Assembly (NCBI GenBank): GCA_964424115.1
Contig: CAYRHN010000017.1
Coordinates: 16,579-80,578 of the forward strand
Direction: 5' to 3'
Source of the DNA: an uncultured Anaerolineaceae bacterium
GTDB lineage: Bacteria > Chloroflexota > Anaerolineae > Anaerolineales > Anaerolineaceae
Length of the DNA: 64,000 nt
In this document: positions 1-64,000 of the stretch, piece after piece
Layout: each line of letters opens with the position of its first letter
How positions within the stretch are numbered: the first letter of the stretch is position 1
Notes under the pieces: generated by a model
What the model was told of the DNA's origin: nothing
Databases searched by the model: none
What the model saw: the letters and a program-made list of their open reading frames with translations, nothing else
Made by a program: the position numbers and the translations under genes

Positions 1-180
1 GCCAAGGCCGAAGCCCCCTACCTGACCGCTGGTTTTATCACCGCGGCCGTCTTCATATTTATCTCCCTCCTGCCGCACATCTTCGGCTCGGTCATCGGGC
101 TGCCGCTCATGCTTGTCCTGGGCGCGGTTGCCATTCCCGTCCTGTTTGCGTTCGCCGCCTACGTGGCGGCCAAGGTATAG
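1..180 (+). CDS. partial CDS, C-terminal end of a membrane protein (5' end lies outside the window)
   Basis: Frame 1 is open from base 1 to the TAG at 178-180. The translation AKAEAPYLTAGFITAAVFIFISLLPHIFGSVIGLPLMLVLGAVAIPVLFAFAAYVAAKV is strongly hydrophobic. The GGAGG RBS of the next gene follows immediately. Confidence 0.4.
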   Translation, partial: AKAEAPYLTAGFITAAVFIFISLLPHIFGSVIGLPLMLVLGAVAIPVLFAFAAYVAAKV

Positions 181-188
181 GAGGCGGC

Positions 189-1235
189 ATGGCAACCAAA
201 GAGGAATTAAAAGGTCTCTCCTGCCCGCGCTGCGGCGGTATGGTGCCCATTCCCGAAGGCCAGGCGGTGGTCGTCTGCCCCTTCTGCGACATGCGCTCCA
301 TCGTCAGCGGCGAGCGCGGCGTGCGCCGCCATGCCGTCCCCTGCCGGGTGGAACGCGCCCAGGCCGAGGAAGCCATGCACAAGTTCCTGGGCGGCAACTG
401 GGCCATCGGCGGGCGGGTCAAGCGCGAAGCCCAGTTGAGCGAGGTCTTCCTCATGCACCTGCCCTTCTGGAGCTTCTGGGGGCGCGCCATCGGCTGGGCC
501 TTTGGTGAAAAACAGGTCGGCTCGGGTGACAAGAAGCACTACGAGGCCCGCGAAGAACGCGTGGCCGAAGAAATGAGCTGGAATGAGGCCGCCTGCGAGG
601 TGGGTGAGTTCGGCGTGACGCAGATCAACCTGAGAGGGCGCCCGCTGGAAGCCTTTGACGCCGAAACCCTGCACCGCTCCGGCATGGTCTTCGAGCCGGT
701 CGGCCCTGCGTCCGAGGCTTTCGGGCGCGGCAAGGTTTATTTCGAGAACCGCGTCCGCCAGAAGGCATCCCTGGACCGCGTTTCGCAGGTCTTTAGCCGC
801 ATCCTGCGCGCGCGCCAGGCGCTGGTCTACTATCCGCTGTGGGTCATGCGCTACACCTTCCGCGGGCGCTCCTTCCAGGTGGTGGTGGACGGCTTCAACG
901 GCGAGGTGCTGTACGGCAAGGCGCCCGGCAACACGATTTACCGCGCCGGGGCGCTGGTGGGCGGGATGCTACTCGGCTCGCTGGTGGCGGTCAACGGACC
1001 GGCCCTCATCCTGCGCGCCTCCGACAGCGACGGCGCCCTGGAAGGCTCGCTGGTGGCGCTGGTCATCGGCGGGGTGCTCATGTTCGGCTCCTACCGCATC
1101 TACCGTTACGGCGAACATTACGAATACCGCCGTTACAAGGGCAGCTCCTCCAGCGGAGGGGCCAGTTTTATGCCTATCAGCGAACTCACCGGGCAGGCTC
1201 AGCGCCTGCTGCGAGACCTGGAGCGTTTCAAATGA
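189..1235 (+). CDS. zinc-ribbon membrane protein, function unknown
   Basis: GGAGG lies just upstream of the ATG. There is an N-terminal CPRCGG..CPFCD zinc ribbon and C-terminal hydrophobic helices (ALVGGMLLGSLVAV, LVALVIGGVLMF). Confidence 0.6.
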   Translation: MATKEELKGLSCPRCGGMVPIPEGQAVVVCPFCDMRSIVSGERGVRRHAVPCRVERAQAEEAMHKFLGGNWAIGGRVKREAQLSEVFLMHLPFWSFWGRAIGWAFGEKQVGSGDKKHYEAREERVAEEMSWNEAACEVGEFGVTQINLRGRPLEAFDAETLHRSGMVFEPVGPASEAFGRGKVYFENRVRQKASLDRVSQVFSRILRARQALVYYPLWVMRYTFRGRSFQVVVDGFNGEVLYGKAPGNTIYRAGALVGGMLLGSLVAVNGPALILRASDSDGALEGSLVALVIGGVLMFGSYRIYRYGEHYEYRRYKGSSSSGGASFMPISELTGQAQRLLRDLERFK

Positions 1236-1786
1236 CCGGCGCTGTTTCCCTCATTCCCATGAATTGCATCCGCTGCCAGACTCCCCTACCGGCCCGCCCC
1301 GACGAGCTGGTGTGGGTGTGCGCCAACTGCGGCCAGGGGCAAATGTTCACCGACCAGGGCCTGGCCGCCCAAACAGTCCGTTATGCGGCCGGGATCGCCC
1401 CCGGGCAGCCGGGCAAACCGGTCTGGGTGACCCAGGGGACGGCCGCCTTGCAGCGCCAATCCTACGGTGGGGTCCTCTTCTTCGGCGGCAACAGCAAGAA
1501 TGAAATGGAAGCCTTCTGGGCTGTGCCGCACTGGTTCTTCATCCCCGCTTACGAGCTGCCGCTGGAGCAGTTGCTGGATGTGGGCGTCAAAATGCTTAAA
1601 AGCCCGCCACCCCTGCAGGAGATCAACGGCCCGCTGCCCTTCTTCCCGGTTGTCGTTCCGCCCGAGGATGTGCGCTCGCTGGCGGAGTTCATCGTCATGG
1701 CCATCGAGGCCGCCCGCGCCGACAAGCTCAAGCAGCTGGATATGAAGCTGGACCTCACCGCTCCCGAGCTGTGGATATTCCCGTAA
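1232..1786 (+). CDS. zinc-ribbon protein, function unknown
   Basis: This is an internal ATG of ORF 839..1786. It forms an ATGA stop/start overlap with the upstream gene at 1232-1235. The protein has a CIRCQ..CANCGQ zinc ribbon. Confidence 0.5.
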   Translation: MTGAVSLIPMNCIRCQTPLPARPDELVWVCANCGQGQMFTDQGLAAQTVRYAAGIAPGQPGKPVWVTQGTAALQRQSYGGVLFFGGNSKNEMEAFWAVPHWFFIPAYELPLEQLLDVGVKMLKSPPPLQEINGPLPFFPVVVPPEDVRSLAEFIVMAIEAARADKLKQLDMKLDLTAPELWIFP

Positions 1787-1810
1787 GGGCCTCCCCATCA
1801 TCTTGCACCC

Positions 1811-1869
1811 GGATCCAACGGATAAACCCCTGATTCTTTATCCGTGTTCATCTGCGTTTATCTGTGGTT
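1811..1869. repeat. intergenic repeat, reverse orientation of the CACGGAT/GAACACGGAT family
   Basis: The sequence ggatccaacggataaa..ttatccgtgttcatctgcgtttatctgtggtt is shared with 3244-3274. It is the reverse complement of the gaacacggat units at 28.4, 31.7, 32.5 and 35.1 kb. Confidence 0.7.
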
Positions 1870-2057
1870 AAATATGTTCTATGCACCTGATAGTTTAATA
1901 ATTTTCACGAAATGTCATTGCGAGCCCCGTTAGGGGCAAAGCAATCTCCCTCACTGACAGGGGATTGCTTCGTCGGTCTAAAGCCCTCCTCGCAATGACG
2001 TATCCAAACTGTCAGGTGGCTAGAATATCTTTATTCTTTATAAAGGACACCCTTCCC

Positions 2058-3200
2058 ATGCCCAGAGAGATCCGCTCTTCCCCGCCCATCGTCCATCAAG
2101 GCACCACCCCCTATATCATTCTGATCGTCGTTGCCCTGGGCCTGCTGCTCTTCCAGAGTCTCAGCAGCTGCAATCCCGGCACCCCCACCCTGGCCGAGAT
2201 CACCGAAACGCCTGTCTCCTCCACCCTGACCGGGGTCACCGAGACGACCATCGCCCCCACGCAGAGCGCCATCATCGTCTATTTCACCGATCCCTCACGC
2301 AGCAGCGGCGGACCGGACGAGGCGGTGGTGAAAGCCATCGATGCCGCCAAATCCAGTCTGGATATGGCCATGTACAACCTCAGCCTGGACAACGTCTGCC
2401 AGGCCATGATCCGCGCCAAACAACGCGGCGTGAAGGTGCGCCTGGTGACCGAGAGCAATTCCCTGGACGGCGGCTGCTACGACGATTTGAAAGACGCCGG
2501 CATCCCTGTGCTGGGCGACCGGCGCGAGGGCACCATGCACGACAAATTCTTCGTCATCGACGCCTCTCAGGTCTGGACCGGCTCGCTCAACCTGACCTAC
2601 ACCGGCACCTATCAGGACAACAACGATATGGTGCGCATCGATTCCGCCCAGGTTGCGCAAGACTACACGAATGAATTTAACGAAATGTTCGAGAATGACC
2701 AGTTCGGCCCGGAAAGCGTCGCCGACACGCCCCATCCTCAGATCACCCTCAACGGCGACCTGTTGGAAGTGTACTTCTCCCCCGATGACGGAGTCAGCGC
2801 GCGCCTGAAGCAGCTCCTCAAGGGTGCCACCTCCAGCATTGACTTTCTCGCCTATTCCTTCACCCTCGACTCGTTGGCGGATGTGATCCTTGCCCGCTCC
2901 CGCGCAGGGGTGGCCGTGCGCGGCGTCTTCGACGACACGCAGGTTGAGACCAACGGCAGCGCCAGCGAGTTTTCCACCTTGCAGGATGCCGGGCTGGATG
3001 TCCGCCTGGACGCCAACGCCGATGGGTTGATGCACCACAAGATCATCATCATCGACCGCCAGACCGTCATCTTCGGCTCCTACAATTTCAGCCGCAACGC
3101 CGACCAGACCAACGATGAAAATGTGATCGTCCTCCATTCGCCGGCGCTGGCCGAACAGTTCCTGGCCGAGTTCGAGAAGATCTACAACGCCGCCAGGTAA
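2058..3200 (+). CDS. phospholipase D / Nuc-like family protein with two HKD motifs, probably membrane-anchored or lipoprotein
   Basis: Two HxKxxxxD motifs are present: HDKFFVIDASQVWTGSLNLT and HHKIIIIDRQTVIFGSYNFS. There is an N-terminal hydrophobic segment with LSSC. The start was set at the MPREIRS methionine inside ORF 1965..3200. Confidence 0.85.
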   Translation: MPREIRSSPPIVHQGTTPYIILIVVALGLLLFQSLSSCNPGTPTLAEITETPVSSTLTGVTETTIAPTQSAIIVYFTDPSRSSGGPDEAVVKAIDAAKSSLDMAMYNLSLDNVCQAMIRAKQRGVKVRLVTESNSLDGGCYDDLKDAGIPVLGDRREGTMHDKFFVIDASQVWTGSLNLTYTGTYQDNNDMVRIDSAQVAQDYTNEFNEMFENDQFGPESVADTPHPQITLNGDLLEVYFSPDDGVSARLKQLLKGATSSIDFLAYSFTLDSLADVILARSRAGVAVRGVFDDTQVETNGSASEFSTLQDAGLDVRLDANADGLMHHKIIIIDRQTVIFGSYNFSRNADQTNDENVIVLHSPALAEQFLAEFEKIYNAAR

Positions 3201-3243
3201 AATCTTAACCACACACGCTTCGCGTAAGGGTAATAAAAATTTT

Positions 3244-3274
3244 TATCTGTGTCCATCCGTGTTCATCTGTGGTT
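3244..3274. repeat. intergenic repeat, same family as 1811-1869
   Basis: tatctgtgtccatccgtgttcatctgtggtt shares the atccgtgttcatctg core. Confidence 0.65.
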
Positions 3275-3308
3275 CCTCTTTAAAGTCTGGGGTTATAATT
3301 AATCCATC

Positions 3309-5180
3309 ATGAGCAGCATCCGCATCCAGGGCCCCGACTTCAAAGATGAATTCGGCCGCACCGTGCTCCTGCGCGGGATCAACCTGGCGGGCAGCAGCAA
3401 GGTCCCCTACGCCCCCAACGGCGCCACCCACCTGCGCGAAAGCCTGCTGGACCCGTGGGCCGTCTCCTTCGTTGGGCGGCCCTTCCCGCTCGACGAGGCC
3501 GACGAGCATTTCTCCCGCCTCAAGCGCTGGGGGCTGACCTTCCTGCGCTTCCTGGTCACCTGGGAGGCTATCGAGCACGCCGGACCGGGTGAATACGACG
3601 AGCATTACCTGGACTACGTGGCCGCCGTGCTTCAAAAAGCGGAGGAATACGGTTTCAAGGTCTACATTGACACGCACCAGGATGTGTGGAGCCGCTACTG
3701 CGGCGGCGACGGCGCCCCGCTCTGGACGCTGGAGGCGCTTGGCTTCGACTGGGCCCATTTTCAACAGACCGGAGCAGCCATTCTGCACTGCGAATGCGCT
3801 GAGGAGTATTCCTCCCTGCTCTGGTTCTCCAATTACGATAAGCTGGCCGCCGCCACCATGTTCACCCTCTTCTACGCCGGCAACGACTTTGCCCCCCACA
3901 CCCGCATCGTCGGCCTGCCGGTGCAGGATGTGCTGCAGAACTACTACATCACCGCCTATTGCCGCCTGGCCGAGCGCCTGAAAGGACTGAAGAACATTGT
4001 CGGCTACGGGCCAATGAACGAACCCTCCGGCGGGATGATCGGACGTTCTGTGAGCGGGCGTCCCGGCCTGTTCCCGCGCGGGTTGTCTCCCAGCTATTAC
4101 CAGGCCATGCTGCTGGGCTGTGGCTTTTCGCAGAAAGTGCCTCGCTATGCCCTGCGCCTGCCCGGTCTCCGCGTGCCGGGCTCGGCGGTGCTCAACCCCG
4201 AGCATGTGCGCGTCTGGAAGGACGGCTACGACTGCCCCTGGAAGCAGAACGGCATCTGGGAGATCGACACCAGAGGCCAACCGCACCTGCTCCAGCCGGA
4301 TTATTTCCGCCCCGGCAAGGTGCACTTCCACCGCGACTACTACCGTCCCTTTGCCAACCGCTTTGCCGCGGCCATCCGCAAGGTGAACCCCGGCGCGGTC
4401 ATGTTCCTGGAAGGTATCCCGGAAGAGAACCACCTGATCTGGGATACGCGCGACGCCGGTAACGTGGTGCACGCCGGGCACTGGTACGACGGGGTGACCG
4501 CCGCCACCGGGCGCTTCATTGGCTGGTTCAGCGTGGACCAGCGCCTGGGCGGACGGCCGATCTTCGGGCGGCGGCGCGTGCAGGCCATGCTCAACGACCA
4601 GGTCGCCGACCGCCTGCGCGTCTCGGAAGGCACCATGGGCGGCCCACCCACCCTGATCGGCGAATTCGGCATCCCCTTCGATATCGGCAAACGGCTGGCC
4701 TTCAAGACCGGCGATTTCAGCCTGCAAACCGTGGCCCTGGATGCCTCGATGATCACGGTTGAGACCAATATGGTCAGCAGTACCTTGTGGAACTATTCGC
4801 CCGACAACACCAACCAGTGGGGCGACGGCTGGAACCGCGAGGATTTTTCCATCTTCTCCCGCGATCAGATGAAAGGCGACGGCTCGCCGGATGACGGGGG
4901 CCGCGCCCTGCGCGGGGTGGTGCGCCCCTACCCGACTGCCACCGCCGGAGAGCTGACCCGCCTGGCTTTCAACTTCCTCACCCGCCGCTTTGAGTGCACC
5001 TTCCGCCACGACCCGGCCGTCACCGCCCCCACCGAGATCTTCGTGCCCCTTGTGCAGTACCCGCACGGCTGCCGGGTGGAGGTCAGCGACGGCAGCTACG
5101 ATTACGACCAGTCCGCCCAGGTGCTGCGCTATTACCATACCCTGGAAAAAGAAGAACATAAGATCGTCATCAATGGATAA
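3309..5180 (+). CDS. glycoside hydrolase family 5-like (cellulase superfamily, glucosylceramidase-like subgroup)
   Basis: TIM-barrel GH5-type blocks are present: LLRGINLAGSSK, FLRFLVTWEAIEH, VYIDTHQDVW, GYGPMNEPSGG (NEP acid/base block) and LIGEFGIPFD (nucleophile Glu block). Confidence 0.8.
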   Translation: MSSIRIQGPDFKDEFGRTVLLRGINLAGSSKVPYAPNGATHLRESLLDPWAVSFVGRPFPLDEADEHFSRLKRWGLTFLRFLVTWEAIEHAGPGEYDEHYLDYVAAVLQKAEEYGFKVYIDTHQDVWSRYCGGDGAPLWTLEALGFDWAHFQQTGAAILHCECAEEYSSLLWFSNYDKLAAATMFTLFYAGNDFAPHTRIVGLPVQDVLQNYYITAYCRLAERLKGLKNIVGYGPMNEPSGGMIGRSVSGRPGLFPRGLSPSYYQAMLLGCGFSQKVPRYALRLPGLRVPGSAVLNPEHVRVWKDGYDCPWKQNGIWEIDTRGQPHLLQPDYFRPGKVHFHRDYYRPFANRFAAAIRKVNPGAVMFLEGIPEENHLIWDTRDAGNVVHAGHWYDGVTAATGRFIGWFSVDQRLGGRPIFGRRRVQAMLNDQVADRLRVSEGTMGGPPTLIGEFGIPFDIGKRLAFKTGDFSLQTVALDASMITVETNMVSSTLWNYSPDNTNQWGDGWNREDFSIFSRDQMKGDGSPDDGGRALRGVVRPYPTATAGELTRLAFNFLTRRFECTFRHDPAVTAPTEIFVPLVQYPHGCRVEVSDGSYDYDQSAQVLRYYHTLEKEEHKIVING

Positions 5181-5186
5181 CTGCAT

Positions 5187-6791
5187 ATGAGAACCAGCTT
5201 CCTGCGAAAACCCGCCTTTGCCCTGGCCGTGGCCCTGCTCTTCTACTGGCTGGTCACCTTCGGTCTGCTGGTGCGCGGGCTGGCCCAGACTGACGGCAAG
5301 TTCATCTACCCCATCGACGACACCTACATCCACATGGCGATCGCCAAACACTTTGTCCAGAACGGCGCATGGAGCGTGTCCAGCGGGTTGGATTTCACCT
5401 CCACCACCTCCTCACCGCTGTGGACCCTGCTGGTGGCGGGTTCTTATGCCGTCTTCGGAGTCAACGAACTCTCACCGCTGCTGCTCAACCTGGTCTTCGG
5501 CTCAGCTGCAGTCGTGCTCAGCTACAATCTGCTGCGCAAAAAGGTCCGCCCGCTGACCCTGACCGTCCTGCTGGTCTTGATCGTGCTTTTTGTGCCGCTG
5601 CCCATCCTGACCCTGGGTGGGATGGAACATACCCTGCATAGCTGGCTCAGCTTGTGGCTGCTCTTTGCCGGGGCGGCCTACCTGCATGATCCCGCCCGGA
5701 ACACGCGCGGGCAATTGATCCTGCTGATGGCGCTTTCTGCGCTGGTCAGCAGCGCCCGCTACGAGGGGCTCTTCCTGGTAGCAATCATCAGCCTCTTCCT
5801 GCTTTTGCGGCGGCGCGTGCTGCCCGCCTTCCTGATCGGCGGGGCCGGGCTGCTGCCAGTAGTTGGTTACGGCCTGCTTTCGCTCTCCCACGGCTGGGAT
5901 TTCCTGCCCACCTCGTTGATGCTGAAAGGCAATACGCTCTCCTTCTCGCTGGTGGGCATCTTTGAATTCCTCTCGCGCCTGCCCACCAACCTGCTCAACG
6001 CGCCGCATATCCTGCTCTTGCTGGTCGCCTGCCTGATCGTCTGGCTGTGGCTGGAGGAGCGCGGCATTCCCGCCGGGTGGGAAAAGACCCTCCTGGCGCT
6101 CTACCTTTCCGACGCCCTGCTGCACATGCTCTTTGCCAGCACGGGCTGGTTCTACCGCTATGAAAGCTACCTGGTGCTGGCCGGGTTGATCGTGCTGGCC
6201 TGCGTGCTCAAACCCCTCCTGCCGGCCCACGGCATCGGCAGCGGGCGCAAAGCCCTGCTCGGCCTGGCGCTGGCGCTGCTGCTGCTCTTCCCGCTCGGCT
6301 GGCGCAGCATGAAATCCTTCTTCGACTACCCCTTCGCCTCGCAGAACATTTACCAGCAGCACTACCAGATGGCCATGTTCCTGCAAACCTACTACAACGG
6401 CCGCAGCGTGGCTGCCAACGACATCGGCGCGATCAACTACTACGCCGACATCCGCTGCCTGGACCTGTACGGGTTGGGCACGGTGGAAGTGACCCGCGCC
6501 AAGCGCGCCGGCAGCTTTGATTCGCAAATGATGGTCGACCTGGTCGAACAGCACGGCGCGCAAGTGCTCATCCTCTACGATATCACCTTCGCCGGGCAAA
6601 TGCCCGCCCAGTGGATCAAGGTCGGCGAGTGGACCATTCCCGACAAGGTGGTGGTGGGCAGCGACACGCTGGCCTTCTACGCCCCCTCTCCCGCCCAGGT
6701 GGAGGAGATCACCGCCCACCTGCGCGATTTTTCCCCCCGCCTGCCGGAACCGATTATTGAAATTGGTTTAACCACCAACTCAATGCCTTAA
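5187..6791 (+). CDS. polytopic membrane protein, GT-C-like glycosyltransferase fold suspected
   Basis: The N-terminal two thirds contain more than 10 hydrophobic helices. An early loop has YPIDDTYIHMAIAKH (an acidic DD motif, as in GT-C enzymes). The C-terminal domain is soluble. The gene is adjacent to the GH5 gene. Confidence 0.6.
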   Translation: MRTSFLRKPAFALAVALLFYWLVTFGLLVRGLAQTDGKFIYPIDDTYIHMAIAKHFVQNGAWSVSSGLDFTSTTSSPLWTLLVAGSYAVFGVNELSPLLLNLVFGSAAVVLSYNLLRKKVRPLTLTVLLVLIVLFVPLPILTLGGMEHTLHSWLSLWLLFAGAAYLHDPARNTRGQLILLMALSALVSSARYEGLFLVAIISLFLLLRRRVLPAFLIGGAGLLPVVGYGLLSLSHGWDFLPTSLMLKGNTLSFSLVGIFEFLSRLPTNLLNAPHILLLLVACLIVWLWLEERGIPAGWEKTLLALYLSDALLHMLFASTGWFYRYESYLVLAGLIVLACVLKPLLPAHGIGSGRKALLGLALALLLLFPLGWRSMKSFFDYPFASQNIYQQHYQMAMFLQTYYNGRSVAANDIGAINYYADIRCLDLYGLGTVEVTRAKRAGSFDSQMMVDLVEQHGAQVLILYDITFAGQMPAQWIKVGEWTIPDKVVVGSDTLAFYAPSPAQVEEITAHLRDFSPRLPEPIIEIGLTTNSMP

Positions 6792-6945
6792 ATAACGCCT
6801 TCACCGATATGAAGGGGTTGAGATGTCTGCCTGACTGGACCCGTTCCGTATTTTTTTTTGTACTTTTCGATGGTTCCATAATAAAAACGACTTCCCGGAA
6901 ATGCTCTTTCGTCCGCCAATAGTCAATTTGTGCTACACTTGATCT

Positions 6946-7596
6946 ATGGTCAGCATTCAAAGCAGCCTCCAAATCGGCCAGGTGATCCGCAACGCCGTGG
7001 CCTTTAATCCTCAAAACTGGGCAGGTGGCGAGATGGTTTCTGATTCACTGGTTCAATCCACGCAAGAGCTGTTCAACATCCTCGAACAACGCAAGGTCGA
7101 ATACGTTTTGGTGGGCGGGATCGCCTTGCTGCATTACGTGGAAGGCCGGAATACCCAGGATATCGACCTGCTGATGGCGTTATCCTCCCTGGAAAAATTA
7201 CCCGAACTGCAGATTATCAGCCGGGATATGTATTTCATTCGCGCTAAGTACAAAGAATTGCAGATCGATATCCTCCTGACAAAAAATCCCCTCTTCAAAT
7301 GGGTCTTGCGCCGCTGCTCGACTATGCATTCTTTCATGGATCGGGACATCCCCATCGCCAGCGTGGAAGGGCTGCTGCTGCTCAAGTTGTATGCCCTGCC
7401 TTCTCTCTACCGGCAGGGGAATTTCGCCCGGGTAGGGATCTACGAAAACGACATTGCTACCCTGCTGCAAGCCTACCAGCCGGATCAAGTTGCCTTGCTT
7501 GGTAGGCTGTCCAAATACACTGCGGAGAGCGACCTGGATGAGATCAGGCGCATCCTGGAGGATATCCAGGGCCGCATTGACCGTTTCAAAAGGTAG
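6946..7596 (+). CDS. minimal nucleotidyltransferase-fold protein (pol-beta superfamily, MNT/AbiEii-like)
   Basis: VEYVLVGGIALLHYVEGRNTQDIDLLM matches the G[GS]-x(n)-DxD NTase signature. G+C is visibly lower than in the neighbouring genes. No partner gene is present. Confidence 0.5.
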   Translation: MVSIQSSLQIGQVIRNAVAFNPQNWAGGEMVSDSLVQSTQELFNILEQRKVEYVLVGGIALLHYVEGRNTQDIDLLMALSSLEKLPELQIISRDMYFIRAKYKELQIDILLTKNPLFKWVLRRCSTMHSFMDRDIPIASVEGLLLLKLYALPSLYRQGNFARVGIYENDIATLLQAYQPDQVALLGRLSKYTAESDLDEIRRILEDIQGRIDRFKR

Positions 7597-7607
7597 TTAA
7601 TAAAGAA

Positions 7608-7631
7608 CTGGCGGCTGCGCCGCCAGTTTTT
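7608..7631. terminator. rho-independent terminator between convergent genes
   Basis: A ctggcggc-tgcg-ccgccag hairpin is followed by TTTTT. It lies between the NTase gene end (7596) and the ccmD end (7637). Confidence 0.7.
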
Positions 7632-7636
7632 ATCTG

Positions 7637-7819
7637 CTACTCTTCTTTTTCTAGAAGTATTCGCTCCCCGTTCAGCTTGCGGAAGCGCAGCGCCAGCGAG
7701 AGCAAATAGCCCAGCAAGATGACGGCGATAACGATATAGCCAAAGAGCATATCCGGGCCGGTATCCGGGGTGGTCTCCGCCCCGCGCGCCAGTAGAGAAA
7801 TCACCGTGTACAGGTTCAT
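7637..7819 (-). CDS. ccmD: small single-TM protein, CcmD-like heme exporter subunit
   Basis: 60 aa with one TM helix (MLFGYIVIAVILLGYLLSLAL) followed by basic residues. It overlaps the ccmC stop and is the last gene of the ccm cluster. Confidence 0.5.
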   Translation of the reverse strand: MNLYTVISLLARGAETTPDTGPDMLFGYIVIAVILLGYLLSLALRFRKLNGERILLEKEE

Positions 7820-8556
7820 CGCGTCTCCTCCTCCTGCGCCAGCTTCAGGCGCATCTCTTCAACCGACTGGCTCAACTGCCCCAGGCGGATGCGGTGCCAC
7901 AGCAGCGCAGCGAACAGGACGGTGAAAGCCGCCAGGCTGATCATCAACGTGCCTGTCATCTCGGGTGTCATGCCCATCGTGGTCGAATTGAGCGGGTCCA
8001 CCCCGCCGATCAGCACCGGGTGAATCGAGCGGAAGAAGCGGATGGAGAAGAAGGTCATCGGCACGCTGACCATGGCGATGATCGCATAGACCGCGCTGAA
8101 GCGTGAGCGCCGTTCCGGCTCATCGATCCCCGCCCGCAGCATCAACAGCGCCGCATAGGCCAGTTCCATCACCGCCGCGGTGGTCAGGCGCGGGTCCCAC
8201 GTCCACCAGGTGGCCCAGGTGCGGTGGGCCCAGATCATCCCGGTCAGGATGCAGATCAGCACGAAGACCATGCCCACTTCCACCGAGGCCAACCCGACCA
8301 CATCCCACTTGCGGTTGCGTTTGACCAGGTACAGGATCCCTGCCACCCCGGCCACGATGAAGCCCAACATGCCCACCCAGGCGGTCGCCAGGTGGAAATA
8401 AAAGATCTTCTGCACCAGCCCCATCTCGCGCTCGATGGGCGTGAAGGCGAACACGCGCACCGCCGCCCCCACCACCGCCAGCGCGGCCAGAATGGACAAT
8501 ACCGTCAGTCCTTTGGATTTTGATAAAGCCACCGGATACCTCCTACTCTTCCACAA
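7816..8556 (-). CDS. ccmC: heme exporter protein CcmC
   Basis: It carries the Trp-rich WWD motif WATWWTWDPRLTTA, is polytopic, and follows ccmB. Confidence 0.9.
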   Translation of the reverse strand: MWKSRRYPVALSKSKGLTVLSILAALAVVGAAVRVFAFTPIEREMGLVQKIFYFHLATAWVGMLGFIVAGVAGILYLVKRNRKWDVVGLASVEVGMVFVLICILTGMIWAHRTWATWWTWDPRLTTAAVMELAYAALLMLRAGIDEPERRSRFSAVYAIIAMVSVPMTFFSIRFFRSIHPVLIGGVDPLNSTTMGMTPEMTGTLMISLAAFTVLFAALLWHRIRLGQLSQSVEEMRLKLAQEEETR

Positions 8557-9235
8557 TAAAATCGAACGTCATCAGCGCCAGCGCGCTGAAAATGACATCA
8601 TAAACCAGGATGAAGCTCAGCCAGCCGGACAGCTCGCCCAGCGCCACGCCGTCCAGCAGCGAACCGGTGCATTTCACTGCTGCCACCAGCAGCGGCAGGA
8701 TGACCGGGAAGAGCAGGATCGGCAGCAGGATATCCCGCGTGCGCGCCTGCACCGCCATGCTGGAGAGCAGCGTGCCGACCACCGCGTAGCCGGTCACGCC
8801 CAGCAGCACCACCAGCAGCACATCCAGGCGCAGCAGGTTGGTGTTATACAGCAGACTGTAGATCGGCAGCACGATCAGCGCCAGCACGAACATGAAGATC
8901 AGGTTCGCCAACGCCTTGCCAAAGAAGATCACCGTGCGGTCCACCGGCGCCAGCAGCAGCCCGTCCAGGCAGCCGCGGTCTTTCTCCGAGGCCAGGGAGC
9001 GGTTCAGGCCCAACGTTCCGGCAAAGACCAGCGTCACCCACAGCACTCCGCTGGTCACGCTGGCGCGCAGCCTGGCGTCCAGTTCCAGAGCGAAGTTGAA
9101 GATGAACAGCACCATCAGCGAGAAGATCAGCATGGCCGAGAGCATTTCCCGGCTGCGCCATTCGGCGGCCAGGTCTTTCCACACCACCGCCTTCAAGGCC
9201 GAAAGGAAGGGCACCTGCCCGTCAGGCTTTGCCAT
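8543..9235 (-). CDS. ccmB: heme exporter permease CcmB
   Basis: A six-helix membrane protein located between ccmA and ccmC, with overlapping start and stop codons. Confidence 0.8.
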   Translation of the reverse strand: MAKPDGQVPFLSALKAVVWKDLAAEWRSREMLSAMLIFSLMVLFIFNFALELDARLRASVTSGVLWVTLVFAGTLGLNRSLASEKDRGCLDGLLLAPVDRTVIFFGKALANLIFMFVLALIVLPIYSLLYNTNLLRLDVLLVVLLGVTGYAVVGTLLSSMAVQARTRDILLPILLFPVILPLLVAAVKCTGSLLDGVALGELSGWLSFILVYDVIFSALALMTFDFIVEE

Positions 9236-9977
9236 TCACGCCCCCCTTCTCCAGCGCCTGGCGGTAGAAAGCCAGCAGACCATCCTGCGGCAGGGAAGCC
9301 GCCTGGGCCGTGTCGCGGATCTGCCCGCGGGTGAGAATATCAAAGCGCGAGGCCAGGTCAGCTGCCCGCGCCAGGTCGTGCGAGGTCATCACCAACGTGC
9401 GCCCGCGCACCGCCACCTGCCGCAGCACCTTATCCAGCATCTCGCAGGCATCCTGGTCCAGGCCGGTGTGCGGCTCATCCAGCAGCAGCAGTTCGGGGTC
9501 GTGCAGCACTGCCCGGCCGATCGCCAGGCGCTGCTGCATCCCGCGCGAGAAGGTGCGCACCAGGTCGCGCCGCCGGGAGGATAACCCCACCATCTCCAGC
9601 ACCCGGCTGACCTGCGCCTCCAACCCTTCCACGGCGTACATCCGCCCGTAGAAGCGCAAATTTTCCTCGGCGGTCAGGTCGCCGTACAAGAGCGGCATGT
9701 GCGACACCACCCCCAACCGGCGGCGCACCGCCGCGGCCTGGTGCGGCAGCTTATACCCGCCCACCATCACCTCTCCCAGCGAGGGACGCGAAAGTGACGA
9801 AAGGATGCGCAAGAAGGTGGTCTTTCCGGCCCCGTTGGGACCCAGCAAGGCCACAAATTCGCCCGGCTGCACCTCGAAGTTCAGGTCGCGCAGCACCACC
9901 TTGGGGCCAAAGCGTTTGAACAGCTTGCGCACGCGGATCACCGGCGCGCTGGCTGTGCTGGCGTCATTCTCCGGCAT
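9222..9977 (-). CDS. ccmA: ABC transporter ATP-binding protein CcmA
   Basis: Walker A GPNGAGKTT, signature FSRGMQQRLAIG and Walker B LLLLDEPHTGLD are present. It sits in the ccm operon. Confidence 0.85.
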   Translation of the reverse strand: MPENDASTASAPVIRVRKLFKRFGPKVVLRDLNFEVQPGEFVALLGPNGAGKTTFLRILSSLSRPSLGEVMVGGYKLPHQAAAVRRRLGVVSHMPLLYGDLTAEENLRFYGRMYAVEGLEAQVSRVLEMVGLSSRRRDLVRTFSRGMQQRLAIGRAVLHDPELLLLDEPHTGLDQDACEMLDKVLRQVAVRGRTLVMTSHDLARAADLASRFDILTRGQIRDTAQAASLPQDGLLAFYRQALEKGGVNGKA

Positions 9978-11178
9978 CTTCGTCCTTCAACAGGCGCACG
10001 CACTCCTTCAATTCAGCGCGCCGCCGCTCATAAACGGCATCTTCGATCTCCCCGGAGTTATGCAGATCGTCCAGGGCTAAGATCGAATCCAGCAGGTCGT
10101 CCATCTCCTGCGCCGGCTGGGCATCCACCGCCAGGCTTGCGCCGTTCCCGGCCTCAGCCAGGTCGCGCTTGCGGCGAATGAGGAACCAGGCCGCCAGCGC
10201 CGCCAGGGCCAGTCCCAGCCCGATCACCCCGATCCATATCGGATTGAATTGGGAAGAAGACGCGAATGTAAAGCGCAGTACATTCTCCGCAGCCAGTTCG
10301 CTGGAGGTGTAGACGTGCATCTTGGTGCCGTCGGACATGGTGCGGTCGCCGCTGTCGGACAGGGCCGTGCCGGAGACGCTCAGGGCCGGGTCGGTCACCA
10401 TAATGATTGCCTGGCGCACCGGCATATGCACCGGCAGGGCAAATTCATCCCCGTTCTTATAAGCCAGTTTCATCGTATAAAACATCTGGTAATTGCTGCC
10501 GGGCTGGACGCTGGCGGTATCCCCAAAACCGTCGTCTGTCCCCACCAGCGTGGTCGTATCGTTCATGTCCGAGAACTGCAAGTTGGTAGCCCCGGCCGGA
10601 ATGGCAAAGCGCAGCACCGGCTTTCCGGCTTCTGCGGCGCCCACCACCCGATCCATAGGATTATTGATCACATACCAGAGCGAGACCTGCAGCACGCCCT
10701 CGCTGACCGGCTCCAGGATCACATGCAGGCGGGTGGCTTCCAGCTTGGATGTGTCGGTGGAGGCTTCTGCCAGGGTGAAGGTTAACTCAACCACATCTCC
10801 ATTCCGGATGGGATTGCTTTCGGTCCCCAGCATGCCCTGGTCGGAGATGAAATCCACGCCCTCATAGACAATGTAAGCGGCAAAGACGCGCCCCTCGGAA
10901 AGCGGCACGCCCTCAAAGCGGAAGGAGCCGTCGACCTGCACCGGAGCGCGCCCGTTCCACAGCAGGACAAAGTCGCTATTATAGGCTTCCAGCACCACTT
11001 CCAACCCGTCCGGCAGGGGCTGCTCCGCAGACATGCTCACTCGCCCGGCAAAATCCGCCGCGCCGGTGACCTGCGGGGTGGGCGCAGGGGTTTGGGCCCG
11101 GGCCGGGCTGGAGCCAAGCGCCAGTCCCCCGGAAACAACCAGCAAAATGATGATGAAGAACACAGCAAAACGGCGCAC
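9964..11178 (-). CDS. secreted or membrane-anchored protein of unknown function embedded in the ccm operon
   Basis: It has a signal-like N-terminus (FFIIILLVVSGGLALG), a beta-rich body, a C-terminal TM helix (IWIGVIGLGLALAALAAWFLI) and an acidic cytoplasmic tail. Its stop overlaps the ccmA start. Confidence 0.6.
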   Translation of the reverse strand: MRRFAVFFIIILLVVSGGLALGSSPARAQTPAPTPQVTGAADFAGRVSMSAEQPLPDGLEVVLEAYNSDFVLLWNGRAPVQVDGSFRFEGVPLSEGRVFAAYIVYEGVDFISDQGMLGTESNPIRNGDVVELTFTLAEASTDTSKLEATRLHVILEPVSEGVLQVSLWYVINNPMDRVVGAAEAGKPVLRFAIPAGATNLQFSDMNDTTTLVGTDDGFGDTASVQPGSNYQMFYTMKLAYKNGDEFALPVHMPVRQAIIMVTDPALSVSGTALSDSGDRTMSDGTKMHVYTSSELAAENVLRFTFASSSQFNPIWIGVIGLGLALAALAAWFLIRRKRDLAEAGNGASLAVDAQPAQEMDDLLDSILALDDLHNSGEIEDAVYERRRAELKECVRLLKDEDAGE

Positions 11179-11201
11179 AGGAGCTCCTTAGTAAGTTTGC
11201 A

Positions 11202-11702
11202 TCAGAGGGCCGCGCCGCACTTGGGGCAGAAACGGTCTTCTTTTGCCACTGGCCGGCCGCACTTGGGGCAGAAGCCGGAGGATTTGTCCGCGCCGGGGCG
11301 GCCTGCACGTTCACGCAGTTCGCGGCGGCGGGCAGCGATCAACTGCTCGATCTCATCGCCGGCCGCAGATGGCCGGGCCGGGGCAGGTTTTGCGGGCTGG
11401 GCGGCCGCCAGTGCATCCAGCTTGCGCAGCACATCCGCGCCTGCCAGCACCAGCCGCGCGCGTTGGGCCGGGTATTCTTCCGGGCTGGCCTTGCCCATCG
11501 CCTGGTCGAAATCCAGATCGGCTAAGGCATTCAAGATGCGGTCTTTGTCGGCCAATAACGCCGAAACCTGGTGGTCGGTGCGTTCCGCCTGACGGGCCAG
11601 CAGCGGTTGGGTCTCAAAACGCCGGTCAAAAAATGGGCGGCTGATGAATACGCCCACCAGGAGCGCCACCGCCAGGATCAATAATATTGCGCCTAGGTCC
11701 AT
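11202..11702 (-). CDS. CcmI-like N-terminal module (TM plus helical region) fused to a C-terminal zinc ribbon
   Basis: The internal Met start MDLGAILLILAVALLVGVF was chosen. The helical block ILNALADLDFDQAMGKASPEEYPAQRARL resembles the CcmI/CycH N-terminal region. The C-terminus CPKCGRPV..CPKCG is a zinc ribbon. Confidence 0.5.
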   Translation of the reverse strand: MDLGAILLILAVALLVGVFISRPFFDRRFETQPLLARQAERTDHQVSALLADKDRILNALADLDFDQAMGKASPEEYPAQRARLVLAGADVLRKLDALAAAQPAKPAPARPSAAGDEIEQLIAARRRELRERAGRPGADKSSGFCPKCGRPVAKEDRFCPKCGAAL

Positions 11703-11715
11703 AAGCTCCCTTCCC

Positions 11716-12285
11716 TTATTTTCCGGCCAGTAGCGGATCAATCGCGGCGCGAATTTCCTCGTAAGAGGTGAACTCGCCGCGCAGGATGAAGGCCAGGCGG
11801 CCTTCCTGATCGATGATATAGGTTTCCGGCACGCCGGTGACGCGGAAGATGCGCCCAATGCGTTCGCTGTAATCCGGGCCGTTGGTGTAGCTCACCGCAA
11901 ACTTATCCATGTATTCGTGTGCCTTCGGCTCCACATCCTTCCAGTTCACGCCCAGAAAGACCACCTTACCGTTATCCTGGTAATACTGCCAGGCTTGCTC
12001 CAGGTAACCAGCCTCGTTCTCGCACGGCACGCACCAGGAAGCCCACACATTGACCAGCACCACCTTGCCGCGCAGGTCTTGCGTATTGATCTGCTCGCCT
12101 TCGAAAGTGGTCAGGGTGAAGTCGGGCACCACCTGCCCTTTTTGAACGGTGGCATTCACATCCATCAACCGCCAGGCCAGCAATCCCACAAACAGGATTA
12201 CCACCACATAGATGGCAATGAACTCCCAGCGCAGCCATTTGCTGCGGGCGGGTTTGGGCGGAATGGGGGGTTGGTTTTGGGTCAT
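11716..12285 (-). CDS. ccmG: thiol:disulfide oxidoreductase, CcmG/DsbE/ResA (TlpA) family
   Basis: It has an N-terminal TM anchor and a thioredoxin fold with the active site WASWCVPCENE. Confidence 0.85.
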   Translation of the reverse strand: MTQNQPPIPPKPARSKWLRWEFIAIYVVVILFVGLLAWRLMDVNATVQKGQVVPDFTLTTFEGEQINTQDLRGKVVLVNVWASWCVPCENEAGYLEQAWQYYQDNGKVVFLGVNWKDVEPKAHEYMDKFAVSYTNGPDYSERIGRIFRVTGVPETYIIDQEGRLAFILRGEFTSYEEIRAAIDPLLAGK

Positions 12286-12318
12286 GGTTCAGTTTCTCCT
12301 CATTTCGGCGGCATCGGC

Positions 12319-12897
12319 CTACCGGCGGGCTTTCTTACGGGTTTCCAATTCCGCCTCCAGGCGGGCAATATACGGATCATTGGCAGGCAGCAGCGGTCCG
12401 GCTGGCGCGCCCGGCGCAGCCGGCTTGGAATTCCACGAGAGCAATTTGCTGGCGGTTACCACCACCGCCGCCAGGATCGCCACCCCAGGAATAATATAGA
12501 TCAACGGGTTGGGCGGAACCGGCAGCACCTGGTCGCCGTACAATTGCAGGAAATACATTTTAATCCGGTCGGCGCTCCAACCTTCGGCCAGTTTCTGTCG
12601 GATCAGTTCGCGCCAGTCGGCGCAGGACTGCGTGCCGCACACATCCAGCGGCACATTGCTGCACACCGGGCAGTATAACCCGCGTGCCACATCATTCACC
12701 TGGTCGTCGCTGATCCCGCTGGTATCTACGGTGGGGGTCGGGACCACCTGGGTGGTCTGGGGGGTGGGGGTTCCTTGCCCGGTCTGCGCGTACACCGGCG
12801 CCGCCGCGGTCAGGGCCGCCAGCGCCAGCGCCGCCACAGCCAGGAATATCGCAATAATGAATATTTTCTTCGGTTGCATCGGCTGAATTTCCTTCAT
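12319..12897 (-). CDS. ccmH: cytochrome c-type biogenesis protein CcmH
   Basis: It has a signal/TM segment, the CcmH-type redox motif RGLYCPVCSN (LRCxxC-like) and a second TM helix. An alternative ATG lies at 12879. Confidence 0.8.
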   Translation of the reverse strand: MKEIQPMQPKKIFIIAIFLAVAALALAALTAAAPVYAQTGQGTPTPQTTQVVPTPTVDTSGISDDQVNDVARGLYCPVCSNVPLDVCGTQSCADWRELIRQKLAEGWSADRIKMYFLQLYGDQVLPVPPNPLIYIIPGVAILAAVVVTASKLLSWNSKPAAPGAPAGPLLPANDPYIARLEAELETRKKARR

Positions 12898-12900
12898 AGA

Positions 12901-14919
12901 TCAGGCGGATTCCCGCTTGGGCCAGGCCGCTACCAGCGTGCCAAAAATAAAGACCAGCGTGCCGACCCACAGCCAGCTCACCAGCGGGTTGTTGTACACC
13001 TTGAGGGTCACGGCAGAGTCGGATATGTTCTCCCAGTTGACCAGGATGATATACAGATCGTCCGATAACGTGGCGCGCGTCCCTGGCAGGGTGACCGTTT
13101 GCATCGTGTCGAAATACAATTCGGTGCGCGGGGTGATCCGCCCCAGGTTAACCCCATTGCGGGTCACGTCGATCTTCGCCTCCACGGCGTTGTAACCCTG
13201 CGAGACGGTGTCGTCGATGAAATCCAGCCCGCGGTAGGTGAGCGTATAGCCTGCCAGTTCCAGGCTTTTGTCCTTTTCCACCCGCCCCTGTGTCTGGGTC
13301 TGGAACATTTCGATCCCGATAATACCCAGCGCCATCAGCACCACGCCCAGATGGATGATCATCCCGCCGTAGCGGCGCCGGTTCAGCCCGGCCAGACGCC
13401 AGAGCGCCGTGGGCAGCGGCTCGCCGGCATTCTTGTGGCGCAGCCACACCCCCCTGCCGTACTCAAAGAGGGTCAGCAGCCCGGCCAGGGCCACCCCCCA
13501 GATCGCCAGCAGCGAGGCAAAGGTGAAAATACCGGTCAGCCCCACGCCAATCACCAGCGCCAGCGAAAGGCCCAGCGGAATCCAGGCCGTGGCACCCAGC
13601 GAGCGGACCATGCTGCGTCCCCAAATAGAGAGCGGCGCCACGCCCATCAGGATCACCACCGCCAGGAAGAGCGGCCCGGCCGTGCTTTCATAATAATCCG
13701 CGCCGACCGTGGCGCGCACCCCGGCAAATAATTCCGAGATGATCGGATAGAACACCCCCCAGAAACAAACTACCAGAATGCCCACAAAGAGCAGGTTATT
13801 GAGCATGAAAAGCGACTCGCGCGATAGCAGCGAGGTCATTTGCGTCTCCCCGCCCAGCGAACTCCAGCGTCTCACCACCAGGCTGACCGAGAAGAGCATC
13901 ATCAGCGCCACAAAGATCAGGAAGGTCAGCCCGATCTTGCTGTCGCTGAAGGCATGCACCGAGGTCAGCAGCCCGGAGCGGGTCAGGAAAGTGCCCAAAA
14001 TAACCAGCAAGTAGGTGATGATGACCAGGATCAAATTCCAACGTTTGGCCAGGCCGCGCTTCTCTTGCAAGACAACCGAGTGCAGCAGAGCCGTGCCGCT
14101 GATCCAGGGCATCAGCGCCACCACCTCCACCGGGTCCCAGCCCCAGTAGCCGCCCCAGCCCAGCACGTCATACGCCCAGCGGCTGCCCAGCACCAGGCCG
14201 ATCGAGAGAAACAACCAGCCGGCCAGCGTCCAGCGGCGCGTGATGCGGATCCAGCGGTCGTCGCTGCGCCCGGTGATCAAAGAAGCTACCGCAAAGGCGA
14301 ACGGGATCACCAGCGAGACAAAACCCAAATACTGCATGGGCGGATGGAAGACCATCCCCCAGTGGCGCAGCAGCGGATTAAGCCCGGAACCATCCGGCAT
14401 GCTGAACGGCACCGCCCCGGCAACCGGCGCAAAGGTGGCCACGGTGCGCACCCCGCTGGGCAGTTCCCAGATGCGCGCAAAGGGATTATCAGCAAAGACC
14501 GACAGGCCCACAAAGAAGGCCAGCGTCACCAGCGAGACTGCGATCACCCAGGGCTGGAATTCGCGGTCGCGGTTCCACTTGCGCAGGGTGACCGCCGAGG
14601 CAAAGCCCGACATGGTCAGCGACCAGAAGACCAGCGAACCGGACTGTCCGCCCCACAGCGCGGTAACCTTCAGATACGTGGGCATGCCGCGGCTGACCAC
14701 CTCATAGACGTAGCCTACCTCAAAGTGGTCGTTGACCAGCAGGTAGATCAGGCTGAGGGCTGCCAGCAGCAGCAGCGGAAAGGTGAGCAGCATGGCCAGG
14801 CGCGCGCTTTCCACCCAGGCCAGCGAATTCTTGCGCGCCCCGAACACGGCGGCAAAAATCCCGTACAGCGCCACCACAAAGGTCAGCGCCAGGATACCAA
14901 AACCAAAATCTGGGATCAT
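12901..14919 (-). CDS. ccmF: cytochrome c heme lyase subunit CcmF
   Basis: 672 aa and polytopic, with the WWD motif WGGYWGWDPVE. It lies between ccmE and ccmH. Confidence 0.9.
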   Translation of the reverse strand: MIPDFGFGILALTFVVALYGIFAAVFGARKNSLAWVESARLAMLLTFPLLLLAALSLIYLLVNDHFEVGYVYEVVSRGMPTYLKVTALWGGQSGSLVFWSLTMSGFASAVTLRKWNRDREFQPWVIAVSLVTLAFFVGLSVFADNPFARIWELPSGVRTVATFAPVAGAVPFSMPDGSGLNPLLRHWGMVFHPPMQYLGFVSLVIPFAFAVASLITGRSDDRWIRITRRWTLAGWLFLSIGLVLGSRWAYDVLGWGGYWGWDPVEVVALMPWISGTALLHSVVLQEKRGLAKRWNLILVIITYLLVILGTFLTRSGLLTSVHAFSDSKIGLTFLIFVALMMLFSVSLVVRRWSSLGGETQMTSLLSRESLFMLNNLLFVGILVVCFWGVFYPIISELFAGVRATVGADYYESTAGPLFLAVVILMGVAPLSIWGRSMVRSLGATAWIPLGLSLALVIGVGLTGIFTFASLLAIWGVALAGLLTLFEYGRGVWLRHKNAGEPLPTALWRLAGLNRRRYGGMIIHLGVVLMALGIIGIEMFQTQTQGRVEKDKSLELAGYTLTYRGLDFIDDTVSQGYNAVEAKIDVTRNGVNLGRITPRTELYFDTMQTVTLPGTRATLSDDLYIILVNWENISDSAVTLKVYNNPLVSWLWVGTLVFIFGTLVAAWPKRESA

Positions 14920-14934
14920 AGAAAGGGCTGCCTC

Positions 14935-15414
14935 TTAGTTGATTGGGGTCTCTTGGGGAATGGCTTCCTCGTACTTGGAAGGGCACTTGAGCAGCAGCTC
15001 GGTGGCGTAGAATTTGCCGTCCTCGCCCATCCGACCGGTCATGATCGCCTGCGCCTCGTTCTTCAAAAGGTCGGGTTTGGCCCCGTAATACACCACCTGC
15101 AGGCGGGAGCGGGTGGGGTCAAGGGTAGCGTTGTGCAACGCCTGCCCCATGCCGCCTTCGGCTTCGATCTGTGCATTATCGCCTGGCACATTGACCACCG
15201 TGAAATTGATCTCCAACGTATCCGGGTTGATCGTGATCGTATCGCCCAGCACCGCGCCGGAAACGCGCAAATCCTTACCCATTACATCGCTGCCCCTGGC
15301 GAGGATCTCGTCAATCGTCATGTAATATTGGGTGTTGGCGCTCAAGGAAGATACCATTAAGAAGATGATCGCGCCCGCAATCAACAATCCGCCGATCAAG
15401 AACTTGGTTTGCAT
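14935..15414 (-). CDS. ccmE: heme chaperone CcmE, CxxxY variant
   Basis: It has an N-terminal TM anchor and an OB-like body. The C-terminal LLKCPSKYEE sits where canonical CcmE has HDENY, so Cys replaces the heme-binding His and Tyr is kept at +4. Confidence 0.85.
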   Translation of the reverse strand: MQTKFLIGGLLIAGAIIFLMVSSLSANTQYYMTIDEILARGSDVMGKDLRVSGAVLGDTITINPDTLEINFTVVNVPGDNAQIEAEGGMGQALHNATLDPTRSRLQVVYYGAKPDLLKNEAQAIMTGRMGEDGKFYATELLLKCPSKYEEAIPQETPIN

Positions 15415-15521
15415 AAATGCACTGGCCTCCGGTTAACAGGTTTGAAGGGAACCGCTTGCGTGCTGGGCAGGCGCCCAGTCGGATTTCTTGCATCGAAAAT
15501 GCACACCCTTATTTTGTCATA

Positions 15522-15542
15522 TTCAGATTAAGAGAATCTGAA
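15522..15542. promoter_or_regulatory. 8-5-8 inverted repeat upstream of ccmE (possible operator)
   Basis: TTCAGATT-aagag-AATCTGAA lies in the AT-rich spacer about 110 bp upstream of the ccmE start. Confidence 0.25.
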
Positions 15543-15618
15543 ATTTGTGCAAAATGGAACAAAGTGATAAATCACCTTATTCGATGCGAATTGTCATCAA
15601 TTATATCAGAAACCCCGC

Positions 15619-15984
15619 TTATTTGACTTCGCGTTGCAGTACCTGCACTTCGTCCCCGCTGGTCAGGGTCAGACTGTCGCCGGCCACCTCCCAGGTCATG
15701 CGGATCGGATCTTCTCCCGCGTTCCCCACCAGGATGGTCTGGTCGTCTAAAAATTCAAAGGTTGTCTCCAGGTACACCCCTTCCGAACCGAGCAGTAGCT
15801 TCCCGCCGCGCTGAAAATCAAAGACCAGATCGGCCTGCGCCTTGGGATCTTTGTAAATCCAGCGCCCGTAGATCAAATCGCGCGGCCCGCCAGGCTGCGG
15901 GGTAGGCGAAGCGCAGGCGGCCAACCCCAACAGCACGGCAAACAATCCGGCCAGAAGAGCGGTTCGAGCAAAAGATTTCATCAT
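15619..15984 (-). CDS. small lipoprotein, lipocalin-like, paralogue of 16191..16547
   Basis: It has the lipobox LGLAAC. The body (YGRWIY.., FDFQRGGKLLLG, FEFLDDQTILV, WEVAGDSLTLTSG) aligns block for block with the neighbouring gene. Confidence 0.6.
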   Translation of the reverse strand: MMKSFARTALLAGLFAVLLGLAACASPTPQPGGPRDLIYGRWIYKDPKAQADLVFDFQRGGKLLLGSEGVYLETTFEFLDDQTILVGNAGEDPIRMTWEVAGDSLTLTSGDEVQVLQREVK

Positions 15985-16133
15985 TTCACCTCAGCCAAGA
16001 TTCTACTATAAATCAACGTCAATTCGGGTGAAAGGGAAAATAATCGACCATGGCAGCCCACCCCTACGGGAATGATTGCTCCCTGCCTCTCAAGGTGAGA
16101 TGACTGCTCCAATTCACGTCCGGCGTAATTCAT

Positions 16134-16167
16134 AAAAAAATCCCCCGGATGTGTCCGCATCCGGGGG
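16134..16167 (-). terminator. rho-independent terminator downstream of the lipoprotein gene
   Basis: The cccccggatg-tgtccg-catccggggg hairpin is followed on the minus strand by a T7 run. Confidence 0.7.
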
Positions 16168-16190
16168 AAGGACGTACAAGAATTACAAAA

Positions 16191-16547
16191 TTACTTAACG
16201 CGGGTCAAGGTTTGAGCCTGGCCATCGGCGGTCAGGGTCAGGGTATCGCCTTCGACCTTCCAGTCCATGGTGGTGTCGGTGCCGCCAAGGGCTTCCATGC
16301 CGGTCAGCTTGATCGTGTCGTCATCGACAAATTCGTACTTCATATCGACGGACATGCCGCTCACGCCGAGGGTCAGGGTGCCATCTTGCTTGAACTCGAA
16401 TTCCATGGTCATGCCACTGGCTTCGTCAGCGAGGCTCCACTTTCCGTACAGGGCAGCCCGGCCGGAAGCGCCGCCGCCACAACCCAGTGCAGAAAGCAAC
16501 AGGATCATAGCAATGAAGGCGCTCAAGATACGCATAGTTTTGGTCAT
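16191..16547 (-). CDS. small lipoprotein, lipocalin-like, paralogue of 15619..15984
   Basis: It has the lipobox LSALGC. The blocks YGKWSL, FEFKQDGTLTLG, YEFVDDDTIKL and WKVEGDTLTLTADG match the paralogue. Confidence 0.6.
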   Translation of the reverse strand: MTKTMRILSAFIAMILLLSALGCGGGASGRAALYGKWSLADEASGMTMEFEFKQDGTLTLGVSGMSVDMKYEFVDDDTIKLTGMEALGGTDTTMDWKVEGDTLTLTADGQAQTLTRVK

Positions 16548-16728
16548 CTTATCTCTCCTTAAAAAAGTAATTTAATGGGTGTCAACATGAGGTCGGACTC
16601 CCTCACGTAATTACGAAATATTATAAACCTACCAATAAATTAAATCAACCTGAGAAACCTTAAAAAATCATATCCTATCAGATGGGACGCCCGGCCCATT
16701 CTGCCCACCTTCTTTACACACCTTTCCC

Positions 16729-17157
16729 TCAGGGCTGCACCACCACCAGCGTGGCCGTCATGCCCTCTTCCAGGTCGCCGGGCAGGCTGCTTACGATCTG
16801 ATATTCGCCAGGAGCCGCCGGAGCGGTAAAGGTCAGCGTTGCCCCTTCTCCCGCCGCCAGCGCCGCCTGGTAATAAATTTCTTTCTCGTCGGCTGCGTCG
16901 AAAGGCGCCTCGGCCGGTGATGCCATGATGGTGAAGTCGTGCGGCGCCGCGCCGCTGTTGGAGAGGGTCAGGGTGATCTGCTCCCCGGCCGGGACGGTGA
17001 TGCGCTCCGGGCGGAAGGCAAACTCGCCCATGCTCATTTCCACCTCGGTGGAGCCTTTCAGGATCTCCTCCTGTACGCCGAGCCCGGGAAAGCCAATGCA
17101 GCCGCCAAACATCATGCAGGCAGCCAGGGTTGCAAACAATATCAGGCGTTTGAACAT
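16729..17157 (-). CDS. cupredoxin-fold lipoprotein with a degenerate type-1 copper site
   Basis: It has the lipobox FGGC. The cupredoxin pattern EFAFRPERITVPAGEQITLTLSNSGAAPHDF .. PGEYQIVSSLPGDLEEGMTATLVV is present. The first His and the Met are kept, but the Cys and the second His of the C..H..M loop are absent. Confidence 0.6.
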   Translation of the reverse strand: MFKRLILFATLAACMMFGGCIGFPGLGVQEEILKGSTEVEMSMGEFAFRPERITVPAGEQITLTLSNSGAAPHDFTIMASPAEAPFDAADEKEIYYQAALAAGEGATLTFTAPAAPGEYQIVSSLPGDLEEGMTATLVVVQP

Positions 17158-17166
17158 ACTGCCTCC

Positions 17167-18801
17167 CTAATCCAGTTCGCGGTAGAGATACAGCTCGCCG
17201 CGTTTGAAACCGCGCGCCTCATAATATTTGCGCGTGCCGATCGCCGCGATGACCGCCAGGCGGTGGAAGCCCGCCGCGCGGGCGCGCTCTTCGGCCACCT
17301 GCAGCAGGCGCGTGCCCAGCCCCACATGCTGGGCAGCCCCGCGCTGCTCTCCGCCCACTGGCAGGGATTGCCCGTACACATGCACCTCGCGGATCAAGGC
17401 TGCCCCTTCCAGGTCAGGCATCTCGCGGGCCAGTTGATGGGGATCCTCCGGCAGGGAGAGGCGCAAGTATCCAGCCAGGCGGTCTTGCGGGGTGACAAAG
17501 GAGAGGAAATGTTCCTCGGCCTTGGCAGGGGCATAGACCAGGTCGTCCAGGCGCAGCTCCTCCGGGCGCACCGCCTCACCGCGCACCTCGCGGCAGCGCA
17601 CGCAGCGGCAGGCCTGCCCGCGCCGGGCCAGCTCGGCCAACGCATCCTGACGCAGGCTGGTGCGCCGGTTGCCGTCCACCACATGCGTGGAGGGGATGTC
17701 GCGAATGACGCGGTTCACCCGGCAATAGGCCGGGATGAGCGGCTTGATATCGGCGATCAGCCCGACCAGTTCCTCGGTGGAATAGGGGCGGTACTTGCCA
17801 AGCTGCCAGATGCGGTACAGCTCGGAATTCGCCAGCAGTTGGGTCGGGTAGATCTTGATCTCGTCCGGACAGTAACCCTGCCACAGACGGGCAAAATCAG
17901 CCCGGTCGGATTCCAGCGTGGCGCCCAGCAGGTTAGGCATCCAGTGCAACACGATCTTAAACCCGGCCGCGCGCAGCAGGGCGCAGGCACGCAGGGTTTG
18001 CTCGCTGGTGTGTCCACGCCGGTTAAGCTCTAAAATGCGGTCGTCCAGGCTTTGCGCGCCCATTTGCAGCTTGGTCACCCCCAGGCGGCGCAGCCAGGTC
18101 AGCTCGCGCGGGTTGATCGCGTCCGGGCGGGTTTCCACCACCAGGCCCACGTTGCGGTGGTCGGCGGTCTCATTCTCGTTGTGCAGTTCGGACAAATATT
18201 CCAGAATCGAGTCAGTTTCTCCCACCGGGCGCCGCTCGCGCCCGTTCAGCGCCTCAAAGCAGCCCTGCATGAACCCGGCCTGGTAACGGTGCGGGTAAGC
18301 GCTCCACGTTCCGCCCAGGATGAGCAGTTCCACCTTATCGGTCGGGTGGCCCACGTCCTCCAGCGCCTGCAGGCGGTTGCTGACCTGCGCATAGGGGTCA
18401 AAGGCGTTCTGCAGCGCCCGCCGCGCGCCCGGCTCATCTGAGAGATAGCTCTTGGGCATGCGCGACTCGGTTGGGCAAAAAATGCAATCCCCCGGGCAAG
18501 GATATTCTTCGGTCAATACGGTCACCGTGGTCACCCCCGAGAGGGTGCGCACCGGCTTCATGCGGATGCGCGCCAGCAAGGCCGGGTCAGGCTGCCATTC
18601 GCCGCTGCCGACCAGTTGCTTATAGGCCGCCACCAGGATATGCTTGGGCAGGTATCCGCCGCCCGGCTGGGGATAGCGGCGCATAGCGTGCTGCACATCC
18701 CGCCCCTGGCGGATCTCCTCCAGCACCAGGCGGGCAGACTGCATCTGCCTGGCGCTGTAGCGGCGCTTTTCCAGCCATTCCTGTGCGCTCTCGTCAGACA
18801 C
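17167..18801 (-). CDS. elp3: Elp3-like radical SAM / GNAT acetyltransferase (tRNA wobble uridine modification enzyme homologue)
   Basis: The radical-SAM cluster motif is CPGDCIFCP. The central Elp3 blocks (LLILGGTWSAYP, TRPD, KLQMGAQS) are present, and the C-terminal GNAT block is VHVYGQ..GLGTRLL..AE. A GTG at 18801 is preceded by GGAGGAG 7 nt upstream. The ORF track extends to 18888, and an ATG alternative lies at 18744. Confidence 0.85.
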   Translation of the reverse strand: MSDESAQEWLEKRRYSARQMQSARLVLEEIRQGRDVQHAMRRYPQPGGGYLPKHILVAAYKQLVGSGEWQPDPALLARIRMKPVRTLSGVTTVTVLTEEYPCPGDCIFCPTESRMPKSYLSDEPGARRALQNAFDPYAQVSNRLQALEDVGHPTDKVELLILGGTWSAYPHRYQAGFMQGCFEALNGRERRPVGETDSILEYLSELHNENETADHRNVGLVVETRPDAINPRELTWLRRLGVTKLQMGAQSLDDRILELNRRGHTSEQTLRACALLRAAGFKIVLHWMPNLLGATLESDRADFARLWQGYCPDEIKIYPTQLLANSELYRIWQLGKYRPYSTEELVGLIADIKPLIPAYCRVNRVIRDIPSTHVVDGNRRTSLRQDALAELARRGQACRCVRCREVRGEAVRPEELRLDDLVYAPAKAEEHFLSFVTPQDRLAGYLRLSLPEDPHQLAREMPDLEGAALIREVHVYGQSLPVGGEQRGAAQHVGLGTRLLQVAEERARAAGFHRLAVIAAIGTRKYYEARGFKRGELYLYRELD

Positions 18802-19249
18802 GGCCCAGCTCCTCCAGCGTGTGCCGGGTGCGTGCATCAGCTTCCTCAGCGCCCGCATGATACAGGTAATGCTGCAGCCGGTCGGCATCCTTGAGCAATT
18901 CGTCGAAGGGTTCGTCCACCTGCTCCTTCAGGCTGTGCACCGCAATGGCGTGGCAGACCTGTTCGATCTCCATCGGGCCGAATTCTCCCGAATCCTCCAG
19001 CATGCGCCAGGCCTCGATCGCGCTCAGGCGGGCGTGGTCGGTGGGGTCGTTGACCTTGTAATTCCAGATGTCGTGCAGCATTCCGGCTGTGGCTGCCAGT
19101 TCCATATTCAGCCCGCGGCGCAGCGCCAGCAAGGCCGCGGTGGCCGACACACCGTATAAATGCACAAAACCGCAGCGGCCTTCTTCGATGTCCGGCTGCG
19201 TGCGGCAAATCTCATCCACGATCTGGCGGATCTTTTCCAGGCGGTGCAT
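18794..19249 (-). CDS. HD-domain phosphohydrolase
   Basis: It has H..HD signatures (VHLYG.., MLHDIWNY). The internal Met MHRLEKIRQ is preceded by AAGGAAAA. Confidence 0.7.
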   Translation of the reverse strand: MHRLEKIRQIVDEICRTQPDIEEGRCGFVHLYGVSATAALLALRRGLNMELAATAGMLHDIWNYKVNDPTDHARLSAIEAWRMLEDSGEFGPMEIEQVCHAIAVHSLKEQVDEPFDELLKDADRLQHYLYHAGAEEADARTRHTLEELGRV

Positions 19250-19350
19250 GGCGTTTTCCTTTCCCCCTGGATTATAACAAAGAAAAAGGGTGTTATTCGC
19301 ACGCTTCACGAGCGAATAACACCCCATCCATAGATCAAAGCAAATTTAGG

Positions 19351-20139
19351 TCAGGGCTTGGGCGGTTCCGGCGGCTTCTGCGGCGGGTACTGGGGGTACT
19401 GCGGCTGCTGCGGCTGCTGCGGATACTGCGGCTGCTGCGGATACTGCGGCTGCTGCGGGTATTGCGGCTGCTGCGGATACTGCGGCTGCTGCGGGTATTG
19501 CCCCTGCGGCGGATACTGGCCCTGCTGGGGCGGATATTGGCCTTGCTGCGGCGGGTACTGGCCCTGCTGGGGCGGGTAACCGTACTGCTGCGGGTAGGCC
19601 GGGCGCGCGGCAAATGCTTCGGGATGCAGCTTGCGGAATTCCTGGAAGTTGAGCACCCCGCCCACCGCGATGGCAATGAAGCCGATCAGGCCGATGAAGA
19701 AGCCCAACCCCGGCCCCAGTGCGGCAGTGCCAATGCCAAGGCCGCTCGTGCCGCCGGCCGCAATGACATAGACCAGGATGCTGAAGAGCACCCCTGCCCC
19801 GCCCAGCGCCATCACCACAATGGTGCCGATCTTGTCCAATTGCTTGTTACGGAAGTAGAGATAGAAGAAGACCGCCACTGCCACCAGGATGGCAATGTTG
19901 AGCAGTTGGAAAATCAAAGTACCGGCGTTGACGCCCATGATCGAGAAACCGCTGGCGCTGAAGATAAAGCCTTTGGTATCCAGACCGCCCAAATTGACCA
20001 CTGCCCAGGCCATCAACAGGCTCAAAAGAGCCACGATCCATCCGAGGGCAATGATCAACCAGCCTTTGGTCAGCGAGCTGACCTGCTGATTGATTCGTTG
20101 AAATTGCGCAGCATTCATAGCAAATCCTTTCTTTGACAA
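19351..20139 (-). CDS. polytopic membrane protein with a Pro/Gln/Tyr-rich repetitive C-terminal tail
   Basis: About 5 TM helices are followed by YPPQQGQ x4 and QYPQQP x5 repeats. Confidence 0.65.
   Translation of the reverse strand: MSKKGFAMNAAQFQRINQQVSSLTKGWLIIALGWIVALLSLLMAWAVVNLGGLDTKGFIFSASGFSIMGVNAGTLIFQLLNIAILVAVAVFFYLYFRNKQLDKIGTIVVMALGGAGVLFSILVYVIAAGGTSGLGIGTAALGPGLGFFIGLIGFIAIAVGGVLNFQEFRKLHPEAFAARPAYPQQYGYPPQQGQYPPQQGQYPPQQGQYPPQGQYPQQPQYPQQPQYPQQPQYPQQPQYPQQPQQPQYPQYPPQKPPEPPKP
19381..19596. repeat. in-frame tandem repeats (about 21-nt and 18-nt units) encoding the PQY tail
   Basis: The units ggatactgcggctgctgc and gggtattgcggctgctgc are reiterated, then ggcggatactggccctgctgg-type 21-nt units follow. 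Confidence 0.85.
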
Positions 20140-20150
20140 AGATAATCGAC

Positions 20151-20756
20151 CTATCGGGAAGTTGTTTTAAATTGTACCACCATTCCAACGAGCGCCAAAC
20201 CGCCCCAGGCCAGTAGATACGGCAGCAGTTGTTCGCTCGCCATGCCGCTGCCCATGATCAACTGATCCAGGCCGGCATTTTTGTGCAGCACCAGCTGGCT
20301 GCCGCCCTGCACAATGCCGTAGGCGCCCGCCACAGCGGTGGAGAAGATCAGCAGCGGCGCCTCCAGCTTGAGCGCCAGCAGGCCGGTGATCACCGCACCC
20401 AGCGCCCCCACCGCGATGGAGGTCTGGCCGTTACTGATCAACTGGTAGCCGTACCAGGCCGCCAGCGCGCCCCCCGCCGCGCCGGAGAGGAACACCACCA
20501 GCTTGAAGAGCGGCACCACCAGCAGGCTGCCCACCAACGCCCCCGCCACCAGACCCACCAGCAGGTAACCGATCAGCTCGGGGGTCATGTTGGAAAGGCT
20601 CGGGTCGAGGACGAAACGCAGCAGGATCATCACCGCCACCCCGCCCACGATCGCCCCCCACAGACGCAGCAATTTCTTGAACAGGCGGTAGCCGCTGAAA
20701 CACACTGCCAGCCCGCCCACCAAAAGCAACGCCGCGATCAGGGTATCCATGATCAA
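20151..20756 (-). CDS. polytopic membrane protein (TM7/DUF4203-like)
   Basis: Six to seven Gly/Ala-rich hydrophobic helices. Its start overlaps the stop of the upstream small gene. Confidence 0.55.
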   Translation of the reverse strand: MIMDTLIAALLLVGGLAVCFSGYRLFKKLLRLWGAIVGGVAVMILLRFVLDPSLSNMTPELIGYLLVGLVAGALVGSLLVVPLFKLVVFLSGAAGGALAAWYGYQLISNGQTSIAVGALGAVITGLLALKLEAPLLIFSTAVAGAYGIVQGGSQLVLHKNAGLDQLIMGSGMASEQLLPYLLAWGGLALVGMVVQFKTTSR

Positions 20757-20968
20757 TGCGCTGCGGGAGGATTATCCGGAGGGTTGCCCGCCGGTGGATA
20801 TTGCGGATACTGTCCCGGCTGCGCGTATTGCGCGCGGCTGCGGCGCAGCACAAACGCCACCACCGCCACGATGATCAGCGCCACAACGACGATCAGGACC
20901 GGCAGCAGCCATCCGTTGGCCGCCGCAGCGCTCTGCTGGGCAATTTCCGGGGTTGATTGAATCACCAT
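20753..20968 (-). CDS. small single-TM protein with a PQY-rich tail
   Basis: One TM helix (WLLPVLIVVVALIIVAVVAFVL) is followed by QYAQPGQYPQYPPAGNPPDNPP. Confidence 0.5.
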   Translation of the reverse strand: MVIQSTPEIAQQSAAAANGWLLPVLIVVVALIIVAVVAFVLRRSRAQYAQPGQYPQYPPAGNPPDNPPAAH

Positions 20969-20986
20969 AACAGGGTCCTTTCGATA

Positions 20987-21892
20987 CTAACTGGCCGGAG
21001 GAAGGTTTTCCGGAGGATTACCCGCCGGGGGTTCTACGGTGGAAGGCGCAGGCGGGACCGGAGGTTGGGGGTACTGGGGATACTGCGGATACTGGCCTTG
21101 CGGAGGGTATTGCGGATACTGCCCTTGCGGAGGGTATTGCGGGGCCTGTACAGCCGCCGCTACCGGGGCCGGCGCAGCCTTTCGGCGGCGCAGCAGCACA
21201 AACAACACCACCGCCAGGATGATCAGCACCACCGCGATGATGATCACCGGCAGCAGCCAGCCGGGGGTGCCGGGGGTCAGGCTGTATTCCAGGCTCATCT
21301 CGATCGGCTGGTTCTTCAACATCATATCCGACATGGGCACTTTCCACTCGGCCACATTCCCGTTATTGGTGCCGTTGGTGCTCACCACGCTGGGGACATG
21401 GATGCGCGTCGTCCAATACTTATCCTTGAACATCGACTCCATCATCTTCTGCGTGTCGGCGTCCATCGTATCCAATCCGCCGCCCGTTCCGGCCACGGTC
21501 TGGACCAGCTTAAAGTTGCCGTTGTCCAGCTTGGTCAGGCTGATGTCAGTGTTCAGGCTCTGATCGGTGCTGCCGCCCGGGTTGGCGATATACTGCTCAA
21601 AGCTGTCCACGCTGAACTCCACTACGATATGCTTCAGGTCACCTTCTTCGTAAGTGCGCGTGGTCACATCCTTATACAGCCCGGAACCCTCAAACTGATT
21701 GCTGAATTCCGCCAGCGGGTCGCTGCCGGAACCGGCCATATCCAGCAACGATTTGGACATCCCCATATCAATGCTGATCTTGGCTGAGCCGTCGGTATTG
21801 ACCCACATTTCCTGGGTCACGCTGAAACAGCCGGAAAGCAGCAGGCTGGTCAGCAGCAACACAACCATCAAATACAACGTGCGTTTCTTCAT
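20987..21892 (-). CDS. lipoprotein with a C-terminal TM anchor and a PQY-rich cytoplasmic tail
   Basis: It has the lipobox LLSGC, a soluble domain, the TM helix WLLPVIIIAVVLIILAVVLFVLL, and then QYPPQGQYPQYPPQGQYPQYPQYPQPP. Confidence 0.65.
   Translation of the reverse strand: MKKRTLYLMVVLLLTSLLLSGCFSVTQEMWVNTDGSAKISIDMGMSKSLLDMAGSGSDPLAEFSNQFEGSGLYKDVTTRTYEEGDLKHIVVEFSVDSFEQYIANPGGSTDQSLNTDISLTKLDNGNFKLVQTVAGTGGGLDTMDADTQKMMESMFKDKYWTTRIHVPSVVSTNGTNNGNVAEWKVPMSDMMLKNQPIEMSLEYSLTPGTPGWLLPVIIIAVVLIILAVVLFVLLRRRKAAPAPVAAAVQAPQYPPQGQYPQYPPQGQYPQYPQYPQPPVPPAPSTVEPPAGNPPENLPPAS
21061..21140. repeat. tandem repeat encoding the QYPPQG tail units
   Basis: ggatactggccttgcggagggtattgcggatactgcccttgcggagggtattgcgg. 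Confidence 0.7.
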
Positions 21893-21924
21893 GTTCGATA
21901 CTCCTGTTCGTGTGGGATGGTGGA

Positions 21925-22287
21925 TTACTTGAGCCGCTTGCCCAAGAAGATGCCGATCAGCAGTCCGAAGACGGCCGCCAGCAGCACATTTTTGACATTG
22001 GTGATGGGCAGAAAAGTGGTCCCCTCGGGGGTGATCTCCAGAACGCCCAGCGGGGTGACGATGCCGCCCGCGCCGCCGCCCTCGCCTTCACCTCCCTGGG
22101 AGGCCGGGGTTTCTCCTCCCTCCGCCTGAGAGGGGCCGTTTCCAAAGCCGCCGCCCAAGCCGTAAGCCACCCGCGCCACGGGGATGATCATCCGCCCGTC
22201 GCGTTCGATCGGGTCGCCGTAGACATTCTTGATCGTCATCGTTTTCTCGATGCGGTCAGCGATCGTTTGCATAAAACCGTATTTCAT
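21925..22287 (-). CDS. GerW/YtfJ-family (Spore_YtfJ-like) protein
   Basis: The blocks KNVYGDPIERDGRMIIPVARVAYGLGGGFG and GGAGGIVTPLGVLEI match the YtfJ/GerW pattern. Confidence 0.65.
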   Translation of the reverse strand: MKYGFMQTIADRIEKTMTIKNVYGDPIERDGRMIIPVARVAYGLGGGFGNGPSQAEGGETPASQGGEGEGGGAGGIVTPLGVLEITPEGTTFLPITNVKNVLLAAVFGLLIGIFLGKRLK

Positions 22288-22342
22288 GGGGAAATCTCCT
22301 TATAAAATATTATACGGAAAAATCCCTCAAAAACAAACTGTT

Positions 22343-23923
22343 TTACGGTATCGGCTTGAGCGGTTGGCGCAGATCGAACAACACAAAACGCTCGCCCTGC
22401 ATCACCACCGGATAATAGCCATACAGGATCTCTTTCAAATACGGCTGGGCATCGAATTCGCTCAACAGCGTTACCAGGAAATAATCGTAGCCCTCTGTAT
22501 TGGTCAGGAAGGTCTGCCAGTTCTCCTCGGAGAGCACGCTCAGGTCAGACGGGCGCCCGCTCAACTCGTTCATCGCAAAATCAAATGAATACGGATAATG
22601 GGCAACAAACCGCCAGCCGAAAACGTTCATCCGCCCGTTATAGTCTTCCAGCAAACCGATATACTTGCCGTCGTTGGGCAGTTGCGCCGACAGATCCTTC
22701 CAAAAGGCAGGTTCTTGGCTGTAGTCCACATCGTGGATCTCCTTGCGGGCAAAGAGGGCCGCATCTGCCATTCCAACCAGCAGCACCGCAGCGGTCAGGA
22801 TGCGCCAACCCACCCCCTGCTGCGAAAGCCGGGAAAGCAGCAGCGCCGCCCCTGCCGCCAGAGATAGCGCCACGATCGGCACCAGGTACAGGTTGTAATA
22901 AATATGCGAAGTGATCAGTGAGGGCACGGTCAGCCCTTCCAGGATATAACCCAACCACAACCCTACCACCAGCCAGCGCTGGCTGCCTTTCAGCAGCATC
23001 AACGAAAGCACCGCCAGGATGATGAAGGGCAGATTGAACAGTTCGCCCAGCTTGTGCAGCCAGCTCAAGTAAAAGAGCGGGTTCAGCAACATGCGCAGGA
23101 AAGGCAGCGACCAGGTTTCCAGGTATCCGGCTGAAGCGCCGGGGATCAGGAAAAGATAATACACCGCCGGGATCAAGGCGCCAATCCCCACCACAGCCCG
23201 CAGCTGCCGGTTCTTCAGGGCGGCCTTCCACCCCCAGGAAGAGACTAAAAAGAACAACATCCCCATCGCAATGGGGTAGACGGCGAAAACCTTGACCAGG
23301 ATCGACAACCCCAGCGAGACTGCTGCCGCGATGGCCCATTTCCACTGCCGGCCCTCCACCCAGCGGAAGGCAGCGTACAGGCCCATCAACAGGAACATCA
23401 CCAGCATCGGTTCCGGCAGGAAAGTACGGCTGTGTGTGTTGGCAAAGGGCAGGAACAGATAAAAAGCCAGCGCTACCAGCCCTCCGTCGGCGGAGGTCAT
23501 CCGGCGCGCCAACCCAAACAAGGCCAGCCCGCCTACCATCCAGAAGAGGATGCTGTACACCCGCGCCACCCACAGATACTCCCCACCCAGCACCAGGTAG
23601 GTGCGCGCCACCAGCCCCTCAAAAAGCTGCGGCTCCAGCGTGGAAAAGACCACCCCCAGGTAATGCGCCTGGGATTGCACCTGCGGGTCGGCGTCTGGCA
23701 GTAAGTCGTAGTAGATCTGGCGCGCCACAGCCACCGAGCGTAGCTGGCGCCAGGCATGCACATCCAGCGGCGGCTGGGTCAGGTCCGAAAAGCGCAGCAG
23801 CGCTCCGCCAAGGAACACCACCGCCAGCACCAGCAATTCGATCCAGCGTCTGCGTCCAAAGAAGGTATGTGAAGCAGGAATTGGAAAAAGATCAGGCGCC
23901 GGTAGGTTTTGATTTGGTTCCAT
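22343..23923 (-). CDS. GT-C glycosyltransferase, family 39/83 (ArnT/PMT-like)
   Basis: The N-terminal loop PPLDVHAWRQLRSVAVARQIY is an ArnT/PMT-type motif. More than 10 TM helices are followed by a C-terminal soluble domain. Confidence 0.7.
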   Translation of the reverse strand: MEPNQNLPAPDLFPIPASHTFFGRRRWIELLVLAVVFLGGALLRFSDLTQPPLDVHAWRQLRSVAVARQIYYDLLPDADPQVQSQAHYLGVVFSTLEPQLFEGLVARTYLVLGGEYLWVARVYSILFWMVGGLALFGLARRMTSADGGLVALAFYLFLPFANTHSRTFLPEPMLVMFLLMGLYAAFRWVEGRQWKWAIAAAVSLGLSILVKVFAVYPIAMGMLFFLVSSWGWKAALKNRQLRAVVGIGALIPAVYYLFLIPGASAGYLETWSLPFLRMLLNPLFYLSWLHKLGELFNLPFIILAVLSLMLLKGSQRWLVVGLWLGYILEGLTVPSLITSHIYYNLYLVPIVALSLAAGAALLLSRLSQQGVGWRILTAAVLLVGMADAALFARKEIHDVDYSQEPAFWKDLSAQLPNDGKYIGLLEDYNGRMNVFGWRFVAHYPYSFDFAMNELSGRPSDLSVLSEENWQTFLTNTEGYDYFLVTLLSEFDAQPYLKEILYGYYPVVMQGERFVLFDLRQPLKPIP

Positions 23924-23983
23924 GCCAACCTCGGGGAGGGATTTTACCCGATTATAACATCTCCCCGGATGGTTCCTGCGGTC

Positions 23984-24031
23984 AAAAATGCAGGTAGAAG
24001 CCGCCCCGCCTGCAAGCGGAGCAGCTTCTAC
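23984..24031 (-). terminator. probable rho-independent terminator after the DUF4342-like gene
   Basis: The gtagaagc..gcttctac hairpin is followed on the minus strand by TTTTT. Confidence 0.5.
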
Positions 24032-24044
24032 CGGTTGGATGAGC

Positions 24045-24314
24045 TTACTCGGTCTTTTCGACCACGATGGTCAGGTTTGCGGCCAGCGCGGCGATGGCGC
24101 CCAGGGCTGCCCACACCGGCAGGAACAGCGCACCCACCACGCCCAGGGTCAGCGGGATCTCGATCAGCACTTTGCCCTCATCGTTCTTAACGATGATACG
24201 TCGAATATTGCCTTCTTTGATCAGTTCCTTGACCTTGGTGATCAGGTCTTCTCCACGCACGTGAAATTCTTCCTGGTGGGAAGAAGGATTCGGGTTGGTA
24301 GATTGGTCGGTCAT
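24045..24314 (-). CDS. DUF4342-like small membrane-associated protein
   Basis: FHVRGEDLITKVKELIKEGNIRRIIVKNDEGKVLIEIPLTLGVVGALF.. matches the pattern typical of that family. Confidence 0.65.
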   Translation of the reverse strand: MTDQSTNPNPSSHQEEFHVRGEDLITKVKELIKEGNIRRIIVKNDEGKVLIEIPLTLGVVGALFLPVWAALGAIAALAANLTIVVEKTE

Positions 24315-24388
24315 AGTTCAGTCTCCTTATCAATTATTCTACATACATATACGCATCACTGGCTCTCAGGTTGCATATCCAATTTCCC

Positions 24389-24787
24389 CTACACCCGCTC
24401 GATCAGCACCCGCTCTGGCCCAATCTCCAGCCGCCAGTGCCCGCGCGAGCCAAAATTGTAGACCACTTCCAGCGATTCGCGCCCACGCTGGACATGCTCC
24501 AGTTTCATCGGACGCAGGAAGGCAAAGCTCATGATCTCGCCGTCCCATTCGCCCTGTTCCTCTGCGTTGTAACCGTCCGGCGGGTCGTACACCACCTGGC
24601 TGTCGGTTTCATTCAGCAGCAGGCGCAGGACCGCCTCTGGCACGTCGCTGTTGAGCAGCAAGTTGGCGCTGGCGTTGCGGTCGATCTCCGCTGCCAGCTC
24701 GGCCTCGCTCTGCTCCCACTGCACCGGCGCCCAGACGGGCGGCAGTTCGTTGGCTTGCATTAATTCGGGGTCGATGACACCGGGCAT
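24389..24787 (-). CDS. hypothetical acidic protein
   Basis: The start at MPGVIDPE is preceded by AGGAGG. No motif was recognised. Confidence 0.5.
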   Translation of the reverse strand: MPGVIDPELMQANELPPVWAPVQWEQSEAELAAEIDRNASANLLLNSDVPEAVLRLLLNETDSQVVYDPPDGYNAEEQGEWDGEIMSFAFLRPMKLEHVQRGRESLEVVYNFGSRGHWRLEIGPERVLIERV

Positions 24788-24987
24788 GAAAAAACCTCCT
24801 GGGTAATGGGAATGGGATATTTCCATTATAACGCAGGGTCAGCGAGTGCGGTCTTCGATCTCCCAGGCGTGATCCAGCGCATGCCAGGCAGCGCGGCGGA
24901 TGTACCCTCCATTTTGATTTGGCAAAAAACCCATTTTCGTCTATACTAAAACCTGCACCCCTTCACACCCCATCATGGAGTAAGCCT

Positions 24988-26331
24988 ATGAATTTCTTCG
25001 ATGCCGTTTGCCTGCTGGCAGCTGTCCTCATCGTTGGACTTTTCATTTTCGCCTGGATCACGCTCAAATTGACGGAACCGGCCCGCCTGAAGGCCAAAAA
25101 AGATGTGCCGGGACTGATCAAACAGCTCAACGTGGCCGCCGTACCGCGCGCAAAAGCCGCCGCCGAAGCCCTGGGCGAGGTGGGCGATGCCCGCGCCGTC
25201 ATGCCGCTGACGGACATGCTTACCAGCAAAGAAACCAATCTGCGCATGGCTGCGGCCAATTCCCTTGGGCAGATCGGCGATGCACGCGCTGTTCCCCCAC
25301 TGGCAGGGTTGGTCTCGCACCCCGATCCTGCGCTGCGCAACACTGGCGAAGCCTCGCTGCTTCACCTGGCTCAACAGATCGAATCCAATCCGCCCCCGCC
25401 CACCGAAACACAGGCCGCCGCCATCCAAGCCCTGCTGCCCTTGCTGCGCAGCCCCAACCGGGCTATTGCCGGCAGCGCGGCCGCCGGGTTGGCCACCTGC
25501 GCCTGGCAGCCAAGCGGAGAAAAGGCCGCCTGGTTCTACGCCGTCCGCGAGGATTGGGAGGCCTGCGTGCGTCTGGGCGCGGAGGCGGTCGAGGCGTTGG
25601 AATTCTGGCTGGCGCACTGGCGTATCAGTTCGCGCGAATCCGAAGCCGTGCAGACCATCGCGCGCATTGGCGGCCCGCGCGCGGCGGATTTCTTTGCCCG
25701 CCAGCTCACCACCCGCACGCCGGAAGCCCCCGCCGAGAAACTCATCCAGGCCGCTGTGCGCCAGGCGCTGCCGGAATACTGCCCGGCGCTGGTGGAACCC
25801 CTCCTGCGCCACTTTGACGAACCCGCACGTGCACAAAGCGGTCCGCCGCTGGACGTGCTGGTGCCGCTGGTACGCATCGAACTGGCCCACCCGGGGCGCG
25901 TCCTGCCTGCCGTTCAGGAACTTGCCCAAAGCCGACAACCCTATTACCAGCGAGCTGCGGCAGCTTTCACCCCTGCCTTGCAAGCCCCGCTCCTGGCGCG
26001 CCTGCGCTCGCCTGAGGCCGAAGTACGCCGCCAGGCATTGGACGAACTGGCGCTGGGGAATGCGTTCCCCTTCAGCACCTACGAGGCAGCTGTTTTCTGC
26101 AATCTGCTCAGCGACCCGGATTACACTGTCTTTACCTGGCGGGAAGCCGGGGAAAGCATGCACGGCGGGGATGGGCGCGAGACGCAGGAGCATGAATACA
26201 GCAAGGTGGATTATCCCCTGCGCGTGCTGACCCGCACCGTCCTGCAAAAGGAAATGCCGCTCCTCGATCCGCATCTGCGCAAGTTCATGGAAGAGGCGGT
26301 CGTCCGCGCCGATTACCAGTCGATCCGTTAG
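24988..26331 (+). CDS. membrane-anchored HEAT (PBS-lyase type) repeat protein
   Basis: The ATG at 24988 gives an N-terminal TM helix (FFDAVCLLAAVLIVGLFIFAWI). HEAT units repeat: AAEALGEVGDARAVMPL and AANSLGQIGDARAVPPL. Confidence 0.7.
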   Translation: MNFFDAVCLLAAVLIVGLFIFAWITLKLTEPARLKAKKDVPGLIKQLNVAAVPRAKAAAEALGEVGDARAVMPLTDMLTSKETNLRMAAANSLGQIGDARAVPPLAGLVSHPDPALRNTGEASLLHLAQQIESNPPPPTETQAAAIQALLPLLRSPNRAIAGSAAAGLATCAWQPSGEKAAWFYAVREDWEACVRLGAEAVEALEFWLAHWRISSRESEAVQTIARIGGPRAADFFARQLTTRTPEAPAEKLIQAAVRQALPEYCPALVEPLLRHFDEPARAQSGPPLDVLVPLVRIELAHPGRVLPAVQELAQSRQPYYQRAAAAFTPALQAPLLARLRSPEAEVRRQALDELALGNAFPFSTYEAAVFCNLLSDPDYTVFTWREAGESMHGGDGRETQEHEYSKVDYPLRVLTRTVLQKEMPLLDPHLRKFMEEAVVRADYQSIR

Positions 26332-26542
26332 TTCTTCTTTCAACACCTGCGTGCGCGGATGTATTCACCCATCTGTGCGTTGAACTGGACCGATTCCAGG
26401 TCAAAGTAGGCCCACGGCTTGCCCTGGTCCAGCCAGGTGGCGGAACCAACCGCGCTGATCGGCGAACCAGCCAGGCGCGGGCCGGGTTCGTTGCGCGTGA
26501 TCCACAGGATCTTGCGCTTGCCCTGACCCGCGCCCAAACCTA

Positions 26543-26571
26543 TTGACACGCGGCCGATTTGTGGCTACACT
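26543..26571 (+). promoter_or_regulatory. sigma70-like promoter candidate for the ABC-F gene
   Basis: TTGACA, a 17-nt spacer, then TACACT, about 150 nt upstream of the 26718 ATG. Confidence 0.35.
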
Positions 26572-26717
26572 CTTCTTGTATAGACATATTCGCGGAGAGA
26601 CCTGTGCCAACCATGCAGTAAGCCATCCTGATCCCGGCAGCCAGAGCGGCTGCCGCAAGAACCGGCAAGTTCACCGGTTTCTGTGGCGTGTTCTTAATCG
26701 TTCACCCAGAGGATGAT

Positions 26718-28397
26718 ATGCTTACTGCTCACCATTTAAGCAAGGTTTTCGATGCGGAGACCGTTTTTTCAGAGGTCACCTTCAGCCTCAACCCAGGCGA
26801 ACGGGTCGGCCTGGTCGGCCCGAACGGCTGCGGTAAAACCACCCTGCTGCGCATCCTGGGCGGGCTGGATCCACCCACAAGCGGCGTGGTCCACCGTGAG
26901 CCCGGCCTGAAGATCGGCTGCCTGTTCCAGGGCAGCCCTCCCGACCCCAAGCTGAGCCTGGCGGAATGCCTGTCCGAATTCCCCTCCCCGGAGCGCCTGT
27001 ACTCCGAACTGGAAGCCTGCGCTGTGCAGCTCTCGCGCCAGACCGGCGACCCGGAACTGCAAGAGCGTTACGATGCACTGGTGCGCCGCGCTGCCGCGGC
27101 TGAGGGCGATCCCGCGGCCGGGATACCCTCCGCGCTCGGCCTGGACCGGTTGGATCCCTCCCTGCCGGTCGGCCTGTTGAGCGGCGGGCAGCAAACCCGC
27201 CTGGCGCTGGCGCGCCTTCTCTACAGCCAATCGGACCTGCTTTTGCTGGACGAACCGACCAACCACCTGGACATTGCCATGCTGGAATGGCTGGAAGGCT
27301 GGTTATCCACCAGCCCGTGCGGCATGCTGATCGTTTCACACGACCGCACTTTTCTCGACCACACGGTCACCCGCATCCTGGAGATGGATCCGCAGCGCGG
27401 CCTGCCCTGCACCACCCGCAGCTACACCGGCAACTATTCCGATTACCTGGCCCAGCGCCAGGCCGAGACCGACCGGCAGTGGAACGAGTACCACGACCAA
27501 CAGGCCGAGATCGGCCGCATGCGCGCCGACATCGCCCGCACCAAAGCCCAGGCCGCCTTTACCGAACGGCAGGCCTCCAGCGTTCGCAAGGGCGGGCGCG
27601 AAATGAAGAACAAAGGCTATAAATCCTACCAGCAGGGCATCGCCAAGAAGGTGGCCGCCAAAGCCAAGGCGCGCGAAACCCGCCTGGAGCAATACCTGAC
27701 CTCGGAAGAGATGGTGGAACGGCCGACCGAGCTGTGGCAGGACCGGCGCAGCCTGCGCCTGCCCTCCCGCCAGGGCGAACGCCTCAGCCGCCTGGTGCTG
27801 CGCCTGGAGGACGCCAGCCTGGGCTACAACCCGCGGGCGCCGCTGCTCAGCCACGTGAACCTGGCGGCGCAGAGCGGCGTGGGCGGCAGCCCCCCGCGCA
27901 TCGCCATCAGCGGGCCGAACGGCAGCGGCAAGACTACCCTGCTGCGCACCCTGGCCGGGCAGATCCCCCTGCTGGGCGGTTCGCTGTATCTGGGCCCCAG
28001 CCTGCGCCCCGGCATGATGACGCAGGACCAATCCAGCCTGGACGCAGCCCTCAACCCGTTGGAGACGCTCCTGCCCCTGCTCGGCAACGAGAACCGCACG
28101 CGCGCATTCCTCGCCCAATACCTGCTGCGCGGCGATGATGTCTTGAAGCCCAATGCGCTGCTCAGTTACGGGCAGCGTTCTCGCTTGATGCTGGCGCTGC
28201 TGGCAGCCGGGGGTTGCAACCTGCTCCTGCTCGACGAGCCGATCAACCACCTGGATATCCCCAGCCGGGAGCAGTTCGAAGCCGCCCTGGAGCCCTTTAC
28301 CGGCGCGGTGCTGGCAGCGGTGCACGACCGCTACTTCATCCAACGGTTCGCCAGCCAGGTCTGGTGGGTGGAGGGCGGGCAGGTGCGCGTCCATTAA
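26718..28397 (+). CDS. ABC-F family ATPase (two tandem ABC domains, no TM domain)
   Basis: Walker A motifs are GPNGCGKTT and GPNGSGKTT. Signatures are LSGGQQTRLALA and LSYGQRSRLMLA. Walker B motifs are LLLLDEPTNHLD and LLLLDEPINHLD. A charged inter-domain linker is present. The start is at MLTAHHL, preceded by GAGGA. Confidence 0.85.
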   Translation: MLTAHHLSKVFDAETVFSEVTFSLNPGERVGLVGPNGCGKTTLLRILGGLDPPTSGVVHREPGLKIGCLFQGSPPDPKLSLAECLSEFPSPERLYSELEACAVQLSRQTGDPELQERYDALVRRAAAAEGDPAAGIPSALGLDRLDPSLPVGLLSGGQQTRLALARLLYSQSDLLLLDEPTNHLDIAMLEWLEGWLSTSPCGMLIVSHDRTFLDHTVTRILEMDPQRGLPCTTRSYTGNYSDYLAQRQAETDRQWNEYHDQQAEIGRMRADIARTKAQAAFTERQASSVRKGGREMKNKGYKSYQQGIAKKVAAKAKARETRLEQYLTSEEMVERPTELWQDRRSLRLPSRQGERLSRLVLRLEDASLGYNPRAPLLSHVNLAAQSGVGGSPPRIAISGPNGSGKTTLLRTLAGQIPLLGGSLYLGPSLRPGMMTQDQSSLDAALNPLETLLPLLGNENRTRAFLAQYLLRGDDVLKPNALLSYGQRSRLMLALLAAGGCNLLLLDEPINHLDIPSREQFEAALEPFTGAVLAAVHDRYFIQRFASQVWWVEGGQVRVH

Positions 28398-28466
28398 ATT
28401 CGTCTACATTTCCCGTATGCATTAAACCGCTTTTTCGGTACAATAATCTCTATCCTTACATCCTTT

Positions 28467-28507
28467 AACACGGATAACACGGATCGAACGGATCGGCACG
28501 GATAATC
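28467..28507. repeat. CACGGAT-family intergenic repeat cluster
   Basis: aacacggataacacggatcgaacggatcggcacggataatc. Confidence 0.7.
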
Positions 28508-28587
28508 TCTGATCTATCCATGTTCGACCTGTGCTTTAAATATTTGTATTACCATTTCTTAAAAGTATCTTACCAAGGACGTAAAAC

Positions 28588-30402
28588 ATGGACCTTTTTG
28601 GCTCACTCTACCCCCCGGGAACGGTCATCTTTCGCGAAGGCGAAACGGGCGAGGCGATGTATATCATCCAATCCGGGGCGGTTAAGGTTTCCCATTTGCG
28701 CGGCGAGCGCGAGACCATCCTGGCGGTGCGCGAGAAGGGCGACTTCTTCGGGGAAATGGCCCTGTTTGGCGAAGAACTGCGTTCCGCCACGGTCACCGCC
28801 CTGCGCGAGACGCGCCTGGTCGCCATCACCCGCGCCTCGCTGCTGGAGAAAGTGCGCAGCGACCCGCAGGTGGCCCTGCACCTGCTCAAGGGGCTGATCC
28901 TGCGCATCCAGGAAGCCGACGAGAAGGTCAAGAAGGGCGTGGAAAACGACCCCCACGTGCGCGCCGCACTGGCAAGCGCCTCCGCGCCACAAACCGCTGC
29001 TGTGCCGCCCACCGCTGCGCCGGAAGCCCCCACGGCCGAAGTCTCCTCAGCCGACCTGGCGGACATCTGGAAAGTGCAGGAAGAGACCCGCTGGTACGAG
29101 GCCGGGGAAGAGATCTTCGCGGAAGGCCAACCCGGCGATGCCATGTACATCATCCTGGCAGGCCAGGTTGAGCTGCGCGTGCAGGGCGATCTCCTGCGCC
29201 AGGCCGGCCCCGGCGAATTCTTTGGCGAGTGGGCCCTGATCACCGATAATCCGCGCTTTGCCGCCGCCTCCGCCGCCGCGCGCACGCAACTGCTGCCGGT
29301 GGAGCGCGCCCGCTTCAGCGAGCAGATCACAGCCCGCCCGGAACTGGCCGTCTATATCCTGCAGGGCCTGGCCGCCCGCCTGCGCACCCTCAGCAGCGTG
29401 CTCTCCAACCCGCGCGCCGCCATTGCCGAGGTGCGCCGCAACTGGCAGCCGCTGATCCGCAAGCAGGCCCCGGTCAAGATCTCGATCGTCTCGCTGGCCA
29501 CCTGCGCCGGCTGCTCGGCCGTCCTGCTGGACGACCAGGTGTTGGCACAGGTGCTGGAAGCGGCCGAGATCGCCTACTGCCCGATGCTGATCGACCAGGA
29601 GCACATCCAGGAAGCCGACCTGGCCCTGGTGGACGGCGCGGTGCGCTTGAAGGACGACCTGGAAAAACTGGAGGAGGCGCGCGCCAAGAGCCGCTTCCTG
29701 GCCGCCTGGGGCACCTGCTCCTCCTTTGGCGGCATCCCGGCCGAGGCCAACCGCTTCGAAGTGGAAGACCTGGTGGCCGAGACCTTCGGCGAGACTGGCG
29801 ATATTTTCTCCTACTACCTGTCCGGCGCGCGCGGCGTGGAACGGTCCGCCTACCAGGAAAAAGGCATTTCCATGCTGCGCAAGGCCGGCAAGCTGGACGA
29901 TTACGTGCGCGTGGATTACTACGTGCCCGGCTGCCCGCCCTCCCCGGCCATGCTGCTCCAGCTGGTCGGCGAACTGACCGGCAGCCCGAACAGCCCGGGC
30001 AGCGGCAAATCGCAGGCGGTGGTATGCGCCCAATGCGACCGCAAACCCACCCGCGAGATGCCCACCTCCTTCACCGCCTACCCGCTGGGCAGCGAAGACC
30101 GCGCCGCCTGCTTCAACTCGCTGGGCGTCTTCTGCATGGGCTTCCTCACCCAGGGCGGCTGCGAGGCCGCCTGCACCCGGCGCGGACTGCCCTGCTGGGC
30201 CTGCCGCGGCCCGGCGCGCATTGCCCTTAAGAAGATGGCCGAGGGCGAAAGCTTTGAAGAAGTGGTGGTGCAGGGCATTGCCCGGCGCTGCAAGCTGGAG
30301 GAAGCCCAGGCCCGCGTGCTGGTCAAACAGGCCCGCCTGCAGGGGCTCGACCTCTTCCAATTTGAATCGTATCTGGTGAACAGCCTGGCGAGGGTCCGAT
30401 GA
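28588..30402 (+). CDS. fusion protein: two cyclic-nucleotide-binding domains plus a [NiFe]-hydrogenase small subunit (group-3-like, Oxidored_q6 core with extra FeS Cys motifs)
   Basis: The cNMP domains carry FGEMALFGEELRSATV and FGEWALITDNPRFAAASA. The small-subunit blocks are VSLATCAGCS, AWGTCSSFGGIP and YYVPGCPPSP. Cys-rich tail: CAQCDRKP, CFNSLGVFCMGFLTQGGCEAACTRRGLPCWACRGP. Confidence 0.8.
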   Translation: MDLFGSLYPPGTVIFREGETGEAMYIIQSGAVKVSHLRGERETILAVREKGDFFGEMALFGEELRSATVTALRETRLVAITRASLLEKVRSDPQVALHLLKGLILRIQEADEKVKKGVENDPHVRAALASASAPQTAAVPPTAAPEAPTAEVSSADLADIWKVQEETRWYEAGEEIFAEGQPGDAMYIILAGQVELRVQGDLLRQAGPGEFFGEWALITDNPRFAAASAAARTQLLPVERARFSEQITARPELAVYILQGLAARLRTLSSVLSNPRAAIAEVRRNWQPLIRKQAPVKISIVSLATCAGCSAVLLDDQVLAQVLEAAEIAYCPMLIDQEHIQEADLALVDGAVRLKDDLEKLEEARAKSRFLAAWGTCSSFGGIPAEANRFEVEDLVAETFGETGDIFSYYLSGARGVERSAYQEKGISMLRKAGKLDDYVRVDYYVPGCPPSPAMLLQLVGELTGSPNSPGSGKSQAVVCAQCDRKPTREMPTSFTAYPLGSEDRAACFNSLGVFCMGFLTQGGCEAACTRRGLPCWACRGPARIALKKMAEGESFEEVVVQGIARRCKLEEAQARVLVKQARLQGLDLFQFESYLVNSLARVR

Positions 30403-31703
30403 GCCAAATGATCCACCTCCAAAAAGCCACCCGCATCGAGGGGAACGCCGACATCCACATCCAGGTGGAGGACGGCCACGTGCAAAGCGCACGCTTCCAG
30501 GTGCAGGACTTCCGCGGTTTCGAAAAACTTGTCCAGGGCAAAGCCGTGGAAGCCGTCCCGCACATCGTCTCGCGCATCTGCGGGCTGTGCTGCACCACCC
30601 ACGAGGCGGCCAGCCTGCGCGCGGTAGAAGACGCCCTGGGCATCACCCCGCCCACCGCGGTCAGCAGCCTGCGCAGCATCGCCGTGCTGGGCGAATGGAT
30701 CGCCAGCCACGCCCTCAGCTATTTCTTCCTCGCCCGCCCAGATGCCTTCGGAGGGTCGCTGAACATCTTTGAACTGATGAAGGACGATCCCGAGGTGGCG
30801 CGCGAGGCCTTCTTCCTGCGCCGCTCCGGCAACCAGATCGTCGAGGCGGTTGCCAAACGGGCCGTGCATCCGGTGGCGCTGGGCGTGGCGCGTTTCCTCG
30901 TCCCGCTCACCCCGGCCGACCTGGCCGAGATCCGCCGCATCGCCTGCGAGGTGAAAGAGGCCGCCGGGCGGCTGATCGAACAGATCGGGCGGCAGCCTGC
31001 TCGCGAAAAACGCCTGCCCTTCCCCGCCGGGCGCGGGGTGAACTTCCTCTCCTACGACAGCCGCCCCGGACAGGAGCTCTTCCGCGTCTTCGACCGCTCC
31101 GGAGAGGTGACGGACGAGTTCAGCCGCGAGACCTTCACCGACCACGTGGCCGAGATGCGCGTGGACTGGTCGCTGGCCAAGTTCCCCTACCTGGCCCGCC
31201 TCGGCTTCCCGGAGGGCATCCTGCTGGTCGGGCCGCTCTCGCGCCTCTTCCAGCCCGGCGGTGTGCTGGACGACCCCGAGCTGGCCGCTTTCGCGCTGAC
31301 CGATTCGCTGCGCCGGACAGAAGCCCTCACCCTGGATGACCTGGATACCTGCCGCCTGCTGGAGATCTTCTGGGCGGCGCGGCAGATCCTGGCCTTGCTG
31401 GACGAGGTGGACCTGGCCCAGCTCGCCCCCGACCCGCTCGACCTTTCCGGCAGCGGCAAGGGCATCGGCGTGGTGGAGGCCCCGCGCGGGGTGCTGGTGC
31501 ACAGCTACCTGGTCAACCAGGGGCTGATGGAACGGATGAATCTGCTGGTGGCAACCCAGTTCAACAACGCCTATATCAATCTGGTGCTGCAAGACCAGGC
31601 CGAACGGCACGTGCAGGGCGGCGTACTCTCCGAGCAGGGCAAGGAGCTGATCGCGCGCTGCGTGCGCACCTTCGACCCCTGCCTGACCTGCGCCACGCAT
31701 TGA
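30399..31703 (+). CDS. [NiFe]-hydrogenase large subunit (short, group-3-like) ending exactly at the DPCxxCxxH motif
   Basis: The N-terminal ligand motif is RICGLCCTTH. The C-terminal DPCLTCATH is followed directly by the stop codon. There is an ATGA overlap with the small-subunit gene. Confidence 0.9.
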   Translation: MSQMIHLQKATRIEGNADIHIQVEDGHVQSARFQVQDFRGFEKLVQGKAVEAVPHIVSRICGLCCTTHEAASLRAVEDALGITPPTAVSSLRSIAVLGEWIASHALSYFFLARPDAFGGSLNIFELMKDDPEVAREAFFLRRSGNQIVEAVAKRAVHPVALGVARFLVPLTPADLAEIRRIACEVKEAAGRLIEQIGRQPAREKRLPFPAGRGVNFLSYDSRPGQELFRVFDRSGEVTDEFSRETFTDHVAEMRVDWSLAKFPYLARLGFPEGILLVGPLSRLFQPGGVLDDPELAAFALTDSLRRTEALTLDDLDTCRLLEIFWAARQILALLDEVDLAQLAPDPLDLSGSGKGIGVVEAPRGVLVHSYLVNQGLMERMNLLVATQFNNAYINLVLQDQAERHVQGGVLSEQGKELIARCVRTFDPCLTCATH

Positions 31704-31712
31704 CCTTTGTAG

Positions 31713-31950
31713 AAACCCTTTGAACACGGATTGAACAAATTTTTGCGTAGGGGCGACCGGCCGGTCGCCCCTACCGGCCGGCCCCTACGGTTTTTCCGCG
31801 GCTCTGCATCTCTGCGTGAGAAAAATCTTTGAACACGGATCGCGCGGATAACACGGATTTTCACGGATTGATTTTCACGTAGGTTGGGTTGAGCGCGACC
31901 AAGAACCCTCCATTTCAATCGATCGGCTAAGCAAAACCCAACAAGGATTC
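31713..31950. repeat. composite intergenic repeat, copy 1 (tttgaacacggat units, GTAGGGGCGACCGGCCGGTCGCCCCTAC palindrome, GTTGGGTT..AACCCAAC hairpin module)
   Basis: The modules are shared with 32497-32885 and 35083-35157. The palindrome at 31747-31774 is followed by a T-run and could also terminate the hydrogenase operon. Confidence 0.8.
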
Positions 31951-31997
31951 ACTTCGTATTGCTCCACCCCGAACCCGCCCTGCCTTTCTATAAGATC

Positions 31998-32387
31998 TCA
32001 GCCGAATAACACCCCCAATTTTTGTCCGCATTCCTCGCAAAAATTAGCATCGGTGGGATTCCCGTGCCCGCAATTGGGGCACTTCCGCTCGCCCACAGGC
32101 CGGCGAATGTATTCCGGCGGCTGAAAGGTTTCCGGGCGGGAGGTTTCCGATGAGGAAGGGAGGCCTTGCGTTTTTTTGTCGTGCTTCAGGATCAGCCAGG
32201 CAAAAAGTCCACTGGCCGGGACCGCCAGAAAGAGACCCAAAAGGAGACCGCCGAGCACGCAGGCTGCCAACCCCGCCCAACCCAACCCGGCTTTCATCCG
32301 GCGATAACCGAGGATCAATGGCACGGCTCCGCAAAGGATGCCGGCCAACAAAGCCCCGATAATTCCTCCCGGTGGATATCCAGCCAT
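31998..32387 (-). CDS. small membrane protein with a C-terminal zinc ribbon
   Basis: Three Gly-rich TM helices are followed by CPNCGHGNPTDANFCEECGQKL. Confidence 0.5.
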   Translation of the reverse strand: MAGYPPGGIIGALLAGILCGAVPLILGYRRMKAGLGWAGLAACVLGGLLLGLFLAVPASGLFAWLILKHDKKTQGLPSSSETSRPETFQPPEYIRRPVGERKCPNCGHGNPTDANFCEECGQKLGVLFG

Positions 32388-32496
32388 ATCCTCCTCCGAT
32401 CTGCCAGGGAAAGCAACCCACCACCAGTGTACTGCAGATCGGACGGGAAGTCAAAAATATTCCCGGCCGCCGGATGCCTCGCCCGCGACATCAAAA

Positions 32497-32885
32497 GAGA
32501 ACCACGAAACACACGAAAAGGGCGAAACATGCGAAACAAACCCTTTGAACGCGGACGCTGCGCGCGGATCACGCGGATTTTCACGGATTGATTTTCATGT
32601 AGGGGCGACCAGCCGGTCGCCCCTACGGGATTTTTTCTCCGCGTCTCCGGGGCGCGGCAAAAAAAGAGAACCACGAAACACACGAAATATACGAAACACG
32701 CGAACAAATCTTTGAACACGGATCACGCGGATTTTCATGGATAGTAGGCGTAGGTTGGGTTGAGCGCGGCCGAGAACCCTCCATTCCCATCAACCGGCCA
32801 AGCGAAACCCAACAAGGATTTACCATGAAACAAATGAAAAAAACTTTTCGTGTCTTTCGTCCTTTTCGTTTGTTTCGTGATCTTC
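32497..32885. repeat. composite intergenic repeat, copy 2 (ACGAAACACACGAA units, CACGGAT units, palindrome 32599-32626, GTTGGGTT hairpin module, inverted ACGAAA units)
   Basis: It aligns module by module with 31713-31950. gtaggttgggttgagcgcg(a/g)cc(a/g)agaaccctccatt.. is nearly identical in both copies. Confidence 0.8.
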
Positions 32886-33252
32886 TCTCTGTCTTCGTGG
32901 CTAAGGATGAGAGAAGAGGGCGCTGCGCTCCACCCAACCCGTCCCGAAAGCCGTGGTCCTCTCTCAACGTTTTGTTGACTTTTGATTCGGATTTCCTTAT
33001 AATCTTATTGGGTCTCTCCTGTTCGATCCTTATTTCTACTCCCCTGATTTGGGCCTTGTCATAAGGTCCCGATTATTGTTAACCACCCTCTCCACACGGG
33101 GTGAAGGGAAGCGTTCTCCTCCCCTCATTCCGTGAAGTTGCTGCGCCTCGCGCCGGCAGCTTAAGCACGCAAGGAGGTGAAAAAACAGAGAGTGCAAATT
33201 TCTTTCCGTTGTCGTATTTCCGTTTCTCAGTCAACTTTGGAGGATGAAATTC

Positions 33253-35013
33253 ATGGATAAGAAATTGTATCGGAATCTGTTATATATTTCTTTGGCTTTG
33301 ATCCTGTTGGGGGGATTGCTCGCCAACCTCATTCAAACTGATTTCGGCAAGGTCACCGTCAAAGACGTGCGTTTTGCCGCGCCCAATGGGCGCATGTACT
33401 CGGCTTTGCTCTACATCCCGGCCGGGGTGACCGCAGAGACCCCCGCCCCCGGCATCCTGGCCATCCACGGCTATATCAACACCCGTGAGACCCAGGACGG
33501 CTTCGCCATTGAGTTCGCCCGGCGCGGCTTTGTTGTCTTGGCGCTGGACCAATCCGGGCACGGCTACAGCGAAGGGCCGGCCTTTGCCGACGGCTTCGGC
33601 GGCATCGAAGGCATGCGCTACATGAAATCGCTGTCGATCGTCGACCAGACCAACGTCGGGGTGGAAGGCCACTCGATGGGCGGCTGGGCCTCCGTGATCG
33701 CCGCGGCCGTCTTCCCGGACGGCTATAAAGCGATGGTCCTGGAAGGCTCATCCACCGGAACCTACGGCGCCCCGGACGGAACCGCCGAGTTCCCGCGCAA
33801 CCTGGCCGTGGTCTTCAGCCAGTGGGATGAGTTCTCGTCCTTGATGTGGCTGACCCCTAAGGCGGTGGACGTGGGCAAGACCGACAAGATGAAAGCCCTC
33901 TTCAATACCAGCGAAGACATCGTGGTCGGCAAGGTCTACGGCGATATCGCCGCCGGAACCGCGCGCGTGCTCTACCAGCCGAAAGTGGTCCACCCGGGCG
34001 ATCACATCAACCAGGGCGCGATCGGTTTTGCGATCGACTGGTTCCAGAAGACCCTGGAAGGCGAGAAAGAGATCCCCGCCGACCAGCAGATCTGGTACTG
34101 GAAGGAGATCGGCACGCTGATCGCGCTGGTCGGCTTCTTCATGTTCCTGGTGGCTGTCGGCGGGCTGCTGCTGACCACCTCCTACTTCGGCAGCCTGATC
34201 GCCCCCTTGCCGGCCGCCAAAGGCCCCACGGGCATTGGCTGGTGGATCGCGGTGGTGCTGACCGGCATCATCGGGCCGCTGACCCTCTTCACCTTCACCA
34301 CCTGGGCCGAGACCGGCTTCCCGGCCTCGGCATTCTTCCCCCAGTCGGTCACCAACCAGGTCGTCTTCTGGGCGGTGCTGAACGGCCTGATCGCGCTGAT
34401 CCTCTTCCTGATCTGGCACTTCCTGTTGGTCAAGAAGAACGCCCGCGGCACAGCGGATGAATACGGCCTGACCTGGGGCGGCAAATTGCAGTGGGGCAAG
34501 ATCGGCAAGTCCTTCCTGCTGGCGCTGACGGTGGTCTCGCTGGGCTATCTCACCCTGCTGCTGACCGACTTCTTCTTCAAGACCGACTACCGCTTCTGGG
34601 TCTTTGCGGTCAAGCTGCCCAACCTGCAGCAATTTGGCATTGCCCTGCGCTACGTGATCCCGCTCTTCGTCTACTTCTTCCTGGCGGGCCTGGGTCTGTT
34701 CTCCCAGATCCGGCGGGCGAAGCTGAACATGTGGCAGGAAATGGGCGTCAACGCGGCCATCTTTGTGGTGGCCTATTTTGGGCTGATGCTGTGGGAGTAC
34801 ATCCCCATGTGGACGGGCGGCATGCTGATGGATCCGGCCCAACCGCTGTGGACCATCATCGGCTACCAGTTCATCCCCATCCTCGGCCTGGCGGGCGCCC
34901 TGGCGACCTTCTTCTACCGCACGACCGGGCGCATCTACACCGGCGCGTTCCTCAACGCGATGTTGTTCACCACCATCATCGTGGCGGGCACGGCCATCCA
35001 CTTCCCCTTGTAG
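33253..35013 (+). CDS. alpha/beta-hydrolase domain fused to a polytopic membrane domain
   Basis: It has an N-terminal TM helix, the nucleophile elbow GHSMGG, and about 8 C-terminal TM helices. The ATG at 33253 has GGAGG 9 nt upstream. The ORF track starts at 33244. Confidence 0.75.
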   Translation: MDKKLYRNLLYISLALILLGGLLANLIQTDFGKVTVKDVRFAAPNGRMYSALLYIPAGVTAETPAPGILAIHGYINTRETQDGFAIEFARRGFVVLALDQSGHGYSEGPAFADGFGGIEGMRYMKSLSIVDQTNVGVEGHSMGGWASVIAAAVFPDGYKAMVLEGSSTGTYGAPDGTAEFPRNLAVVFSQWDEFSSLMWLTPKAVDVGKTDKMKALFNTSEDIVVGKVYGDIAAGTARVLYQPKVVHPGDHINQGAIGFAIDWFQKTLEGEKEIPADQQIWYWKEIGTLIALVGFFMFLVAVGGLLLTTSYFGSLIAPLPAAKGPTGIGWWIAVVLTGIIGPLTLFTFTTWAETGFPASAFFPQSVTNQVVFWAVLNGLIALILFLIWHFLLVKKNARGTADEYGLTWGGKLQWGKIGKSFLLALTVVSLGYLTLLLTDFFFKTDYRFWVFAVKLPNLQQFGIALRYVIPLFVYFFLAGLGLFSQIRRAKLNMWQEMGVNAAIFVVAYFGLMLWEYIPMWTGGMLMDPAQPLWTIIGYQFIPILGLAGALATFFYRTTGRIYTGAFLNAMLFTTIIVAGTAIHFPL

Positions 35014-35040
35014 GGTTTTTGTCTGAATTGGTGTGACACT

Positions 35041-35073
35041 CCCCTCTCCCAGGGCCTGGGAGAGGGGTTTTTT
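35041..35073 (+). terminator. rho-independent terminator
   Basis: The cccctctccca-gggcc-tgggagagggg hairpin is followed by TTTTTT, 28 nt after the stop. Confidence 0.8.
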
Positions 35074-35082
35074 CGCCCGGGG

Positions 35083-35157
35083 CACCACGAAACACGCGAA
35101 AAAACCCTTTGAACACGGATCGCGCGGATGGCGCGGATTTTCACGGATTGATTTTCA
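35083..35157. repeat. CACGGAT/ACGAAACAC-family intergenic repeat
   Basis: caccacgaaacacgcgaaaaaaccctttgaacacggatcgcgcggatggcgcggattttcacggattgattttca. Confidence 0.8.
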
Positions 35158-35234
35158 GGGTTGGAATGAAGACCAGCGAACCGGGAGGATTCCTGCGCGT
35201 GCAGAAGGTCAGGAGAGCAAGGCGCGGGAGGGGA

Positions 35235-36023
35235 TCAGCGCTGCGGAACGGCGGGAGCGTCCAGCGCCAGGCTGACCGGGCAGTGGTCGGAGCCCATCAC
35301 CTGGTCGTGAATATCCGCCGCAACGATGCGCTCCTTGAGGTCTGGGGAAACCATGAAATAGTCCAGCCGCCAGCCGACATTGCGCTCGCGGGCACGCGTC
35401 ACCTGATCCCACCAGGAATATTTCACCGTATCGGGGTGCAGGTGGCGGAAGGTGTCGATCATCCCCGCCGCGAAGAATTCGCCCAAACCCGTCCGTTCCT
35501 CCGGCATGAACCCGCTGTGGGCCGCGTTCTCCTTCGGACGGGCCAGGTCGATCTCGGCAAAGGCGGTGTTGAAATCGCCGCTCAGGATCACCGGCCGCCC
35601 GGCCTGCATATACCCGCGCGCCACCTGGATGCAGCGCTGGTAGAAGGCCAATTTATGCGCCACCCATTCTGCGCCGCGCCCGCCGTTGGGGAAGTAAATA
35701 TTGAAAAAGACGAAGGGTTCAAACTCGTGGATCAACGTCCGGCCTTCGCTGTCGAAACGGGCTTCGCCCAGGCCTTCGATCACCTTGAGCGGGGCGTGAC
35801 GCGTGTAAATGGCGGTGCCGCTGTAGCCTTTCTTCTCCGCCGCGCTCCAGGCTGCCTGGTATCCGGGCGGGTTCAGCAGCGCCGCAGAAAGCTGGTCGGG
35901 GTGAGCCTTGGTTTCCTGGATAGCCACCAGGTCCGCATCACTGGCGGCCAGCCAATCCAGAAAACCTTTCTTTTCCGCGGCGCGGATGCCGTTCACGTTC
36001 CACGAGATCAATTTCCAGATCAT
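35235..36023 (-). CDS. xth: exodeoxyribonuclease III (AP endonuclease, EEP superfamily)
   Basis: The Xth blocks are present: LISWNVNGIRA, DLVAIQETK, NIYFPNG, ILSGDFN, DTFR, WW.., and a terminal SDHCPV. The start is at MIWKLISWN. Confidence 0.9.
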   Translation of the reverse strand: MIWKLISWNVNGIRAAEKKGFLDWLAASDADLVAIQETKAHPDQLSAALLNPPGYQAAWSAAEKKGYSGTAIYTRHAPLKVIEGLGEARFDSEGRTLIHEFEPFVFFNIYFPNGGRGAEWVAHKLAFYQRCIQVARGYMQAGRPVILSGDFNTAFAEIDLARPKENAAHSGFMPEERTGLGEFFAAGMIDTFRHLHPDTVKYSWWDQVTRARERNVGWRLDYFMVSPDLKERIVAADIHDQVMGSDHCPVSLALDAPAVPQR

Positions 36024-36433
36024 CTTTTCACCAGCCTGTTCCGTTGCATTTGGATTCAAACGATCCTCGCCGCGGTGCGTTTTAGCGGGGATAGGCTCTA
36101 TTATAGCGCGGAATGAGGGCGGGCGTCCCCGCGCTGCGGCAGCTTATTCTCCAATTTATTGATTTTTTTGGAAGAACGCCAATTAATGTCCACGGATACC
36201 CACGCAGGATCGTGGACCTGTGCGCCTGCGCGATGGAGGTGGCTGCCAAAAACTTAAGATCTTTTGTCGATCAGGTGGATGTGATAGATGGGATCGAGTT
36301 ATTAGAATGAGTATTGTAGATACAAGTACGGTTAGCTACTGGAAAAAGGAACGGACTAATATAGAAAACGTAAGAGTCACGAATGATTATTAGCCCTTCT
36401 AGTTTTCTAGCTCATTAATGGATTCGTCTTCAA

Positions 36434-39400
36434 TTAATTCGACCAATCAGGCCACCACTCAGAAGTAGCATTATTTGTAATCCTCGTTTGAGAAGTTCCA
36501 TCCTTCTTCATTTCGTAGACTTCCGAATTACCATCTCGATCCGAAGTGAAAACAATCCAATTTCCATCCGGCGACCACGATGGTGAGACATCATTGGATG
36601 TATTATTTGTGATTCTTTGTAACCCAGTTCCATCCACGTTAATCAAATAAATCTGAAATTTTCCATTAACTTTCATTGAGAAAGCAATCTGCTGTCCATT
36701 TGGCGACCAACCCATTGCCCCCCCAAATTCACCAACAAGCAATTGGTTACTTGTATTTGAATTCACATCATACAACATCAATGTTGTGCACGTAACGTAC
36801 GAAGCACAATAGATAATTTTGTCACCCAAAGGAGACCACTCGGAAAAATTGGCGTCGGATACAGAAGTTGGAAATTTATTGGATCCATTTTGATCCATGA
36901 TAACCAGGTCCCCACTGGTTCCGCCCAGATTAGCAATAAAAGCGATCTTTTGCCCATTAGGAGAGTAAGTTGGATTACTATCATCTCCTGAATAACCATT
37001 TGTTAAGTTTTCAATTTGAGTACCATCCGCTTTTACTTTGACTATATCCCAAACTGCGCATTCACCTGTCCCGCAAGATCGATACCCCGTTTTTGCCGAC
37101 AGAACTATAAATTGGTTGTCGGGAGACCAATGGGGATGAGCTTGCCCACTGTAAGTATAAAAAAGGCGCATCTGATTATTTCCATTAATATCCATTGTGT
37201 AAACGTTAGGATAGGAAACATAGGATATTTTTCCTTGTCCTCCTCCCGAGGGAGTGCTGGTTGGCGCTGGTGTAAAAGTCGGGGTTATCGTGGGTATCTG
37301 ATCAGTACTTCCCGAACCTCTCCCAATCAATGGCAAGAATATCGAAAATAAAGGGCGAGCGCCTATTCTTACACCGTTCACAATCGCGCCGCTGGAATTT
37401 CCTGCTCGATCAAACGCTGTCGCATAAAAGCTAGCTAAAGTTCCATCAGACAGCCCACTTCCATTCCAATTCAATCCCCACCCATTAGATCCATCTGCAT
37501 CAGTGCCAATCTCATGCCAATAATTTGCACCATCCTCATATCCAGCAAGGAATTTGACGCTAGTTACGCCCGAACCAGTATCTGATGCCGCGACAGCAAC
37601 AGACACAGTCTTGTCCTCATCAACTGATCCAGCAGCAGGCGATGTAAAAGATACAGAAGGAATTGAATTATCCAAGTTAACGGCAATCTCCCCGCCCGCA
37701 TTTGCTTTCGATCTCCCTGATTTATCGTACACATCTATTGCCAGTTTGATTTGCTGTCCGTTCAGCGCTGACCAATCCCAATTTTCAAATTGATAAGGAG
37801 GGGTATTATCGGTTCCCATATCCCGCCATTGACATCCTCCGACACAATGATAGACCTTAAACTTAACATAATTGACGCCACTCTTATCATCCCAAGCATC
37901 AGCCCAAATTGTTAGTGGGTTTTGATTTATGTAAGCATTATTGGCAGGGGCTGTAATTCTGCCATCCGGTTCTTCTAATTCCGGTTTGGGATATTCTTCT
38001 CCCCAAATATAGAGTTTTAGGTAGGCATTCCCTGTATTTTCGTAATATCTCACTTCAATCGTATGATACTTATTATCAAGCCACTTGTCTGTTTGTAAAC
38101 AACCACCACGATCCCACCATTCATCAATTTTCTTTTCCCCGTCAATTTCCAATACAACGCCGTCATCACTACATACACGGAAGAAATACTGACCACCATT
38201 AAAATATAGATTGCTGTAAATCTTAAAAGAGAATTGATCCGAGGGAAAACCTGAGTAAGGGGCTCCAGTGCCCCAATCTTTTTCAAACCCAATAAATGGG
38301 TAGGTCACATTGGTAACACCAGCAGGCCAATATTCATCGTGATTGACATAACCAGCCAACGATTTATTCATCCAGGCTTCTGCGTGCCATTGATTTACAG
38401 ATGGCAATCCTGCCCCTGAACAATCGTAATTTTTCGAGATATGCGGATTTGCATAATGCTCGCTGTATACCCATTTGTTACTTGAGTTATCCCATACCTC
38501 CATTCCAAGTTCAATATCCCCATTGGGAACACCAAAATTGCACATATCCCAATTTACACTGTAGGGTGAAGAACTATCCATTCCAATATCGTGCCACCCT
38601 CCGCTCCATTTAGCGCTGAAGCGCACTTCCCTAACCCCACTACCGCCAGAATTGTCTATGGCGTTTGCAGAGACATCGACCGTTCTGGATGTAATTGTTG
38701 CCCCGTTTGAAGGAGCAGTAAATGAACCCGATGGTGGAGTAGTATCCCCACCCACAGAACCAACTGTGAATGAGAAAGTTAGCAAGTCGCCGAATTTATT
38801 ACCAAACGAATCCGTCAATTGCCAATATGTATTATATGTGCCTGGTTGAGTGGGTAATTTCATCGAGATAAATATATTTGCTTCACTACCAGGGCTTACC
38901 CTTTGAGTCAGTTGATTGTCTCCATATACTTCAACGGTTGTGCCACTTGATTGGACGATTCCATATTCATACCCATATTCTGCCACACCATTATTCTTAA
39001 TTTTCCAACCTTTGGTTACCCACTGCCCTGGACCAAAGGTTAAATTTGATGAATAATTTAAGTGGGACAAGAATTGCGCACTATTGACCCCTGATGCAAT
39101 CGAGTTTTTATCGCCGGAATAATCCTCATCGCTTTCAGTTGGTGATTGAAAATCCTCCTCCTTCAATTTGGATGAATAGCCTGTTATCTCGATTCCGTAA
39201 ATAAATCCGCTTTTGATTTCCTCACCAGAATAGGTACGGTTTAATCCCTTTGGAGAGCCATCAGAATAATAATATAATTGTTTCCCAAATACATTAGGAT
39301 CAAATGCTAGAAACCTTGGCCCAAAGCTCCACACTTCCCCTTTTAATATAAGCCAATGCCCATCACGGGTTGGTGTGTATCTTCCATGCATCATGCCGTT

Positions 39401-39994
39401 GCTGGGGCGATCTTGATTATAAATCCAATAAGTATAAGCATCCACGTCACCGATTAATTTGTATGGTTTAATCTCGCCAACACATTTTCCTGGTTGCGGA
39501 CAGCTCGCTCCTCCAATAATATTCTGTTGGTAATAATCGTTCGAGGATGCGGAAATATTATTCCAATCCACTAAAACAATCACAATATTGTGCCGAACAG
39601 TGATCGCCCTCTCTAGTTCCAAGAAACTTGTTATTGCAGAATGTTGCACACCATATACATCAAGTGCATGTTCAAGTTCGGACGAATAAGTATTTCTATA
39701 CGCAGGAATACTCGCGGCAGCGCGAACTTCTTCTGGCCTAAGGGATGCATACTGACCAGACTTATATCTTACAGCCATCACCACGCTTGCTGGACCACAA
39801 TTATTAGCCTGACTCGTATCCCCATTCCCTTGTTTTTGGTAGATGGATGTAGGAACAGGAATATCATAACACCCCCCCGAAGAACTACACAAGAATTCAG
39901 TTTGTGCTTGGACTTGAAACGATAAATCCGCTAATAAAAGAATCCCAACAAAGAAGAAAATAACTGCGAGCAAGATGCCTTGGCTTTGTTTCAT
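36434..39994 (-). CDS. large secreted multidomain protein: peptidase C39-like N-domain, NBR1-FW-like domain, three Ig-like modules, a PA14 domain and a C-terminal TolB-type (PD40) beta-propeller
   Basis: It has a signal/TM segment (ILLAVIFFFVGILLLA) and the Cys-peptidase-like block NNCGPASVVMAVRY. The FW-like block is GQWVTKGWKIKNNG. PA14-like block: FSFKIYSNLYFNGGQYFFRVCSDDGVVLEIDG. Repeated Ig-like units are ..DNSGGSGVREVRF.., ..DDKSGVNYVKF.. and ..SDTGSGVTSVKF... PD40 repeats include SPDGNWIVFTSDRDGNSEVY. Confidence 0.8.
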   Translation of the reverse strand: MKQSQGILLAVIFFFVGILLLADLSFQVQAQTEFLCSSSGGCYDIPVPTSIYQKQGNGDTSQANNCGPASVVMAVRYKSGQYASLRPEEVRAAASIPAYRNTYSSELEHALDVYGVQHSAITSFLELERAITVRHNIVIVLVDWNNISASSNDYYQQNIIGGASCPQPGKCVGEIKPYKLIGDVDAYTYWIYNQDRPSNGMMHGRYTPTRDGHWLILKGEVWSFGPRFLAFDPNVFGKQLYYYSDGSPKGLNRTYSGEEIKSGFIYGIEITGYSSKLKEEDFQSPTESDEDYSGDKNSIASGVNSAQFLSHLNYSSNLTFGPGQWVTKGWKIKNNGVAEYGYEYGIVQSSGTTVEVYGDNQLTQRVSPGSEANIFISMKLPTQPGTYNTYWQLTDSFGNKFGDLLTFSFTVGSVGGDTTPPSGSFTAPSNGATITSRTVDVSANAIDNSGGSGVREVRFSAKWSGGWHDIGMDSSSPYSVNWDMCNFGVPNGDIELGMEVWDNSSNKWVYSEHYANPHISKNYDCSGAGLPSVNQWHAEAWMNKSLAGYVNHDEYWPAGVTNVTYPFIGFEKDWGTGAPYSGFPSDQFSFKIYSNLYFNGGQYFFRVCSDDGVVLEIDGEKKIDEWWDRGGCLQTDKWLDNKYHTIEVRYYENTGNAYLKLYIWGEEYPKPELEEPDGRITAPANNAYINQNPLTIWADAWDDKSGVNYVKFKVYHCVGGCQWRDMGTDNTPPYQFENWDWSALNGQQIKLAIDVYDKSGRSKANAGGEIAVNLDNSIPSVSFTSPAAGSVDEDKTVSVAVAASDTGSGVTSVKFLAGYEDGANYWHEIGTDADGSNGWGLNWNGSGLSDGTLASFYATAFDRAGNSSGAIVNGVRIGARPLFSIFLPLIGRGSGSTDQIPTITPTFTPAPTSTPSGGGQGKISYVSYPNVYTMDINGNNQMRLFYTYSGQAHPHWSPDNQFIVLSAKTGYRSCGTGECAVWDIVKVKADGTQIENLTNGYSGDDSNPTYSPNGQKIAFIANLGGTSGDLVIMDQNGSNKFPTSVSDANFSEWSPLGDKIIYCASYVTCTTLMLYDVNSNTSNQLLVGEFGGAMGWSPNGQQIAFSMKVNGKFQIYLINVDGTGLQRITNNTSNDVSPSWSPDGNWIVFTSDRDGNSEVYEMKKDGTSQTRITNNATSEWWPDWSN

Positions 39995-40445
39995 TATTAC
40001 GAGCTCCTTATTGCTTCATTATGACCTAGGGTATTACCTCTTTGATATTGTTGCGTGATTCCTCATTGCAATTTCGCCCAATGGTTTTCAACTGCGTGCA
40101 TATGGACATCACAAACCGGGTATTGATAACCATACAGGTGCCAAAATTTTCGCTATGATCAATCTTTCTTCATATCATGGTTGGGTTTCAATGTTGTTTT
40201 TCTACACAAGGGATTGTGTACTTGTACACTTCCCCCTGGTTGATTAAATTATAGCAGGTCTTTCTGAGCATGTCTATCCATCAAGCTACTATGAATTTAT
40301 TTCCTAAATATTCATCTTAGTTGCAATTATTAATAAACTCACCCCTTCTGGGCTCCACCTAAAAATCATCGAAATACCCCTCTTTTTTCTATTCCCCCCT
40401 AAAAAATGGTGGTAAAACGGATCTCCTATACAGAGTACTTCTCCT

Positions 40446-40836
40446 TAGTTACACAAAATAAATTCGGTTTTTCCAAGTTTTTTGGATTCTCCATATATGT
40501 ATCAAATCTTAAAAAATTCTCACGGTTTGTGGCACGCTTTTTCAAGATGAGAATTTTTCTCTTAATTAATTCGTGTATCAGTCGTTTTTAACCCCGAATA
40601 AGGGGGAAACGGGCAAAAACGGCGTTAAAACAAGGATTTTTTCTCAAGATAACGGATCAAAATCCCAAAATTCTCATTTTGGATTGGCATTCCTAGCTCC
40701 GCGTGATGGGAAATCCAATGTAACTACGGACACTTTTTCGCCTAGACCAGTGCTTTGTGGACAGATTTATCCCATTTGGATGCTGGAATGATACTGTAAC
40801 TGTGGAAAAAGGATACGAATCCATTGTAACTATGTA
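40446..40836. repeat. cluster of TGTAACTA-core short repeats in a 1-kb non-coding AT-rich region (candidate transposase- or protein-binding sites)
   Basis: The direct copies aatccaatgtaactacgga (40712-40730) and aatccattgtaactatgta (40818-40836) are present. A third direct core, tgtaactgtgg, lies at 40795. An inverted copy, tagttaca, lies at 40446-40453 (tgtaactaagga on the minus strand). Confidence 0.5.
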
Positions 40837-41053
40837 AAAGTTCCTTAAAGAATGTCCAAAATGCGTGGATTCGCAAAAAGATGCCCCAATTTCGCGTCAA
40901 ATTGTGTTCAAAATTTCGCTTGTCAGGCCAATCAGGCTGTTGTAGACTTATCATACTAAGTCGCGAGATGCCCCCCTCATCCCGCGGCTTGGTGTTTAAT
41001 TACACCCATATCGTGTGATCCACCACAATATAGTAACAATTATCTTAACTTCA

Positions 41054-42646
41054 CTATTGGCTATAATAACGCAAGTGTAATCCACAATAACCTATCTCAA
41101 TCTTTTCCTTTCCTTCATTGGGCTCAAAATAAATCTGAACACAATTTGTTCTATCCCCACCACCTAGCGTTAGATGTCTTAGCATTTGTTTTCTTTCGCC
41201 TTTATGAGAGAATCTCCTCTCGTTTCCATACAAGTTGATGGTCATCTCACTTTCAGTTGGTGCATATTTAAATCCCTTCGACGCAAAAAATTGCTCCCAC
41301 GCTCCAATAGACTCGCCTGTTTTTAATGATTTAAAATATTTTTCTCCAAGTTCGTATATGGCTTTTATTGCTTCAAAGATTTCCTTTGGACGAGCAAAGC
41401 CGGATCTCGCCGCAGACTCTCGCGCACTCTCCCAGATTATTAGATACTCTCCAAATAACTCATTAGCTTTGTTTATAGCATCCAAAACAGATGCAAATTC
41501 AGAAACAACTTCTCTAATTTCTTCTGATTGAACCGGCTCCATTTCTCCGTGATAAGCGCTCAGAAGCAGATAATTCTCTCTATGATTTGCGATTTCACTT
41601 TCAAGTTCTTGAATTCTCGCCGTTTTTGCTCTCAATTCAATTTGAAGCTGTTCATTTTCATCCAAGGCCTTCTCAAATTCTGGAAAGAATTCATCAATCG
41701 TAATTCTTTTTTCTTGGAGTTCTTGTCGAATACGTGCCACTTCCTCAAAACGTTTATTTTGTAAGTGTTGAAGTACCTTCTTGGTTAGTTTGCCTTCAGC
41801 GTATCTTAGAGCAGCAATGCTTGCAAGCAATCTAAACAAATGTGTTTCAATGTATAAACCTTCGTTTTGGTAACTCAGCATCTTATCTTGTAAGAATAAT
41901 TGATGGAAGAATGGATTTGCTGTTTTTGTAAATCCCGACCAATAAATTCTAATTGCTCCGTTATAACAAGATAATTGCTTTCCTAGAATCCCTGTCAATT
42001 CAAAACCAGCATCCTTATCAATCACAACTACTCTTGCAAATCCCAATAACTTCTTCTGCAACGCTACTGGATCCACAAATGTGAGGTTTGTCCAGGCGTC
42101 TCGAGATAGGAGAATAACTGGAAGGACTCTATTTGCATTCTCCAACACTTCGCTTACAAACAGACCAACTTCGCCCGCATAAATTTCTTGATATGAAACA
42201 GGTATCTTTTCGGTAGAAATTTTACTGCAATACCGAGTTAGTATTTCTTCAATTATTCTGGGTTTTCCAACGTTATAACCAATGATCGGTTTAACAACGA
42301 ATTGAGCAGATTCAATTCTTATTACAATCGATGCTTCAATTTTCTCGTTGTCTGCGCTAAACGAACAAGTAGTTTTCCAATATAAAGATTGATCTTGATC
42401 ATCTGGATGTGTCCACTCAAAGAAAACATACAGAAAATCATCCGATTCCTGTTTAGATATAACAATCATGTGCTGAGATAGGGGCGAGAATGATTTGTCT
42501 TGAAAACCCAAAACAAGATCGGTGTTCCAAGTCAATCTATATTTTTTCTGCACCCAATCGGTTATTAAATTTTGGATTTCGCCTAAACATATTCTCGTAT
42601 TGACTGAGGGATATATATCAAATTGGAGAGCATATACAGTTTTCAT
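41054..42646 (-). CDS. large protein of unknown function with a central coiled coil; fourth gene of the DGQHR/methyltransferase cluster
   Basis: The ATG at 42646 is preceded by AAGGTGGA. The central heptad-like region is RIRQELQEKRITIDEFFPEFEKALDENEQLQIELRAKTARIQELESEIANHRE. C-terminal block: RFSHKGERKQMLRHLTLGGGDRTNCVQIYFEPNEGKEKIEIGYCGLHL. Confidence 0.7.
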   Translation of the reverse strand: MKTVYALQFDIYPSVNTRICLGEIQNLITDWVQKKYRLTWNTDLVLGFQDKSFSPLSQHMIVISKQESDDFLYVFFEWTHPDDQDQSLYWKTTCSFSADNEKIEASIVIRIESAQFVVKPIIGYNVGKPRIIEEILTRYCSKISTEKIPVSYQEIYAGEVGLFVSEVLENANRVLPVILLSRDAWTNLTFVDPVALQKKLLGFARVVVIDKDAGFELTGILGKQLSCYNGAIRIYWSGFTKTANPFFHQLFLQDKMLSYQNEGLYIETHLFRLLASIAALRYAEGKLTKKVLQHLQNKRFEEVARIRQELQEKRITIDEFFPEFEKALDENEQLQIELRAKTARIQELESEIANHRENYLLLSAYHGEMEPVQSEEIREVVSEFASVLDAINKANELFGEYLIIWESARESAARSGFARPKEIFEAIKAIYELGEKYFKSLKTGESIGAWEQFFASKGFKYAPTESEMTINLYGNERRFSHKGERKQMLRHLTLGGGDRTNCVQIYFEPNEGKEKIEIGYCGLHLRYYSQ

Positions 42647-42900
42647 TTTCCACCTTGAGCACATAATTTAATCGGACTGTTAGAGCCATAATTTGTTGCG
42701 GGTATTAAGAGATATTACCACTCCAGCTATTTTCAAACTCATGAAGGAATTAATTCTAGTGTACAGGAATTATTTCTATCTGTCAAAAAATTGAGACGGA
42801 ATTCCTGTATTTTGATAAATTCCGGTTATAAAACAATCCCAATTAAAAATTTTTGAGATCAGATGAGAAAACCATGTATTACTTGATTTAATCAAATTCA

Positions 42901-44043
42901 TCATTTCCTTGGTTTCAGCAACAAAACCAATTCAACCGACTTGTTTCTAGCGTTTCGAATTTCATTGTTCCCACCCAATGTGCTAAACTGACCTTCAATC
43001 GTATTTCTATCTTCCACAAAAAACCATTCGGAAGCGATCGTTTTTATGTAATCCCCCGACAATCCATTGCTCGAATTACCAGATGGAAATGTAAAAATGA
43101 TGGTTGAACCTTGCCCTGCAATATTCTTAAGGAGTGATTCAAGAGCGGTCTTAGCTTGACCTACATTACTGAATTCTGATTGTGGCCTGTCCTCTAAGGG
43201 TGGATATCTTCCAACTCCAAAAACCGAGATCGATTTGTGGCATTGTGCCATTGTTTCAAGTACATGGTAAAAGCGGCTGTATTGAACAGAAGAATAAGGA
43301 GGATCGATAAAAACCAAGTCTTTTGAGGTCAATTGAGGAGTCACATTTTCCGCATTATCTGTTATTACCGAGCCCTTTACTTTAGCGAATTTTTGACACA
43401 AGAATTTCAAATTTGTTTTACAATGTTCCAAAGGGTCTTGTTGCCAAGACTCAAGTATGAATTTTCCAGCTCTTTCAGTCGGTTGAAAAGGCTGAGCTGT
43501 ATGTCCCGGTGATGCTACACATTCACTTGCTGCGGAGATACATGCTGCAAGGCATACAACCTTCTCTTCATACACATTCGGAAGATTATCCAATAAATAG
43601 TCGAATGTTAGCGCCTGTGTTGGGCTAAAGTAATGCCCTCCATATGCATTCCAAATTGGTCCAATATCCGATTTGTTCGCACATAGTTCTCTCGCTTCCT
43701 GAACATAAGAACCCACGTTTAAATTTTGGTTTGAGAGATGTCTAGCTTTCCTCCACAAGTAAGACCTGTTCCGCTCTTTTTGAGCCTTTTCCACCCAATT
43801 AATCGCAATTTTCTTCGCGTCAAGCAACTTCGTGCGCGATATAACGGCTTCCACAAGAATGGTTGAATATCTTTGTAAATCAACTGCAATTACAGGTCTT
43901 TCAATCCTTTCGGCGACAAACCACGAGACAAAACCACCCCCTGCAAAAAGATCTACAAATCTATCAAACAAAATAGATTGTTCTAATAGTAAATCCCCCA
44001 ATCCATTCTTAAGCATGGATCGCTTGGAACCCATATATTTCAT
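42901..44043 (-). CDS. N6-adenine DNA methyltransferase, Dam/D12 class, with a C-terminal extension
   Basis: KYMGSKRSML matches the Dam-type Y-x-G-S/N-K block. FAGGGFV is the SAM-binding FxGxG motif. FIDPPYSSVQYSRFYH carries the catalytic DPPY. Its ATG overlaps the stop of the upstream gene (ATGA at 44040-44043). Confidence 0.85.
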   Translation of the reverse strand: MKYMGSKRSMLKNGLGDLLLEQSILFDRFVDLFAGGGFVSWFVAERIERPVIAVDLQRYSTILVEAVISRTKLLDAKKIAINWVEKAQKERNRSYLWRKARHLSNQNLNVGSYVQEARELCANKSDIGPIWNAYGGHYFSPTQALTFDYLLDNLPNVYEEKVVCLAACISAASECVASPGHTAQPFQPTERAGKFILESWQQDPLEHCKTNLKFLCQKFAKVKGSVITDNAENVTPQLTSKDLVFIDPPYSSVQYSRFYHVLETMAQCHKSISVFGVGRYPPLEDRPQSEFSNVGQAKTALESLLKNIAGQGSTIIFTFPSGNSSNGLSGDYIKTIASEWFFVEDRNTIEGQFSTLGGNNEIRNARNKSVELVLLLKPRK

Positions 44044-45386
44044 GGGATCAATCCCCATAAACCGATTCTCTCACAACCTTCAAGAATTCTGAGTGAAGTA
44101 TTTTGGGTTTTAATTAGCCCAGAATAACTTGGTCGGCTCACTCTAGACATCCACGCATCCATCTTATTTATTGCATTATCAACTTCATCCCATAGAGATA
44201 CTATGTCGCCAGAATTTGTGCCAGGCTTATTTCTTTCATTCCAGAGCCCTTTTTCAATTCCCAGATTGTTCCACCAAAATTGAAGATCTGATGATGAATA
44301 TGAGGAATTGTTGATCAACTGAAAACAAACACCTGTAGCTATTCTCAATAGTAATGTTGCTCTTGAAATGACTTCTAAATGATGCTGGGGATCAGTAAAC
44401 GATCTTCTTTTTTCAGCTTCAGTTAGTATAAATGGATCCGGATAATTATTGTTTACAAAGAAATCTTGCCAACTATTTTTCATCAAATTAGTGAAGGAAA
44501 ATTTGTTTAGCATCCTTGAAATACGATCATCATACGAAAGTTGTACGCCATTAACATCTACCAATGGGATATCTAGATTAATCTTCTTTAAACTTTTCCT
44601 TATCAAGTATCGATCTAGTTGATTAAATCTGGTTGCGTGAAAAGGATTTAACGTACTCCAAAAATTGGAAATAAAACGACCACTATCTAACGCGGTAACA
44701 TTAGCTAGCTGAGTAATGTGGGAAGGTCTGTAACTAACAATATTCCTGGCATCTCTATCGGTGATAAGTATATTCAAGTCTAAACCACAAGTTGATAACC
44801 AGTAAGAGGCCAAGGATGATAAAATCCCGCTTGCTGAATATTCTGTTAACCAATCTTTTAATGGATAATGGTCGATTTTAATAATTTCACCGATAATATT
44901 TGCAGCTTGCGGAGTAGCAGCCCAATTTTCCAAAGCTAACCATGTAAATGGATGTGTACTAACACCTTGTAATTCTTGCGCATGCTGATTTTGATCTATT
45001 ACAACATGAGAATTATTAAAAACGCCTATCCCCCCCGAAGCAAGCAATGACATAGCTGCTCTTAATTCAGCATAATATGCTAAGTGCCGAGCTGTATTTG
45101 GATCACCTCGCATGATGCAATGCAATGCTCTCCCCAAGAAGCTCCATCCATCCATACAATGGGTGGGTATGGATGCTGCAATATAATTACAAAGGTCTAA
45201 ATCAATAATACAGCTATTTTTAAAATGGTCTTCAATCGTTTTGGTTGTGTTTACTAAATAAGCATTAGTATGCAACCATTCTCCATAAGAAAAATTGGAG
45301 TATAAAGATTGAAAAATATTAGCAATGGCCGAACTCGAAGCCATTGATAATTTGTTTTTCTGTTGGAGGGTTAATGTCGGCGGCAT
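44040..45386 (-). CDS. protein of unknown function, translationally coupled between the DGQHR and methyltransferase genes
   Basis: 448 aa with coherent AT-rich codon usage. Its start lies 3 nt after the DGQHR stop, and its stop overlaps the MTase ATG. No catalytic motif was recognised. Confidence 0.65.
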   Translation of the reverse strand: MPPTLTLQQKNKLSMASSSAIANIFQSLYSNFSYGEWLHTNAYLVNTTKTIEDHFKNSCIIDLDLCNYIAASIPTHCMDGWSFLGRALHCIMRGDPNTARHLAYYAELRAAMSLLASGGIGVFNNSHVVIDQNQHAQELQGVSTHPFTWLALENWAATPQAANIIGEIIKIDHYPLKDWLTEYSASGILSSLASYWLSTCGLDLNILITDRDARNIVSYRPSHITQLANVTALDSGRFISNFWSTLNPFHATRFNQLDRYLIRKSLKKINLDIPLVDVNGVQLSYDDRISRMLNKFSFTNLMKNSWQDFFVNNNYPDPFILTEAEKRRSFTDPQHHLEVISRATLLLRIATGVCFQLINNSSYSSSDLQFWWNNLGIEKGLWNERNKPGTNSGDIVSLWDEVDNAINKMDAWMSRVSRPSYSGLIKTQNTSLRILEGCERIGLWGLIP

Positions 45387-45389
45387 AAT

Positions 45390-46925
45390 CTACCTATATT
45401 TCAGCATTTTCATAGCCAATTTTGCCATTTTGCCAACATCCCCCGGTTCTTCAGTCAGGAGTTTCAATAGCTGTCGACGAAGTTCTTTGTAGCCCCCACT
45501 GCCTCGAAAAACTAGTTTGGATGTCCTTTCTTCAACTGATAAGAGCGGGTAGTTGGCCGTTCTCCAATCAAATTTTGATAGCCCTTTAACCAAAGCATCC
45601 ATGAAATTCGTTATCTTCTCTTCGTTCCTTAGGAATTCGAGAGCATTTGTAATATCAGTTAGAAGATCCCCTTTGATCTCTTGTTTATAGCACCACGACT
45701 CTAAATCCATCCCGTTTTGCGTTGCCTGTAAATAGAACAGGTCATTTACAATAAAAAGTATTCCACGAACACCCTGATCTGTATTTAGCAATGTATTAGG
45801 CCCATAGAACGCCAGATCTAAAATTTCTTCTGGTAACAATTGCAGTTGTTGGCCCTCGCTTCGTAAATCCCTCGCCCAACTATAATCTATGGATTCGATC
45901 TCCTTTGCAAATAGATTCCATGCATAAATCAAGAAAGCAGATTGCTGGGAACCGTCCCATGGAAGAACCGTATCATCATCTCCAATCTTAGCTCCATATA
46001 ATCCCCCAATACTACCTCGCCCTTCCCATGCCTTAACAAAAGTAGCAAGAAGCGAGTGAATCCAAGCAGCTTGTGAAACGGTTTTTTGCCCAGTTTCTCC
46101 CAGCATATTTATACGTTGGTACCAAGGACTTCCTGGAAACGACCAAAGTGCTTCAATTATCTCTTGAGCTCTTGTTTGACGATAAACAACTGGACCCTCA
46201 AATTTTTCAAGCCAGTCTTCAGTGCGAAGCAAAGGATAAAGATCAAATGCCATACTCGGATTGATTCGTTTAGGAGTGATATTAATCGTCCAAAATAAGT
46301 AAGCTTGCCAACTGATATCCAGACCATAGAATGCAACAACTGGTAGATCAAATCTGCCTTCAGGAAGATTTTCGTCAAAAGCAAATAACCTATGTTGCCC
46401 ATCAATAATCTCAATAGGATGGCGGTTAACAGGTTGCCAATCTACGCCTGTAAATGAATGGGGTAATTGTATTTGGGTTATTTCATTCTCATGGTGTTCA
46501 AGCGTAATCAAATCTTCAGGAGCAACTGTCAAACCGCGCCTGATTTGATCCGGTTTTAGGATATTTACAACAATAGCCGTTGGAAGCCAGCCGGGCTTTC
46601 GCAAATCATCGTATTTACCTGTGCCACGTTTTGACTTGCTTATTTCAGTCCAAGGATATCCAAACTGGATAAAGTCGCGAATTACTTTTGATCTCTCCGG
46701 GTCATGGCGCCTTTGAATACCTAAATCTAGCGAGCGCTGCAACCCATCTTTTGTAGTCCTTTGATAAATTCCGGATAATGCGCGTAAATCATTTGCATCT
46801 ATACTAAACACCAGGAAATAAGGCTCGGGTCTGGCTCGATGCGTCTTGGGATCGTACTCATATTTCTCCCATTCATCAAGCCACTGATGCACTTTTATCG
46901 CTGGGATTATCCTTTTAGTTTCCAT
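45390..46925 (-). CDS. DGQHR-domain protein (DndB-like, ParB/Srx-fold superfamily)
   Basis: The literal motif IEIIDGQHRLFAF is present. The upstream block GIQRRHDPERSKVIRDFI is as in DndB/ParB-like proteins. Confidence 0.8.
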   Translation of the reverse strand: METKRIIPAIKVHQWLDEWEKYEYDPKTHRARPEPYFLVFSIDANDLRALSGIYQRTTKDGLQRSLDLGIQRRHDPERSKVIRDFIQFGYPWTEISKSKRGTGKYDDLRKPGWLPTAIVVNILKPDQIRRGLTVAPEDLITLEHHENEITQIQLPHSFTGVDWQPVNRHPIEIIDGQHRLFAFDENLPEGRFDLPVVAFYGLDISWQAYLFWTINITPKRINPSMAFDLYPLLRTEDWLEKFEGPVVYRQTRAQEIIEALWSFPGSPWYQRINMLGETGQKTVSQAAWIHSLLATFVKAWEGRGSIGGLYGAKIGDDDTVLPWDGSQQSAFLIYAWNLFAKEIESIDYSWARDLRSEGQQLQLLPEEILDLAFYGPNTLLNTDQGVRGILFIVNDLFYLQATQNGMDLESWCYKQEIKGDLLTDITNALEFLRNEEKITNFMDALVKGLSKFDWRTANYPLLSVEERTSKLVFRGSGGYKELRRQLLKLLTEEPGDVGKMAKLAMKMLKYR

Positions 46926-47098
46926 GGTTCACTCCTACCGAAAATTATGGGGGGAACTGCTTGTTCCAAATTATATATTCATACTCGTTTTACGAAAACG
47001 AAAGTTATGTTTGATAAAGGCAAACCCCAATAAAAAGAGTATGATCTATTATATAATCATATTACCCAGCGGGTACACTTTAACAGACACAAAGAGAC

Positions 47099-48673
47099 AT
47101 GAATATGCCCAACTCCACCCATCTCGATCTACCGACCCTCGAACAATGGCTTTGGGACGCCGCCTGCCAGATCCACGGGCCGGTGGACGCGCCCAAGTAT
47201 AAGGATTACATCCTGCCTTTGATCTTCCTCAAGCGCCTCTCGGACGTCTTCGAGGATGAGGTGAATCGCCTGGCGGAGAGCTACGGCAGCCGCGAGGCAG
47301 CTGCATCCCTGGTGGAAGTGGACCATTCCCTAGTGCGCTTCTATTTGCCGCCCGCGGCGCGTTGGGACCGGATTGAGAAAGTAACCACCGGGCTGGGCCA
47401 GGCCATCACTGACGCGATGCGCGCCATCACCCGTGAGAACCCGCGCCTGTCAGGGGTGATTGATGTCACTGACTTTAACGCCACCACAGCCGGAATGCGC
47501 ATCATCGACGATGAGCATATCTATGCTCTGGTACAGGTACTGCGCCGCCATCGCCTGGGGCTGAAGGATGTGGAGCCGGATATTCTTGGCCGCGCCTATG
47601 AATACCTGCTGCGCAAATTTGCCGAGGGCCAGGGCCAATCTGCCGGGGAGTTCTATACTCCGCGCATGGTAGGCGTGTTGATGGCGCGCTTGCTCGATCC
47701 CCAACCCGGCATGACCAGTTACGACCCGGCCTGCGGTTCGTTTGGTTTGCAGATCAAGCTGCACCTGCGCCTGCTCGAAACCCACGGCGAGGAACTGGAA
47801 GGAGGCCATCGCCGCCTGCCGCCGAACGTGGCGCCCTTGCGCCTGTACGGGCAAGAGATCAACGCCACCACCTTTGCCATGGCGCGCATGAATGCCTTCA
47901 TCCACGATCTGGATACCCAGATTGCCCCCGACGACACCATGCGCCGCCCGGCTTTCTTGACCCCTTCCGGCGGGTTGCAGACCTTTGACCTGATCACCGC
48001 CAACCCGATGTGGAACCAGAAATTCGGCATGGATGTCTACGAAAACGACCCCTATGGGCGTTTTGCTTACGGAATTCCGCCCAGCGCGAGCGCGGATTGG
48101 GGCTGGGTGCAGCACATGGCGGCTTCGCTCTCCCCGCGCGGGCGCATGGCGGTAGTGCTGGATACCGGCGCGGTTTCGCGCGGCAGCGGCAACCAGGGCT
48201 CCAGCCGCGAGCGCGATATTCGCCAGAAGTTCGTTGAGGCCGATTTGGTAGAGGCAGTGATCCTGCTGCCAGAAAATTTATTCTACAATACTCCCTCGCA
48301 AGGAATCATTCTCATACTAAACAAAACTAAACCCCACCCTGGTGAAATTCTTCTGATAAACGCTAGTCACTCGTTTTTCAAGGGTCGACCTAAGAATGAA
48401 ATGAATGAAGAACATATAGCACAAATAACTGATGGTTATACTGCCTGGCAATTTAGAGAAGGGGCCTCAGCAGTCATCACATTGGGCGAGGCAGCACGCA
48501 AAGATTTTAACCTCAGCCCTAGCCGTTATGTGTCACAAAATGGGGATAATAAAGTCTTACCTTTGGATGAGGCTGTAGTACTATTACAAGAAACCGAAGA
48601 GGAAAGATCAGTAGTTCAAAATGAGTTAAATAAAATTCTTCAATCCCTTGGTTTTCAGAATAGGCAAGATTGA
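47099..48673 (+). CDS. hsdM: Type I restriction-modification system methyltransferase subunit HsdM
   Basis: The N-terminal HsdM_N block is LWDAACQIHGPVDAPKYKDYILPLIFLKRLSD. The SAM motif is YDPACGS and the catalytic motif is ANPMWNQKF (NPPF/W type). The gene overlaps hsdS. Confidence 0.9.
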   Translation: MNMPNSTHLDLPTLEQWLWDAACQIHGPVDAPKYKDYILPLIFLKRLSDVFEDEVNRLAESYGSREAAASLVEVDHSLVRFYLPPAARWDRIEKVTTGLGQAITDAMRAITRENPRLSGVIDVTDFNATTAGMRIIDDEHIYALVQVLRRHRLGLKDVEPDILGRAYEYLLRKFAEGQGQSAGEFYTPRMVGVLMARLLDPQPGMTSYDPACGSFGLQIKLHLRLLETHGEELEGGHRRLPPNVAPLRLYGQEINATTFAMARMNAFIHDLDTQIAPDDTMRRPAFLTPSGGLQTFDLITANPMWNQKFGMDVYENDPYGRFAYGIPPSASADWGWVQHMAASLSPRGRMAVVLDTGAVSRGSGNQGSSRERDIRQKFVEADLVEAVILLPENLFYNTPSQGIILILNKTKPHPGEILLINASHSFFKGRPKNEMNEEHIAQITDGYTAWQFREGASAVITLGEAARKDFNLSPSRYVSQNGDNKVLPLDEAVVLLQETEEERSVVQNELNKILQSLGFQNRQD

Positions 48674-48675
48674 TT

Positions 48676-49962
48676 ATGGTTGCACTGCAAAGTACCCAAT
48701 CTGCACTTAAGTTATCTAATCTTCCAAATAATTTCCCTTCTGGTTGGCGATGGCTAAAACTTGGCGATTTTGCTAATACAAAAAGTGGCGGTACTCCAAG
48801 AAGAGAAGTCCCAAATTTCTATGAGGGAATTATCCCTTGGATAAAATCAGGCGAACTTAAAGATACTACAATTACTCGATCCGAAGAACATATAAATCAA
48901 GAGGCGATAGATCATAGCAGCGCACAAATTTTCCCCAAGGGCACACTTGTAGTAGCTTTGTATGGAGCTACAGCTGGAAGAGTAGGGCTTTTGGAAATAG
49001 CCTCTGCAACAAATCAGGCTGTTTGTGCAGTATTTCCAGATAACAGCGCTATTCCTGAATATCTCTTTTATGCACTTATATACAGAAGGAACGATTTATT
49101 GAAAGAGCGATATGGGGGTGCTCAACCAAATATAAGTCAAACTGTATTACGTTCTTTTTATTTACCCATCCCCCCTCTGCCCGAACAACGCGCCATTGCC
49201 CATGTGCTGACCACCATTCGCCAGGCAATTGAGGCCAGTGAGCGTGTGATCGAGGCAACGCGTCAGCTTAAAAAGTCGACGATGAAGCATTTGTTCACCT
49301 ACGGCCCAGTGCCAGTGGACGAGGTGGATCGCGTACCGTTGAAAGAGACGGAGATCGGATTAGTGCCAGAGGGATGGAGCATTAGCCGTTTGGGTGATCT
49401 TATTGAAAAGCCAGAATATGGATATACAGCAAGCTCTTCATTAAAGGAAGTGGGGCCAAAATTTATTCGCATTACCGATATAAGTGATGAAGGAAGAGTA
49501 AATTGGAATTTAGTTCCGTATTGTGCTTGTTCAGAAAAAGAATTACCTAAATACATTGTAAAAAAGGGGGATATCTTGATCGCACGTATAGGAGCCACAA
49601 CAGGTAAAAGTTTTAGGGTTGAAGATTGTCCTCAAGCAATCTTTGCCTCTTATTTGATACGTTTACGTCCAAATATTGAATTGTTAGAAGATCGCTATTT
49701 GTACCAGTTTACGACAACAGACATTTATTGGAAGCAAATCAATTCAAGCAAAGGTGGGCGACTTAAAGGTGGTGTAAATATTCCCAACCTGCAAAACCTA
49801 TTAATCCCGTGTCCTAATAAAGAGGAACAAAACAATATTCAAGAAATTCTTGGTTCTATCGATGTCAAAATTATCGTTGAGACTAACCGCAAGAACGCTT
49901 TAGAATCACTATTCCAGAGCCTGCTGCATCACTTGATGACCGGAAAAGTGCGGGTGGGATAA
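48676..49962 (+). CDS. hsdS: Type I R-M specificity subunit HsdS (two target-recognition domains)
   Basis: The central conserved region is LPIPPLPEQRAIAHVLTTIRQAIEA and the C-terminal conserved region is LFQSLLHHLMTGKVRV. The ORF track starts at a TTG at 48670. Confidence 0.9.
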   Translation: MVALQSTQSALKLSNLPNNFPSGWRWLKLGDFANTKSGGTPRREVPNFYEGIIPWIKSGELKDTTITRSEEHINQEAIDHSSAQIFPKGTLVVALYGATAGRVGLLEIASATNQAVCAVFPDNSAIPEYLFYALIYRRNDLLKERYGGAQPNISQTVLRSFYLPIPPLPEQRAIAHVLTTIRQAIEASERVIEATRQLKKSTMKHLFTYGPVPVDEVDRVPLKETEIGLVPEGWSISRLGDLIEKPEYGYTASSSLKEVGPKFIRITDISDEGRVNWNLVPYCACSEKELPKYIVKKGDILIARIGATTGKSFRVEDCPQAIFASYLIRLRPNIELLEDRYLYQFTTTDIYWKQINSSKGGRLKGGVNIPNLQNLLIPCPNKEEQNNIQEILGSIDVKIIVETNRKNALESLFQSLLHHLMTGKVRVG

Positions 49963-49972
49963 GAGGGAAACC

Positions 49973-51292
49973 ATGCTCATTTTTGGCGCGGAGGAATTGC
50001 TGCTCAAGGAAAAGGTTACCCTCTACAATAACCTTGCCACTTTGGGGTCGCACTCCGGCCGTTTGTTGGCGGAATTGGAGATCTTCCCGGTTCCGCGCAT
50101 CACCTGGGATTTCGAAACATTTGAGCCAAGAGGTTGGGATGACGTATTTGATAATGGAATGATGCAAGCTTCTCTGCAAGGCAATCAATTCAAGATCGAA
50201 AAACCATACCCGGTCAATGATGGCTTTGTGACAATTCCAGGTCGTGAATCAAAGTGGTTAAGAGGGGTAGCAACCAAGGCAAGTATTGGCCCTGTGGATT
50301 TCGAAGCACATGAATTTCGCTTCCTGCTTCCAAACGTTTGCTTCCTCAGGCAAAATATCCCCGGCTTCGTTTCAGGGCTTCCGGGGCGTTCAATATCTGC
50401 CACAATTGATACTGAATGGCAAATTGAAATCAATATAAATGAAAACGCTTTCAAATGGCTGGAACCGAGTAACCGGAATATCGGCACTATGCTTTTAGCG
50501 ACCGGCCATTTAAAGCCTGTCCAACAAGATACACAATTCCTCTCGTTGCTTTCTTTCGAAAATACTTTAGAGCGCTTGTCTGACTTCTCACTCCTCTTAT
50601 CCTTTGCCAACGGAGGGTATTTAGGGCCTCTCTATGTAGAAGGTATATCCAACCAAGGGGATCTTAAAGCAGGAGCAATGATCCCTGTTTTTCGAGTTAC
50701 CCCCTTGGAGCAAATTGGATTGAGCTGGCTGGAATTTCAGAGCAATTTAACGAGCTATCTGGGCTGCTTTCCGGCTTTCGAACGCATGACACATTCCGAG
50801 CCGTGGGAAAATGATGAGTTCGACCTGATCCTTTCCTGGTATTTTCAAGCCATCCAACCTCAAAATGGTCAGATAGGCAAACCCTGGCCAGTGGTTGCCA
50901 ACGCCATCGGCACCGCCCTGGAGCGATCATTTAACACCATTATGGTCAGGGAATTAGGCTACCCCCAACCCAAAAACAAGAAAGGGTTGCCTCCCGAGAG
51001 TTTCCAACGCATTGAACAAATGCTGACCAGGATTGGGATCAAACGCGATGTGCCTCTAAATGACTATGACAACATACAAAATTTTGTAAATGTTCGTAAT
51101 GATGCCACCCACGGAGAAAACCGGGCAGATTTGTCGAGAGAGGAAATCTTTCGAACATTGGAGATGGGTATACAATGGTTAGAGGAAATATTATTGTGGC
51201 GTTTAGGGTATTCCGGAAAATACCGGAATCGGCTGATCAAGGTGGAAGATCAACCCAGATATGATTTAAGCACGAGAAAATCAGATTGGTAA
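49973..51292 (+). CDS. HEPN-domain protein (Rx4H motif), ApeA-like architecture, embedded in the Type I R-M operon
   Basis: The C-terminal FVNVRNDATHGEN carries R-N-D-A-T-H (Rx4-6H) and is flanked by predicted helices (LILSWYFQAIQ.., EIFRTLEMGIQWLEEILLW). The N-terminal roughly 300 aa are unknown and beta-rich. Confidence 0.55.
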   Translation: MLIFGAEELLLKEKVTLYNNLATLGSHSGRLLAELEIFPVPRITWDFETFEPRGWDDVFDNGMMQASLQGNQFKIEKPYPVNDGFVTIPGRESKWLRGVATKASIGPVDFEAHEFRFLLPNVCFLRQNIPGFVSGLPGRSISATIDTEWQIEININENAFKWLEPSNRNIGTMLLATGHLKPVQQDTQFLSLLSFENTLERLSDFSLLLSFANGGYLGPLYVEGISNQGDLKAGAMIPVFRVTPLEQIGLSWLEFQSNLTSYLGCFPAFERMTHSEPWENDEFDLILSWYFQAIQPQNGQIGKPWPVVANAIGTALERSFNTIMVRELGYPQPKNKKGLPPESFQRIEQMLTRIGIKRDVPLNDYDNIQNFVNVRNDATHGENRADLSREEIFRTLEMGIQWLEEILLWRLGYSGKYRNRLIKVEDQPRYDLSTRKSDW

Positions 51293-51307
51293 AACAAGGA
51301 GGAACCC

Positions 51308-52306
51308 ATGACCCTATGGATGGTTCGAGCAGGTCAACACGGGGAACGCGAAGATTTTGCACTTCAGAATAAAGTAGCCGTGATCGGCTGGGAAGAATTG
51401 GGAGATATTTCTGCTCTTCAAACGCGAAAAGAATTACGCCCCTTATTAGAAAAAGCATATCCCGATGAAAAACCTAACACTTTGCGCAATTGGGAAAGTC
51501 AGATCTGGCCTTTTATCCATGAAATTAAAATAGGCGATCTGATCGCCTTGCCATTAAAGAAACGGGCCGCAATTGCGATCGGCGAAGTCGATGGCGAAAA
51601 CCGCTATGAACCCAATAATCCCTTAGACGTCAGACACATTTTGCCGGTCAAAGGCTGGCAAGAATTTCCACGTACCAGTTTTGATACCGATTTATTGTAT
51701 TCATTAGGCGCTTTTATGACTGTGTGCCGGATTCAACGCAATCAGGCTGAAATCCGAGTCCGCGCCATGCTGGCAGGAAAAATCATCAGCGATGGTACAG
51801 AAGGCAAGGAAGAAAACATTCCCGACCTGGAGCAATTCGCCAGGGATCAAATTGTCAAATTTATTGAACGCAAATTTAAAGGCGATCGAATGGCTTATTT
51901 GGTTGAGGCAATTTTAATCGCCCAAGGTTACCAGACACGCGTTTCTCCCAAAGGTGCGGATGGCGGAGTAGATATTTTAGCTGGGCAGGGAAATCTGGGA
52001 TTTGGCATCCCACATCTGGCCGTTCAGGTCAAGTCTTCCGATGACCCTATTGACATCAAAATATTTAATGAATTGCAAGGCGCAATGAATAACTTTGGCG
52101 CAGAATATGGGCTGATTGTTACCTGGGGTGGATATAAAAGCACTGTAGAGAAAGAGGCTGCTCGCCATTTCTTTAAGATGCGCGTTTGGGATTCGGACAC
52201 CCTCGTGCGTATGATCCAGGAACATTACCATCAGCTTCCCGCTTCCACACAGGCTGAATTGCCGCTTAAACAAATTTGGATGCTAGTCCCCGAAGAAAAG
52301 GAATAG
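51308..52306 (+). CDS. mrr: Mrr-family restriction endonuclease (N-terminal DNA-binding domain plus Mrr_cat PD-(D/E)xK core)
   Basis: The N-terminus LWMVRAGQHGEREDFALQNKVAVIGWEELGD is typical of this family. The catalytic core is GADGGVDILAG..HLAVQVKS. Confidence 0.8.
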   Translation: MTLWMVRAGQHGEREDFALQNKVAVIGWEELGDISALQTRKELRPLLEKAYPDEKPNTLRNWESQIWPFIHEIKIGDLIALPLKKRAAIAIGEVDGENRYEPNNPLDVRHILPVKGWQEFPRTSFDTDLLYSLGAFMTVCRIQRNQAEIRVRAMLAGKIISDGTEGKEENIPDLEQFARDQIVKFIERKFKGDRMAYLVEAILIAQGYQTRVSPKGADGGVDILAGQGNLGFGIPHLAVQVKSSDDPIDIKIFNELQGAMNNFGAEYGLIVTWGGYKSTVEKEAARHFFKMRVWDSDTLVRMIQEHYHQLPASTQAELPLKQIWMLVPEEKE

Positions 52307-53017
52307 ATGGCCATGGAAATCATTGCCGGTTTGTTCTTGACCGCTCTTTACCAGCTTACCGAGAAAGTTTGGGAAAAAGGGCTGGATGCCGCTTGGGATC
52401 CATTACAAGAATCTCTCAAAAGCACCTTCTCGCGTTTGGCGGGAAAGGATCAGGAAACCAAACGTCGCGAGCAGTTTGCTGAAGCGTATAGAAAAGCCAT
52501 TCGCTACACCACCAAACGTGCTCAAAATCCTGAAGAGGCTGCCGAAATTTTAAGCGTTCTGGACAAAGGCATCCGTCCAACGGCTGTTGCCGTCCTGGCC
52601 GAAGAGGCTGCCAAAGTAGTGTTATATGCCGACTCCCCTGACATGGAACGCATGGCCCAAACCTGTCAGGAAAGTTTAAAATGGGATACATTCTGGCAGA
52701 ATTCCTTTGAACAAAAAACGCTTCCCGATACAAAGCGCATTGTAGAAATCTTATTGGCCTTTTTGTCCAACTTGCGGAAGTTTTTGATTGACCAATCCTC
52801 TTACAAAGAATTGACCCAACAAGAAATTCTTAAGACTTTGCAACGCATGGAAGAACGCGCACGTGAAGCCGTACCTTTTGACGACATTGAACGATATCTC
52901 GAACAGGTGATCCATCATTATGAAAGCTTGGATTTTGTTGGTATTCCAGAATTAAGTAACCGCCAATCGGTACGCATTGATGACATCTTCATCCATTTGC
53001 AAGCTTCATCGGATTAA
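52307..53017 (+). CDS. helical N-terminal module and pre-NACHT linker; same frame as the downstream NACHT ORF, from which one TAA separates it
   Basis: Its ATG directly abuts the mrr stop. The C-terminal YLEQVIHHYESLDFVGIPELSNRQSVRIDDIFIHLQA is the linker pattern that normally precedes the P-loop in bacterial NACHT proteins. Confidence 0.55.
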   Translation: MAMEIIAGLFLTALYQLTEKVWEKGLDAAWDPLQESLKSTFSRLAGKDQETKRREQFAEAYRKAIRYTTKRAQNPEEAAEILSVLDKGIRPTAVAVLAEEAAKVVLYADSPDMERMAQTCQESLKWDTFWQNSFEQKTLPDTKRIVEILLAFLSNLRKFLIDQSSYKELTQQEILKTLQRMEERAREAVPFDDIERYLEQVIHHYESLDFVGIPELSNRQSVRIDDIFIHLQASSD

Positions 53018-53041
53018 TTCCGGAACAGGAAAAAACCATTC

Positions 53042-55873
53042 ATGTCTGCGAATAATCCATCCAACCCATCTGGTGCCTCGAAACCTGTAGGACGGCCATC
53101 GCTTATTATCGGACTTGGCGGTACTGGACAATATGCAATTCAAAAATTTCTAAATGAAATCGGCAAAATAAACCAAAATGAAGGCATTAATCGCGACATT
53201 AAACCTTCAAACCTTCTAGTAATCGACACCGACGAAAGGAGCATCAGCGATTGGTTGCAGGAGTCAATCGAATCATCTCCAAAAAAACGCCGCGAAAATT
53301 ACCAAAAACCTAAAGCACGTATGACTATTCAAACGGCGCTCCAGGAATACCCCCTGCTGGTAGTTTTGGGAGACCCAGGTTCTGGCAAAACCACTTTGCT
53401 AAAATACATAACCCTTTGTTATGCCGAAAACAAGCTGGATCAATTAGGCGCTCAACGCAGGCGCCTGCCAATTTTTGTGCGATTGTATGATTACATTTCA
53501 CGCCGCTCCCAACAACAAAATAATTACTCCTTGGTAGATTATCTTTATACCCAGGCGCATGATAAATATATTCTCAACTTGCCACCGGGTTTTTTTGAAG
53601 ACGCGTTAACCAAAGGCGAATGTTGTCTATGCTTGGACGGGTTGGATGAGTTGGGTTCGCTGGACTTACGTCATGAAATGGTTGAAAGCATTCAAGCCCT
53701 GGCAACACGTTTTCCACGCAATCAATTTATCATTACCTCGCGTATTGTGGGCTACAGCGAAGCACCATTAAACAGCAAGATATTTACCCATTTAACCGTA
53801 TTGCCGTTTAGCGATGAGGATATTCAAAATTTTGTTCGAAAATGGTACTGGGCCCGCGAACCCGACCATGCGCAAGCTGAAGAATCTGCGCAATCGCTGA
53901 TCAAAACCATTCTAGAAGAACCGCGCATCAAGTTGCTGGCCACCAATCCATTGATGTTAACCATCATTGCCCTGGTACATCGAATTGAAGCCCAGCTCCC
54001 CAATGAACGAGTTAAGTTGTATGAAAAATGTGTTACTACTTTGGTGGATACCTGGTACCAAGCCAAAGGCATCAAATACCAAGATCAGCAGCGCCCCGCT
54101 TATATTTTCCGATATCGTTTCTTGGAATGGTTGGCTTATTGGATGCATTCGCAAGTAACCAGTTCGCGCCAAGCATATGAAATTCAAGAACATGAATTGG
54201 AAGACCTATTGGCAGGCTTTTTATTGGCTGAAACCACCTTGAATATCGGTAAGGAAAAAGCGCGCCAGGAAGTGCGCCATTTTGTGGAAACAGTTAAATC
54301 GCGCACCGGACTGTTGATCGAACGCGGCGAAAAGCTATACTCTTTCACCCATCTGACCTTTCAAGAATATATGGCGGCAGGTGAGATCGTAAAAAGATTT
54401 GATGAGTATTTTGAGAAAGAAAAGTGCTGGGCCGAGTTGGAGCCGCACCTGCATGAAGCTCATTGGCGTGAAGTAATCTTATTAGTATTAGGGCGATTAA
54501 ACACCCGAACAACGCTCACTACCTTTTTGGTAACAAAAATTCTTGATTATCCTGAACCAGAGGAAAAACTGCGCTATGCCAACTTGTTGTTGGCAGCCCG
54601 GATACTGGCAGACCACATAGCTGTAGATTTTGCCTTGAAAGAACGGATCTGGCATGAATTGGTTTTGTTAATGCGCATTAGTCCGGCAATTGCTGATCAG
54701 ATAATAACTCTTCTAATGCAATTTAAGGGCGAAGACGAAATCAAAACCATTATCTCCTTATTGGTTAAGTCCCTTCAGGATAATTCGATTTCTTCCAGTA
54801 TCCATTATCAAATATTATTTGCTTTCTATCAAAATAATATAACTGATCCACGTTTAAAACCGGTCCTGCAATCCATCATTTCCGAACCATCCCGTGAACC
54901 AGCCCTTCGAGCAGTTGCTGCATATATTTGGGGCGTCAAATATGATCTAACTGTAGCTCAACAGGAATTGACCGCAATTATTAAAGATCAGACTCTTCCC
55001 ATGGATGTATGCGGGATTGGTCTGGAATTTTTGGCCCAGTTAGGGAATCCAAGCCGATTGGTAATCGTCGAACTGGAAAAAATCTTGCGCAATCCGGTCT
55101 ATTCCAGCCGTATTCGATGCGCAATAGCAGTAGCCCTGATCCAATTAGGTCAGTTAAGTACTGGTTTGAAAGCATTGCAAAAACTTGCCATCACGCGTGC
55201 ACAGCCCACACCGGTCCGTGAACTGGCAATTAAGGCAATGGGAGCATACGGTAAGAACGATGTCGAGACCGGGCGGTCTCTTCTTTTGATGGCGGGAAAT
55301 AAACAAACTGAACTTGATTTGCGTATCGCCTGCTGTGAGGCGCTAGCCACGAATAATCAAACTGAAGCAGTGGTTTTAGTTTTGGACGGGATAACCAAGA
55401 AACAAGGCATAAAACCTGCTCAAATCATGCGGTTGGTTAGTATATTTGAAAGTCTTAAAGATACACAACGGACAATTAAGTATGTCTCGGAGCTAATGGA
55501 GGATAAGAAACTTCCGATCGAAACTCGCTGTTGGGCTGTACAGGTGCTGGTTAGACTAAACGAAACCGATCGGGCAGTTATTATCTTGAAGGCGCTTGAA
55601 AAGAAAGTTTTTCTTAGAGCGCAAGAAAAAATAGCCATTGCCAAGGCGTATATATCCATGAGCTATTTCGATCAAGCTTATTCGATTCTCTATAGTGTTG
55701 CCAATAACTCCTCCGCCAAGGATAAAGAACGCCTGGATGCAGTAGAATTACTTACCCGCATTGGCAGAGACGAGGGCATGGAAACGGTGCGGGCCGAAAT
55801 CTTTACCCGCTATAACCATTTGCGGTCAGGCGATAACGCAGAAACGCTCACCATAGGACAGGAAACCGAATGA
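53042..55873 (+). CDS. NACHT-domain STAND NTPase with C-terminal HEAT/ARM-like repeats (bNACHT/Avs-like)
   Basis: Walker A is LLVVLGDPGSGKTTLL and Walker B is CCLCLDGLDEL. NACHT downstream blocks are ITSR and LATNPLMLTIIAL. The C-terminal roughly 450 aa are helical repeats. Confidence 0.85.
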   Translation: MSANNPSNPSGASKPVGRPSLIIGLGGTGQYAIQKFLNEIGKINQNEGINRDIKPSNLLVIDTDERSISDWLQESIESSPKKRRENYQKPKARMTIQTALQEYPLLVVLGDPGSGKTTLLKYITLCYAENKLDQLGAQRRRLPIFVRLYDYISRRSQQQNNYSLVDYLYTQAHDKYILNLPPGFFEDALTKGECCLCLDGLDELGSLDLRHEMVESIQALATRFPRNQFIITSRIVGYSEAPLNSKIFTHLTVLPFSDEDIQNFVRKWYWAREPDHAQAEESAQSLIKTILEEPRIKLLATNPLMLTIIALVHRIEAQLPNERVKLYEKCVTTLVDTWYQAKGIKYQDQQRPAYIFRYRFLEWLAYWMHSQVTSSRQAYEIQEHELEDLLAGFLLAETTLNIGKEKARQEVRHFVETVKSRTGLLIERGEKLYSFTHLTFQEYMAAGEIVKRFDEYFEKEKCWAELEPHLHEAHWREVILLVLGRLNTRTTLTTFLVTKILDYPEPEEKLRYANLLLAARILADHIAVDFALKERIWHELVLLMRISPAIADQIITLLMQFKGEDEIKTIISLLVKSLQDNSISSSIHYQILFAFYQNNITDPRLKPVLQSIISEPSREPALRAVAAYIWGVKYDLTVAQQELTAIIKDQTLPMDVCGIGLEFLAQLGNPSRLVIVELEKILRNPVYSSRIRCAIAVALIQLGQLSTGLKALQKLAITRAQPTPVRELAIKAMGAYGKNDVETGRSLLLMAGNKQTELDLRIACCEALATNNQTEAVVLVLDGITKKQGIKPAQIMRLVSIFESLKDTQRTIKYVSELMEDKKLPIETRCWAVQVLVRLNETDRAVIILKALEKKVFLRAQEKIAIAKAYISMSYFDQAYSILYSVANNSSAKDKERLDAVELLTRIGRDEGMETVRAEIFTRYNHLRSGDNAETLTIGQETE

Positions 55874-58788
55874 TCTCTTCAGAATACTTGGCCGTACAAA
55901 AGCCTTTGATACGTTATGCCCGTGAAGCGGGTTGGACTTACCTTTCCCCAGATGATATTATGCGCCTACGTGGCGGGGAAGAACGCATACTTTTGGGAGA
56001 AATCTTCGTCAAACAGGCTCAACAACTTAATCCAAGTATTATAGATTTAGGGCGCGCGGAAGAACTGCGCAAACAGTTGGAACGGCTGAAGCCCTCCATA
56101 GAAGGCAACCAGGACGCCTGGGAATACCTGCGTGGCCTGAAGACTATCTTTGTCCCAGAACAAAGACGCGAATTAAATATCTCGCTGTTGGATGCACTGC
56201 ATTGGCAGAGTAACACATTTCATGTCACCGATGAATTTTCCTTCACCAATGGCAAATACCGCATCCGCCAGGATGTGGCCTTCTTCATAAATGGCATCCC
56301 AGTGCTGATGGTAGAAACCAAGGCTGCCACCAAATTGGAAGGTATTGCCGAAGCTTTTGAACAGGTGCGCCGTTACCACCGCGAAGGACCAGAATTGCTT
56401 TCCCTGCAACAAATTTTTACCCTCACCCATCTGGTTCAATATTATTATGGGGCCACCTGGAATTTATCGCGCAAAAATTTATATAACTGGCGTGATGAGC
56501 AGGCTGGGGTAGATTATGAAACGCTAGTTAAAACCTTCCTTGCCCCTCAACGCATGGTGCGTGTTCTGGCAGATTTCATCCTTTTCACCCGCCAGGATGA
56601 CCAACTCAGCAAGATCATCCTGCGTCCACACCAAATGCGCGCTGTGGAGCGCGCCGTACAACGCGCTGCCGATCCGCAAAAGCGCCGTGGCCTGGTCTGG
56701 CATACCCAAGGTTCTGGTAAAACTTTCACCATGATCACCATTGCTAAAAAACTGCTGGAAGAGCCACATTTTCAAAACCCCACCGTCTTGATGTTGGTTG
56801 ACCGCAATGAGCTGGAAACCCAGCTTTTTGGCAATTTAAGAGCTGCTGGATTTGAGTACGCCACCATTGCACGTTCCAAAGATCATCTAGTGGAACTGCT
56901 TGCTCAGGATCAGCGCGGCCTGATCGTCAGCATGATCCACAAATTTGATGACATTCCCGCCAATGTCAACCTGCGCAAAAATTTCATAGTCCTGGTGGAT
57001 GAAGCGCATCGCACAACCGGTGGTGATTTGGGAAATTACCTTATGGGGGCTTTACCCAATGCTACCTATCTTGGTTTTACCGGCACGCCAATTGATCACA
57101 GCGCCAAAGGTCAGGGCACTTTTAAAGTCTTTGGCCGCGACGATCCCAAAGGATACCTGGATAAATATAGTATCCAGGAGAGCATCAGTGATGGCACCAC
57201 CGTTCCCCTGCATTACACCCTGGCCCCCAATGAACTACGCGTAGACCGAGAAACTCTGGAACGTGAATTTCTTACCCTCAAAGAAACAGAGGGCGTCAGT
57301 GATATTGAAGAGCTAAACCGCATATTGGACAAAGCAGTCACCTTACGCAATATGCTCAAGAATCTTGATCGTATGACACGCATTGCTGCCTACATCGCCA
57401 ATCACTACCGCGAGGTAGTAGAGCCAATGGGCTACAAAGCATTCCTGGTAGCAGTTGACCGTGAAGCCTGTGCGCGGTACAAGGAATTGCTGGATAAAGT
57501 ACTTCCCCCTGAATACTCCGAAGTGGTATACAGCCCAGCGCACAATGACAGCGAAGATCTGGCGCGATATCATCTCTCCGAAGATCAAGAAAAGCAGGTT
57601 CGTAAGGATTTTCGCAACCCAGAGAAGCTGCCAAAAATTTTGATTGTCACCGAGAAATTACTCACCGGATTCGATGCCCCGGTTTTATATTGCATGTACC
57701 TGGATAAACCGATGCGTGACCATGTTTTGCTGCAAGCCATCGCACGCGTGAATCGACCGTACGAAAACGAATTTGGGCATCCCAAACCGGCCGGGTTTGT
57801 GTTGGATTTTGTTGGCATCTTTGAAAAACTTGAACAAGCCCTGGCCTTCGACAGCCAGGATGTGCAAGGAGCGCTGGCTGATCTGGATAAGCTCAAAGCA
57901 CGCTTTGCGACATTGATGCAAACCGCGCGTGACGAACCGCTGAAGCTGGTTGGATTCTATGACTCGCCAGATAAGGTGATCGAGAAAATTCTGGAACATT
58001 TCCGCGACGAGGAAATCCGCCACACTTTTTATCACTTCTTCAAAGAACTCGAAACGCTATACGAGATAATTTCACCAGACCCCGACTTACGTCCATTCTT
58101 GCACGATTACAACCAGGTGGCGCGTATGTATGCATTACTACGCTCCGCCTATGACAGCTTATTCATTGATCATGAATTAACTAGGAAAACTGCCGAATTG
58201 GTGCAAAAGAACACGGAAAGCGGAAACATCCAGGAAAGCATGGAAGTGTATGAGATCAATGAGCACCTTCTGGAAAAGCTGAATGCAGAAAGCAAGCCCG
58301 ATACAGTCAAGGTCTTCAACCTGCTTAAAAGCATTGCCGATATTGTCGATAAAAAGATGACTCAGGCCCCATACTTGGTTTCAATTGGTGAACGCGCCGA
58401 GGCAATTGCCCAGGCCTACCAACAGCGCCAGCTAGATACCCAGGAAGCCCTGCACCATCTTGAGGAATTGATCAACGAGGTCAACCAGGCCGAACGCGAA
58501 CGCGCCGCCACCTCACTAACTCCTATCGCTTTCACCGTGTATTACTTGTTGCGCAAAGCTGAGCGCGCTGAACCGGAACAACAAGCAATCCAAATGGCGG
58601 AAATCTTCAGCCGTTATCCGTATTATCGCTCCAACCCGGCCCAGGAACGTTCCGCAAAGCAAGAACTATACCGCGTTTTGATCCAGGCGGATACTGCAGC
58701 AGGTAAAACGCCGGACATTGAGACATTGAAAATTTTGGTGGATCAAATCTTTGCCGTTTCCATCCGCACCGGGAGTTCCCACGCATGA
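55870..58788 (+). CDS. hsdR: Type I restriction enzyme R subunit HsdR (SF2 helicase/translocase plus nuclease)
   Basis: Motif I is HTQGSGKTFTM and motif II is VLVDEAHRT. Further blocks are GFTGTP and QAIARVNR. The N-terminal nuclease region is DVAFFINGIPVLMVETK. The start overlaps the NACHT stop (ATGA). Confidence 0.9.
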   Translation: MISSEYLAVQKPLIRYAREAGWTYLSPDDIMRLRGGEERILLGEIFVKQAQQLNPSIIDLGRAEELRKQLERLKPSIEGNQDAWEYLRGLKTIFVPEQRRELNISLLDALHWQSNTFHVTDEFSFTNGKYRIRQDVAFFINGIPVLMVETKAATKLEGIAEAFEQVRRYHREGPELLSLQQIFTLTHLVQYYYGATWNLSRKNLYNWRDEQAGVDYETLVKTFLAPQRMVRVLADFILFTRQDDQLSKIILRPHQMRAVERAVQRAADPQKRRGLVWHTQGSGKTFTMITIAKKLLEEPHFQNPTVLMLVDRNELETQLFGNLRAAGFEYATIARSKDHLVELLAQDQRGLIVSMIHKFDDIPANVNLRKNFIVLVDEAHRTTGGDLGNYLMGALPNATYLGFTGTPIDHSAKGQGTFKVFGRDDPKGYLDKYSIQESISDGTTVPLHYTLAPNELRVDRETLEREFLTLKETEGVSDIEELNRILDKAVTLRNMLKNLDRMTRIAAYIANHYREVVEPMGYKAFLVAVDREACARYKELLDKVLPPEYSEVVYSPAHNDSEDLARYHLSEDQEKQVRKDFRNPEKLPKILIVTEKLLTGFDAPVLYCMYLDKPMRDHVLLQAIARVNRPYENEFGHPKPAGFVLDFVGIFEKLEQALAFDSQDVQGALADLDKLKARFATLMQTARDEPLKLVGFYDSPDKVIEKILEHFRDEEIRHTFYHFFKELETLYEIISPDPDLRPFLHDYNQVARMYALLRSAYDSLFIDHELTRKTAELVQKNTESGNIQESMEVYEINEHLLEKLNAESKPDTVKVFNLLKSIADIVDKKMTQAPYLVSIGERAEAIAQAYQQRQLDTQEALHHLEELINEVNQAERERAATSLTPIAFTVYYLLRKAERAEPEQQAIQMAEIFSRYPYYRSNPAQERSAKQELYRVLIQADTAAGKTPDIETLKILVDQIFAVSIRTGSSHA

Positions 58789-59096
58789 CCGAAATTGACG
58801 AGAAAGACTCCCTGCCCCTGGCGCTAGAGCAAATCGTTCCAGCGGAATTGTTTAAAGCCGAAGTGCGCGCCATGGCTGCTAAAATGGGAGTTGAACCGCA
58901 ATCCATCACCCTGCGCGCGATGAAACGCAAATGGGCCAGCTGCTCCAGCAAAGGAAACCTGACCTTTGATCTGGATCTATTGCGCCAGCCTGCTAATTTT
59001 AGGCGCAAAGTAATCGTGCATGAACTGCTGCACTTGAAAGTTCCAAACCACGGGAAACTATTCAAGGCTATGGAAGCGATGTATTTGGCCGAGTGA
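58785..59096 (+). CDS. short YgjP/DUF45-type (M48-like) metallopeptidase-motif protein
   Basis: The HExxH motif is in VIVHELLHLKVPNHG. It overlaps the hsdR stop (ATGA). At 103 aa it appears to be only the C-terminal part of the usual roughly 230-aa family. Confidence 0.55.
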   Translation: MTEIDEKDSLPLALEQIVPAELFKAEVRAMAAKMGVEPQSITLRAMKRKWASCSSKGNLTFDLDLLRQPANFRRKVIVHELLHLKVPNHGKLFKAMEAMYLAE

Positions 59097-59108
59097 AGGA
59101 GAAAGATT

Positions 59109-59429
59109 ATGAATGTCTGGAATGAATTGAAAAAGTTGGAAGGGCAAGAATTAGCCACATTGGACCGTGGACGCAGGTTTAAGGTGGAGAATGTCATTTC
59201 GCCCAAATTGGTTGTTTTGTTCTTATTCATACCGCAAAACAGCCGTTTAATTCAAGCTCCAGAAATCGAGGGGGCGTTCAAGGAACTAGAAAGAGAAAAA
59301 ACAATCACAAGAGGGATAATTCAAGAGAAATTTGCGCCGCGTAACTCTGCGTATGTGGCTGCCCTGCTTGCGGAATTGCCAAATGTCGAATATTCTCTCA
59401 ATCCGATTGCCTTACACTTAACCAAATAA
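59109..59429 (+). CDS. hypothetical small protein, last gene of the R-M operon
   Basis: The ORF starts 12 nt after the previous stop and is preceded by GGAGAAAG. No motif was recognised. Confidence 0.4.
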   Translation: MNVWNELKKLEGQELATLDRGRRFKVENVISPKLVVLFLFIPQNSRLIQAPEIEGAFKELEREKTITRGIIQEKFAPRNSAYVAALLAELPNVEYSLNPIALHLTK

Positions 59430-59434
59430 CAATT

Positions 59435-60214
59435 CTACTTCTTCCCATTCTTCCGATACAATCCCTCCGCCTCCAGGTCCTTAAAATCCTGCGTGATCGT
59501 CTGCCGGGAAACGTCCAATCGGCGACCATATTCGACATTGGTCAGGCTGGGATTCTGCTTAATCATGTCAAGTAATTGACGTCGCCGCGCTTTACGTTTT
59601 GCCTCTCGACCCGCCTGCAAACGCGCCTGATCTGCGTCAGACAACCCGTTATTTGACACTATTGTTTGACGGTCGGGATCAAGTGGATCAGTCACAATTT
59701 GACGTCTCATTTGACGCGCTTCTTGACGCGCTGCTTTACGGTCCTCGCGTTCCATGTTGATTGCCGCTAACCGGTGCCAGTGGCTGCGCCGCAGCGCTAC
59801 AACCATCGCGGCGGTTAAAGTCAATACAGGGAGCAAAAGTACTGCCAAATGTTTGGCATCCGGAATTACATCGAACAACACTGTGAGCAAAATGATACTG
59901 GCCAGGTAAACCACTACCGCTGCGATGGCCAGCTTCACTGGTGCTGGTTCGTTGCTTTTATGGCGTGTGCGGTTGTATTCCCACAATCTCAGCGCAACAT
60001 TGATCGAGGCGATCCCCAATGATTCGACGATCACGGCCATGATGACACCCAGCCACGGATCCCATGCTAAAAGCTTGACCGTCGCGCGGGCGATCAACAC
60101 AGCCGAGGGCAGCGGGGTGAGCCACGGCATCACACCAATAACCGCATCAATGAGGAAATCCTCCACCGCGCCTGCCGACTCCTTTACTCTGTTAAGTTTA
60201 TTTCCCAATCCCAT
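59435..60214 (-). CDS. membrane protein (about 4 TM helices) with a C-terminal helix-turn-helix domain
   Basis: N-terminal hydrophobic helices are followed by a charged linker and then LLDMIKQNPSLTNVEYGRRLDVSRQTITQDFKDLEAEGLY (a wHTH-like pattern). It lies 10 nt downstream of tniQ. Confidence 0.55.
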   Translation of the reverse strand: MGLGNKLNRVKESAGAVEDFLIDAVIGVMPWLTPLPSAVLIARATVKLLAWDPWLGVIMAVIVESLGIASINVALRLWEYNRTRHKSNEPAPVKLAIAAVVVYLASIILLTVLFDVIPDAKHLAVLLLPVLTLTAAMVVALRRSHWHRLAAINMEREDRKAARQEARQMRRQIVTDPLDPDRQTIVSNNGLSDADQARLQAGREAKRKARRRQLLDMIKQNPSLTNVEYGRRLDVSRQTITQDFKDLEAEGLYRKNGKK

Positions 60215-60224
60215 AAGACCTCCT

Positions 60225-61286
60225 CTATAAATCGGATACTAATCGCTTTACTTTCGAATACTGTAATAGAATCGTCTCCGGTATACCAGTCAGACCCACA
60301 ATAGATTCCATTGTGACTTTGATATTTCTTTGTCTCTGCGCTCGGATGAGACTGCTGATTTTGAAATAAAGGTCATTTTCTTTTCGTGAGATGTTATTCC
60401 CACGACTTGATAATCGATGATGTTCCCTTGGATTCAATCTGATTTGAAACAAATCTCGAAGCGTGATTCCAATTGCGTAAACGTATCGAATATAATCTTG
60501 AAAACAAATATCTTTCGCGTTAAGGATGCCGCATTCCAATAAAGTTAATGTGGCTGGGGGTAAGCCTAATGGGTCAGTGAGCGTAAGGTTATTCACATTC
60601 ATCAACATCCGCGCTTGATACAATTGCATTCCAATACGTTCACGAATCATCTCAACAGGTACCATCTCGATCTGGTTGGGGCGAAGAATGAACTCCAAAT
60701 CCAACCGCACCTGATGGCATCGGGCTATTTCCTCTAAGGTTAGCTCCTCCACCGGAGAATTCTCCAGATGAAATTCACAGGTGGGACATTTCCCAACTTC
60801 TGGAGGCAAACGCCAACTAACCAGTGGAATATATGCATTGCAATTTGAGCAACTATTCACCATGCGGCAACCATGCAAATCGCATCCGATCAATTCTTTG
60901 AAACGCCAGGTCAATCGATAATACATTTTTTCCGACAAGCAACGCGGGCAAAAATAAAGTGTGGGATGAAGAGCGCTGGAAAGGAAAGGGCGTAGCGCCT
61001 TACCGGCAATCCCGCGTCCAAAATTGGTCGCCAGGTAGTGAAAGGTCGTTTGCCGCAAATCCTCTTCTGTAAGATTTAACTGTTTGCTCAAACTGCAGTA
61101 CGGCTCTCGCGGATAATCATCTAAATGCCTTAGCGAGGTTGGATTTTTGTTGCATAACAACCAGTAAGTAATTTCCCTTATACTGTCCATCTCCTCATCT
61201 TTTGCCTCTCGTTGAATATAGCTTGAAAACGATTCAAACGGTTGGGGTTTTAAGTGACCCGCTACAACATCAAATACAAGCGACAT
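60225..61286 (-). CDS. tniQ: TniQ-family transposition target-selection protein
   Basis: The N-terminal LKPQPFESFSSYIQREAK matches the TniQ pattern. Cys clusters are CPRCLSE.. and CSNCNAY..CPTCEF. It follows tniB. Confidence 0.7.
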   Translation of the reverse strand: MSLVFDVVAGHLKPQPFESFSSYIQREAKDEEMDSIREITYWLLCNKNPTSLRHLDDYPREPYCSLSKQLNLTEEDLRQTTFHYLATNFGRGIAGKALRPFLSSALHPTLYFCPRCLSEKMYYRLTWRFKELIGCDLHGCRMVNSCSNCNAYIPLVSWRLPPEVGKCPTCEFHLENSPVEELTLEEIARCHQVRLDLEFILRPNQIEMVPVEMIRERIGMQLYQARMLMNVNNLTLTDPLGLPPATLTLLECGILNAKDICFQDYIRYVYAIGITLRDLFQIRLNPREHHRLSSRGNNISRKENDLYFKISSLIRAQRQRNIKVTMESIVGLTGIPETILLQYSKVKRLVSDL

Positions 61287-61390
61287 AGGGGAATTTTCTG
61301 CTCCTATTTATCCAAGATAAGTGGCTGGCAAAAACCCGAGGCGCGGGTGATTTTTTAGCGCTATTCACCGCAAGAAAACAGCCCCAACAT

Positions 61391-62611
61391 TTAACTACCA
61401 TGCAACCAGGCCTTTCTTAAAATCTCCATAGTGATACAGTTAAAATTACCGTTAAAGGCCTGATCACAAGCATCCCTCAGAAGCGTCATCATGGGACGTA
61501 AAGTTCCTCCAGTTACCTTCTCAATGAATTCTGCAGGCCCTTCCTCTAGCCGATTATTCTTGATAATGGTGCGATCTGAAAGATGCGAAGATCCCGTAAG
61601 TGGTAAAAACAGTTCCACATAATCTAAAAAAGCATCTAGACCATCTCCTTCAAATGGATGTAAATCAATTTGAGTAGGCCAACGCCCGGCTATCTCAGAA
61701 TCTCCATGCGTGAATTTCTCAGGATCACAAGAAGCAACTGCAATGCACAGATTGGGGAGATGATTGGTCAGCTCTAATATTTTTCGTCGAACACTATGTT
61801 TAACCATGTGCTCAATTTCATCAATGATCAGCATTTGCACCCTACACTTTTTCATGTAAGTCAGCGCCTTTCTGAACAGACTATCCTCTTTATCTGACAC
61901 AAAAAAAGTTTTGCCGCACGATTGAATGATCTTCTGATAGATCTCTTTTGCATTTCGCGGTTCTATAGGAGAGTCAATTTTGATAACCGGGATAACGTTA
62001 TATTCGAAATCAACATATGCGGGGGTCTGGTTTACTCGCCAATTAAAAAAGGTGGTTTTTCCCATTCCCGAAAGCCCTCCCAACATAAAATTTCTGGAGT
62101 GACCTAAATATTTATCCCGAAGAAGAAAATCGATCTTCTTGTTGATACGTTGTAATTCCGGCGTCATCACAAAATATAACTGGTTCATCCAAAGTCTTTT
62201 TTCCCGAATCGTCAAGCCCCTATACTGATCCCTCATTTCCACAAAATAGTTCTCATTAATCACCTGTGGGTCTATGACAATCGGAATGGGATTCTTGAAT
62301 ACATGGATCTGCTCTTGATAGGAGACCAGTTGCGCTATTAATTGAAAATCTTGCGGAGTTTCCTTCAATCTAAAAATGCGATTATCCAGTTCTTGGTTTT
62401 GTGCTTGCCAATTCGATTCCCAGACTTGAAGTTCCTCTAAACGTTTACGCACATCAATTACTCCCTTTTCGAGACGGTAGTATTGCCTTATATTCTCAGA
62501 AGATCCTACAACAGGTTCGTCCACATCAACTCCAATTTCAGTCTTCCTCAACAATTTGTTGTAGATAATTCTTAAGCCTTGAAACGGTAGGATTGATTGA
62601 CTCCATAGCAT
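61391..62611 (-). CDS. tniB: TniB/TnsC-like AAA+ transposition ATPase
   Basis: Walker A is GGLSGMGKTTFF and Walker B is MLIIDEIEHM. The annotated start overlaps the transposase gene by 74 nt, so the true start is uncertain. Confidence 0.75.
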   Translation of the reverse strand: MLWSQSILPFQGLRIIYNKLLRKTEIGVDVDEPVVGSSENIRQYYRLEKGVIDVRKRLEELQVWESNWQAQNQELDNRIFRLKETPQDFQLIAQLVSYQEQIHVFKNPIPIVIDPQVINENYFVEMRDQYRGLTIREKRLWMNQLYFVMTPELQRINKKIDFLLRDKYLGHSRNFMLGGLSGMGKTTFFNWRVNQTPAYVDFEYNVIPVIKIDSPIEPRNAKEIYQKIIQSCGKTFFVSDKEDSLFRKALTYMKKCRVQMLIIDEIEHMVKHSVRRKILELTNHLPNLCIAVASCDPEKFTHGDSEIAGRWPTQIDLHPFEGDGLDAFLDYVELFLPLTGSSHLSDRTIIKNNRLEEGPAEFIEKVTGGTLRPMMTLLRDACDQAFNGNFNCITMEILRKAWLHGS

Positions 62612-64000
62612 CAGGGTTTTGAGCTTTCTTTGATTTCTTGGGGGGGTTGGGGGGCTTGCTTGTTCCCTCTTTAGACTGGCTTGTTGTTTTCCGCTTGCGT
62701 TTCTTATTCAACGCATTGTCCTCATTCGCCATTTCCCATTCTCTTTCAATGGTTTCTTTGTCTTGTAATTTCATTCCTTTAATCCTTTTCGATAGATTGT
62801 GCTCGAGCCTACTGGCCTGGGTATGACTTTCATCTGGCAACTTATCCTCTTTTCGAACTGCATCACACAAATATTTGCCATCAATAAATAAAGCAATCTG
62901 GGAAATATCATTCGGGTCAAAATGAATCCCGTATTTTATAATCCCTCCAGAATTATCGATCCGTGGCAACTTTCTCATTTTTGGGGATGTGTAGCTGGAT
63001 CCGAATAATTGAATCCCCTTTTGCGTAATGGTACGTGTCTGCGGAAAAATTACCCAAAACATGCGCTCAATTTCTGGGGTTTGTGCTGGGATCAATTGAA
63101 GGCTATGAGATGTACCCTGCCACCATTTCTCGTTAGGCGTCAAGCCATCCAAAGCTGTATGCGGCGAATTTTGATGCTGGTCAATCAGTTGAACAATCCG
63201 CTTATACAGATCGTTGTAAGTCCGGTTCGCCTTCTTCAACGATTCTGATAATTCTCGCTTTCTAAGGTCAATGGCGCCTGCCATAGGCTGTAACTGCTGC
63301 TTAATCTTTCCAAAAACTGTTTCAATTACCGCACCGTAACGGGCTTTATAGCATGGGCGGAAGTCGAGTTCGACGGTTGTGTAATTTCCCTTACAGCTGA
63401 TCATTGCCGCTAGTTGTTTCAGCGAATTGCTGTGATGCGAAAAAGCATTATCCAGACTCAGTCGCTTGGGGATCCCATACACCGGCCAGCGATCCGTCGA
63501 TATTCCATACTTCTGCAATATATCGCCCTTCGGGAAAATCGCATTCTTCAATGCGGTTTGCAAATCTTTTGTTGTTGAGCCTTTTTCAGATAGATTAAAA
63601 CCCAAAATGCTTCTGGAAAAAGCATCAATGAACATTGTCAACCACATGCGGAACGGTTTTTTCTGTGTACCATCTTCCGAGACGATAAACAAATCCAACA
63701 AGTAATGATCTACAAACACATATTCAAGGGGCAGTTGTGCCTTGTGAACATATTGATCAAATACCAACCAATCATTATTGAGAAACTCCTTTCCTTCTCG
63801 AGATAAAACTTCTTTTTCACTGCGCCCGGGCTGATATTTATATTTCCTTATCTGAACCATGAACCAGCTCCTGCTGGGCATTTTAACAGGCACAAATAAA
63901 TGTTTCACTTCAGGATCTTCCATAATCTGGTCCATCCGCAATTGCTTCCTCATCAACCGTTCAGCCCATTTTTGAAGCAACTTGGTCCGGTCTTTATCAG
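62538..64000 (-). CDS. tniA: TnsB/TniA-type DDE transposase (rve-like core plus Mu-transposase-like C-terminal domain), 5' end outside the window
   Basis: DDE-region blocks are VFVDHYLLDLF, WLTMFIDAFSR and RLSLDNAFSHH. Another block is RTITQKGIQLFGSSYTS. The frame stays open to base 64000 (..DKDRTKLLQKW), so the TTG at 63980 is probably not the true start. Confidence 0.75.
   Translation of the reverse strand, partial: DKDRTKLLQKWAERLMRKQLRMDQIMEDPEVKHLFVPVKMPSRSWFMVQIRKYKYQPGRSEKEVLSREGKEFLNNDWLVFDQYVHKAQLPLEYVFVDHYLLDLFIVSEDGTQKKPFRMWLTMFIDAFSRSILGFNLSEKGSTTKDLQTALKNAIFPKGDILQKYGISTDRWPVYGIPKRLSLDNAFSHHSNSLKQLAAMISCKGNYTTVELDFRPCYKARYGAVIETVFGKIKQQLQPMAGAIDLRKRELSESLKKANRTYNDLYKRIVQLIDQHQNSPHTALDGLTPNEKWWQGTSHSLQLIPAQTPEIERMFWVIFPQTRTITQKGIQLFGSSYTSPKMRKLPRIDNSGGIIKYGIHFDPNDISQIALFIDGKYLCDAVRKEDKLPDESHTQASRLEHNLSKRIKGMKLQDKETIEREWEMANEDNALNKKRKRKTTSQSKEGTSKPPNPPKKSKKAQNPDAMESINPTVSRLKNYLQQIVEED

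Follow-up and report, generated by a model that had tools for sequence, protein, structure and literature searches.

A group 3 [NiFe]-hydrogenase with fused tandem cyclic-nucleotide-binding domains as a candidate for direct control by cAMP or cGMP

The window, by which we mean the whole 64-kb stretch of DNA that was analysed from an uncultured Anaerolineaceae bacterium, contains a two-gene [NiFe]-hydrogenase on its + strand. The first gene (28588..30402, 604 aa) encodes a [NiFe] small subunit of the MvhG-like three-cluster type, to which tandem cyclic-nucleotide-binding (CNB) domains are fused at the N-terminus, and the second gene (30399..31703, 434 aa), which overlaps the first by 4 bp (ATGA), encodes a large subunit with the L0, L1, EAPRG and L2 motifs, followed by TGA. 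Both reading frames and their domains were confirmed, and the preliminary description was therefore right in taking them for a real pair of a fused small subunit and a large subunit. It was also right about the absence of partner, hyp and protease genes from the flanks, as the annotation within 10 kb of the pair contains no hyp, protease, diaphorase, Hdr/MvhD or cytochrome genes. Neither a histidine kinase/response regulator or GGDEF partner nor group 3b beta/gamma genes are present in these 10-kb flanks, which comprise genes of an ABC-F ATPase, a HEAT-repeat protein, a PMT_2 glycosyltransferase and a radical-SAM protein upstream, and of a Zn-ribbon protein, an alpha/beta hydrolase, exonuclease III and a tricorn-like protein downstream.

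The repeats and terminator-like hairpins that had been noticed around the pair are real as well. The small-subunit gene is preceded by a gap of 190 nt, and an array of (A/C)ACGGAT heptamers in it (28450..28512) is one copy of a dispersed local repeat; it might serve as a promoter, have a regulatory role or be REP-like. A perfect, GC-rich palindrome of 28 nt (31747..31774), which begins 44 nt past the stop codon of the large-subunit gene and is followed by a T5 tract, is probably the terminator of the operon; a second copy of it is found at 32599-32626. Rfam detects no known RNA elements in these repeat-rich flanks. The GC drop near 36 kb might have marked a chimeric assembly, but this was rejected, as the junction is spanned by independent contigs at even depth. 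Nine sequencing runs contain the locus, and those among them that are labelled RNA-Seq were rejected as evidence for expression, because the data behave as DNA: the depth is flat over genes and spacers, contigs of 35-39 kb can be assembled, and a duplicate pair of data sets is included.

In the small subunit, Pfam recognizes two cNMP_binding domains (PF00027, E 2.4e-43) and the hydrogenase domain PF01058. The first CNB domain (28609..28941, + strand, residues 8-118) has the phosphate-binding cassette FFGEMALFGEELRSATV (residues 53-69, 28744-28794) with G55, E56, R65 and A67, of which G55, E56 and R65 are found in 113/113 homologues. The cassette is canonical, just as had been claimed. An Ala/Pro-rich and poorly conserved linker (28942..29082, + strand), predicted to be disordered in the structure model (pLDDT below 50 at residues 130-152), leads to the second CNB domain (29083..29412, + strand, residues 166-275) with the cassette FFGEWALITDNPRFAAAS (residues 211-228, 29218-29271). 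This second domain had been regarded as degenerate, but it carries G213, E214, R223 and A225, of which the first three are conserved in 113, 108 and 100 of 113 homologues, respectively, and only F224 and A226 are atypical in comparison to the family consensus R-T-A-S-A-T. Judged by the retained Gly-Glu...Arg-x-Ala pattern of their cassettes, both CNB domains are of the ligand-competent type, and with such canonical and conserved residues the link to cyclic nucleotides looks functional. The best matches to the N-terminal half of the fold model are the cAMP/cGMP-bound tandem CNB domains of PKA-R and PKG.

The hydrogenase core of the small subunit (29473..30399, + strand, residues 296-604) has its closest NCBIfam and PDB matches in VhuG/MvhG, covering residues 296-548, and MvhG is also matched by the C-terminal half of the fold model. 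The ligand motifs CAGC (306-309), GTCSSFGG (375-382) and GCPP (448-451) contain the proximal-cluster ligands C306, C309, C377 and C449, and eight more cysteines (480, 483, 508, 516, 525, 529, 536 and 539) would hold two further [4Fe-4S] clusters. All twelve cluster cysteines are invariant in 113 homologues, and these motifs bear out the claim of a complete group-3-like small subunit. There is no twin-arginine (Tat, RR) signal on the small subunit, the N-terminus of which is formed by the CNB domain.

The large subunit matches Pfam PF00374 (E 8e-28). Its L0 motif is a variant, RIEGNA (30432-30449), in which the Glu of RxEGH is kept and the His is replaced by Asn; a literature search on the motif found no account of the role of this His. 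L1 is RICGLCCTTH (residues 59-68, 30573-30602), EAPRG covers residues 360-364 (31476-31490), and L2 is DPCLTCATH (residues 426-434, 31674-31700). As far as can be read from these motifs, the four Ni-Fe cysteines, the catalytic Glu of L0 and the Arg of PRG are all intact. The TGA directly follows L2, so that the protein ends exactly at H434, in agreement with the preliminary description, and this His is the end also in 120/120 of the best large-subunit relatives, whereas the 3c-like control loci have C-terminal extensions of 25-26 residues. The missing peptide had been taken as a hint of an H2 sensor, but it is not good evidence for that, as 16 of 137 other group-3 representatives, most of them 3b-like, end at the same His.

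Based on its motifs, the lack of a Tat signal and its placement in the tree, the enzyme is a group 3 (cytosolic) [NiFe]-hydrogenase. In the tree, the large subunits of the family constitute a clade of their own (100% support), separate from groups 3b, 3c and 3d, and their nearest relatives are all 3b-, 3c- or 3d-like. The enzyme does not belong to group 3c (MvhAGD-Hdr), as the 63-row clade with the PDB sequences of MvhA and VhuA does not include the family, the large subunit scores 183 bits against VhuA, its best NCBIfam model, for which the cutoff is 800, and MvhD/HdrABC are missing within 10 kb. Group 3b (HyhBGSL/sulfhydrogenase) and group 3d (HoxEFUYH) do not include it either: the 3b-like representatives constitute a separate 55-row clade, HoxH (5xf9) falls into another clade, the small subunit is of the three-cluster type, unlike the short HoxY of group 3d with its proximal cluster alone, and there is no diaphorase nearby. 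Membership in groups 2b/2c does not hold, since best matches and tree lead to group 3. Among the closest known systems are the group 3c enzymes Mvh and Vhu (MvhAGD; PDB 5odc, 9sw2, 9sfi), which resemble the enzyme in the small-subunit core, in the three Fe-S clusters, in the best-scoring large-subunit model and in the Hdr/MvhD-like operon beside one relative, but differ from it in the large-subunit clade, in having MvhD/Hdr at the locus and a C-terminal extension, in the His of L0, and in lacking an N-terminal CNB tandem.

The term 'group 3e' has been proposed for a divergent group-3 clade in the vicinity of 3c and 3d, described as unique to Anaerolineae, with the small subunit as the only companion and without accessory or electron-transfer genes (West-Roberts et al., bioRxiv 10.1101/2021.08.23.457424). 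The large-subunit clade analysed here is probably this provisional group, to which it was matched by description, tree and gene contexts: it occurs in Anaerolineae, it is encoded as a stand-alone pair, and it lies near 3c/3d. The preprint is silent on cNMP domains, on the missing C-terminal extension and on RIEGNA, and unlike in its account, the family is found here also in Nitrospirota, Desulfobacterota and Acidobacteriota. As to the suggestion that the hydrogenase is not of a described class, literature searches found no published description of the fusion, but the large-subunit clade has probably been proposed already.

The enzyme is not singular. A search for other small subunits with cNMP domains found many, namely at least 310 clusters with the same CNB-small-subunit fusion, down to 42% identity, from four or more phyla that include Chloroflexota, Nitrospirota, Desulfobacterota (with the cultured Desulfosarcina widdelii PP31) and Acidobacteriota. 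Among the relatives with a name, Anaerolineaceae and Chloroflexi are nearest. The small- and large-subunit genes are paired in the same order at 26/26 family loci examined, and one gene of the pair is apparently broken in each of at least two copies from MAGs (L028 and L029). A metagenome scan for additional loci of the Chloroflexota type retrieved mostly generic CNB proteins with the pattern KGDFFGEM and only four further fusions, two of which were informative (L092 and L093). The fusion is ancient and conserved across phyla.

Outside the Chloroflexota, 15 of 19 fused loci have cNMP genes within 10 kb, in comparison to 1 of 58 non-fused Mvh-like controls (Fisher p = 1.7e-11, a value that ignores kinship and uses controls from other phyla), with cyclases, class-II phosphodiesterase-like genes and other cNMP-binding effectors being counted. 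The cyclases beside the fused pairs are CHASE2-, REC- and FHA-linked, further neighbours are PDEase_II-like hydrolases, and the CNB effectors comprise Ser/Thr kinase, SulP-STAS, GNAT, PilZ and GGDEF proteins. One of the metagenomic fusions (L092) has three cyclases nearby, the other (L093) a phosphodiesterase-like gene, and at one locus (L012) a GNAT-CNB gene adjoins the fused hydrogenase. With such neighbours, the hydrogenase looks like one of several cNMP effectors in these signalling neighbourhoods. In Chloroflexota, cyclase, phosphodiesterase or other CNB genes are found within 10 kb at 0/6 loci, and none of them occurs anywhere in the 64-kb window. As to redox partners, clustering of all neighbours of 27 loci gave no conserved candidate, and none is encoded nearby in Chloroflexota. 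At one locus only among about 26 relatives (L003), MvhD/Hdr are adjacent, the pair lying directly downstream of an Hdr/Flx-MvhD operon. In four related Nitrospirota, a Pyr_redox_2-Fer4_20-FlpD gene is located 7-8 kb upstream of the pair with housekeeping genes intervening; it was rejected as partner and judged to reflect synteny rather than linkage.

It may well be, and we hold this with middling confidence, that the enzyme is a cytosolic heterodimeric group-3 hydrogenase that is gated by cAMP or cGMP, with the electron-transfer subunit bearing a PKA-R/PKG-like tandem as N-terminal sensor module. In such a scheme, cAMP or cGMP from class III cyclases would bind to the CNB tandem, and the signal could travel via VRxxWxPLLxK, a conserved linker whose end precedes the CxxC of the proximal cluster by about 10 residues. 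This would relieve or impose a block on electron exit or on the interaction with the other subunit or a partner, and thereby switch H2 oxidation or evolution. The coupling route from the CNB domains to the hydrogenase is a guess, as the inter-domain arrangement in the fold model is uncertain (pTM 0.52). Soluble ferredoxin, flavodoxin or an Hdr/Flx-MvhD-type complex like that beside L003 are candidate redox partners, and since the large subunit is synthesized with no C-terminal extension, a maturation endopeptidase should not be needed. The conserved cassettes and the cyclase and phosphodiesterase-like neighbours in other phyla speak for the cNMP-gated reading that had been offered at the outset.

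The sensor that had been offered together with it has become weaker, and we regard it as unlikely. The module would then be an H2 sensor or signal integrator that does not carry metabolic flux but reports H2 or redox state by protein contacts to the neighbouring cyclases, phosphodiesterases or kinases, and the CNB domains would serve a feedback by cNMP. The H2-sensing hydrogenases of group 2b have a large subunit without C-terminal extension, and regulatory H2-sensing hydrogenases signal via a histidine kinase or a GGDEF partner and not by a fused ligand-input domain. The enzyme shares with these group 2b/2c sensors the missing extension, the absence of adjacent maturation or partner genes and the signalling genes near its relatives, which are the main recurrent neighbours; the altered L0 motif would fit a sensor as well, and in the nearest non-fused outgroup pair (L088), a receiver domain and a HATPase_c_2 kinase precede the hydrogenase genes. 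However, the enzyme belongs to group 3 and not to group 2, its CNB domains are ligand-input domains with no output domain fused, and the small subunit retains a full three-cluster relay like MvhG. The Hdr/Flx-MvhD operon beside L003 points to metabolic electron flow, and the occurrence of large subunits without the peptide also among ordinary 3b-like enzymes makes the sensor less likely.

There is precedent for a different ligand. Accessory subunits of the cNMP fold are known from group 3 hydrogenases, namely HoxI of the soluble hydrogenase of Cupriavidus necator and CNB-like genes in 3b (HydABCSL) clusters, the products of which are thought to bind NADPH or another ligand and not to act by cAMP. 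In analogy, the fused domains might bind a ligand such as NAD(P)H and tune the activity to the pyridine-nucleotide pool, which we consider quite improbable. The likeness consists in a cNMP-fold module tied to a cytosolic group-3 hydrogenase, but in the known examples the pocket is non-canonical and the module is a small protein of its own, whereas here two canonical CNB domains are fused to the small subunit itself. In the HoxI-like accessory protein of a control locus (L041), on which this comparison rests in place of the HoxI sequence, GWSW and NLDV align with GEMA and RSAT, so that the cassette is without both Glu and Arg. In the fused family, these residues of the first domain are invariant, and in the genomes the fused pair is associated with genes of cyclases and of the cAMP-phosphodiesterase-like type rather than with diaphorases. 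Equally improbable is a constitutive hydrogenase with the CNB tandem as a mere scaffold for oligomerisation or partner docking, with which the absence of cNMP genes near the pair in Chloroflexota and the somewhat atypical second cassette of this copy would agree, but if no ligand were bound, it would be hard to account for the strict conservation of Gly-Glu and Arg among sequences with as little as 42% identity.

Regulation by cAMP is known from other fusions of CNB domains with enzymes. Canonical CNB domains, single or in tandem, act as an allosteric switch on the attached catalytic module in the mycobacterial GNAT-CNB acetyltransferase (Pat), the architecture of which is shared by the GNAT-CNB gene at L012, and in the regulatory modules of PKA/PKG. 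The hydrogenase resembles these in its fused canonical CNB domains, with the difference that the effector is the electron-transfer subunit of a metalloenzyme. We know of no report of a hydrogenase as cNMP effector, and literature searches likewise found none. The chances are about even that in this clade a hydrogenase is for the first time coupled directly to a cyclic-nucleotide second messenger, be it that cNMP switches H2 turnover or that the redox state of the Fe-S clusters alters cNMP binding, by which the availability of H2 would become an input to the cNMP network. The known ways of hydrogenase control are transcription, maturation and, in one case, an accessory subunit that binds NADPH; a classical second messenger that acts post-translationally has, to our knowledge, not been described. 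If the gating holds true, the fused cAMP/cGMP sensors would allow anaerobes to switch the production or consumption of H2 rapidly, and H2 cycling would be linked to cNMP signalling, of which little is understood in these phyla. The carriers of the fusion belong to abundant lineages of sludge, sediment and groundwater (Anaerolineae, Thermodesulfovibrionales, Desulfobacterales), the stand-alone 'group 3e' enzymes would gain a testable function, and D. widdelii PP31 is a cultured host that carries the fusion. With either direction of the coupling, the hydrogenase would take its place beside the CNB-kinases, CNB-transporters, CNB-acetyltransferases and CNB-GGDEF proteins that are encoded nearby in Nitrospirota and Desulfobacterota.

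The gene pair in the window is real and intact, and it belongs to a hydrogenase family that is widespread and uncharacterised. The small-subunit gene (28588-30402, plus strand, 604 aa ORF) and the large-subunit gene (30399-31703, plus strand, 434 aa ORF) share a 4-bp overlap, ATGA, as is typical of translational coupling. The first protein indeed has the two cNMP-binding (CNB) domains and the complete small subunit claimed for it in the preliminary description: two cNMP_binding matches (PF00027, E 2.4e-43) are followed by PF01058, and residues 296-548 can be aligned to the MvhG/VhuG small subunits of F420-non-reducing hydrogenases. C306, C309, C377 and C449 are the proximal-cluster ligands, eight extra cysteines are present for two more [4Fe-4S] clusters, and none of the twelve varies among 113 homologues. 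The small subunit has no twin-arginine signal, and the enzyme is therefore cytoplasmic. The second protein, a [NiFe] large subunit (PF00374), has the motifs RICGLCCTTH, EAPRG and DPCLTCATH and a complete set of catalytic residues (four Cys, the L0 Glu and the PRG Arg). The stop codon directly follows the final His of DPCLTCATH, which bears out the reported lack of a C-terminal extension.

The proposed search for further cNMP-fused small subunits matched at least 310 clusters, and the best 120 of these all have PF00027 and PF01058 at full length, down to 42% identity. The best 120 large-subunit relatives are all about 433-434 aa long and terminate at the His of DPCxxCATH; the missing extension is thus a signature of the family, like the L1 signature CGLC and the L0 motif RIEGNA in place of RxEGH. 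Among species-representative genomes, the full-length fusion occurs in Chloroflexota (Anaerolineae), Nitrospirota (Thermodesulfovibrionales), Acidobacteriota and Desulfobacterota, including the cultured Desulfosarcina widdelii PP31, and with such a cultured host direct testing is possible. At every family locus examined the two genes are adjacent, the small-subunit gene coming first. One gene of the pair is seemingly broken in at least two MAG copies, as the small-subunit ORF is truncated in a Nitrospirota MAG (L028, 9986-11371) and in an Acidobacteriota MAG (L029, 9914-11832) two overlapping ORFs take the place of the fusion gene, in both cases probably through MAG frameshifts or assembly errors.

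When representatives at 50% identity were searched exhaustively, the family scored 383-457 bits and all others at most 263 bits, with no more than 37% identity. A maximum-likelihood tree of 174 large subunits, including MvhA/VhuA (3c) and HoxH (3d) from the PDB and the bifurcating HydABCSL enzyme, groups the family on a long branch with 100% support, outside the 3c/3d clade and also outside the clade whose sampled members match the 3b models ShyA/HydA best, and the suggested phylogenetic check thus puts it apart from the well-studied 3b, 3c and 3d clades. None of the NCBIfam equivalogs came near its cutoff with the window pair. The closest outgroup is a rare clade (representatives P0246, P0247 and P0391) that shares RIEGNA with the family but has an extension of 13-22 residues and an unfused small subunit. 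'Group 3e' is the provisional name given to a divergent clade of Anaerolineae, close to 3c and 3d, that comes with a small subunit and lacks accessory or electron-transfer genes (West-Roberts et al., bioRxiv 10.1101/2021.08.23.457424); cyclic-nucleotide domains are never mentioned there. Compared by description, the place in the tree and the partner-free gene pair agree, and the large-subunit clade of the fused family is probably this group. The earlier view that the hydrogenase class is undescribed hence probably does not hold for the clade; it stands for the fusion, as neither canonical cNMP sensors fused to the small subunit nor the link of the family to cNMP signalling genes is in any paper found by literature search.

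Both CNB domains have the residues of nucleotide sensors. In domain 1, G55, E56 and R65 are invariant in the 113 homologues, and A67 and T68 nearly so. Domain 2 had been called degenerate, but it keeps G213 (invariant), E214 (108/113) and R223 (100/113), and departs from the family consensus at F224 and A226 only. In an AlphaFold model for which the 113 aligned sequences served as input, both domains are folded (pLDDT near 90), the N-terminal half best matching the cAMP/cGMP-bound tandem CNBs of PKA-R and PKG and the C-terminal half MvhG; the relative placement of the domains is unreliable (pTM 0.52). HoxI and the CNB-like genes of 3b and HydABCSL operons are also CNB-fold subunits linked to group 3 hydrogenases, but of another module type. 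An example of this non-canonical accessory type is a 171-aa protein of a control locus (L041, 4799-5314, minus strand) with a GWSW...PPY pocket, which lacks the Glu and Arg of the cNMP cassette and has GWSW and NLDV at the positions taken by GEMA and RSAT in the fused domains. Its gene appears to head a minus-strand operon ending in a HydSL-like [NiFe] large subunit, the CNB match and the large subunit having been checked and the ORFs between them being unannotated.

All loci were scanned with HMMs made from Pfam-verified neighbours, one each for class III cyclase domains, PDEase_II-like hydrolases and CNB domains. A cNMP gene lies within 10 kb at 15/19 fused loci outside Chloroflexota and at 1/58 non-fused Mvh-like control loci (Fisher p = 1.7e-11, with kinship ignored and controls from other phyla), and at 0/6 fused loci of Chloroflexota; the scan found none beside the window pair and its closest relatives, nor any cyclase, phosphodiesterase-like gene or additional CNB gene across the 64-kb window. 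Two additional metagenome loci have three cyclases and one phosphodiesterase-like gene. Depending on the locus, the pair is immediately followed by REC- or FHA-cyclases, by a PDEase_II-like gene after 28-31 bp or by a CNB-Ser/Thr kinase after 22 bp; other neighbours are a divergent CHASE2-cyclase and SulP-STAS-CNB, GNAT-CNB, CNB-PilZ and CNB-GGDEF genes. These arrangements vary among subclades, and the association therefore arose or was kept several times. In Nitrospirota and Desulfobacterota the neighbourhoods are cNMP islands with varied CNB effectors, of which the hydrogenase looks like one among several. Such effectors are found at L012 (13350-15077), L013/L017 (13208-15475), L011 (13201-14601), L020 (5366-6406) and L026 (1-912); the GNAT-CNB protein has a mycobacterial Pat-like architecture, and SulP-STAS-CNB is a transporter.

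The most economical reading, to which we give roughly an even chance, is that cAMP or cGMP would be bound by the tandem CNB module, which would then control the attached hydrogenase allosterically, the same pattern as in PKA/PKG and in GNAT-CNB acetyltransferases. Some ten residues separate the end of a conserved linker (VRxxWxPLLxK) from the proximal-cluster CxxC. That the fused hydrogenase is instead an H2 sensor is rather improbable and ranks below allosteric control. The main recurrent neighbours are signalling genes and the L0 His is replaced (RIEGNA), as would suit a sensor, and a closest unfused outgroup pair (L088) lies behind a receiver domain and a HATPase_c_2 kinase, which hints that the wider clade is tied to signalling. 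CNB domains, however, are input modules, and the fusion has no output domain; the loss of the C-terminal peptide, taken earlier as a sensor mark, is shared by 16/137 other group-3 representatives, mostly 3b-like, and is therefore not diagnostic. At L088 (5496-9374) the same-strand upstream genes encode the receiver-domain protein, an unannotated 117-aa protein and the kinase, and the pair has the RIEGNA L0 motif and a 17-residue extension. The predicted three-cluster relay speaks for a true transfer of electrons to a partner. In a metagenomic relative (L003), a same-strand Hdr/Flx-like operon (567-9870) for a 1475-aa HdrA-like fusion, FlpD (MvhD-like), ferredoxins, HdrC, HdrB (CCG) and a FAD_binding_6/NAD_binding_1 protein ends 131 bp upstream of the fused pair, and because of this single adjoining operon an Hdr/Flx-type acceptor is possible.

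In the window itself no redox partner is encoded within 10 kb, and, as described before, the genes on either side are all unrelated to hydrogenase: upstream an ABC-F ATPase, a HEAT-repeat protein, a PMT_2 glycosyltransferase, a TM198-like protein and a radical-SAM protein, downstream a Zn-ribbon protein, a membrane alpha/beta hydrolase, exonuclease III and a tricorn-like protein. The flanking repeats and hairpin are likewise real. A composite intergenic repeat, within the window confined to this locus (28450-28512, 31714-31952, 32484-32823, 35095-35157), is made up of CACGGAT/CGCGGAT heptamer arrays, a perfect, GC-rich palindrome of 28 nt (31747-31774, just past the operon, and 32599-32626) and a unit of 75 nt (31878-31952 and 32749-32823, 88% identical); it has no Rfam match and may be a regulatory site or a REP- or MITE-like element. 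Public sequencing runs holding the locus (X1-X4, X8, X9) are labelled 'METAGENOMIC RNA-Seq' but were rejected as transcriptomes, because flat depth over genes and spacers and contigs of 35-39 kb identify them as DNA; X8 and X5 are one data set deposited twice. At about 36 kb the G+C content drops from about 62% to 38-49% (36100-64000), and a chimeric assembly was ruled out, as independent contigs cross this junction at even depth. The low-GC stretch looks like an acquired defence or mobile island, with a 1186-aa tricorn/PD40 protein (36434-39994), a D12-class methyltransferase (42901-44058), type I R-M genes for HsdM (47099-48673), HsdS (48670-49962) and HsdR (55870-58788), a NACHT NTPase between them (53042-55873), and a TniB-like ATPase (61391-62611).

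Follow-up and report, generated by a model that had tools for sequence, protein, structure and literature searches.

The window, by which is meant the whole 64,000-nucleotide stretch of DNA that was analysed, carries four co-directional minus-strand open reading frames, A, B, C and D, within a low-GC block (0.36-0.42, compared to about 0.60 upstream of 36 kb). The low-GC defence island around the locus also carries Tn7-like transposition genes, and the locus itself is flanked by a gene for a 1186-aa Big_7/PA14/PD40 protein on one side and by an hsdM-hsdS...hsdR operon on the other. An earlier note on this DNA had proposed the four genes as one candidate defence system, and its account of the reading frames, their tight spacing, the motifs of A and C and the neighbouring genes is borne out. 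The features of the locus are as follows.

46926..47098, no strand assigned: divergent intergenic region of 173 bp between A and hsdM, presumed from its position to be the promoter region of A-B-C
45390..46925, minus strand: gene A (ORF), a 511-aa DGQHR (ParB/Srx-fold) protein whose C-terminal half is long and helical
44040..45386, minus strand: gene B (ORF), a 448-aa, mostly alpha-helical protein whose fold has no known match
42901..44058, minus strand: gene C (PF02086), a 385-aa predicted D12-class (alpha-group) N6-adenine DNA methyltransferase
42647..42900, minus strand: AT-rich spacer of 254 nt between C and D, holding a sigma-70-like site
41054..42646, minus strand: gene D (PADLOC HEC-07), a 530-aa putative HEC-07-family protein

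The ATG of A is preceded by a GGAG-type ribosome-binding site, and B begins, as had been noted, 3 nt past the stop of A (TAG, 3 nt, ATG). The ATG of C at 44043 does overlap the TGA of B as ATGA, but the reading frame of C reaches 44058 and 44043 is an alternative start. Gene D has its own ribosome-binding site (AAGGTGGA, 4 nt ahead of the ATG at 42646) and is also open in a longer reading from 42664 (536 aa compared to 530 aa). The spacer ahead of it is AT-rich as described; its reported length of 236 nt fits the longer reading, whereas the start at 42646 gives 254 nt. A sigma-70-like match in this spacer (TTGACA, 17 nt, TACACT at 42786-42758) is compatible with independent transcription of D, although it does not stand above shuffle expectation; the counts from the promoter and terminator scans were likewise not above those of shuffles, and no consensus promoter was called in 46926..47098. 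Around 36-41 kb, no convincing Tn7 end repeats and no Rfam match to non-coding RNAs were found. Among the island genes scanned (58785-59429 and 60225-63980 with Pfam only, 1-36 kb sampled) there were no Dnd, Ssp or Dpd proteins and no TGT-like, DpdA, DpdC or Dpd helicase genes. The locus is made up of two units and not one, namely an A-B-C cassette and gene D, which stands apart from it.

Proteins of the A-B-C cassette

Residues 171-183 of protein A read IEIIDGQHRLFAF, with an upstream block GIQRRHD...IRDFIQF. It scores 59.2 bits with the TIGR03187 DGQHR model (cut-off 58.85), falls below the gathering score of Pfam DndB (PF14072; 25.2 bits compared to 29.1), which it matches only over residues 64-226 (profile positions 34-159 of 338), and lies far below the DpdB equivalog NF041060 (16.3 bits compared to 300). 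Moreover, the DndB-family profiles span 338-381 positions, and A exceeds them by about 130-150 aa. In 50 homologues D175-G-Q-H-R179, Q71-R72 and F211...N215 are invariant. The AF2 model (pLDDT 82.7) gave a sole and weak Foldseek match, to a ParB N-domain (5k5a, E 0.12), which left the C-terminal 285 aa without an assigned function. On sequence grounds A is a DGQHR protein and not an orthologue of DndB or DpdB, and it is predicted to be an NTP-binding, DNA-associated component.

Protein B belongs to a family of more than 1000 homologues, every one of them unnamed. A profile search of 1.84 billion representatives returned 1227 clusters of uniform length, and the family is closed, with no fusions among the best 150. 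No match to B was found in Pfam, NCBIfam or PADLOC, and a Pfam scan of 56 homologues at E up to 1 gave no recurring family. Furthermore, the confident AF2 model (pLDDT 91.6, pTM 0.92) found no match in PDB or BFVD by Foldseek (best E 0.03, TM 0.11), and a profile search of PDB sequences returned nothing at E up to 10. A relationship to the C-terminal half of A as a paralogue was considered and rejected (hhalign probability 0.1%). The earlier note could place no motif in B, and in these searches B joined no known family, while D hits a catalogued one.

The 34 invariant residues of B are largely polar or aromatic (they include H76, H101, E107, R109, T144, H145, D203, D210, R214, N215 and ten Trp) and look enzyme-like or reader-like, and B diverges fastest of the cassette, at about 33% identity compared to about 50% for A and 46% for C. 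Neither A nor B showed a nuclease, helicase or other effector motif in profile, fold or sequence searches; a novel nuclease may lie within one of them. B did not occur in any of 50,697 phage genomes, and of 2.9 million viral contigs just 7 carried it.

Protein C carries KYMGSKR, FAGGG and DPPY, scores 52.1 bits with PF02086 (E 9.8e-14, gathering cut-off 22) and matches the PADLOC MTase_II profile at 5e-22. It is not an orthodox Dam, since its score with the Dam subfamily model TIGR00571 is 28.7 bits compared to a cut-off of 114.85, and an insert of about 200 aa separates motifs I and IV. Across 48 orthologues, the conservation of the motifs K7-Y-M-G-S-K12, D36/F38/G40 and D252-P-P-Y255 is at least 95%. 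The assignment of C to the D12-class N6-adenine DNA methyltransferases, as first suggested, is upheld by these motifs and by the profile.

Conservation and exchange of modification partners

Synteny was surveyed at 80 loci of other genomes, belonging to Methanoregula and to bacteria of many phyla. In all 79 informative loci, which span at least 15 phyla and one archaeon, A is immediately upstream of B, an arrangement far beyond chance, and B is, to judge from this pairing, an obligate partner of A. Of 78 loci informative on the modification gene, at least 72 have one next to the pair, and it is of at least five unrelated kinds: long D12 methylases (49 loci), short Dam-like (13), other D12 (3), MT-A70 (2), N6_N4 (1), N6_Mtase (1) and DndC-D-E (3). 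Such modular swapping of the modification gene is typical of restriction partners. In the three dnd-linked loci (L013, L018, L023; distant relatives, cyanobacterial or uncultured), A-B lies directly upstream of dndC-dndD-dndE in the position of DndB, and separate Pbe-like nuclease/ATPase restriction genes are found next door. The statement that dnd genes are missing holds for this window, but not for these relatives, which tie A-B to DNA modification generally and not to methylation only. Four further loci have no recognisable modification gene beside A-B and no apparent decay of the pair; the gene could be novel or lie elsewhere in the genome.

No flanking gene other than the modification partner is conserved around the A-B loci. 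The 107 flanking proteins matched 148 Pfam families, most of them for housekeeping, and included a few methylases, helicases and integrases. Most loci lie outside obvious defence islands; the copy in the window lies inside one. The cassette also occurs on plasmids, in one case (L086) beside partition and toxin-antitoxin genes, and both this window and pRt932 have Tn7-like or Mu-type transposition genes beside it. One locus (L049) has A and C both disrupted and B intact, and another (L079) has B and C in a single ORF. Taken together, the comparisons point to A-B-C as a conserved functional unit, widespread across phyla, as the tight coupling of its genes had led the earlier note to argue, and the cassette is a module of three genes that is complete in itself, moves horizontally and is tied to DNA modification. 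PADLOC v2 has no named system that fits it, and no description of it was found in the searchable literature on DGQHR, DndB-like and ParB-like proteins with methyltransferases; as far as these sources go it is undescribed, in keeping with the impression that the arrangement resembled no named system.

Cultured hosts of the cassette include Zymomonas mobilis CP4, Rhizobium tumorigenes 932, Sphingomonas colocasiae, Herbiconiux ginsengi and Bradyrhizobium spp. A methylome and restriction-deletion study of Z. mobilis ZM4 (PMC8432527) was considered as a test of the cassette and rejected as concerning the wrong strain: the GenBank record 'ZM4 pZZM405' is actually from strain CP4 (PMC5930841), and so the ZM4 data do not apply.

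Gene D and the HEC-07 family

Gene D encodes an N-terminal region, a central coiled coil and a putative C-terminal RelE/BECR-like RNase-type domain. It matches four HEC-07 profiles of PADLOC, best PDLC04161 (E 1.8e-35; profile positions 180-549 of 553), over residues 165-526 of the 530-aa form, numbered 171-532 in the 536-aa one. Only PDLC04159, a weaker model, extends over the N-terminal third; it aligns residues 28-532 with positions 31-527 of 531 at 1.4e-13. HEC-07 stands for Hma-embedded candidate 07 (Payne et al., bioRxiv 2024, 10.1101/2024.01.29.577857), a RelE-type defence protein encoded by one gene, with reported activity in E. coli; it has a RelE-fold RNase C-terminus containing a catalytic His, and AdoMetDC-like and thioredoxin-like N-terminal domains. 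D is similar to it in length and in having a RelE-like block at the C-terminus with a His close to the end, six residues from it in the ORF translation (...GYCGLHLRYYSQ). The likeness is one of profile match, and D is not embedded in Hma but adjoins the cassette in a Tn7-like defence island.

The synteny expected of all four genes was found for A-B with a modification gene, but D was never alongside: homologues of D occur at none of the 80 A-B loci, including the closest one (A 80% identical), and no D-like gene lies beside plasmid copies of the cassette. A 503-aa gene that follows the cassette in pRt932 was examined as a D equivalent and bears no similarity to D. Homologues of D are found elsewhere, in unrelated contexts without A-B-C; for example, one (P0392), nested in an Hma-like locus, has an SNF2/ResIII helicase on one side and a DUF1156 methylase on the other. 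The place given to D in the earlier note as fourth member or effector is hence not supported, and D is, by its profile matches and distribution, a separate, already catalogued single-gene defence candidate outside the A-B-C cassette.

Possible roles: restriction, control or addiction

The reading favoured here, to which we give a little less than an even chance, is that A-B-C is restriction-modification-like, with A-B acting on DNA without C's mark, and that D is a single-gene HEC-07 defence. C would methylate adenine in host DNA, and A would bind DNA and, by binding and hydrolysing NTP, tell marked from unmarked DNA. B would replace the nuclease domain of DndI, SspE or GmrSD as a separately encoded effector or reader acting on unmarked invading DNA, so that A-B would resemble a split DndI or SspE. 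As the modification gene is exchangeable, the pair would serve as a general reader/effector, co-evolving with the mark of whatever writer it has. The anatomy of the genes, their conservation and motifs, the exchange of partners, the lack of a known fold for B and the separateness of D are observed; we infer that A reads the mark and B is the effector, with restriction or defence as the outcome, the part given to B being conjectural throughout. D would act in the manner of abortive infection, its C-terminal RelE/BECR-like domain cleaving RNA once activated.

The nearest parallels are DndI, SspE, GmrSD and BrxU, in which a ParB-like DUF262 NTPase is fused to a DUF1524 HNH nuclease. These share with A-B-C a ParB/Srx-fold NTPase, a DGxxR-type motif and genetic coupling to DNA modification. 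DndI nicks DNA that lacks phosphorothioate and is toxic without the mark, while phosphorothioate in the host spares self DNA (PMC11662687). In contrast, no Pfam match to DUF262, DUF1524 or HNH was obtained for A, B or the 56 B homologues, the putative effector B is a separate protein, and the predicted mark is N6-methyladenine, with other marks in relatives. Type II restriction-modification with a Dam-like methylase is similar in being a compact, mobile operon of a D12-class methyltransferase and tightly linked partners. The cassette differs in having no recognisable restriction endonuclease fold and two partners, one of them a ParB-type NTPase, and in that A-B also combine with a non-methylase (Dnd) modification. 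The restriction reading is supported by the abutting or overlapping start and stop codons of A-B-C, by the invariance of the putative NTP-binding motifs in A and of the catalytic ones in C, by the distribution of B, which is near-absent from viruses and present on plasmids and beside Tn7-like genes, and by the place of the cassette in a defence island in this window. Against it, A and B showed no effector motif, the best-studied DGQHR relatives tied to modification genes are not restriction components, most loci lie outside obvious defence islands, the dnd-linked A-B pairs take the place of DndB where Pbe-like restriction genes are already present, and the four loci free of a modification gene would be unexpected if A-B were lethal without one.

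The main rival, possible but clearly on the less likely side, is that A and B are accessory or control factors of DNA modification, without restriction, in a marking device that does no killing of its own: the ParB-type NTPase A, together with an adaptor B, would load onto DNA, where it would direct, boost or restrain the modification enzyme encoded alongside. DndB controls phosphorothioation, and DpdB is an ATPase needed for DpdA to insert preQ0, a 7-deazaguanine; A shares their DGQHR domain class, and like DpdB would be a ParB-like ATPase working with a DNA-modifying enzyme. Similarly, A sits directly upstream of the modification gene as DndB does, exactly at the usual dndB place in the three dnd-linked loci. 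However, A always comes with B, a protein missing from canonical dnd clusters, and has mostly methyltransferases, not DndCDE, as partners. The single B-C frame is compatible with B docking onto the methylase, no effector domain was detected in A or B, A-B are not visibly decayed in the few loci without a neighbouring modification gene, and proteins that fuse a ParB fold to a methyltransferase are frequent, above all in phages (bioRxiv 10.1101/2025.10.10.680097). On the other hand, the partners include short Dam-like, MT-A70 and N6_N4 methylases, families that normally work alone, and some 960 aa of strictly conserved two-protein machinery is much for regulating a 270-aa methylase. A reader of DNA status is also easier to imagine than a helper that fits five unrelated enzyme folds and DndCDE, the many invariant polar residues of B would be superfluous in an adaptor, and phages, in which hyper-modification modules for self-protection are common, essentially lack the cassette.

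It is improbable, though less so than a four-gene system, that A-B-C is mainly selfish, with the methylase as antidote and A-B as poison, stabilising its carrier plasmids, transposons and islands and doing little or nothing against phages. The compact, self-contained build in very varied genomic contexts, the plasmid copy by partition and toxin-antitoxin genes, the transposition genes in the window and pRt932, and the locus with A and C disrupted and B intact agree with addiction. Yet the toxicity of A-B that it presupposes is hypothetical, four loci apparently lack the modification gene, and addiction is compatible with the restriction reading and not exclusive of it; classical restriction-modification systems show both defence and addiction behaviours. 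A single system of A, B, C and D, with the coiled-coil D as effector or co-effector, is very improbable, and the synteny data already contradict it. In its favour, all four genes lie side by side in one direction in the window, and the C-terminal 150 aa of D match the C-terminal domain of Menshen NsnC in PADLOC (8e-14), a BECR RNase domain (PMC12065111) of a three-gene system (the DUF262 protein NsnA, the ABC ATPase NsnB and the inPIN-effector NsnC) whose first gene, the sensor, is ParB-like as in A-B-C. However, A, B and C match neither NsnA nor NsnB, no ABC ATPase (NsnB) is present, Menshen has no methyltransferase and the NsnC-like domain here lies in D, outside the cassette; D-like genes are missing at 80 of 80 A-B loci and from plasmid copies, D matches a stand-alone family, HEC-07, over nearly its whole length and has homologues in unrelated loci, and the 254-nt spacer and separate ribosome-binding site isolate it.

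A more far-reaching form of the restriction reading, which we consider rather unlikely, is that A-B is a restriction module composed of a ParB-type NTP switch and a new-fold effector or reader, pluggable onto almost any DNA mark, whether m6A by four methylase families, possibly m4C, or phosphorothioate; in that case the fold of B, as a nuclease or as a reader of modification, would be new. Should A-B prove to be a module for restriction or reading, modification-based immunity would gain a new fold and architecture, with one pair re-used with chemically different marks (m6A, phosphorothioate), which would bear on how the ParB-fold NTPases DndB, DpdB, DndI and SspE sense the state of DNA. If A-B is instead a modification helper, ordinary Dam-like methylases would be controllable by a ParB-type NTP switch, offering a new handle on bacterial epigenetic regulation. 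With either reading, about 1200 sequence clusters annotated as 'hypothetical' would gain context. The result for D is a lesser one, in that it would add one more member of the HEC-07 family in a defence island.

Genes A to D and the families of their products

The A-B-C cassette is rated here as a ParB-NTPase system tied to DNA modification, one member of which represents a protein family of unknown fold. Together with gene D it forms a run of four minus-strand open reading frames, which the earlier note had reported and which were confirmed as described. The four genes lie within a low-GC block (0.36-0.46) that extends from about 36.1 kb to the end of the window, and upstream of this block the GC content is about 0.60.

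Gene A, 45390-46925, minus strand: 511 aa; carries IEIIDGQHRLFAF and the upstream QR...R...I...F block
Gene B, 44040-45386, minus strand: 448 aa; first codon 3 nt past the TAG of A
Gene C, 42901-44058, minus strand: KYMGSKR, FAGGG and DPPY motifs present
Gene D, start most likely at 42646, minus strand: 530 aa

An alternative start for C is the ATG at 44043, whose overlap with the TGA of B reads ATGA. The start of D at 42646 is the most likely one because AAGGTGGA precedes that ATG; the C-D spacer of 236 nt given previously fits an in-frame upstream ATG at 42664, and becomes 254 nt with the start at 42646.

Protein A scores 59.2 bits with TIGR03187, the generic DGQHR domain model, whose curated cut-off is 58.85. 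It falls short of the cut-offs for the DndB Pfam family (25.2 where 29.1 are needed, matching in the N-terminal part only), for the DGQHR model associated with dnd (55, cut-off 450) and for DpdB (16, cut-off 300). Its DGQHR, QR and F...N motifs are invariant, and its predicted structure (pLDDT 82.7) yields a weak match to the ParB N-domain and no other. Protein C is a D12-class methyltransferase (PF02086, E 9.8e-14; PADLOC MTase_II, 5e-22) whose SAM-binding and DPPY motifs are at least 95% conserved among 48 orthologues; its assignment as an orthodox Dam was rejected by profile comparison.

Protein B has no match in Pfam, NCBIfam or PADLOC, no recurring family emerged from a Pfam scan of 56 of its homologues, and a sequence-profile search of the PDB was likewise without a match. 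The homologues number more than 1000, every one unnamed and each about 450 aa long. When 1.84 billion cluster representatives were searched with a profile, 1227 clusters were recovered, with no fusions among the best 150 of these and no remote tail. The AF2 model (pLDDT 91.6, pTM 0.92) is nearly all helix with a single beta hairpin at 126-140, and Foldseek found no match for it in the PDB or BFVD. Kinship between B and A was also considered and rejected. There are 34 invariant residues in B, including H76, H101, E107, R109, T144-H145, D203, D210, R214-N215 and ten Trp. A beta-beta-alpha outline is given by the hairpin and the helix after it, with H127 and T144-H145; a putative His-Me-like site there is a lead only.

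Conserved neighbours of A and B

Individual look-ups of three homologues, among them the protein of the window itself, gave the order DGQHR gene, B gene and D12 methylase, flanked by housekeeping genes in the two unrelated genomes. With one genome taken per GTDB species, 160 species have a B relative, and the 80 best loci were analysed, their neighbours being called by tblastn with the window proteins. These loci come from Chloroflexota, Cyanobacteria, Planctomycetota, Acidobacteriota, Actinomycetota, Alpha-, Gamma- and Deltaproteobacteria, Campylobacterota, Verrucomicrobiota, Nitrospinota, Patescibacteria and the archaeon Methanoregula. By this measure A lies directly upstream of B at all 79 informative loci, and a C-type methylase directly downstream of the pair at 48, plus one broken by an insertion sequence.

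What adjoins the A-B pair at the other loci
Short Dam-like D12 methylase: 13 loci
Other D12 methylase, upstream or convergent: 3 loci
MT-A70 methylase: 2 loci
N6_N4 methylase: 1 locus
HSDR_N_2/N6_Mtase protein: 1 locus
DndC-DndD-DndE, with PbeA- and PbeC-like genes upstream: 3 loci
Probable dnd-type genes (cysteine desulfurase; SMC-like ATPases): 2 loci
No recognisable modification gene alongside: 4 loci
Contig ends: 2 loci

All-against-all clustering of the flanking ORFs revealed no further conserved gene, and a Pfam scan assigned the 107 flanking proteins closest by to 148 different families, mostly housekeeping, with a minority of methylases, ResIII/SNF2 helicases and integrases. Based on the neighbour counts and flank clustering, the conserved unit is A-B with an exchangeable DNA-modification gene. 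D, which had been proposed as the fourth member of the system, was found at none of the 80 best A-B loci and is outside the unit.

D is best explained as an independent gene, predicted from its profile matches to encode a HEC-07-type defence RNase. [quoted passage not shown] HEC-07 is a single-gene 'Hma-embedded candidate' with AdoMetDC-like, thioredoxin-like and RelE-like RNase domains, and belongs to a candidate set reported to lower plaquing in E. coli (bioRxiv 10.1101/2024.01.29.577857), while NsnC C-terminal domains are BECR/RelE-type RNases (PMC12065111). At one locus (L088, 3383-12672) a D homologue of 33% identity has an HTH-SNF2/ResIII-NOV_C helicase on one side and a DUF1156 methylase on the other, after which comes a Fic gene, with a ThsB_TIR-like gene upstream; this looks like an Hma-like defence locus, and such nesting is the habit behind the HEC-07 name. 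Other D homologues occur near resolvases and STAND NTPases.

Several loci depart from the common layout. At the three with dndC-dndD-dndE (L013, L018 and L023, cyanobacterial and uncultured, about 6400-14000), A-B directly precedes these genes, giving a dnd cluster with canonical dndB replaced by A plus B; in L013 an additional AAA ATPase sits between B and dndC. B and C share a single 826-aa ORF in L079 (7995-10475), which is a genuine fusion or else the product of a frameshift in the assembly. On the complete chromosome of L049 (1639-12115), an insertion of about 4.8 kb interrupts A and a DDE transposase interrupts C, and B is intact. Two IMG/VR contigs (L096, 1383-5376; L097, 1459-5431) carry divergent cassettes in the same order as A-B-C, with A 38% and C 37% identical and B alignable only over residues 69-220. 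As these cassettes keep the order yet B aligns only partly, B is the fastest-evolving member.

Possible roles of the A-B pair

That A and B are almost always linked to a modification enzyme, and that this enzyme is freely swapped among at least five families unrelated to each other, shows that the pair acts on modified DNA or by way of it. Proteins in which a ParB-fold NTPase is fused to an HNH nuclease read a host mark and attack unmarked DNA. By analogy, A-B could be a split version of such a protein, with B standing for the nuclease: the ParB-fold NTPase would read the host mark and unmarked DNA would be attacked. A comparable logic has been described for DndI, which nicks phosphorothioate-free DNA, is released from marked DNA through stimulation of its ATP hydrolysis and is toxic when the mark is missing (PMC11662687). 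The reading of A-B-C as R-M-like, with A-B as a split reader/effector, is tentatively favoured at a little under an even chance, because of partner swapping, enzyme-like conservation and fast divergence of B, rarity in phages and location on mobile elements as well as in the defence island of the window.

Alternatively, A-B could be a helper or controller of modification, given that DndB regulates phosphorothioation and the DpdB ATPase is required for preQ0 insertion. The dnd-linked loci, where A-B takes the DndB position with Pbe-like genes adjoining, also point this way, as does the lack of a detectable effector motif in A-B; this role is rather unlikely, albeit a serious contender. A chiefly selfish role in addiction, which overlaps with the R-M-like reading, is improbable, and the original four-gene A-B-C-D model is very improbable indeed. 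The cassette lacks the defining features of DndB, DpdB, Menshen and GmrSD/SspE/DndI, and A and B show no known nuclease fold or family of the kind that would mark classical Type II R-M. Its description was not found in a full-text literature search that included recent Dnd and BREX comparative genomics, and PADLOC v2 (2023) contains no model of either A or B.

Mobility and the defence island

None of 50,697 phage genomes contains B, which is present in 7 of 2.9 million IMG/VR contigs and on five plasmid records, among them Z. mobilis pZZM405 and R. tumorigenes pRt932, where it adjoins Mu-transposase and TniB genes on the latter. On pZZM405 (L086, NC_013788.1, 5322-12613), from a cultured host, the order is DGQHR, hypothetical and Dam-family methylase genes, then DUF4433 and macro-domain genes (DarT/DarG-like). 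The pZZM405 record bears the label ZM4 but comes from strain CP4 (PMC5930841), and for this reason the published ZM4 methylome and restriction-deletion work (PMC8432527) does not bear on any of the models. For Z. mobilis CP3 an RGATCY m6A motif has been reported (PMC8088579), an unassigned lead only.

In the window, a Type I R-M operon (47099-58788, plus strand) has hsdS-hsdR interrupted by four nested genes, a textbook 'embedded defence genes' arrangement.

49973-51292, plus strand: nested gene, weak HEPN RiboL-PSP / YopA_C
51308-52306, plus strand: nested gene, Mrr_cat, PADLOC candidate PDC-S02 (E 2.6e-131)
52307-53017 and 53042-55873, plus strand: nested genes, NNH2-like and NACHT/HEAT STAND NTPase
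58785-59096, after hsdR: YgjP-like peptidase fragment
59435-63980, minus strand: Tn7-like transposition module of HTH protein, TniQ, TniB/TnsC-like and Mu-transposase_C (TnsB-like, reaching the window end)

Since TniQ, TniB and Mu-type transposase genes are present at 60.2-64.0 kb, the low-GC island (about 36100-64000, at least 28 kb), all defence genes included, is probably cargo of a Tn7-like element. No end repeats of the element were identified, and the window has no tRNA genes.

The island also contains a gene (36434-39994, minus strand) for a 1186-aa secreted-type protein with Big_7, N_BRCA1_IG, PA14 and PD40/Tricorn-like beta-propeller repeats. A Tricorn/PD40 protein is likewise found near the D homologue of another locus (L090), possibly by coincidence. 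The stretch of about 1 kb between the secreted-protein gene and D (39995-41053) has no convincing ORF and no Rfam match; its best sigma-70-like site is TAGACA, 17 nt, TATAAT with TG, on the minus strand at 40276-40248.

What the first reader, a model, noticed from the sequence alone, without database searches (positions are those of the whole stretch)
47099..59429. Type I R-M operon with four extra genes inserted between hsdS and hsdR
hsdM, hsdS, a HEPN protein, an Mrr-type nuclease, a two-ORF NACHT/HEAT NTPase, hsdR, a DUF45-like HExxH protein and a 106-aa ORF form one uninterrupted plus-strand array. Junctions are 0-24 nt gaps or 4-nt ATGA overlaps (48670-73, 55870-73, 58785-88). Single insertions in Type I operons, such as PrrC-type anticodon nucleases, are established. 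Three mechanistically different immunity modules stacked inside one hsd operon is unusual: an RNase-type HEPN, a modification-dependent nuclease, and a STAND NTPase. The arrangement suggests co-transcription, and possibly functional cross-talk in which backup suicide or sensor modules guard the R-M system.
Basis: partly seen in the sequence, partly recalled or inferred. Interest (0 to 1): 0.7.

Follow-up and report, generated by a model that had tools for sequence, protein, structure and literature searches.

The report
Defence genes nested in restriction operon
This is a real Type I restriction-modification operon with extra immunity genes nested between its subunit genes, but such nesting is common in this operon family and already described, so it is a crowded example of a known pattern, not a new kind of system.

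Summary
The nine-ORF plus-strand array at 47099-59429 is real and the gene identities largely hold. hsdM, hsdS and hsdR look intact. ORF3 is a HEPN-type protein with an invariant RNxxxH motif. ORF4 is an Mrr-type nuclease whose model resembles the modification-dependent enzymes AspBHI and MspJI. ORF5 and ORF6 form a NACHT/HEAT NTPase, and a short YgjP-like HExxH protein follows hsdR.

Comparison with about 130 related loci changes the interpretation. In this hsdR lineage, 29 of 48 operons carry extra DNA between hsdM and hsdR. The inserts include HepT/MNT pairs, Schlafen-like genes, Mrr, RloA/B-like genes, GmrSD, Fic and a short Argonaute. One relative, L073, stacks four modules in six ORFs.

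The Mrr gene is a co-inherited resident of the closest backbones, not a new insert. Only ORF3 and the NACHT gene are specific to this locus. Both families stand alone elsewhere, which argues against PrrC-style coupling to the R-M enzyme. The NACHT gene is a single ~1200-aa protein in relatives; here an in-frame TAA splits it, so it may be impaired.

The operon is cargo of a Tn7-like element that carries other defence genes. Embedding in Type I R-M loci is already published. Co-transcription is plausible but untested.

The parts
47099..48673 (+). hsdM, the Type I methyltransferase subunit. The gene caller starts it at 47105. It is compositionally mosaic: about 57-69% GC up to ~48250, then about 40%.
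   Evidence: Pfam HsdM_N + N6_Mtase. PADLOC MTase_I 1e-225. The ANPMWNQ and DPxCGS motifs are conserved with relatives. GC profile. 76-80% identical to the hsdM of L009 and L125-L127.
48676..49962 (+). hsdS, the specificity subunit with two target-recognition domains. The ORF is open from a TTG at 48670.
   Evidence: Methylase_S, two stretches. Start and overlap sequence. Identity to relatives is variable (24-54%), as expected for TRDs.
49973..51292 (+). ORF3, 439 aa, of the YopA_C family. It has a C-terminal HEPN-like domain (RNDATH at aa 375-380) and N-terminal beta-rich domains. It is a locus-specific insertion between hsdS and Mrr.
   Evidence: Sub-threshold HEPN_RiboL-PSP and HEPN_Apea hits. 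Precomputed PF27216. Invariant R-N-x3-H motif. AF2 pLDDT 89.7. Foldseek match to HEPN 2hsb with prob 0.99 and to Csm6. No DNA match in related hsd loci.
51308..52306 (+). ORF4, 332 aa. DUF8426 N-domain plus an Mrr_cat PD-(D/E)xK nuclease, equal to PADLOC PDC-S02. It is a resident of the hsd backbone and a likely Type IV (modification-dependent) enzyme.
   Evidence: Pfam Mrr_cat 2e-21. PDC-S02 2.6e-131. Foldseek top hits are AspBHI (2e-6) and MspJI. Same position in L125-L127, L015, L027, L073 and L088.
52307..53017 (+). ORF5, 236 aa: the N-terminal helical domain (NNH2-like) of the NACHT NTPase, ending at an in-frame TAA.
   Evidence: NNH2 6e-4, below cut-off. Aligns to the N-termini of fused ~1200-aa relatives.
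53015..53017 (+). In-frame TAA that splits the NACHT gene. It sits in the variable linker just after the conserved DIFIHL motif and is followed by an AGGA and the ATG at 53042.
   Evidence: The same gene calls appear in an independent Logan assembly, L001.
53042..55873 (+). ORF6, 943 aa: a NACHT NTPase module (Walker A GDPGSGKTT, Walker B CLDGLDE) with C-terminal HEAT-like repeats. Together with ORF5 it is a locus-specific insertion between Mrr and hsdR.
   Evidence: NACHT 5e-16; HEAT_2 below cut-off. Homologues found. No DNA match in related hsd loci.
55870..58788 (+). hsdR, 972 aa: the restriction/translocase subunit.
   Evidence: TIGR00348 4e-144. HSDR_N, SWI2_SNF2/ResIII and T1R_D3-like domains. 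The DEAH motif, Walker A and the D...ExK motif can be read in the translation. Same 972-aa length and 78-80% identity in L125-L127.
58785..59096 (+). ORF8, 103 aa: a short YgjP/DUF45-like HExxH protein (HELLH). It is a conserved companion of hsdR in this lineage.
   Evidence: YgjP-like 1.4e-22, profile positions 114-191 of 207. Present directly after hsdR in 77 of 80 loci.
59109..59429 (+). ORF9, 106 aa, function unknown. It is not part of the conserved hsd backbone.
   Evidence: No Pfam, NCBIfam, PADLOC, PHROG or PDB match. Absent from all related loci.
41054..46925 (-). Context: a divergent neighbouring gene set. DndB-like 45390-46925, unknown 44040-45386, D12 MTase 42901-44058, HEC-07-like 41054-42664.
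   Evidence: HEC-07 1.8e-35.
59435..63980 (-). Context: transposition module. HTH/TM protein 59435-60214, TniQ 60225-61286, TniB/TnsC-like 61391-62611, TnsB-like (Mu-transpos_C) 62538-63980. The whole 36.1-64 kb stretch is ~42% GC in a ~61% GC genome.

Best explanation
The locus is a Type I R-M operon of a widespread lineage (hsdM-hsdS-hsdR-short YgjP-like). The intergenic slots of this lineage are hot spots where self-contained defence genes are nested.

This copy has three additions:
- A Type IV-like Mrr nuclease (PDC-S02) that is co-inherited with the backbone.
- A HEPN-type YopA_C protein, placed between hsdS and Mrr. This is specific to this locus.
- A NACHT/HEAT STAND NTPase, placed between Mrr and hsdR. 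This is also specific to this locus.

Inferred mode of action: the modules act independently and in layers.
- The Hsd complex methylates self DNA and cuts unmodified foreign DNA.
- The Mrr/MspJI-like enzyme cuts DNA that escapes by base modification.
- The HEPN RNase and the NACHT NTPase are abortive-infection backstops.

The NACHT gene is split by an in-frame TAA between its N-terminal helical (effector-side) domain and the NTPase-sensor part. It is therefore probably impaired, unless the two polypeptides reassemble.

The tight packing suggests that the nested genes ride on hsd transcription. The whole operon travels as cargo of a Tn7-like transposon that is itself a defence island.
For: Shown:
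- Gene identities.
- 29 of 48 related operons have extra DNA between hsdM and hsdR. This locus, at 7.2 kb, is the largest, above four others over 5 kb.
- The census of inserts is dominated by defence and toxin families: HepT/MNT 8-10, Schlafen/HATPase_c_4 5, Mrr 4, then AAA_13, AAA_21+RloB, GmrSD, Fic and Piwi.
- L073 stacks pAgo + Ymh-HEPN + Mrr + MNT/HepT.
- The three closest Mrr relatives sit in hsdM-hsdS-Mrr-X-hsdR-YgjP. Divergence is similar across hsdM (76-80%), Mrr (73-76%), hsdR (78-80%) and YgjP (81-83%).
- The blastn map shows a conserved backbone interrupted only at 49.4-51.3 kb and 52.3-55.9 kb.
- ORF3 and NACHT relatives are stand-alone elsewhere.
- NACHT relatives are fused single proteins.
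- The Mrr model matches AspBHI and MspJI.
- The HEPN motif is invariant.
- Transposon and low-GC island context.

Literature: embedding in Type I R-M loci (10.1101/2024.01.29.577857; PMC11411939; PMC2610378; PMC3710099).
Against: - No expression or activity data exist for any gene here, so layered independent action is an inference from family knowledge.
- The HEPN assignment is sub-threshold in Pfam, and the fold match is only at domain level (E 0.03).
- The Mrr model has pTM 0.49, and its Foldseek TM-scores are about 0.3, so the SRA-like reading of the N-domain is tentative.
- The split NACHT could still work as two chains.
- Only three contexts each were inspected for the NACHT family and for the closest Mrr relatives.
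Confidence: 0.75

Rival explanations
1. Guarded R-M system. The HEPN and/or NACHT proteins would be held latent by the Hsd complex and fire when a phage anti-restriction protein disables it, as PrrC does with EcoprrI.
For: There is a precedent in PrrC/EcoprrI (PMC2610378; PMC3710099). The genes are tightly packed on one strand. In L073 a HEPN protein and Mrr occur in the same order, HEPN then Mrr then hsdR.
Against: ORF3 has no ABC-ATPase domain. 0 of about 40 other ORF3-family loci have hsd neighbours, whereas PrrC is almost exclusively embedded (10.1101/2024.01.29.577857). The sampled NACHT relatives are stand-alone. The closest hsd backbones lack both genes.
Confidence: 0.07
2. Decaying locus. 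The array is a frozen pile-up of horizontally acquired genes in transposon cargo, with some or all modules no longer functional.
For: An in-frame TAA splits a NACHT gene that is fused in relatives. Composition is mosaic: the hsdM 5' part is ~60% GC, hsdS is 41.5% and the inserts are 44-46%.
Against: All other ORFs are full length with intact catalytic motifs. hsdR is 972 aa, exactly as in relatives. The hsdM motifs are conserved, as are Mrr D/QxK and the HEPN RNxxxH motif. No frameshifts were seen. The sequence is identical in independent assemblies.
Confidence: 0.12
3. Selfish hitch-hiking. The nested genes are there mainly because insertion inside an addictive R-M operon secures their retention and expression, not because the combination gives coordinated immunity.
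For: Different cassettes sit in the same slots of 78-80% identical backbones (L009 against L125-L127 against the window). Many inserts are toxin-antitoxin pairs.
Against: This does not exclude the layered-defence explanation, and it cannot be separated from it by sequence alone. Mrr stays linked over a divergence comparable to that of hsdR, which suggests a benefit from the pairing.
Confidence: 0.06

Closest known systems
Defence genes embedded in Type I R-M operons: 'restriction-linked ORFs' rloA-H of Campylobacter jejuni, and 'guilt-by-embedding' (Payne et al. 2024)
   Same: Extra same-strand genes are nested between the hsd genes. The cassettes vary between related operons. The contents are nucleases, HEPN RNases, ATPases and TA modules. 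ORF4 matches PADLOC candidate PDC-S02, one of the PDC candidates that paper added to PADLOC.
   Different: This combination (YopA_C/HEPN + Mrr + NACHT/HEAT) was not seen in any of the ~130 loci examined. The inserted length is the largest in the sampled lineage.
V. cholerae VPI-2 Type I R-M with embedded TgvAB, and BREX with BrxU
   Same: A modification-dependent (Type IV-like) nuclease is nested inside a modification-based system, giving complementary cover of modified and unmodified DNA (PMC11411939).
   Different: Here the Type IV-like gene is a single Mrr/MspJI-like protein, not a two-protein GmrSD-like system. Its activity is untested.
PrrC/EcoprrI and RloC anticodon nucleases
   Same: A HEPN-type RNase gene lies inside an hsd operon.
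   Different: ORF3 lacks the ABC-ATPase N-domain, belongs to another family (YopA_C) and is normally not hsd-linked. There is no evidence of latency control by Hsd.
Bacterial NACHT (bNACHT) / antiviral STAND NTPases
   Same: A central NACHT module with intact Walker motifs, a C-terminal repeat (HEAT) sensor region and an N-terminal helical domain (NNH2-like).
   Different: An in-frame stop separates the N-terminal domain. No close match to tested bNACHT or EruA proteins: the NCBIfam EruA hit is 59.8 bits against a cut-off of 1000.
Defence cargo of Tn7-like transposons
   Same: TniQ, a TniB/TnsC-like gene and a TnsB-like gene sit at one end, and the low-GC cargo is full of R-M and defence genes.
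   Different: The element's ends and its attachment site are not in the window or could not be defined.

Membership tests
Type I restriction-modification system | HsdM with an N6-adenine MTase domain and the HsdM N-domain | tested here: met
   Pfam N6_Mtase 3e-81 and HsdM_N 7e-24. Catalytic NPxW and SAM-binding motifs are conserved with relatives.
Type I restriction-modification system | HsdS with two target-recognition domains | tested here: met
   Methylase_S, two stretches. PADLOC Specificity_I 1.6e-70.
Type I restriction-modification system | HsdR with an N-terminal PD-(D/E)xK nuclease plus an SF2 translocase | tested here: met
   TIGR00348 481.7 bits against a cut-off of 284.55. HSDR_N plus SWI2_SNF2/ResIII.
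Type I restriction-modification system | Sequence-specific methylation and ATP-dependent restriction | not testable with these tools
   Needs a methylome and restriction assays.
Embedded defence genes in Type I R-M (rlo / guilt-by-embedding) | Non-hsd genes nested on the same strand between hsd genes, varying among related operons | tested here: met
PrrC/RloC-type anticodon nuclease guard | ABC-ATPase N-domain fused to a HEPN ACNase domain | tested here: not met
   ORF3 has no ATPase or AAA_13 hit in Pfam, PADLOC or NCBIfam. The model's N-terminal part is beta-rich.
PrrC/RloC-type anticodon nuclease guard | Family predominantly embedded in R-M loci | tested here: not met
   0 of about 40 other ORF3-family loci have hsd neighbours.
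HEPN superfamily (ORF3) | Conserved Rx4-6H motif | tested here: met
   R375, N376 and H380 are invariant in 36 sequences.
HEPN superfamily (ORF3) | Profile match above the curated threshold, or a clear fold match | tested here: inconclusive
   Pfam HEPN_RiboL-PSP scores 20.1 bits, below the 28.4 cut-off. Foldseek finds 2hsb with prob 0.99 but E 0.03 and TMt 0.54.
MspJI/AspBHI-like modification-dependent (Type IV) nuclease (ORF4) | C-terminal Mrr-type PD-(D/E)xK domain | tested here: met
   Mrr_cat 2e-21. Conserved D218 and Q240-x-K242.
MspJI/AspBHI-like modification-dependent (Type IV) nuclease (ORF4) | N-terminal SRA-like modified-base-binding domain | tested here: inconclusive
   The top Foldseek hits are AspBHI (2.2e-6) and MspJI (2.7e-5) over 314-396 columns. 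However, TM is about 0.3 and the model pTM is 0.49.
MspJI/AspBHI-like modification-dependent (Type IV) nuclease (ORF4) | Cleavage depends on DNA modification | not testable with these tools
   Needs biochemistry or challenge with phages carrying modified DNA.
PADLOC PDC-S02 candidate | Full-length match to the PDC-S02 profile | tested here: met
   PDLC04815 2.6e-131, residues 1-330 against profile positions 1-345 of 346.
Bacterial NACHT antiviral STAND NTPase | NACHT module with Walker A/B motifs plus a C-terminal repeat sensor | tested here: met
   NACHT 59.4 bits against a cut-off of 26.7. HEAT_2 25.4 bits, below the 27.7 cut-off. Motifs read.
Bacterial NACHT antiviral STAND NTPase | N-terminal (effector-side) domain on the same polypeptide | tested here: not met
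   An in-frame TAA at 53015-17 separates it here. Relatives P0088, P0092, P0094, P0096, P0125 and P0154 are fused.
Tn7-like / Tn5053-like transposon | TnsB-like transposase, TniB/TnsC-like ATPase and TniQ | tested here: met
   Mu-transpos_C 2e-6. TniB 4e-16 and TniQ 8e-13.
Tn7-like / Tn5053-like transposon | Terminal repeats with transposase-binding sites and a target-site duplication | not tested
   The right end lies beyond the window. No clear left-end repeats were found at 35.8-36.6 kb.

The most novel reading that the evidence does not exclude
ORF3 would represent an uncharacterised family of ~450-aa proteins (Pfam YopA_C). The family is absent from PADLOC v2. It would act as a stand-alone abortive-infection RNase: a C-terminal HEPN domain (invariant RNxxxH) controlled by N-terminal beta-domains. 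Those domains weakly resemble Hcp, tail-tube and distal-tail (Dit) proteins and could sense phage tail or structural proteins. Its single embedding inside this hsd operon would be the 'guilt-by-embedding' evidence for a defence role.
Probability: 0.25. Interest if true: 0.5.

Novelty: new member of a known kind. Interest (0 to 1): 0.25.

Why it matters
The locus is a clear, well-resolved example of how a Type I R-M backbone picks up defence genes one slot at a time. A resident Type IV-like partner sits alongside two recent additions, and all of it travels on a transposon. It nominates two candidates for defence testing:
- the YopA_C/HEPN family, which is not in PADLOC;
- PDC-S02, whose model resembles MspJI and AspBHI.

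It does not reveal a new principle. The value is in candidate genes and in an evolutionary snapshot.

Tried and rejected
1. ORF8 as a truncated DUF45. Rejected: the ~100-aa form is conserved after hsdR in 77 of 80 loci.
2. The NACHT two-ORF layout as a true two-gene system. Disfavoured: relatives are fused, and the stop lies in a variable linker.
3. The long linker at the start of ORF6 as a recombination scar carrying the 5' end of a tubulin-like gene. Only a weak Tubulin_2 hit (E 0.034). An exhaustive search of 1.84 billion representatives returned only chance matches to kinase catalytic loops. Unresolved and dropped.
4. Promoter and terminator scan. Counts are at or below shuffled expectation, so it is uninformative; a sigma-70 consensus may also not apply to this host.
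5. Rfam scan of the whole window: nothing.
6. Sequence search of the PDB for ORF4 and ORF9: nothing. PHROGs for ORF3, ORF5 and ORF9: nothing.
7. Left end of the island: no convincing terminal repeats.
8. Source organism. No names were attached to the exact proteins. The species is not among the GTDB representatives; the best hsdR match is 78%, to Anaerolinea MAGs.
9. Insertion-junction sequences compared across relatives: no shared scars or repeats.

Full report
OBSERVATION

The window carries nine consecutive + strand ORFs between 47099 and 59429.
- hsdM: HsdM_N + N6_Mtase.
- hsdS: two Methylase_S stretches.
- hsdR: TIGR00348 at 481.7 bits against a cut-off of 284.55, with HSDR_N and SWI2_SNF2/ResIII domains.
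- ORF4: a 332-aa Mrr_cat protein.
- ORF6: a 943-aa NACHT protein with weak HEAT repeats.
- ORF5: a 236-aa ORF in front of ORF6 with a weak NNH2 (NACHT N-terminal helical) hit.
- ORF8: a 103-aa YgjP/DUF45-like HExxH protein.
- ORF9: a 106-aa ORF with no match in any library.

Junctions are -4 to +24 nt. One detail is wrong: the hsdM/hsdS overlap reads TTGA, and the probable hsdS start is the ATG at 48676. The other two ATGA overlaps are correct.

The hsdM catalytic and SAM-binding motifs are conserved with relatives. hsdR has the same 972-aa length as its closest relatives. Nothing suggests that the hsd genes are degraded.

THE THREE NESTED MODULES

ORF3 (HEPN-type).
- It hits HEPN models only below threshold.
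- It belongs to a family of ~450-aa proteins that the databases tag PF27216 (YopA_C).
- In a 36-sequence alignment, R375-N376-x3-H380 is invariant. This is a classic HEPN Rx4H motif.
- A confident AF2 model (pLDDT 89.7) has no whole-protein match in the PDB.
- Its C-terminal helical part matches HEPN structures: 2hsb with prob 0.99, plus Csm6 and 4nqf.
- Its N-terminal beta-rich part weakly resembles Hcp, tail-tube and Dit folds. All these matches have E > 0.008, so they are leads only.

ORF4 (Mrr-type).
- It matches PADLOC candidate PDC-S02 over its full length (2.6e-131).
- It belongs to a very large, well-conserved family, with more than 3500 hits.
- Its model's best PDB matches are the modification-dependent enzymes AspBHI (E 2e-6) and MspJI, aligned over both domains.

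ORF5 and ORF6 (NACHT/HEAT).
- They are in the same frame, separated by a single TAA (53015-17) and eight codons.
- Searching with the concatenated sequence found many ~1200-aa single proteins that cover 97-100% of it (P0088, P0092, P0094, P0096, P0125, P0154).
- In the alignment, the stop falls in the poorly conserved linker just after the conserved 'DIFIHL' motif.
- The gene is therefore normally fused and is split here.
- An AGGA and an ATG follow the stop, so a separate NACHT-HEAT chain could be made. The N-terminal domain is nevertheless uncoupled from the NTPase.
- The same gene calls appear in an independent Logan assembly, so this is not an obvious assembly error.

COMPARATIVE CONTEXT: THE hsd LINEAGE

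A scan of one genome per GTDB species with HsdR returned 80 loci. The best match is 78% identical, in Anaerolinea MAGs, and the source species itself is not represented.

ORF8. A ~100-aa ORF8 homologue directly follows hsdR in 77 of the 80 loci, and the other three contigs end there. ORF8 is thus a conserved short companion of hsdR, not a truncation. ORF9 is never present.

Extra DNA between the hsd genes. For 48 loci where both hsdM and hsdR are on the contig, I measured the distance from the end of hsdM to the start of hsdR.
- 19 loci are at or below 1.7 kb, which is hsdS only.
- 29 loci are larger.
- 17 exceed 3 kb, 4 exceed 5 kb, and the maximum is 6.3 kb.
- The window, at 7.2 kb, is the largest, at the end of a continuous distribution.

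What the inserts are. A Pfam census of 72 inserted ORFs found:
- MNT/HepT pairs, in 8-10 ORFs;
- Schlafen-AlbA_2/HATPase_c_4, in 5;
- Mrr_cat, in 4;
- AAA_13 (PrrC/RloC-like);
- AAA_21 + RloB, GmrSD, Fic, DUF559, KilA-N, Hypoth_Ymh (a HEPN family) and Piwi.

Other stacked loci.
- L073 (Ca. Kapaibacterium) has, between hsdS and hsdR, an unknown gene plus a short Argonaute, a Ymh-HEPN protein, an Mrr homologue (56% identical to ORF4) and an MNT/HepT pair. That is four modules in six ORFs over 5.1 kb.
- L009, one of the closest hsdR relatives in this scan (78%), has PDDEXK_4, an unknown gene, AAA_21 and RloB in the same slot.

Stacking several mechanistically different modules inside this operon type therefore recurs.

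WHICH GENES ARE INSERTIONS HERE

The three closest relatives of ORF4 (73-76% identical) all lie in the arrangement hsdM-hsdS-Mrr-[one or two small unknown genes or DUF559]-hsdR(972 aa)-YgjP(103 aa). In these loci the identities to the window are:
- hsdM 76-80%;
- Mrr 73-76%;
- hsdR 78-80%;
- YgjP-like 81-83%.

The Mrr gene has therefore diverged together with the backbone. It also sits directly upstream of hsdR in L015, L027 and L088, the last from an archaeon.

A blastn map of the array against all fetched loci shows conserved backbone at 47120-49370, 51300-52300 and 55890-59090. Nothing matches at 49400-51300 (hsdS TRD2 plus ORF3), at 52307-55870 (ORF5/6) or beyond 59097 (ORF9).

Relative to its nearest known relatives, this locus has gained two cassettes. 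ORF3 sits between hsdS and Mrr. The NACHT gene sits in the Mrr-hsdR slot, which holds other genes in the relatives.

Composition agrees with piecemeal assembly:
- the hsdM 5' 1.15 kb is about 60% GC;
- hsdR and ORF8 are 49-51%;
- hsdS is 41.5%;
- the inserts are 44-46%.

ARE THE NESTED GENES TIED TO R-M?

ORF3 relatives were examined in 4 genome-derived loci and 36 metagenome loci. None has an hsdM, hsdS, hsdR, Mrr or NACHT neighbour detectable by tblastn. Their contexts range from housekeeping genes to other defence islands.

Three NACHT relatives on long contigs are also stand-alone.

This is the opposite of PrrC, which is almost exclusively embedded in Type I R-M (10.1101/2024.01.29.577857) and is silenced by the Hsd proteins (PMC2610378). 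ORF3 also lacks PrrC's ABC-ATPase domain. I therefore rate PrrC-style guarding as unlikely (about 0.07). It cannot be excluded without experiments.

WIDER SETTING

- The region from ~36.1 kb to the end of the window is ~42% GC in a ~61% GC genome.
- It ends in TniQ, TniB/TnsC-like and TnsB-like (Mu-transpos_C) genes. The operon is therefore cargo of a Tn7-like or Tn5053-like element.
- The divergent neighbours are a DndB-like gene, an unknown gene, a D12 methyltransferase and a protein that matches HEC-07, a validated embedded defence gene (1.8e-35).

MECHANISM (inferred)

The best-supported reading is layered, independent defence.
- Type I R-M acts on unmodified DNA.
- The resident Mrr/MspJI-like enzyme acts on modified DNA. 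This parallels TgvAB inside the V. cholerae Type I operon and BrxU inside BREX (PMC11411939).
- A HEPN RNase and a possibly crippled NACHT NTPase act as abortive-infection backstops.

Tight spacing with Shine-Dalgarno-like sequences before ORF3, ORF4, ORF5, ORF6 and ORF9 fits expression from the hsd transcript. The promoter and terminator scan is uninformative, so co-transcription remains untested.

NOVELTY AND SCORE

Nesting of defence genes in Type I R-M operons has been known since PrrC (1990) and the C. jejuni rlo genes (2005, cited in PMC2610378). It was analysed for HEPN proteins in PMC3710099. It was systematised in 2024, with 17,432 embedded genes across BREX, DISARM and Type I R-M systems (10.1101/2024.01.29.577857).

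This locus is a new, unusually crowded member of that kind. Its most useful products are candidates: the YopA_C/HEPN family, which has no PADLOC model, and PDC-S02 with an MspJI-like model. Interest is about 0.25.

Noticed in passing
window 47099-48673: hsdM is compositionally mosaic. It runs at about 57-69% GC, close to the host chromosome, up to ~48250, then drops abruptly to about 40% through its 3' end and hsdS. This suggests a recombination breakpoint inside hsdM that swapped the hsdS-interacting end together with hsdS.
   Followed up: partly
window 53042-53350 (first ~100 aa of ORF6): The linker between the N-terminal domain and the NACHT module is ~50 aa longer than in relatives. It contains 'IIGLGGTG...' and 'NRDIKPSNLLVIDTDE'. 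There is a weak Tubulin_2 N-terminus hit (E 0.034), and an exhaustive search returned only chance kinase-loop matches. Its origin is unexplained.
   Followed up: yes
window 41054-46925 (- strand): A divergent neighbouring operon contains a DndB-like protein (511 aa), an unknown 448-aa protein, a D12-class adenine methyltransferase and, after a gap, a 536-aa protein that matches the validated defence gene HEC-07 (PADLOC 1.8e-35). It may be a further, undescribed modification-based system.
   Followed up: partly
window ~36100-64000: A low-GC (~42%) island of at least 28 kb sits in a ~61% GC genome. It ends in TniQ, TniB and a Mu-transpos_C transposase on the - strand, so it is a Tn7-like or Tn5053-like element with defence cargo. 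The right end lies beyond the window and the left end is not sharply defined. A 1186-aa Big_7/PD40/PA14 protein (36434-39994) lies at the left edge.
   Followed up: partly
window 49973-50900 (ORF3 N-terminal ~300 aa): The confident AF2 model shows beta-rich domains. Their only structural neighbours are Hcp, phage tail-tube and distal-tail (Dit) proteins, and all matches are weak (E > 0.01). A HEPN effector fused to tail-protein-like domains might sense phage structural proteins.
   Followed up: partly
L073:805-5919 (Ca. Kapaibacterium MAG WFXC01000043.1): A related hsd operon carries, between hsdS and hsdR, a short prokaryotic Argonaute (Piwi) with a 250-aa partner, a Ymh-HEPN protein, an Mrr/PDC-S02 homologue and an MNT/HepT pair. 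This stack is as rich as the one in the window.
   Followed up: partly
L125:3347-5420 and L127:2217-4290: In two of the three closest backbones, a divergent MJECL32/MJECL33 gene pair sits immediately upstream of hsdM. The window has the DndB-like operon in the equivalent position. This upstream slot may also be a variable defence position.
   Followed up: no
window 59109-59429 and 59435-60214: ORF9 (106 aa) has no homologue in any library or related locus. It abuts, tail to tail, a 259-aa membrane/HTH protein next to TniQ that might be a transposon regulator.
   Followed up: partly
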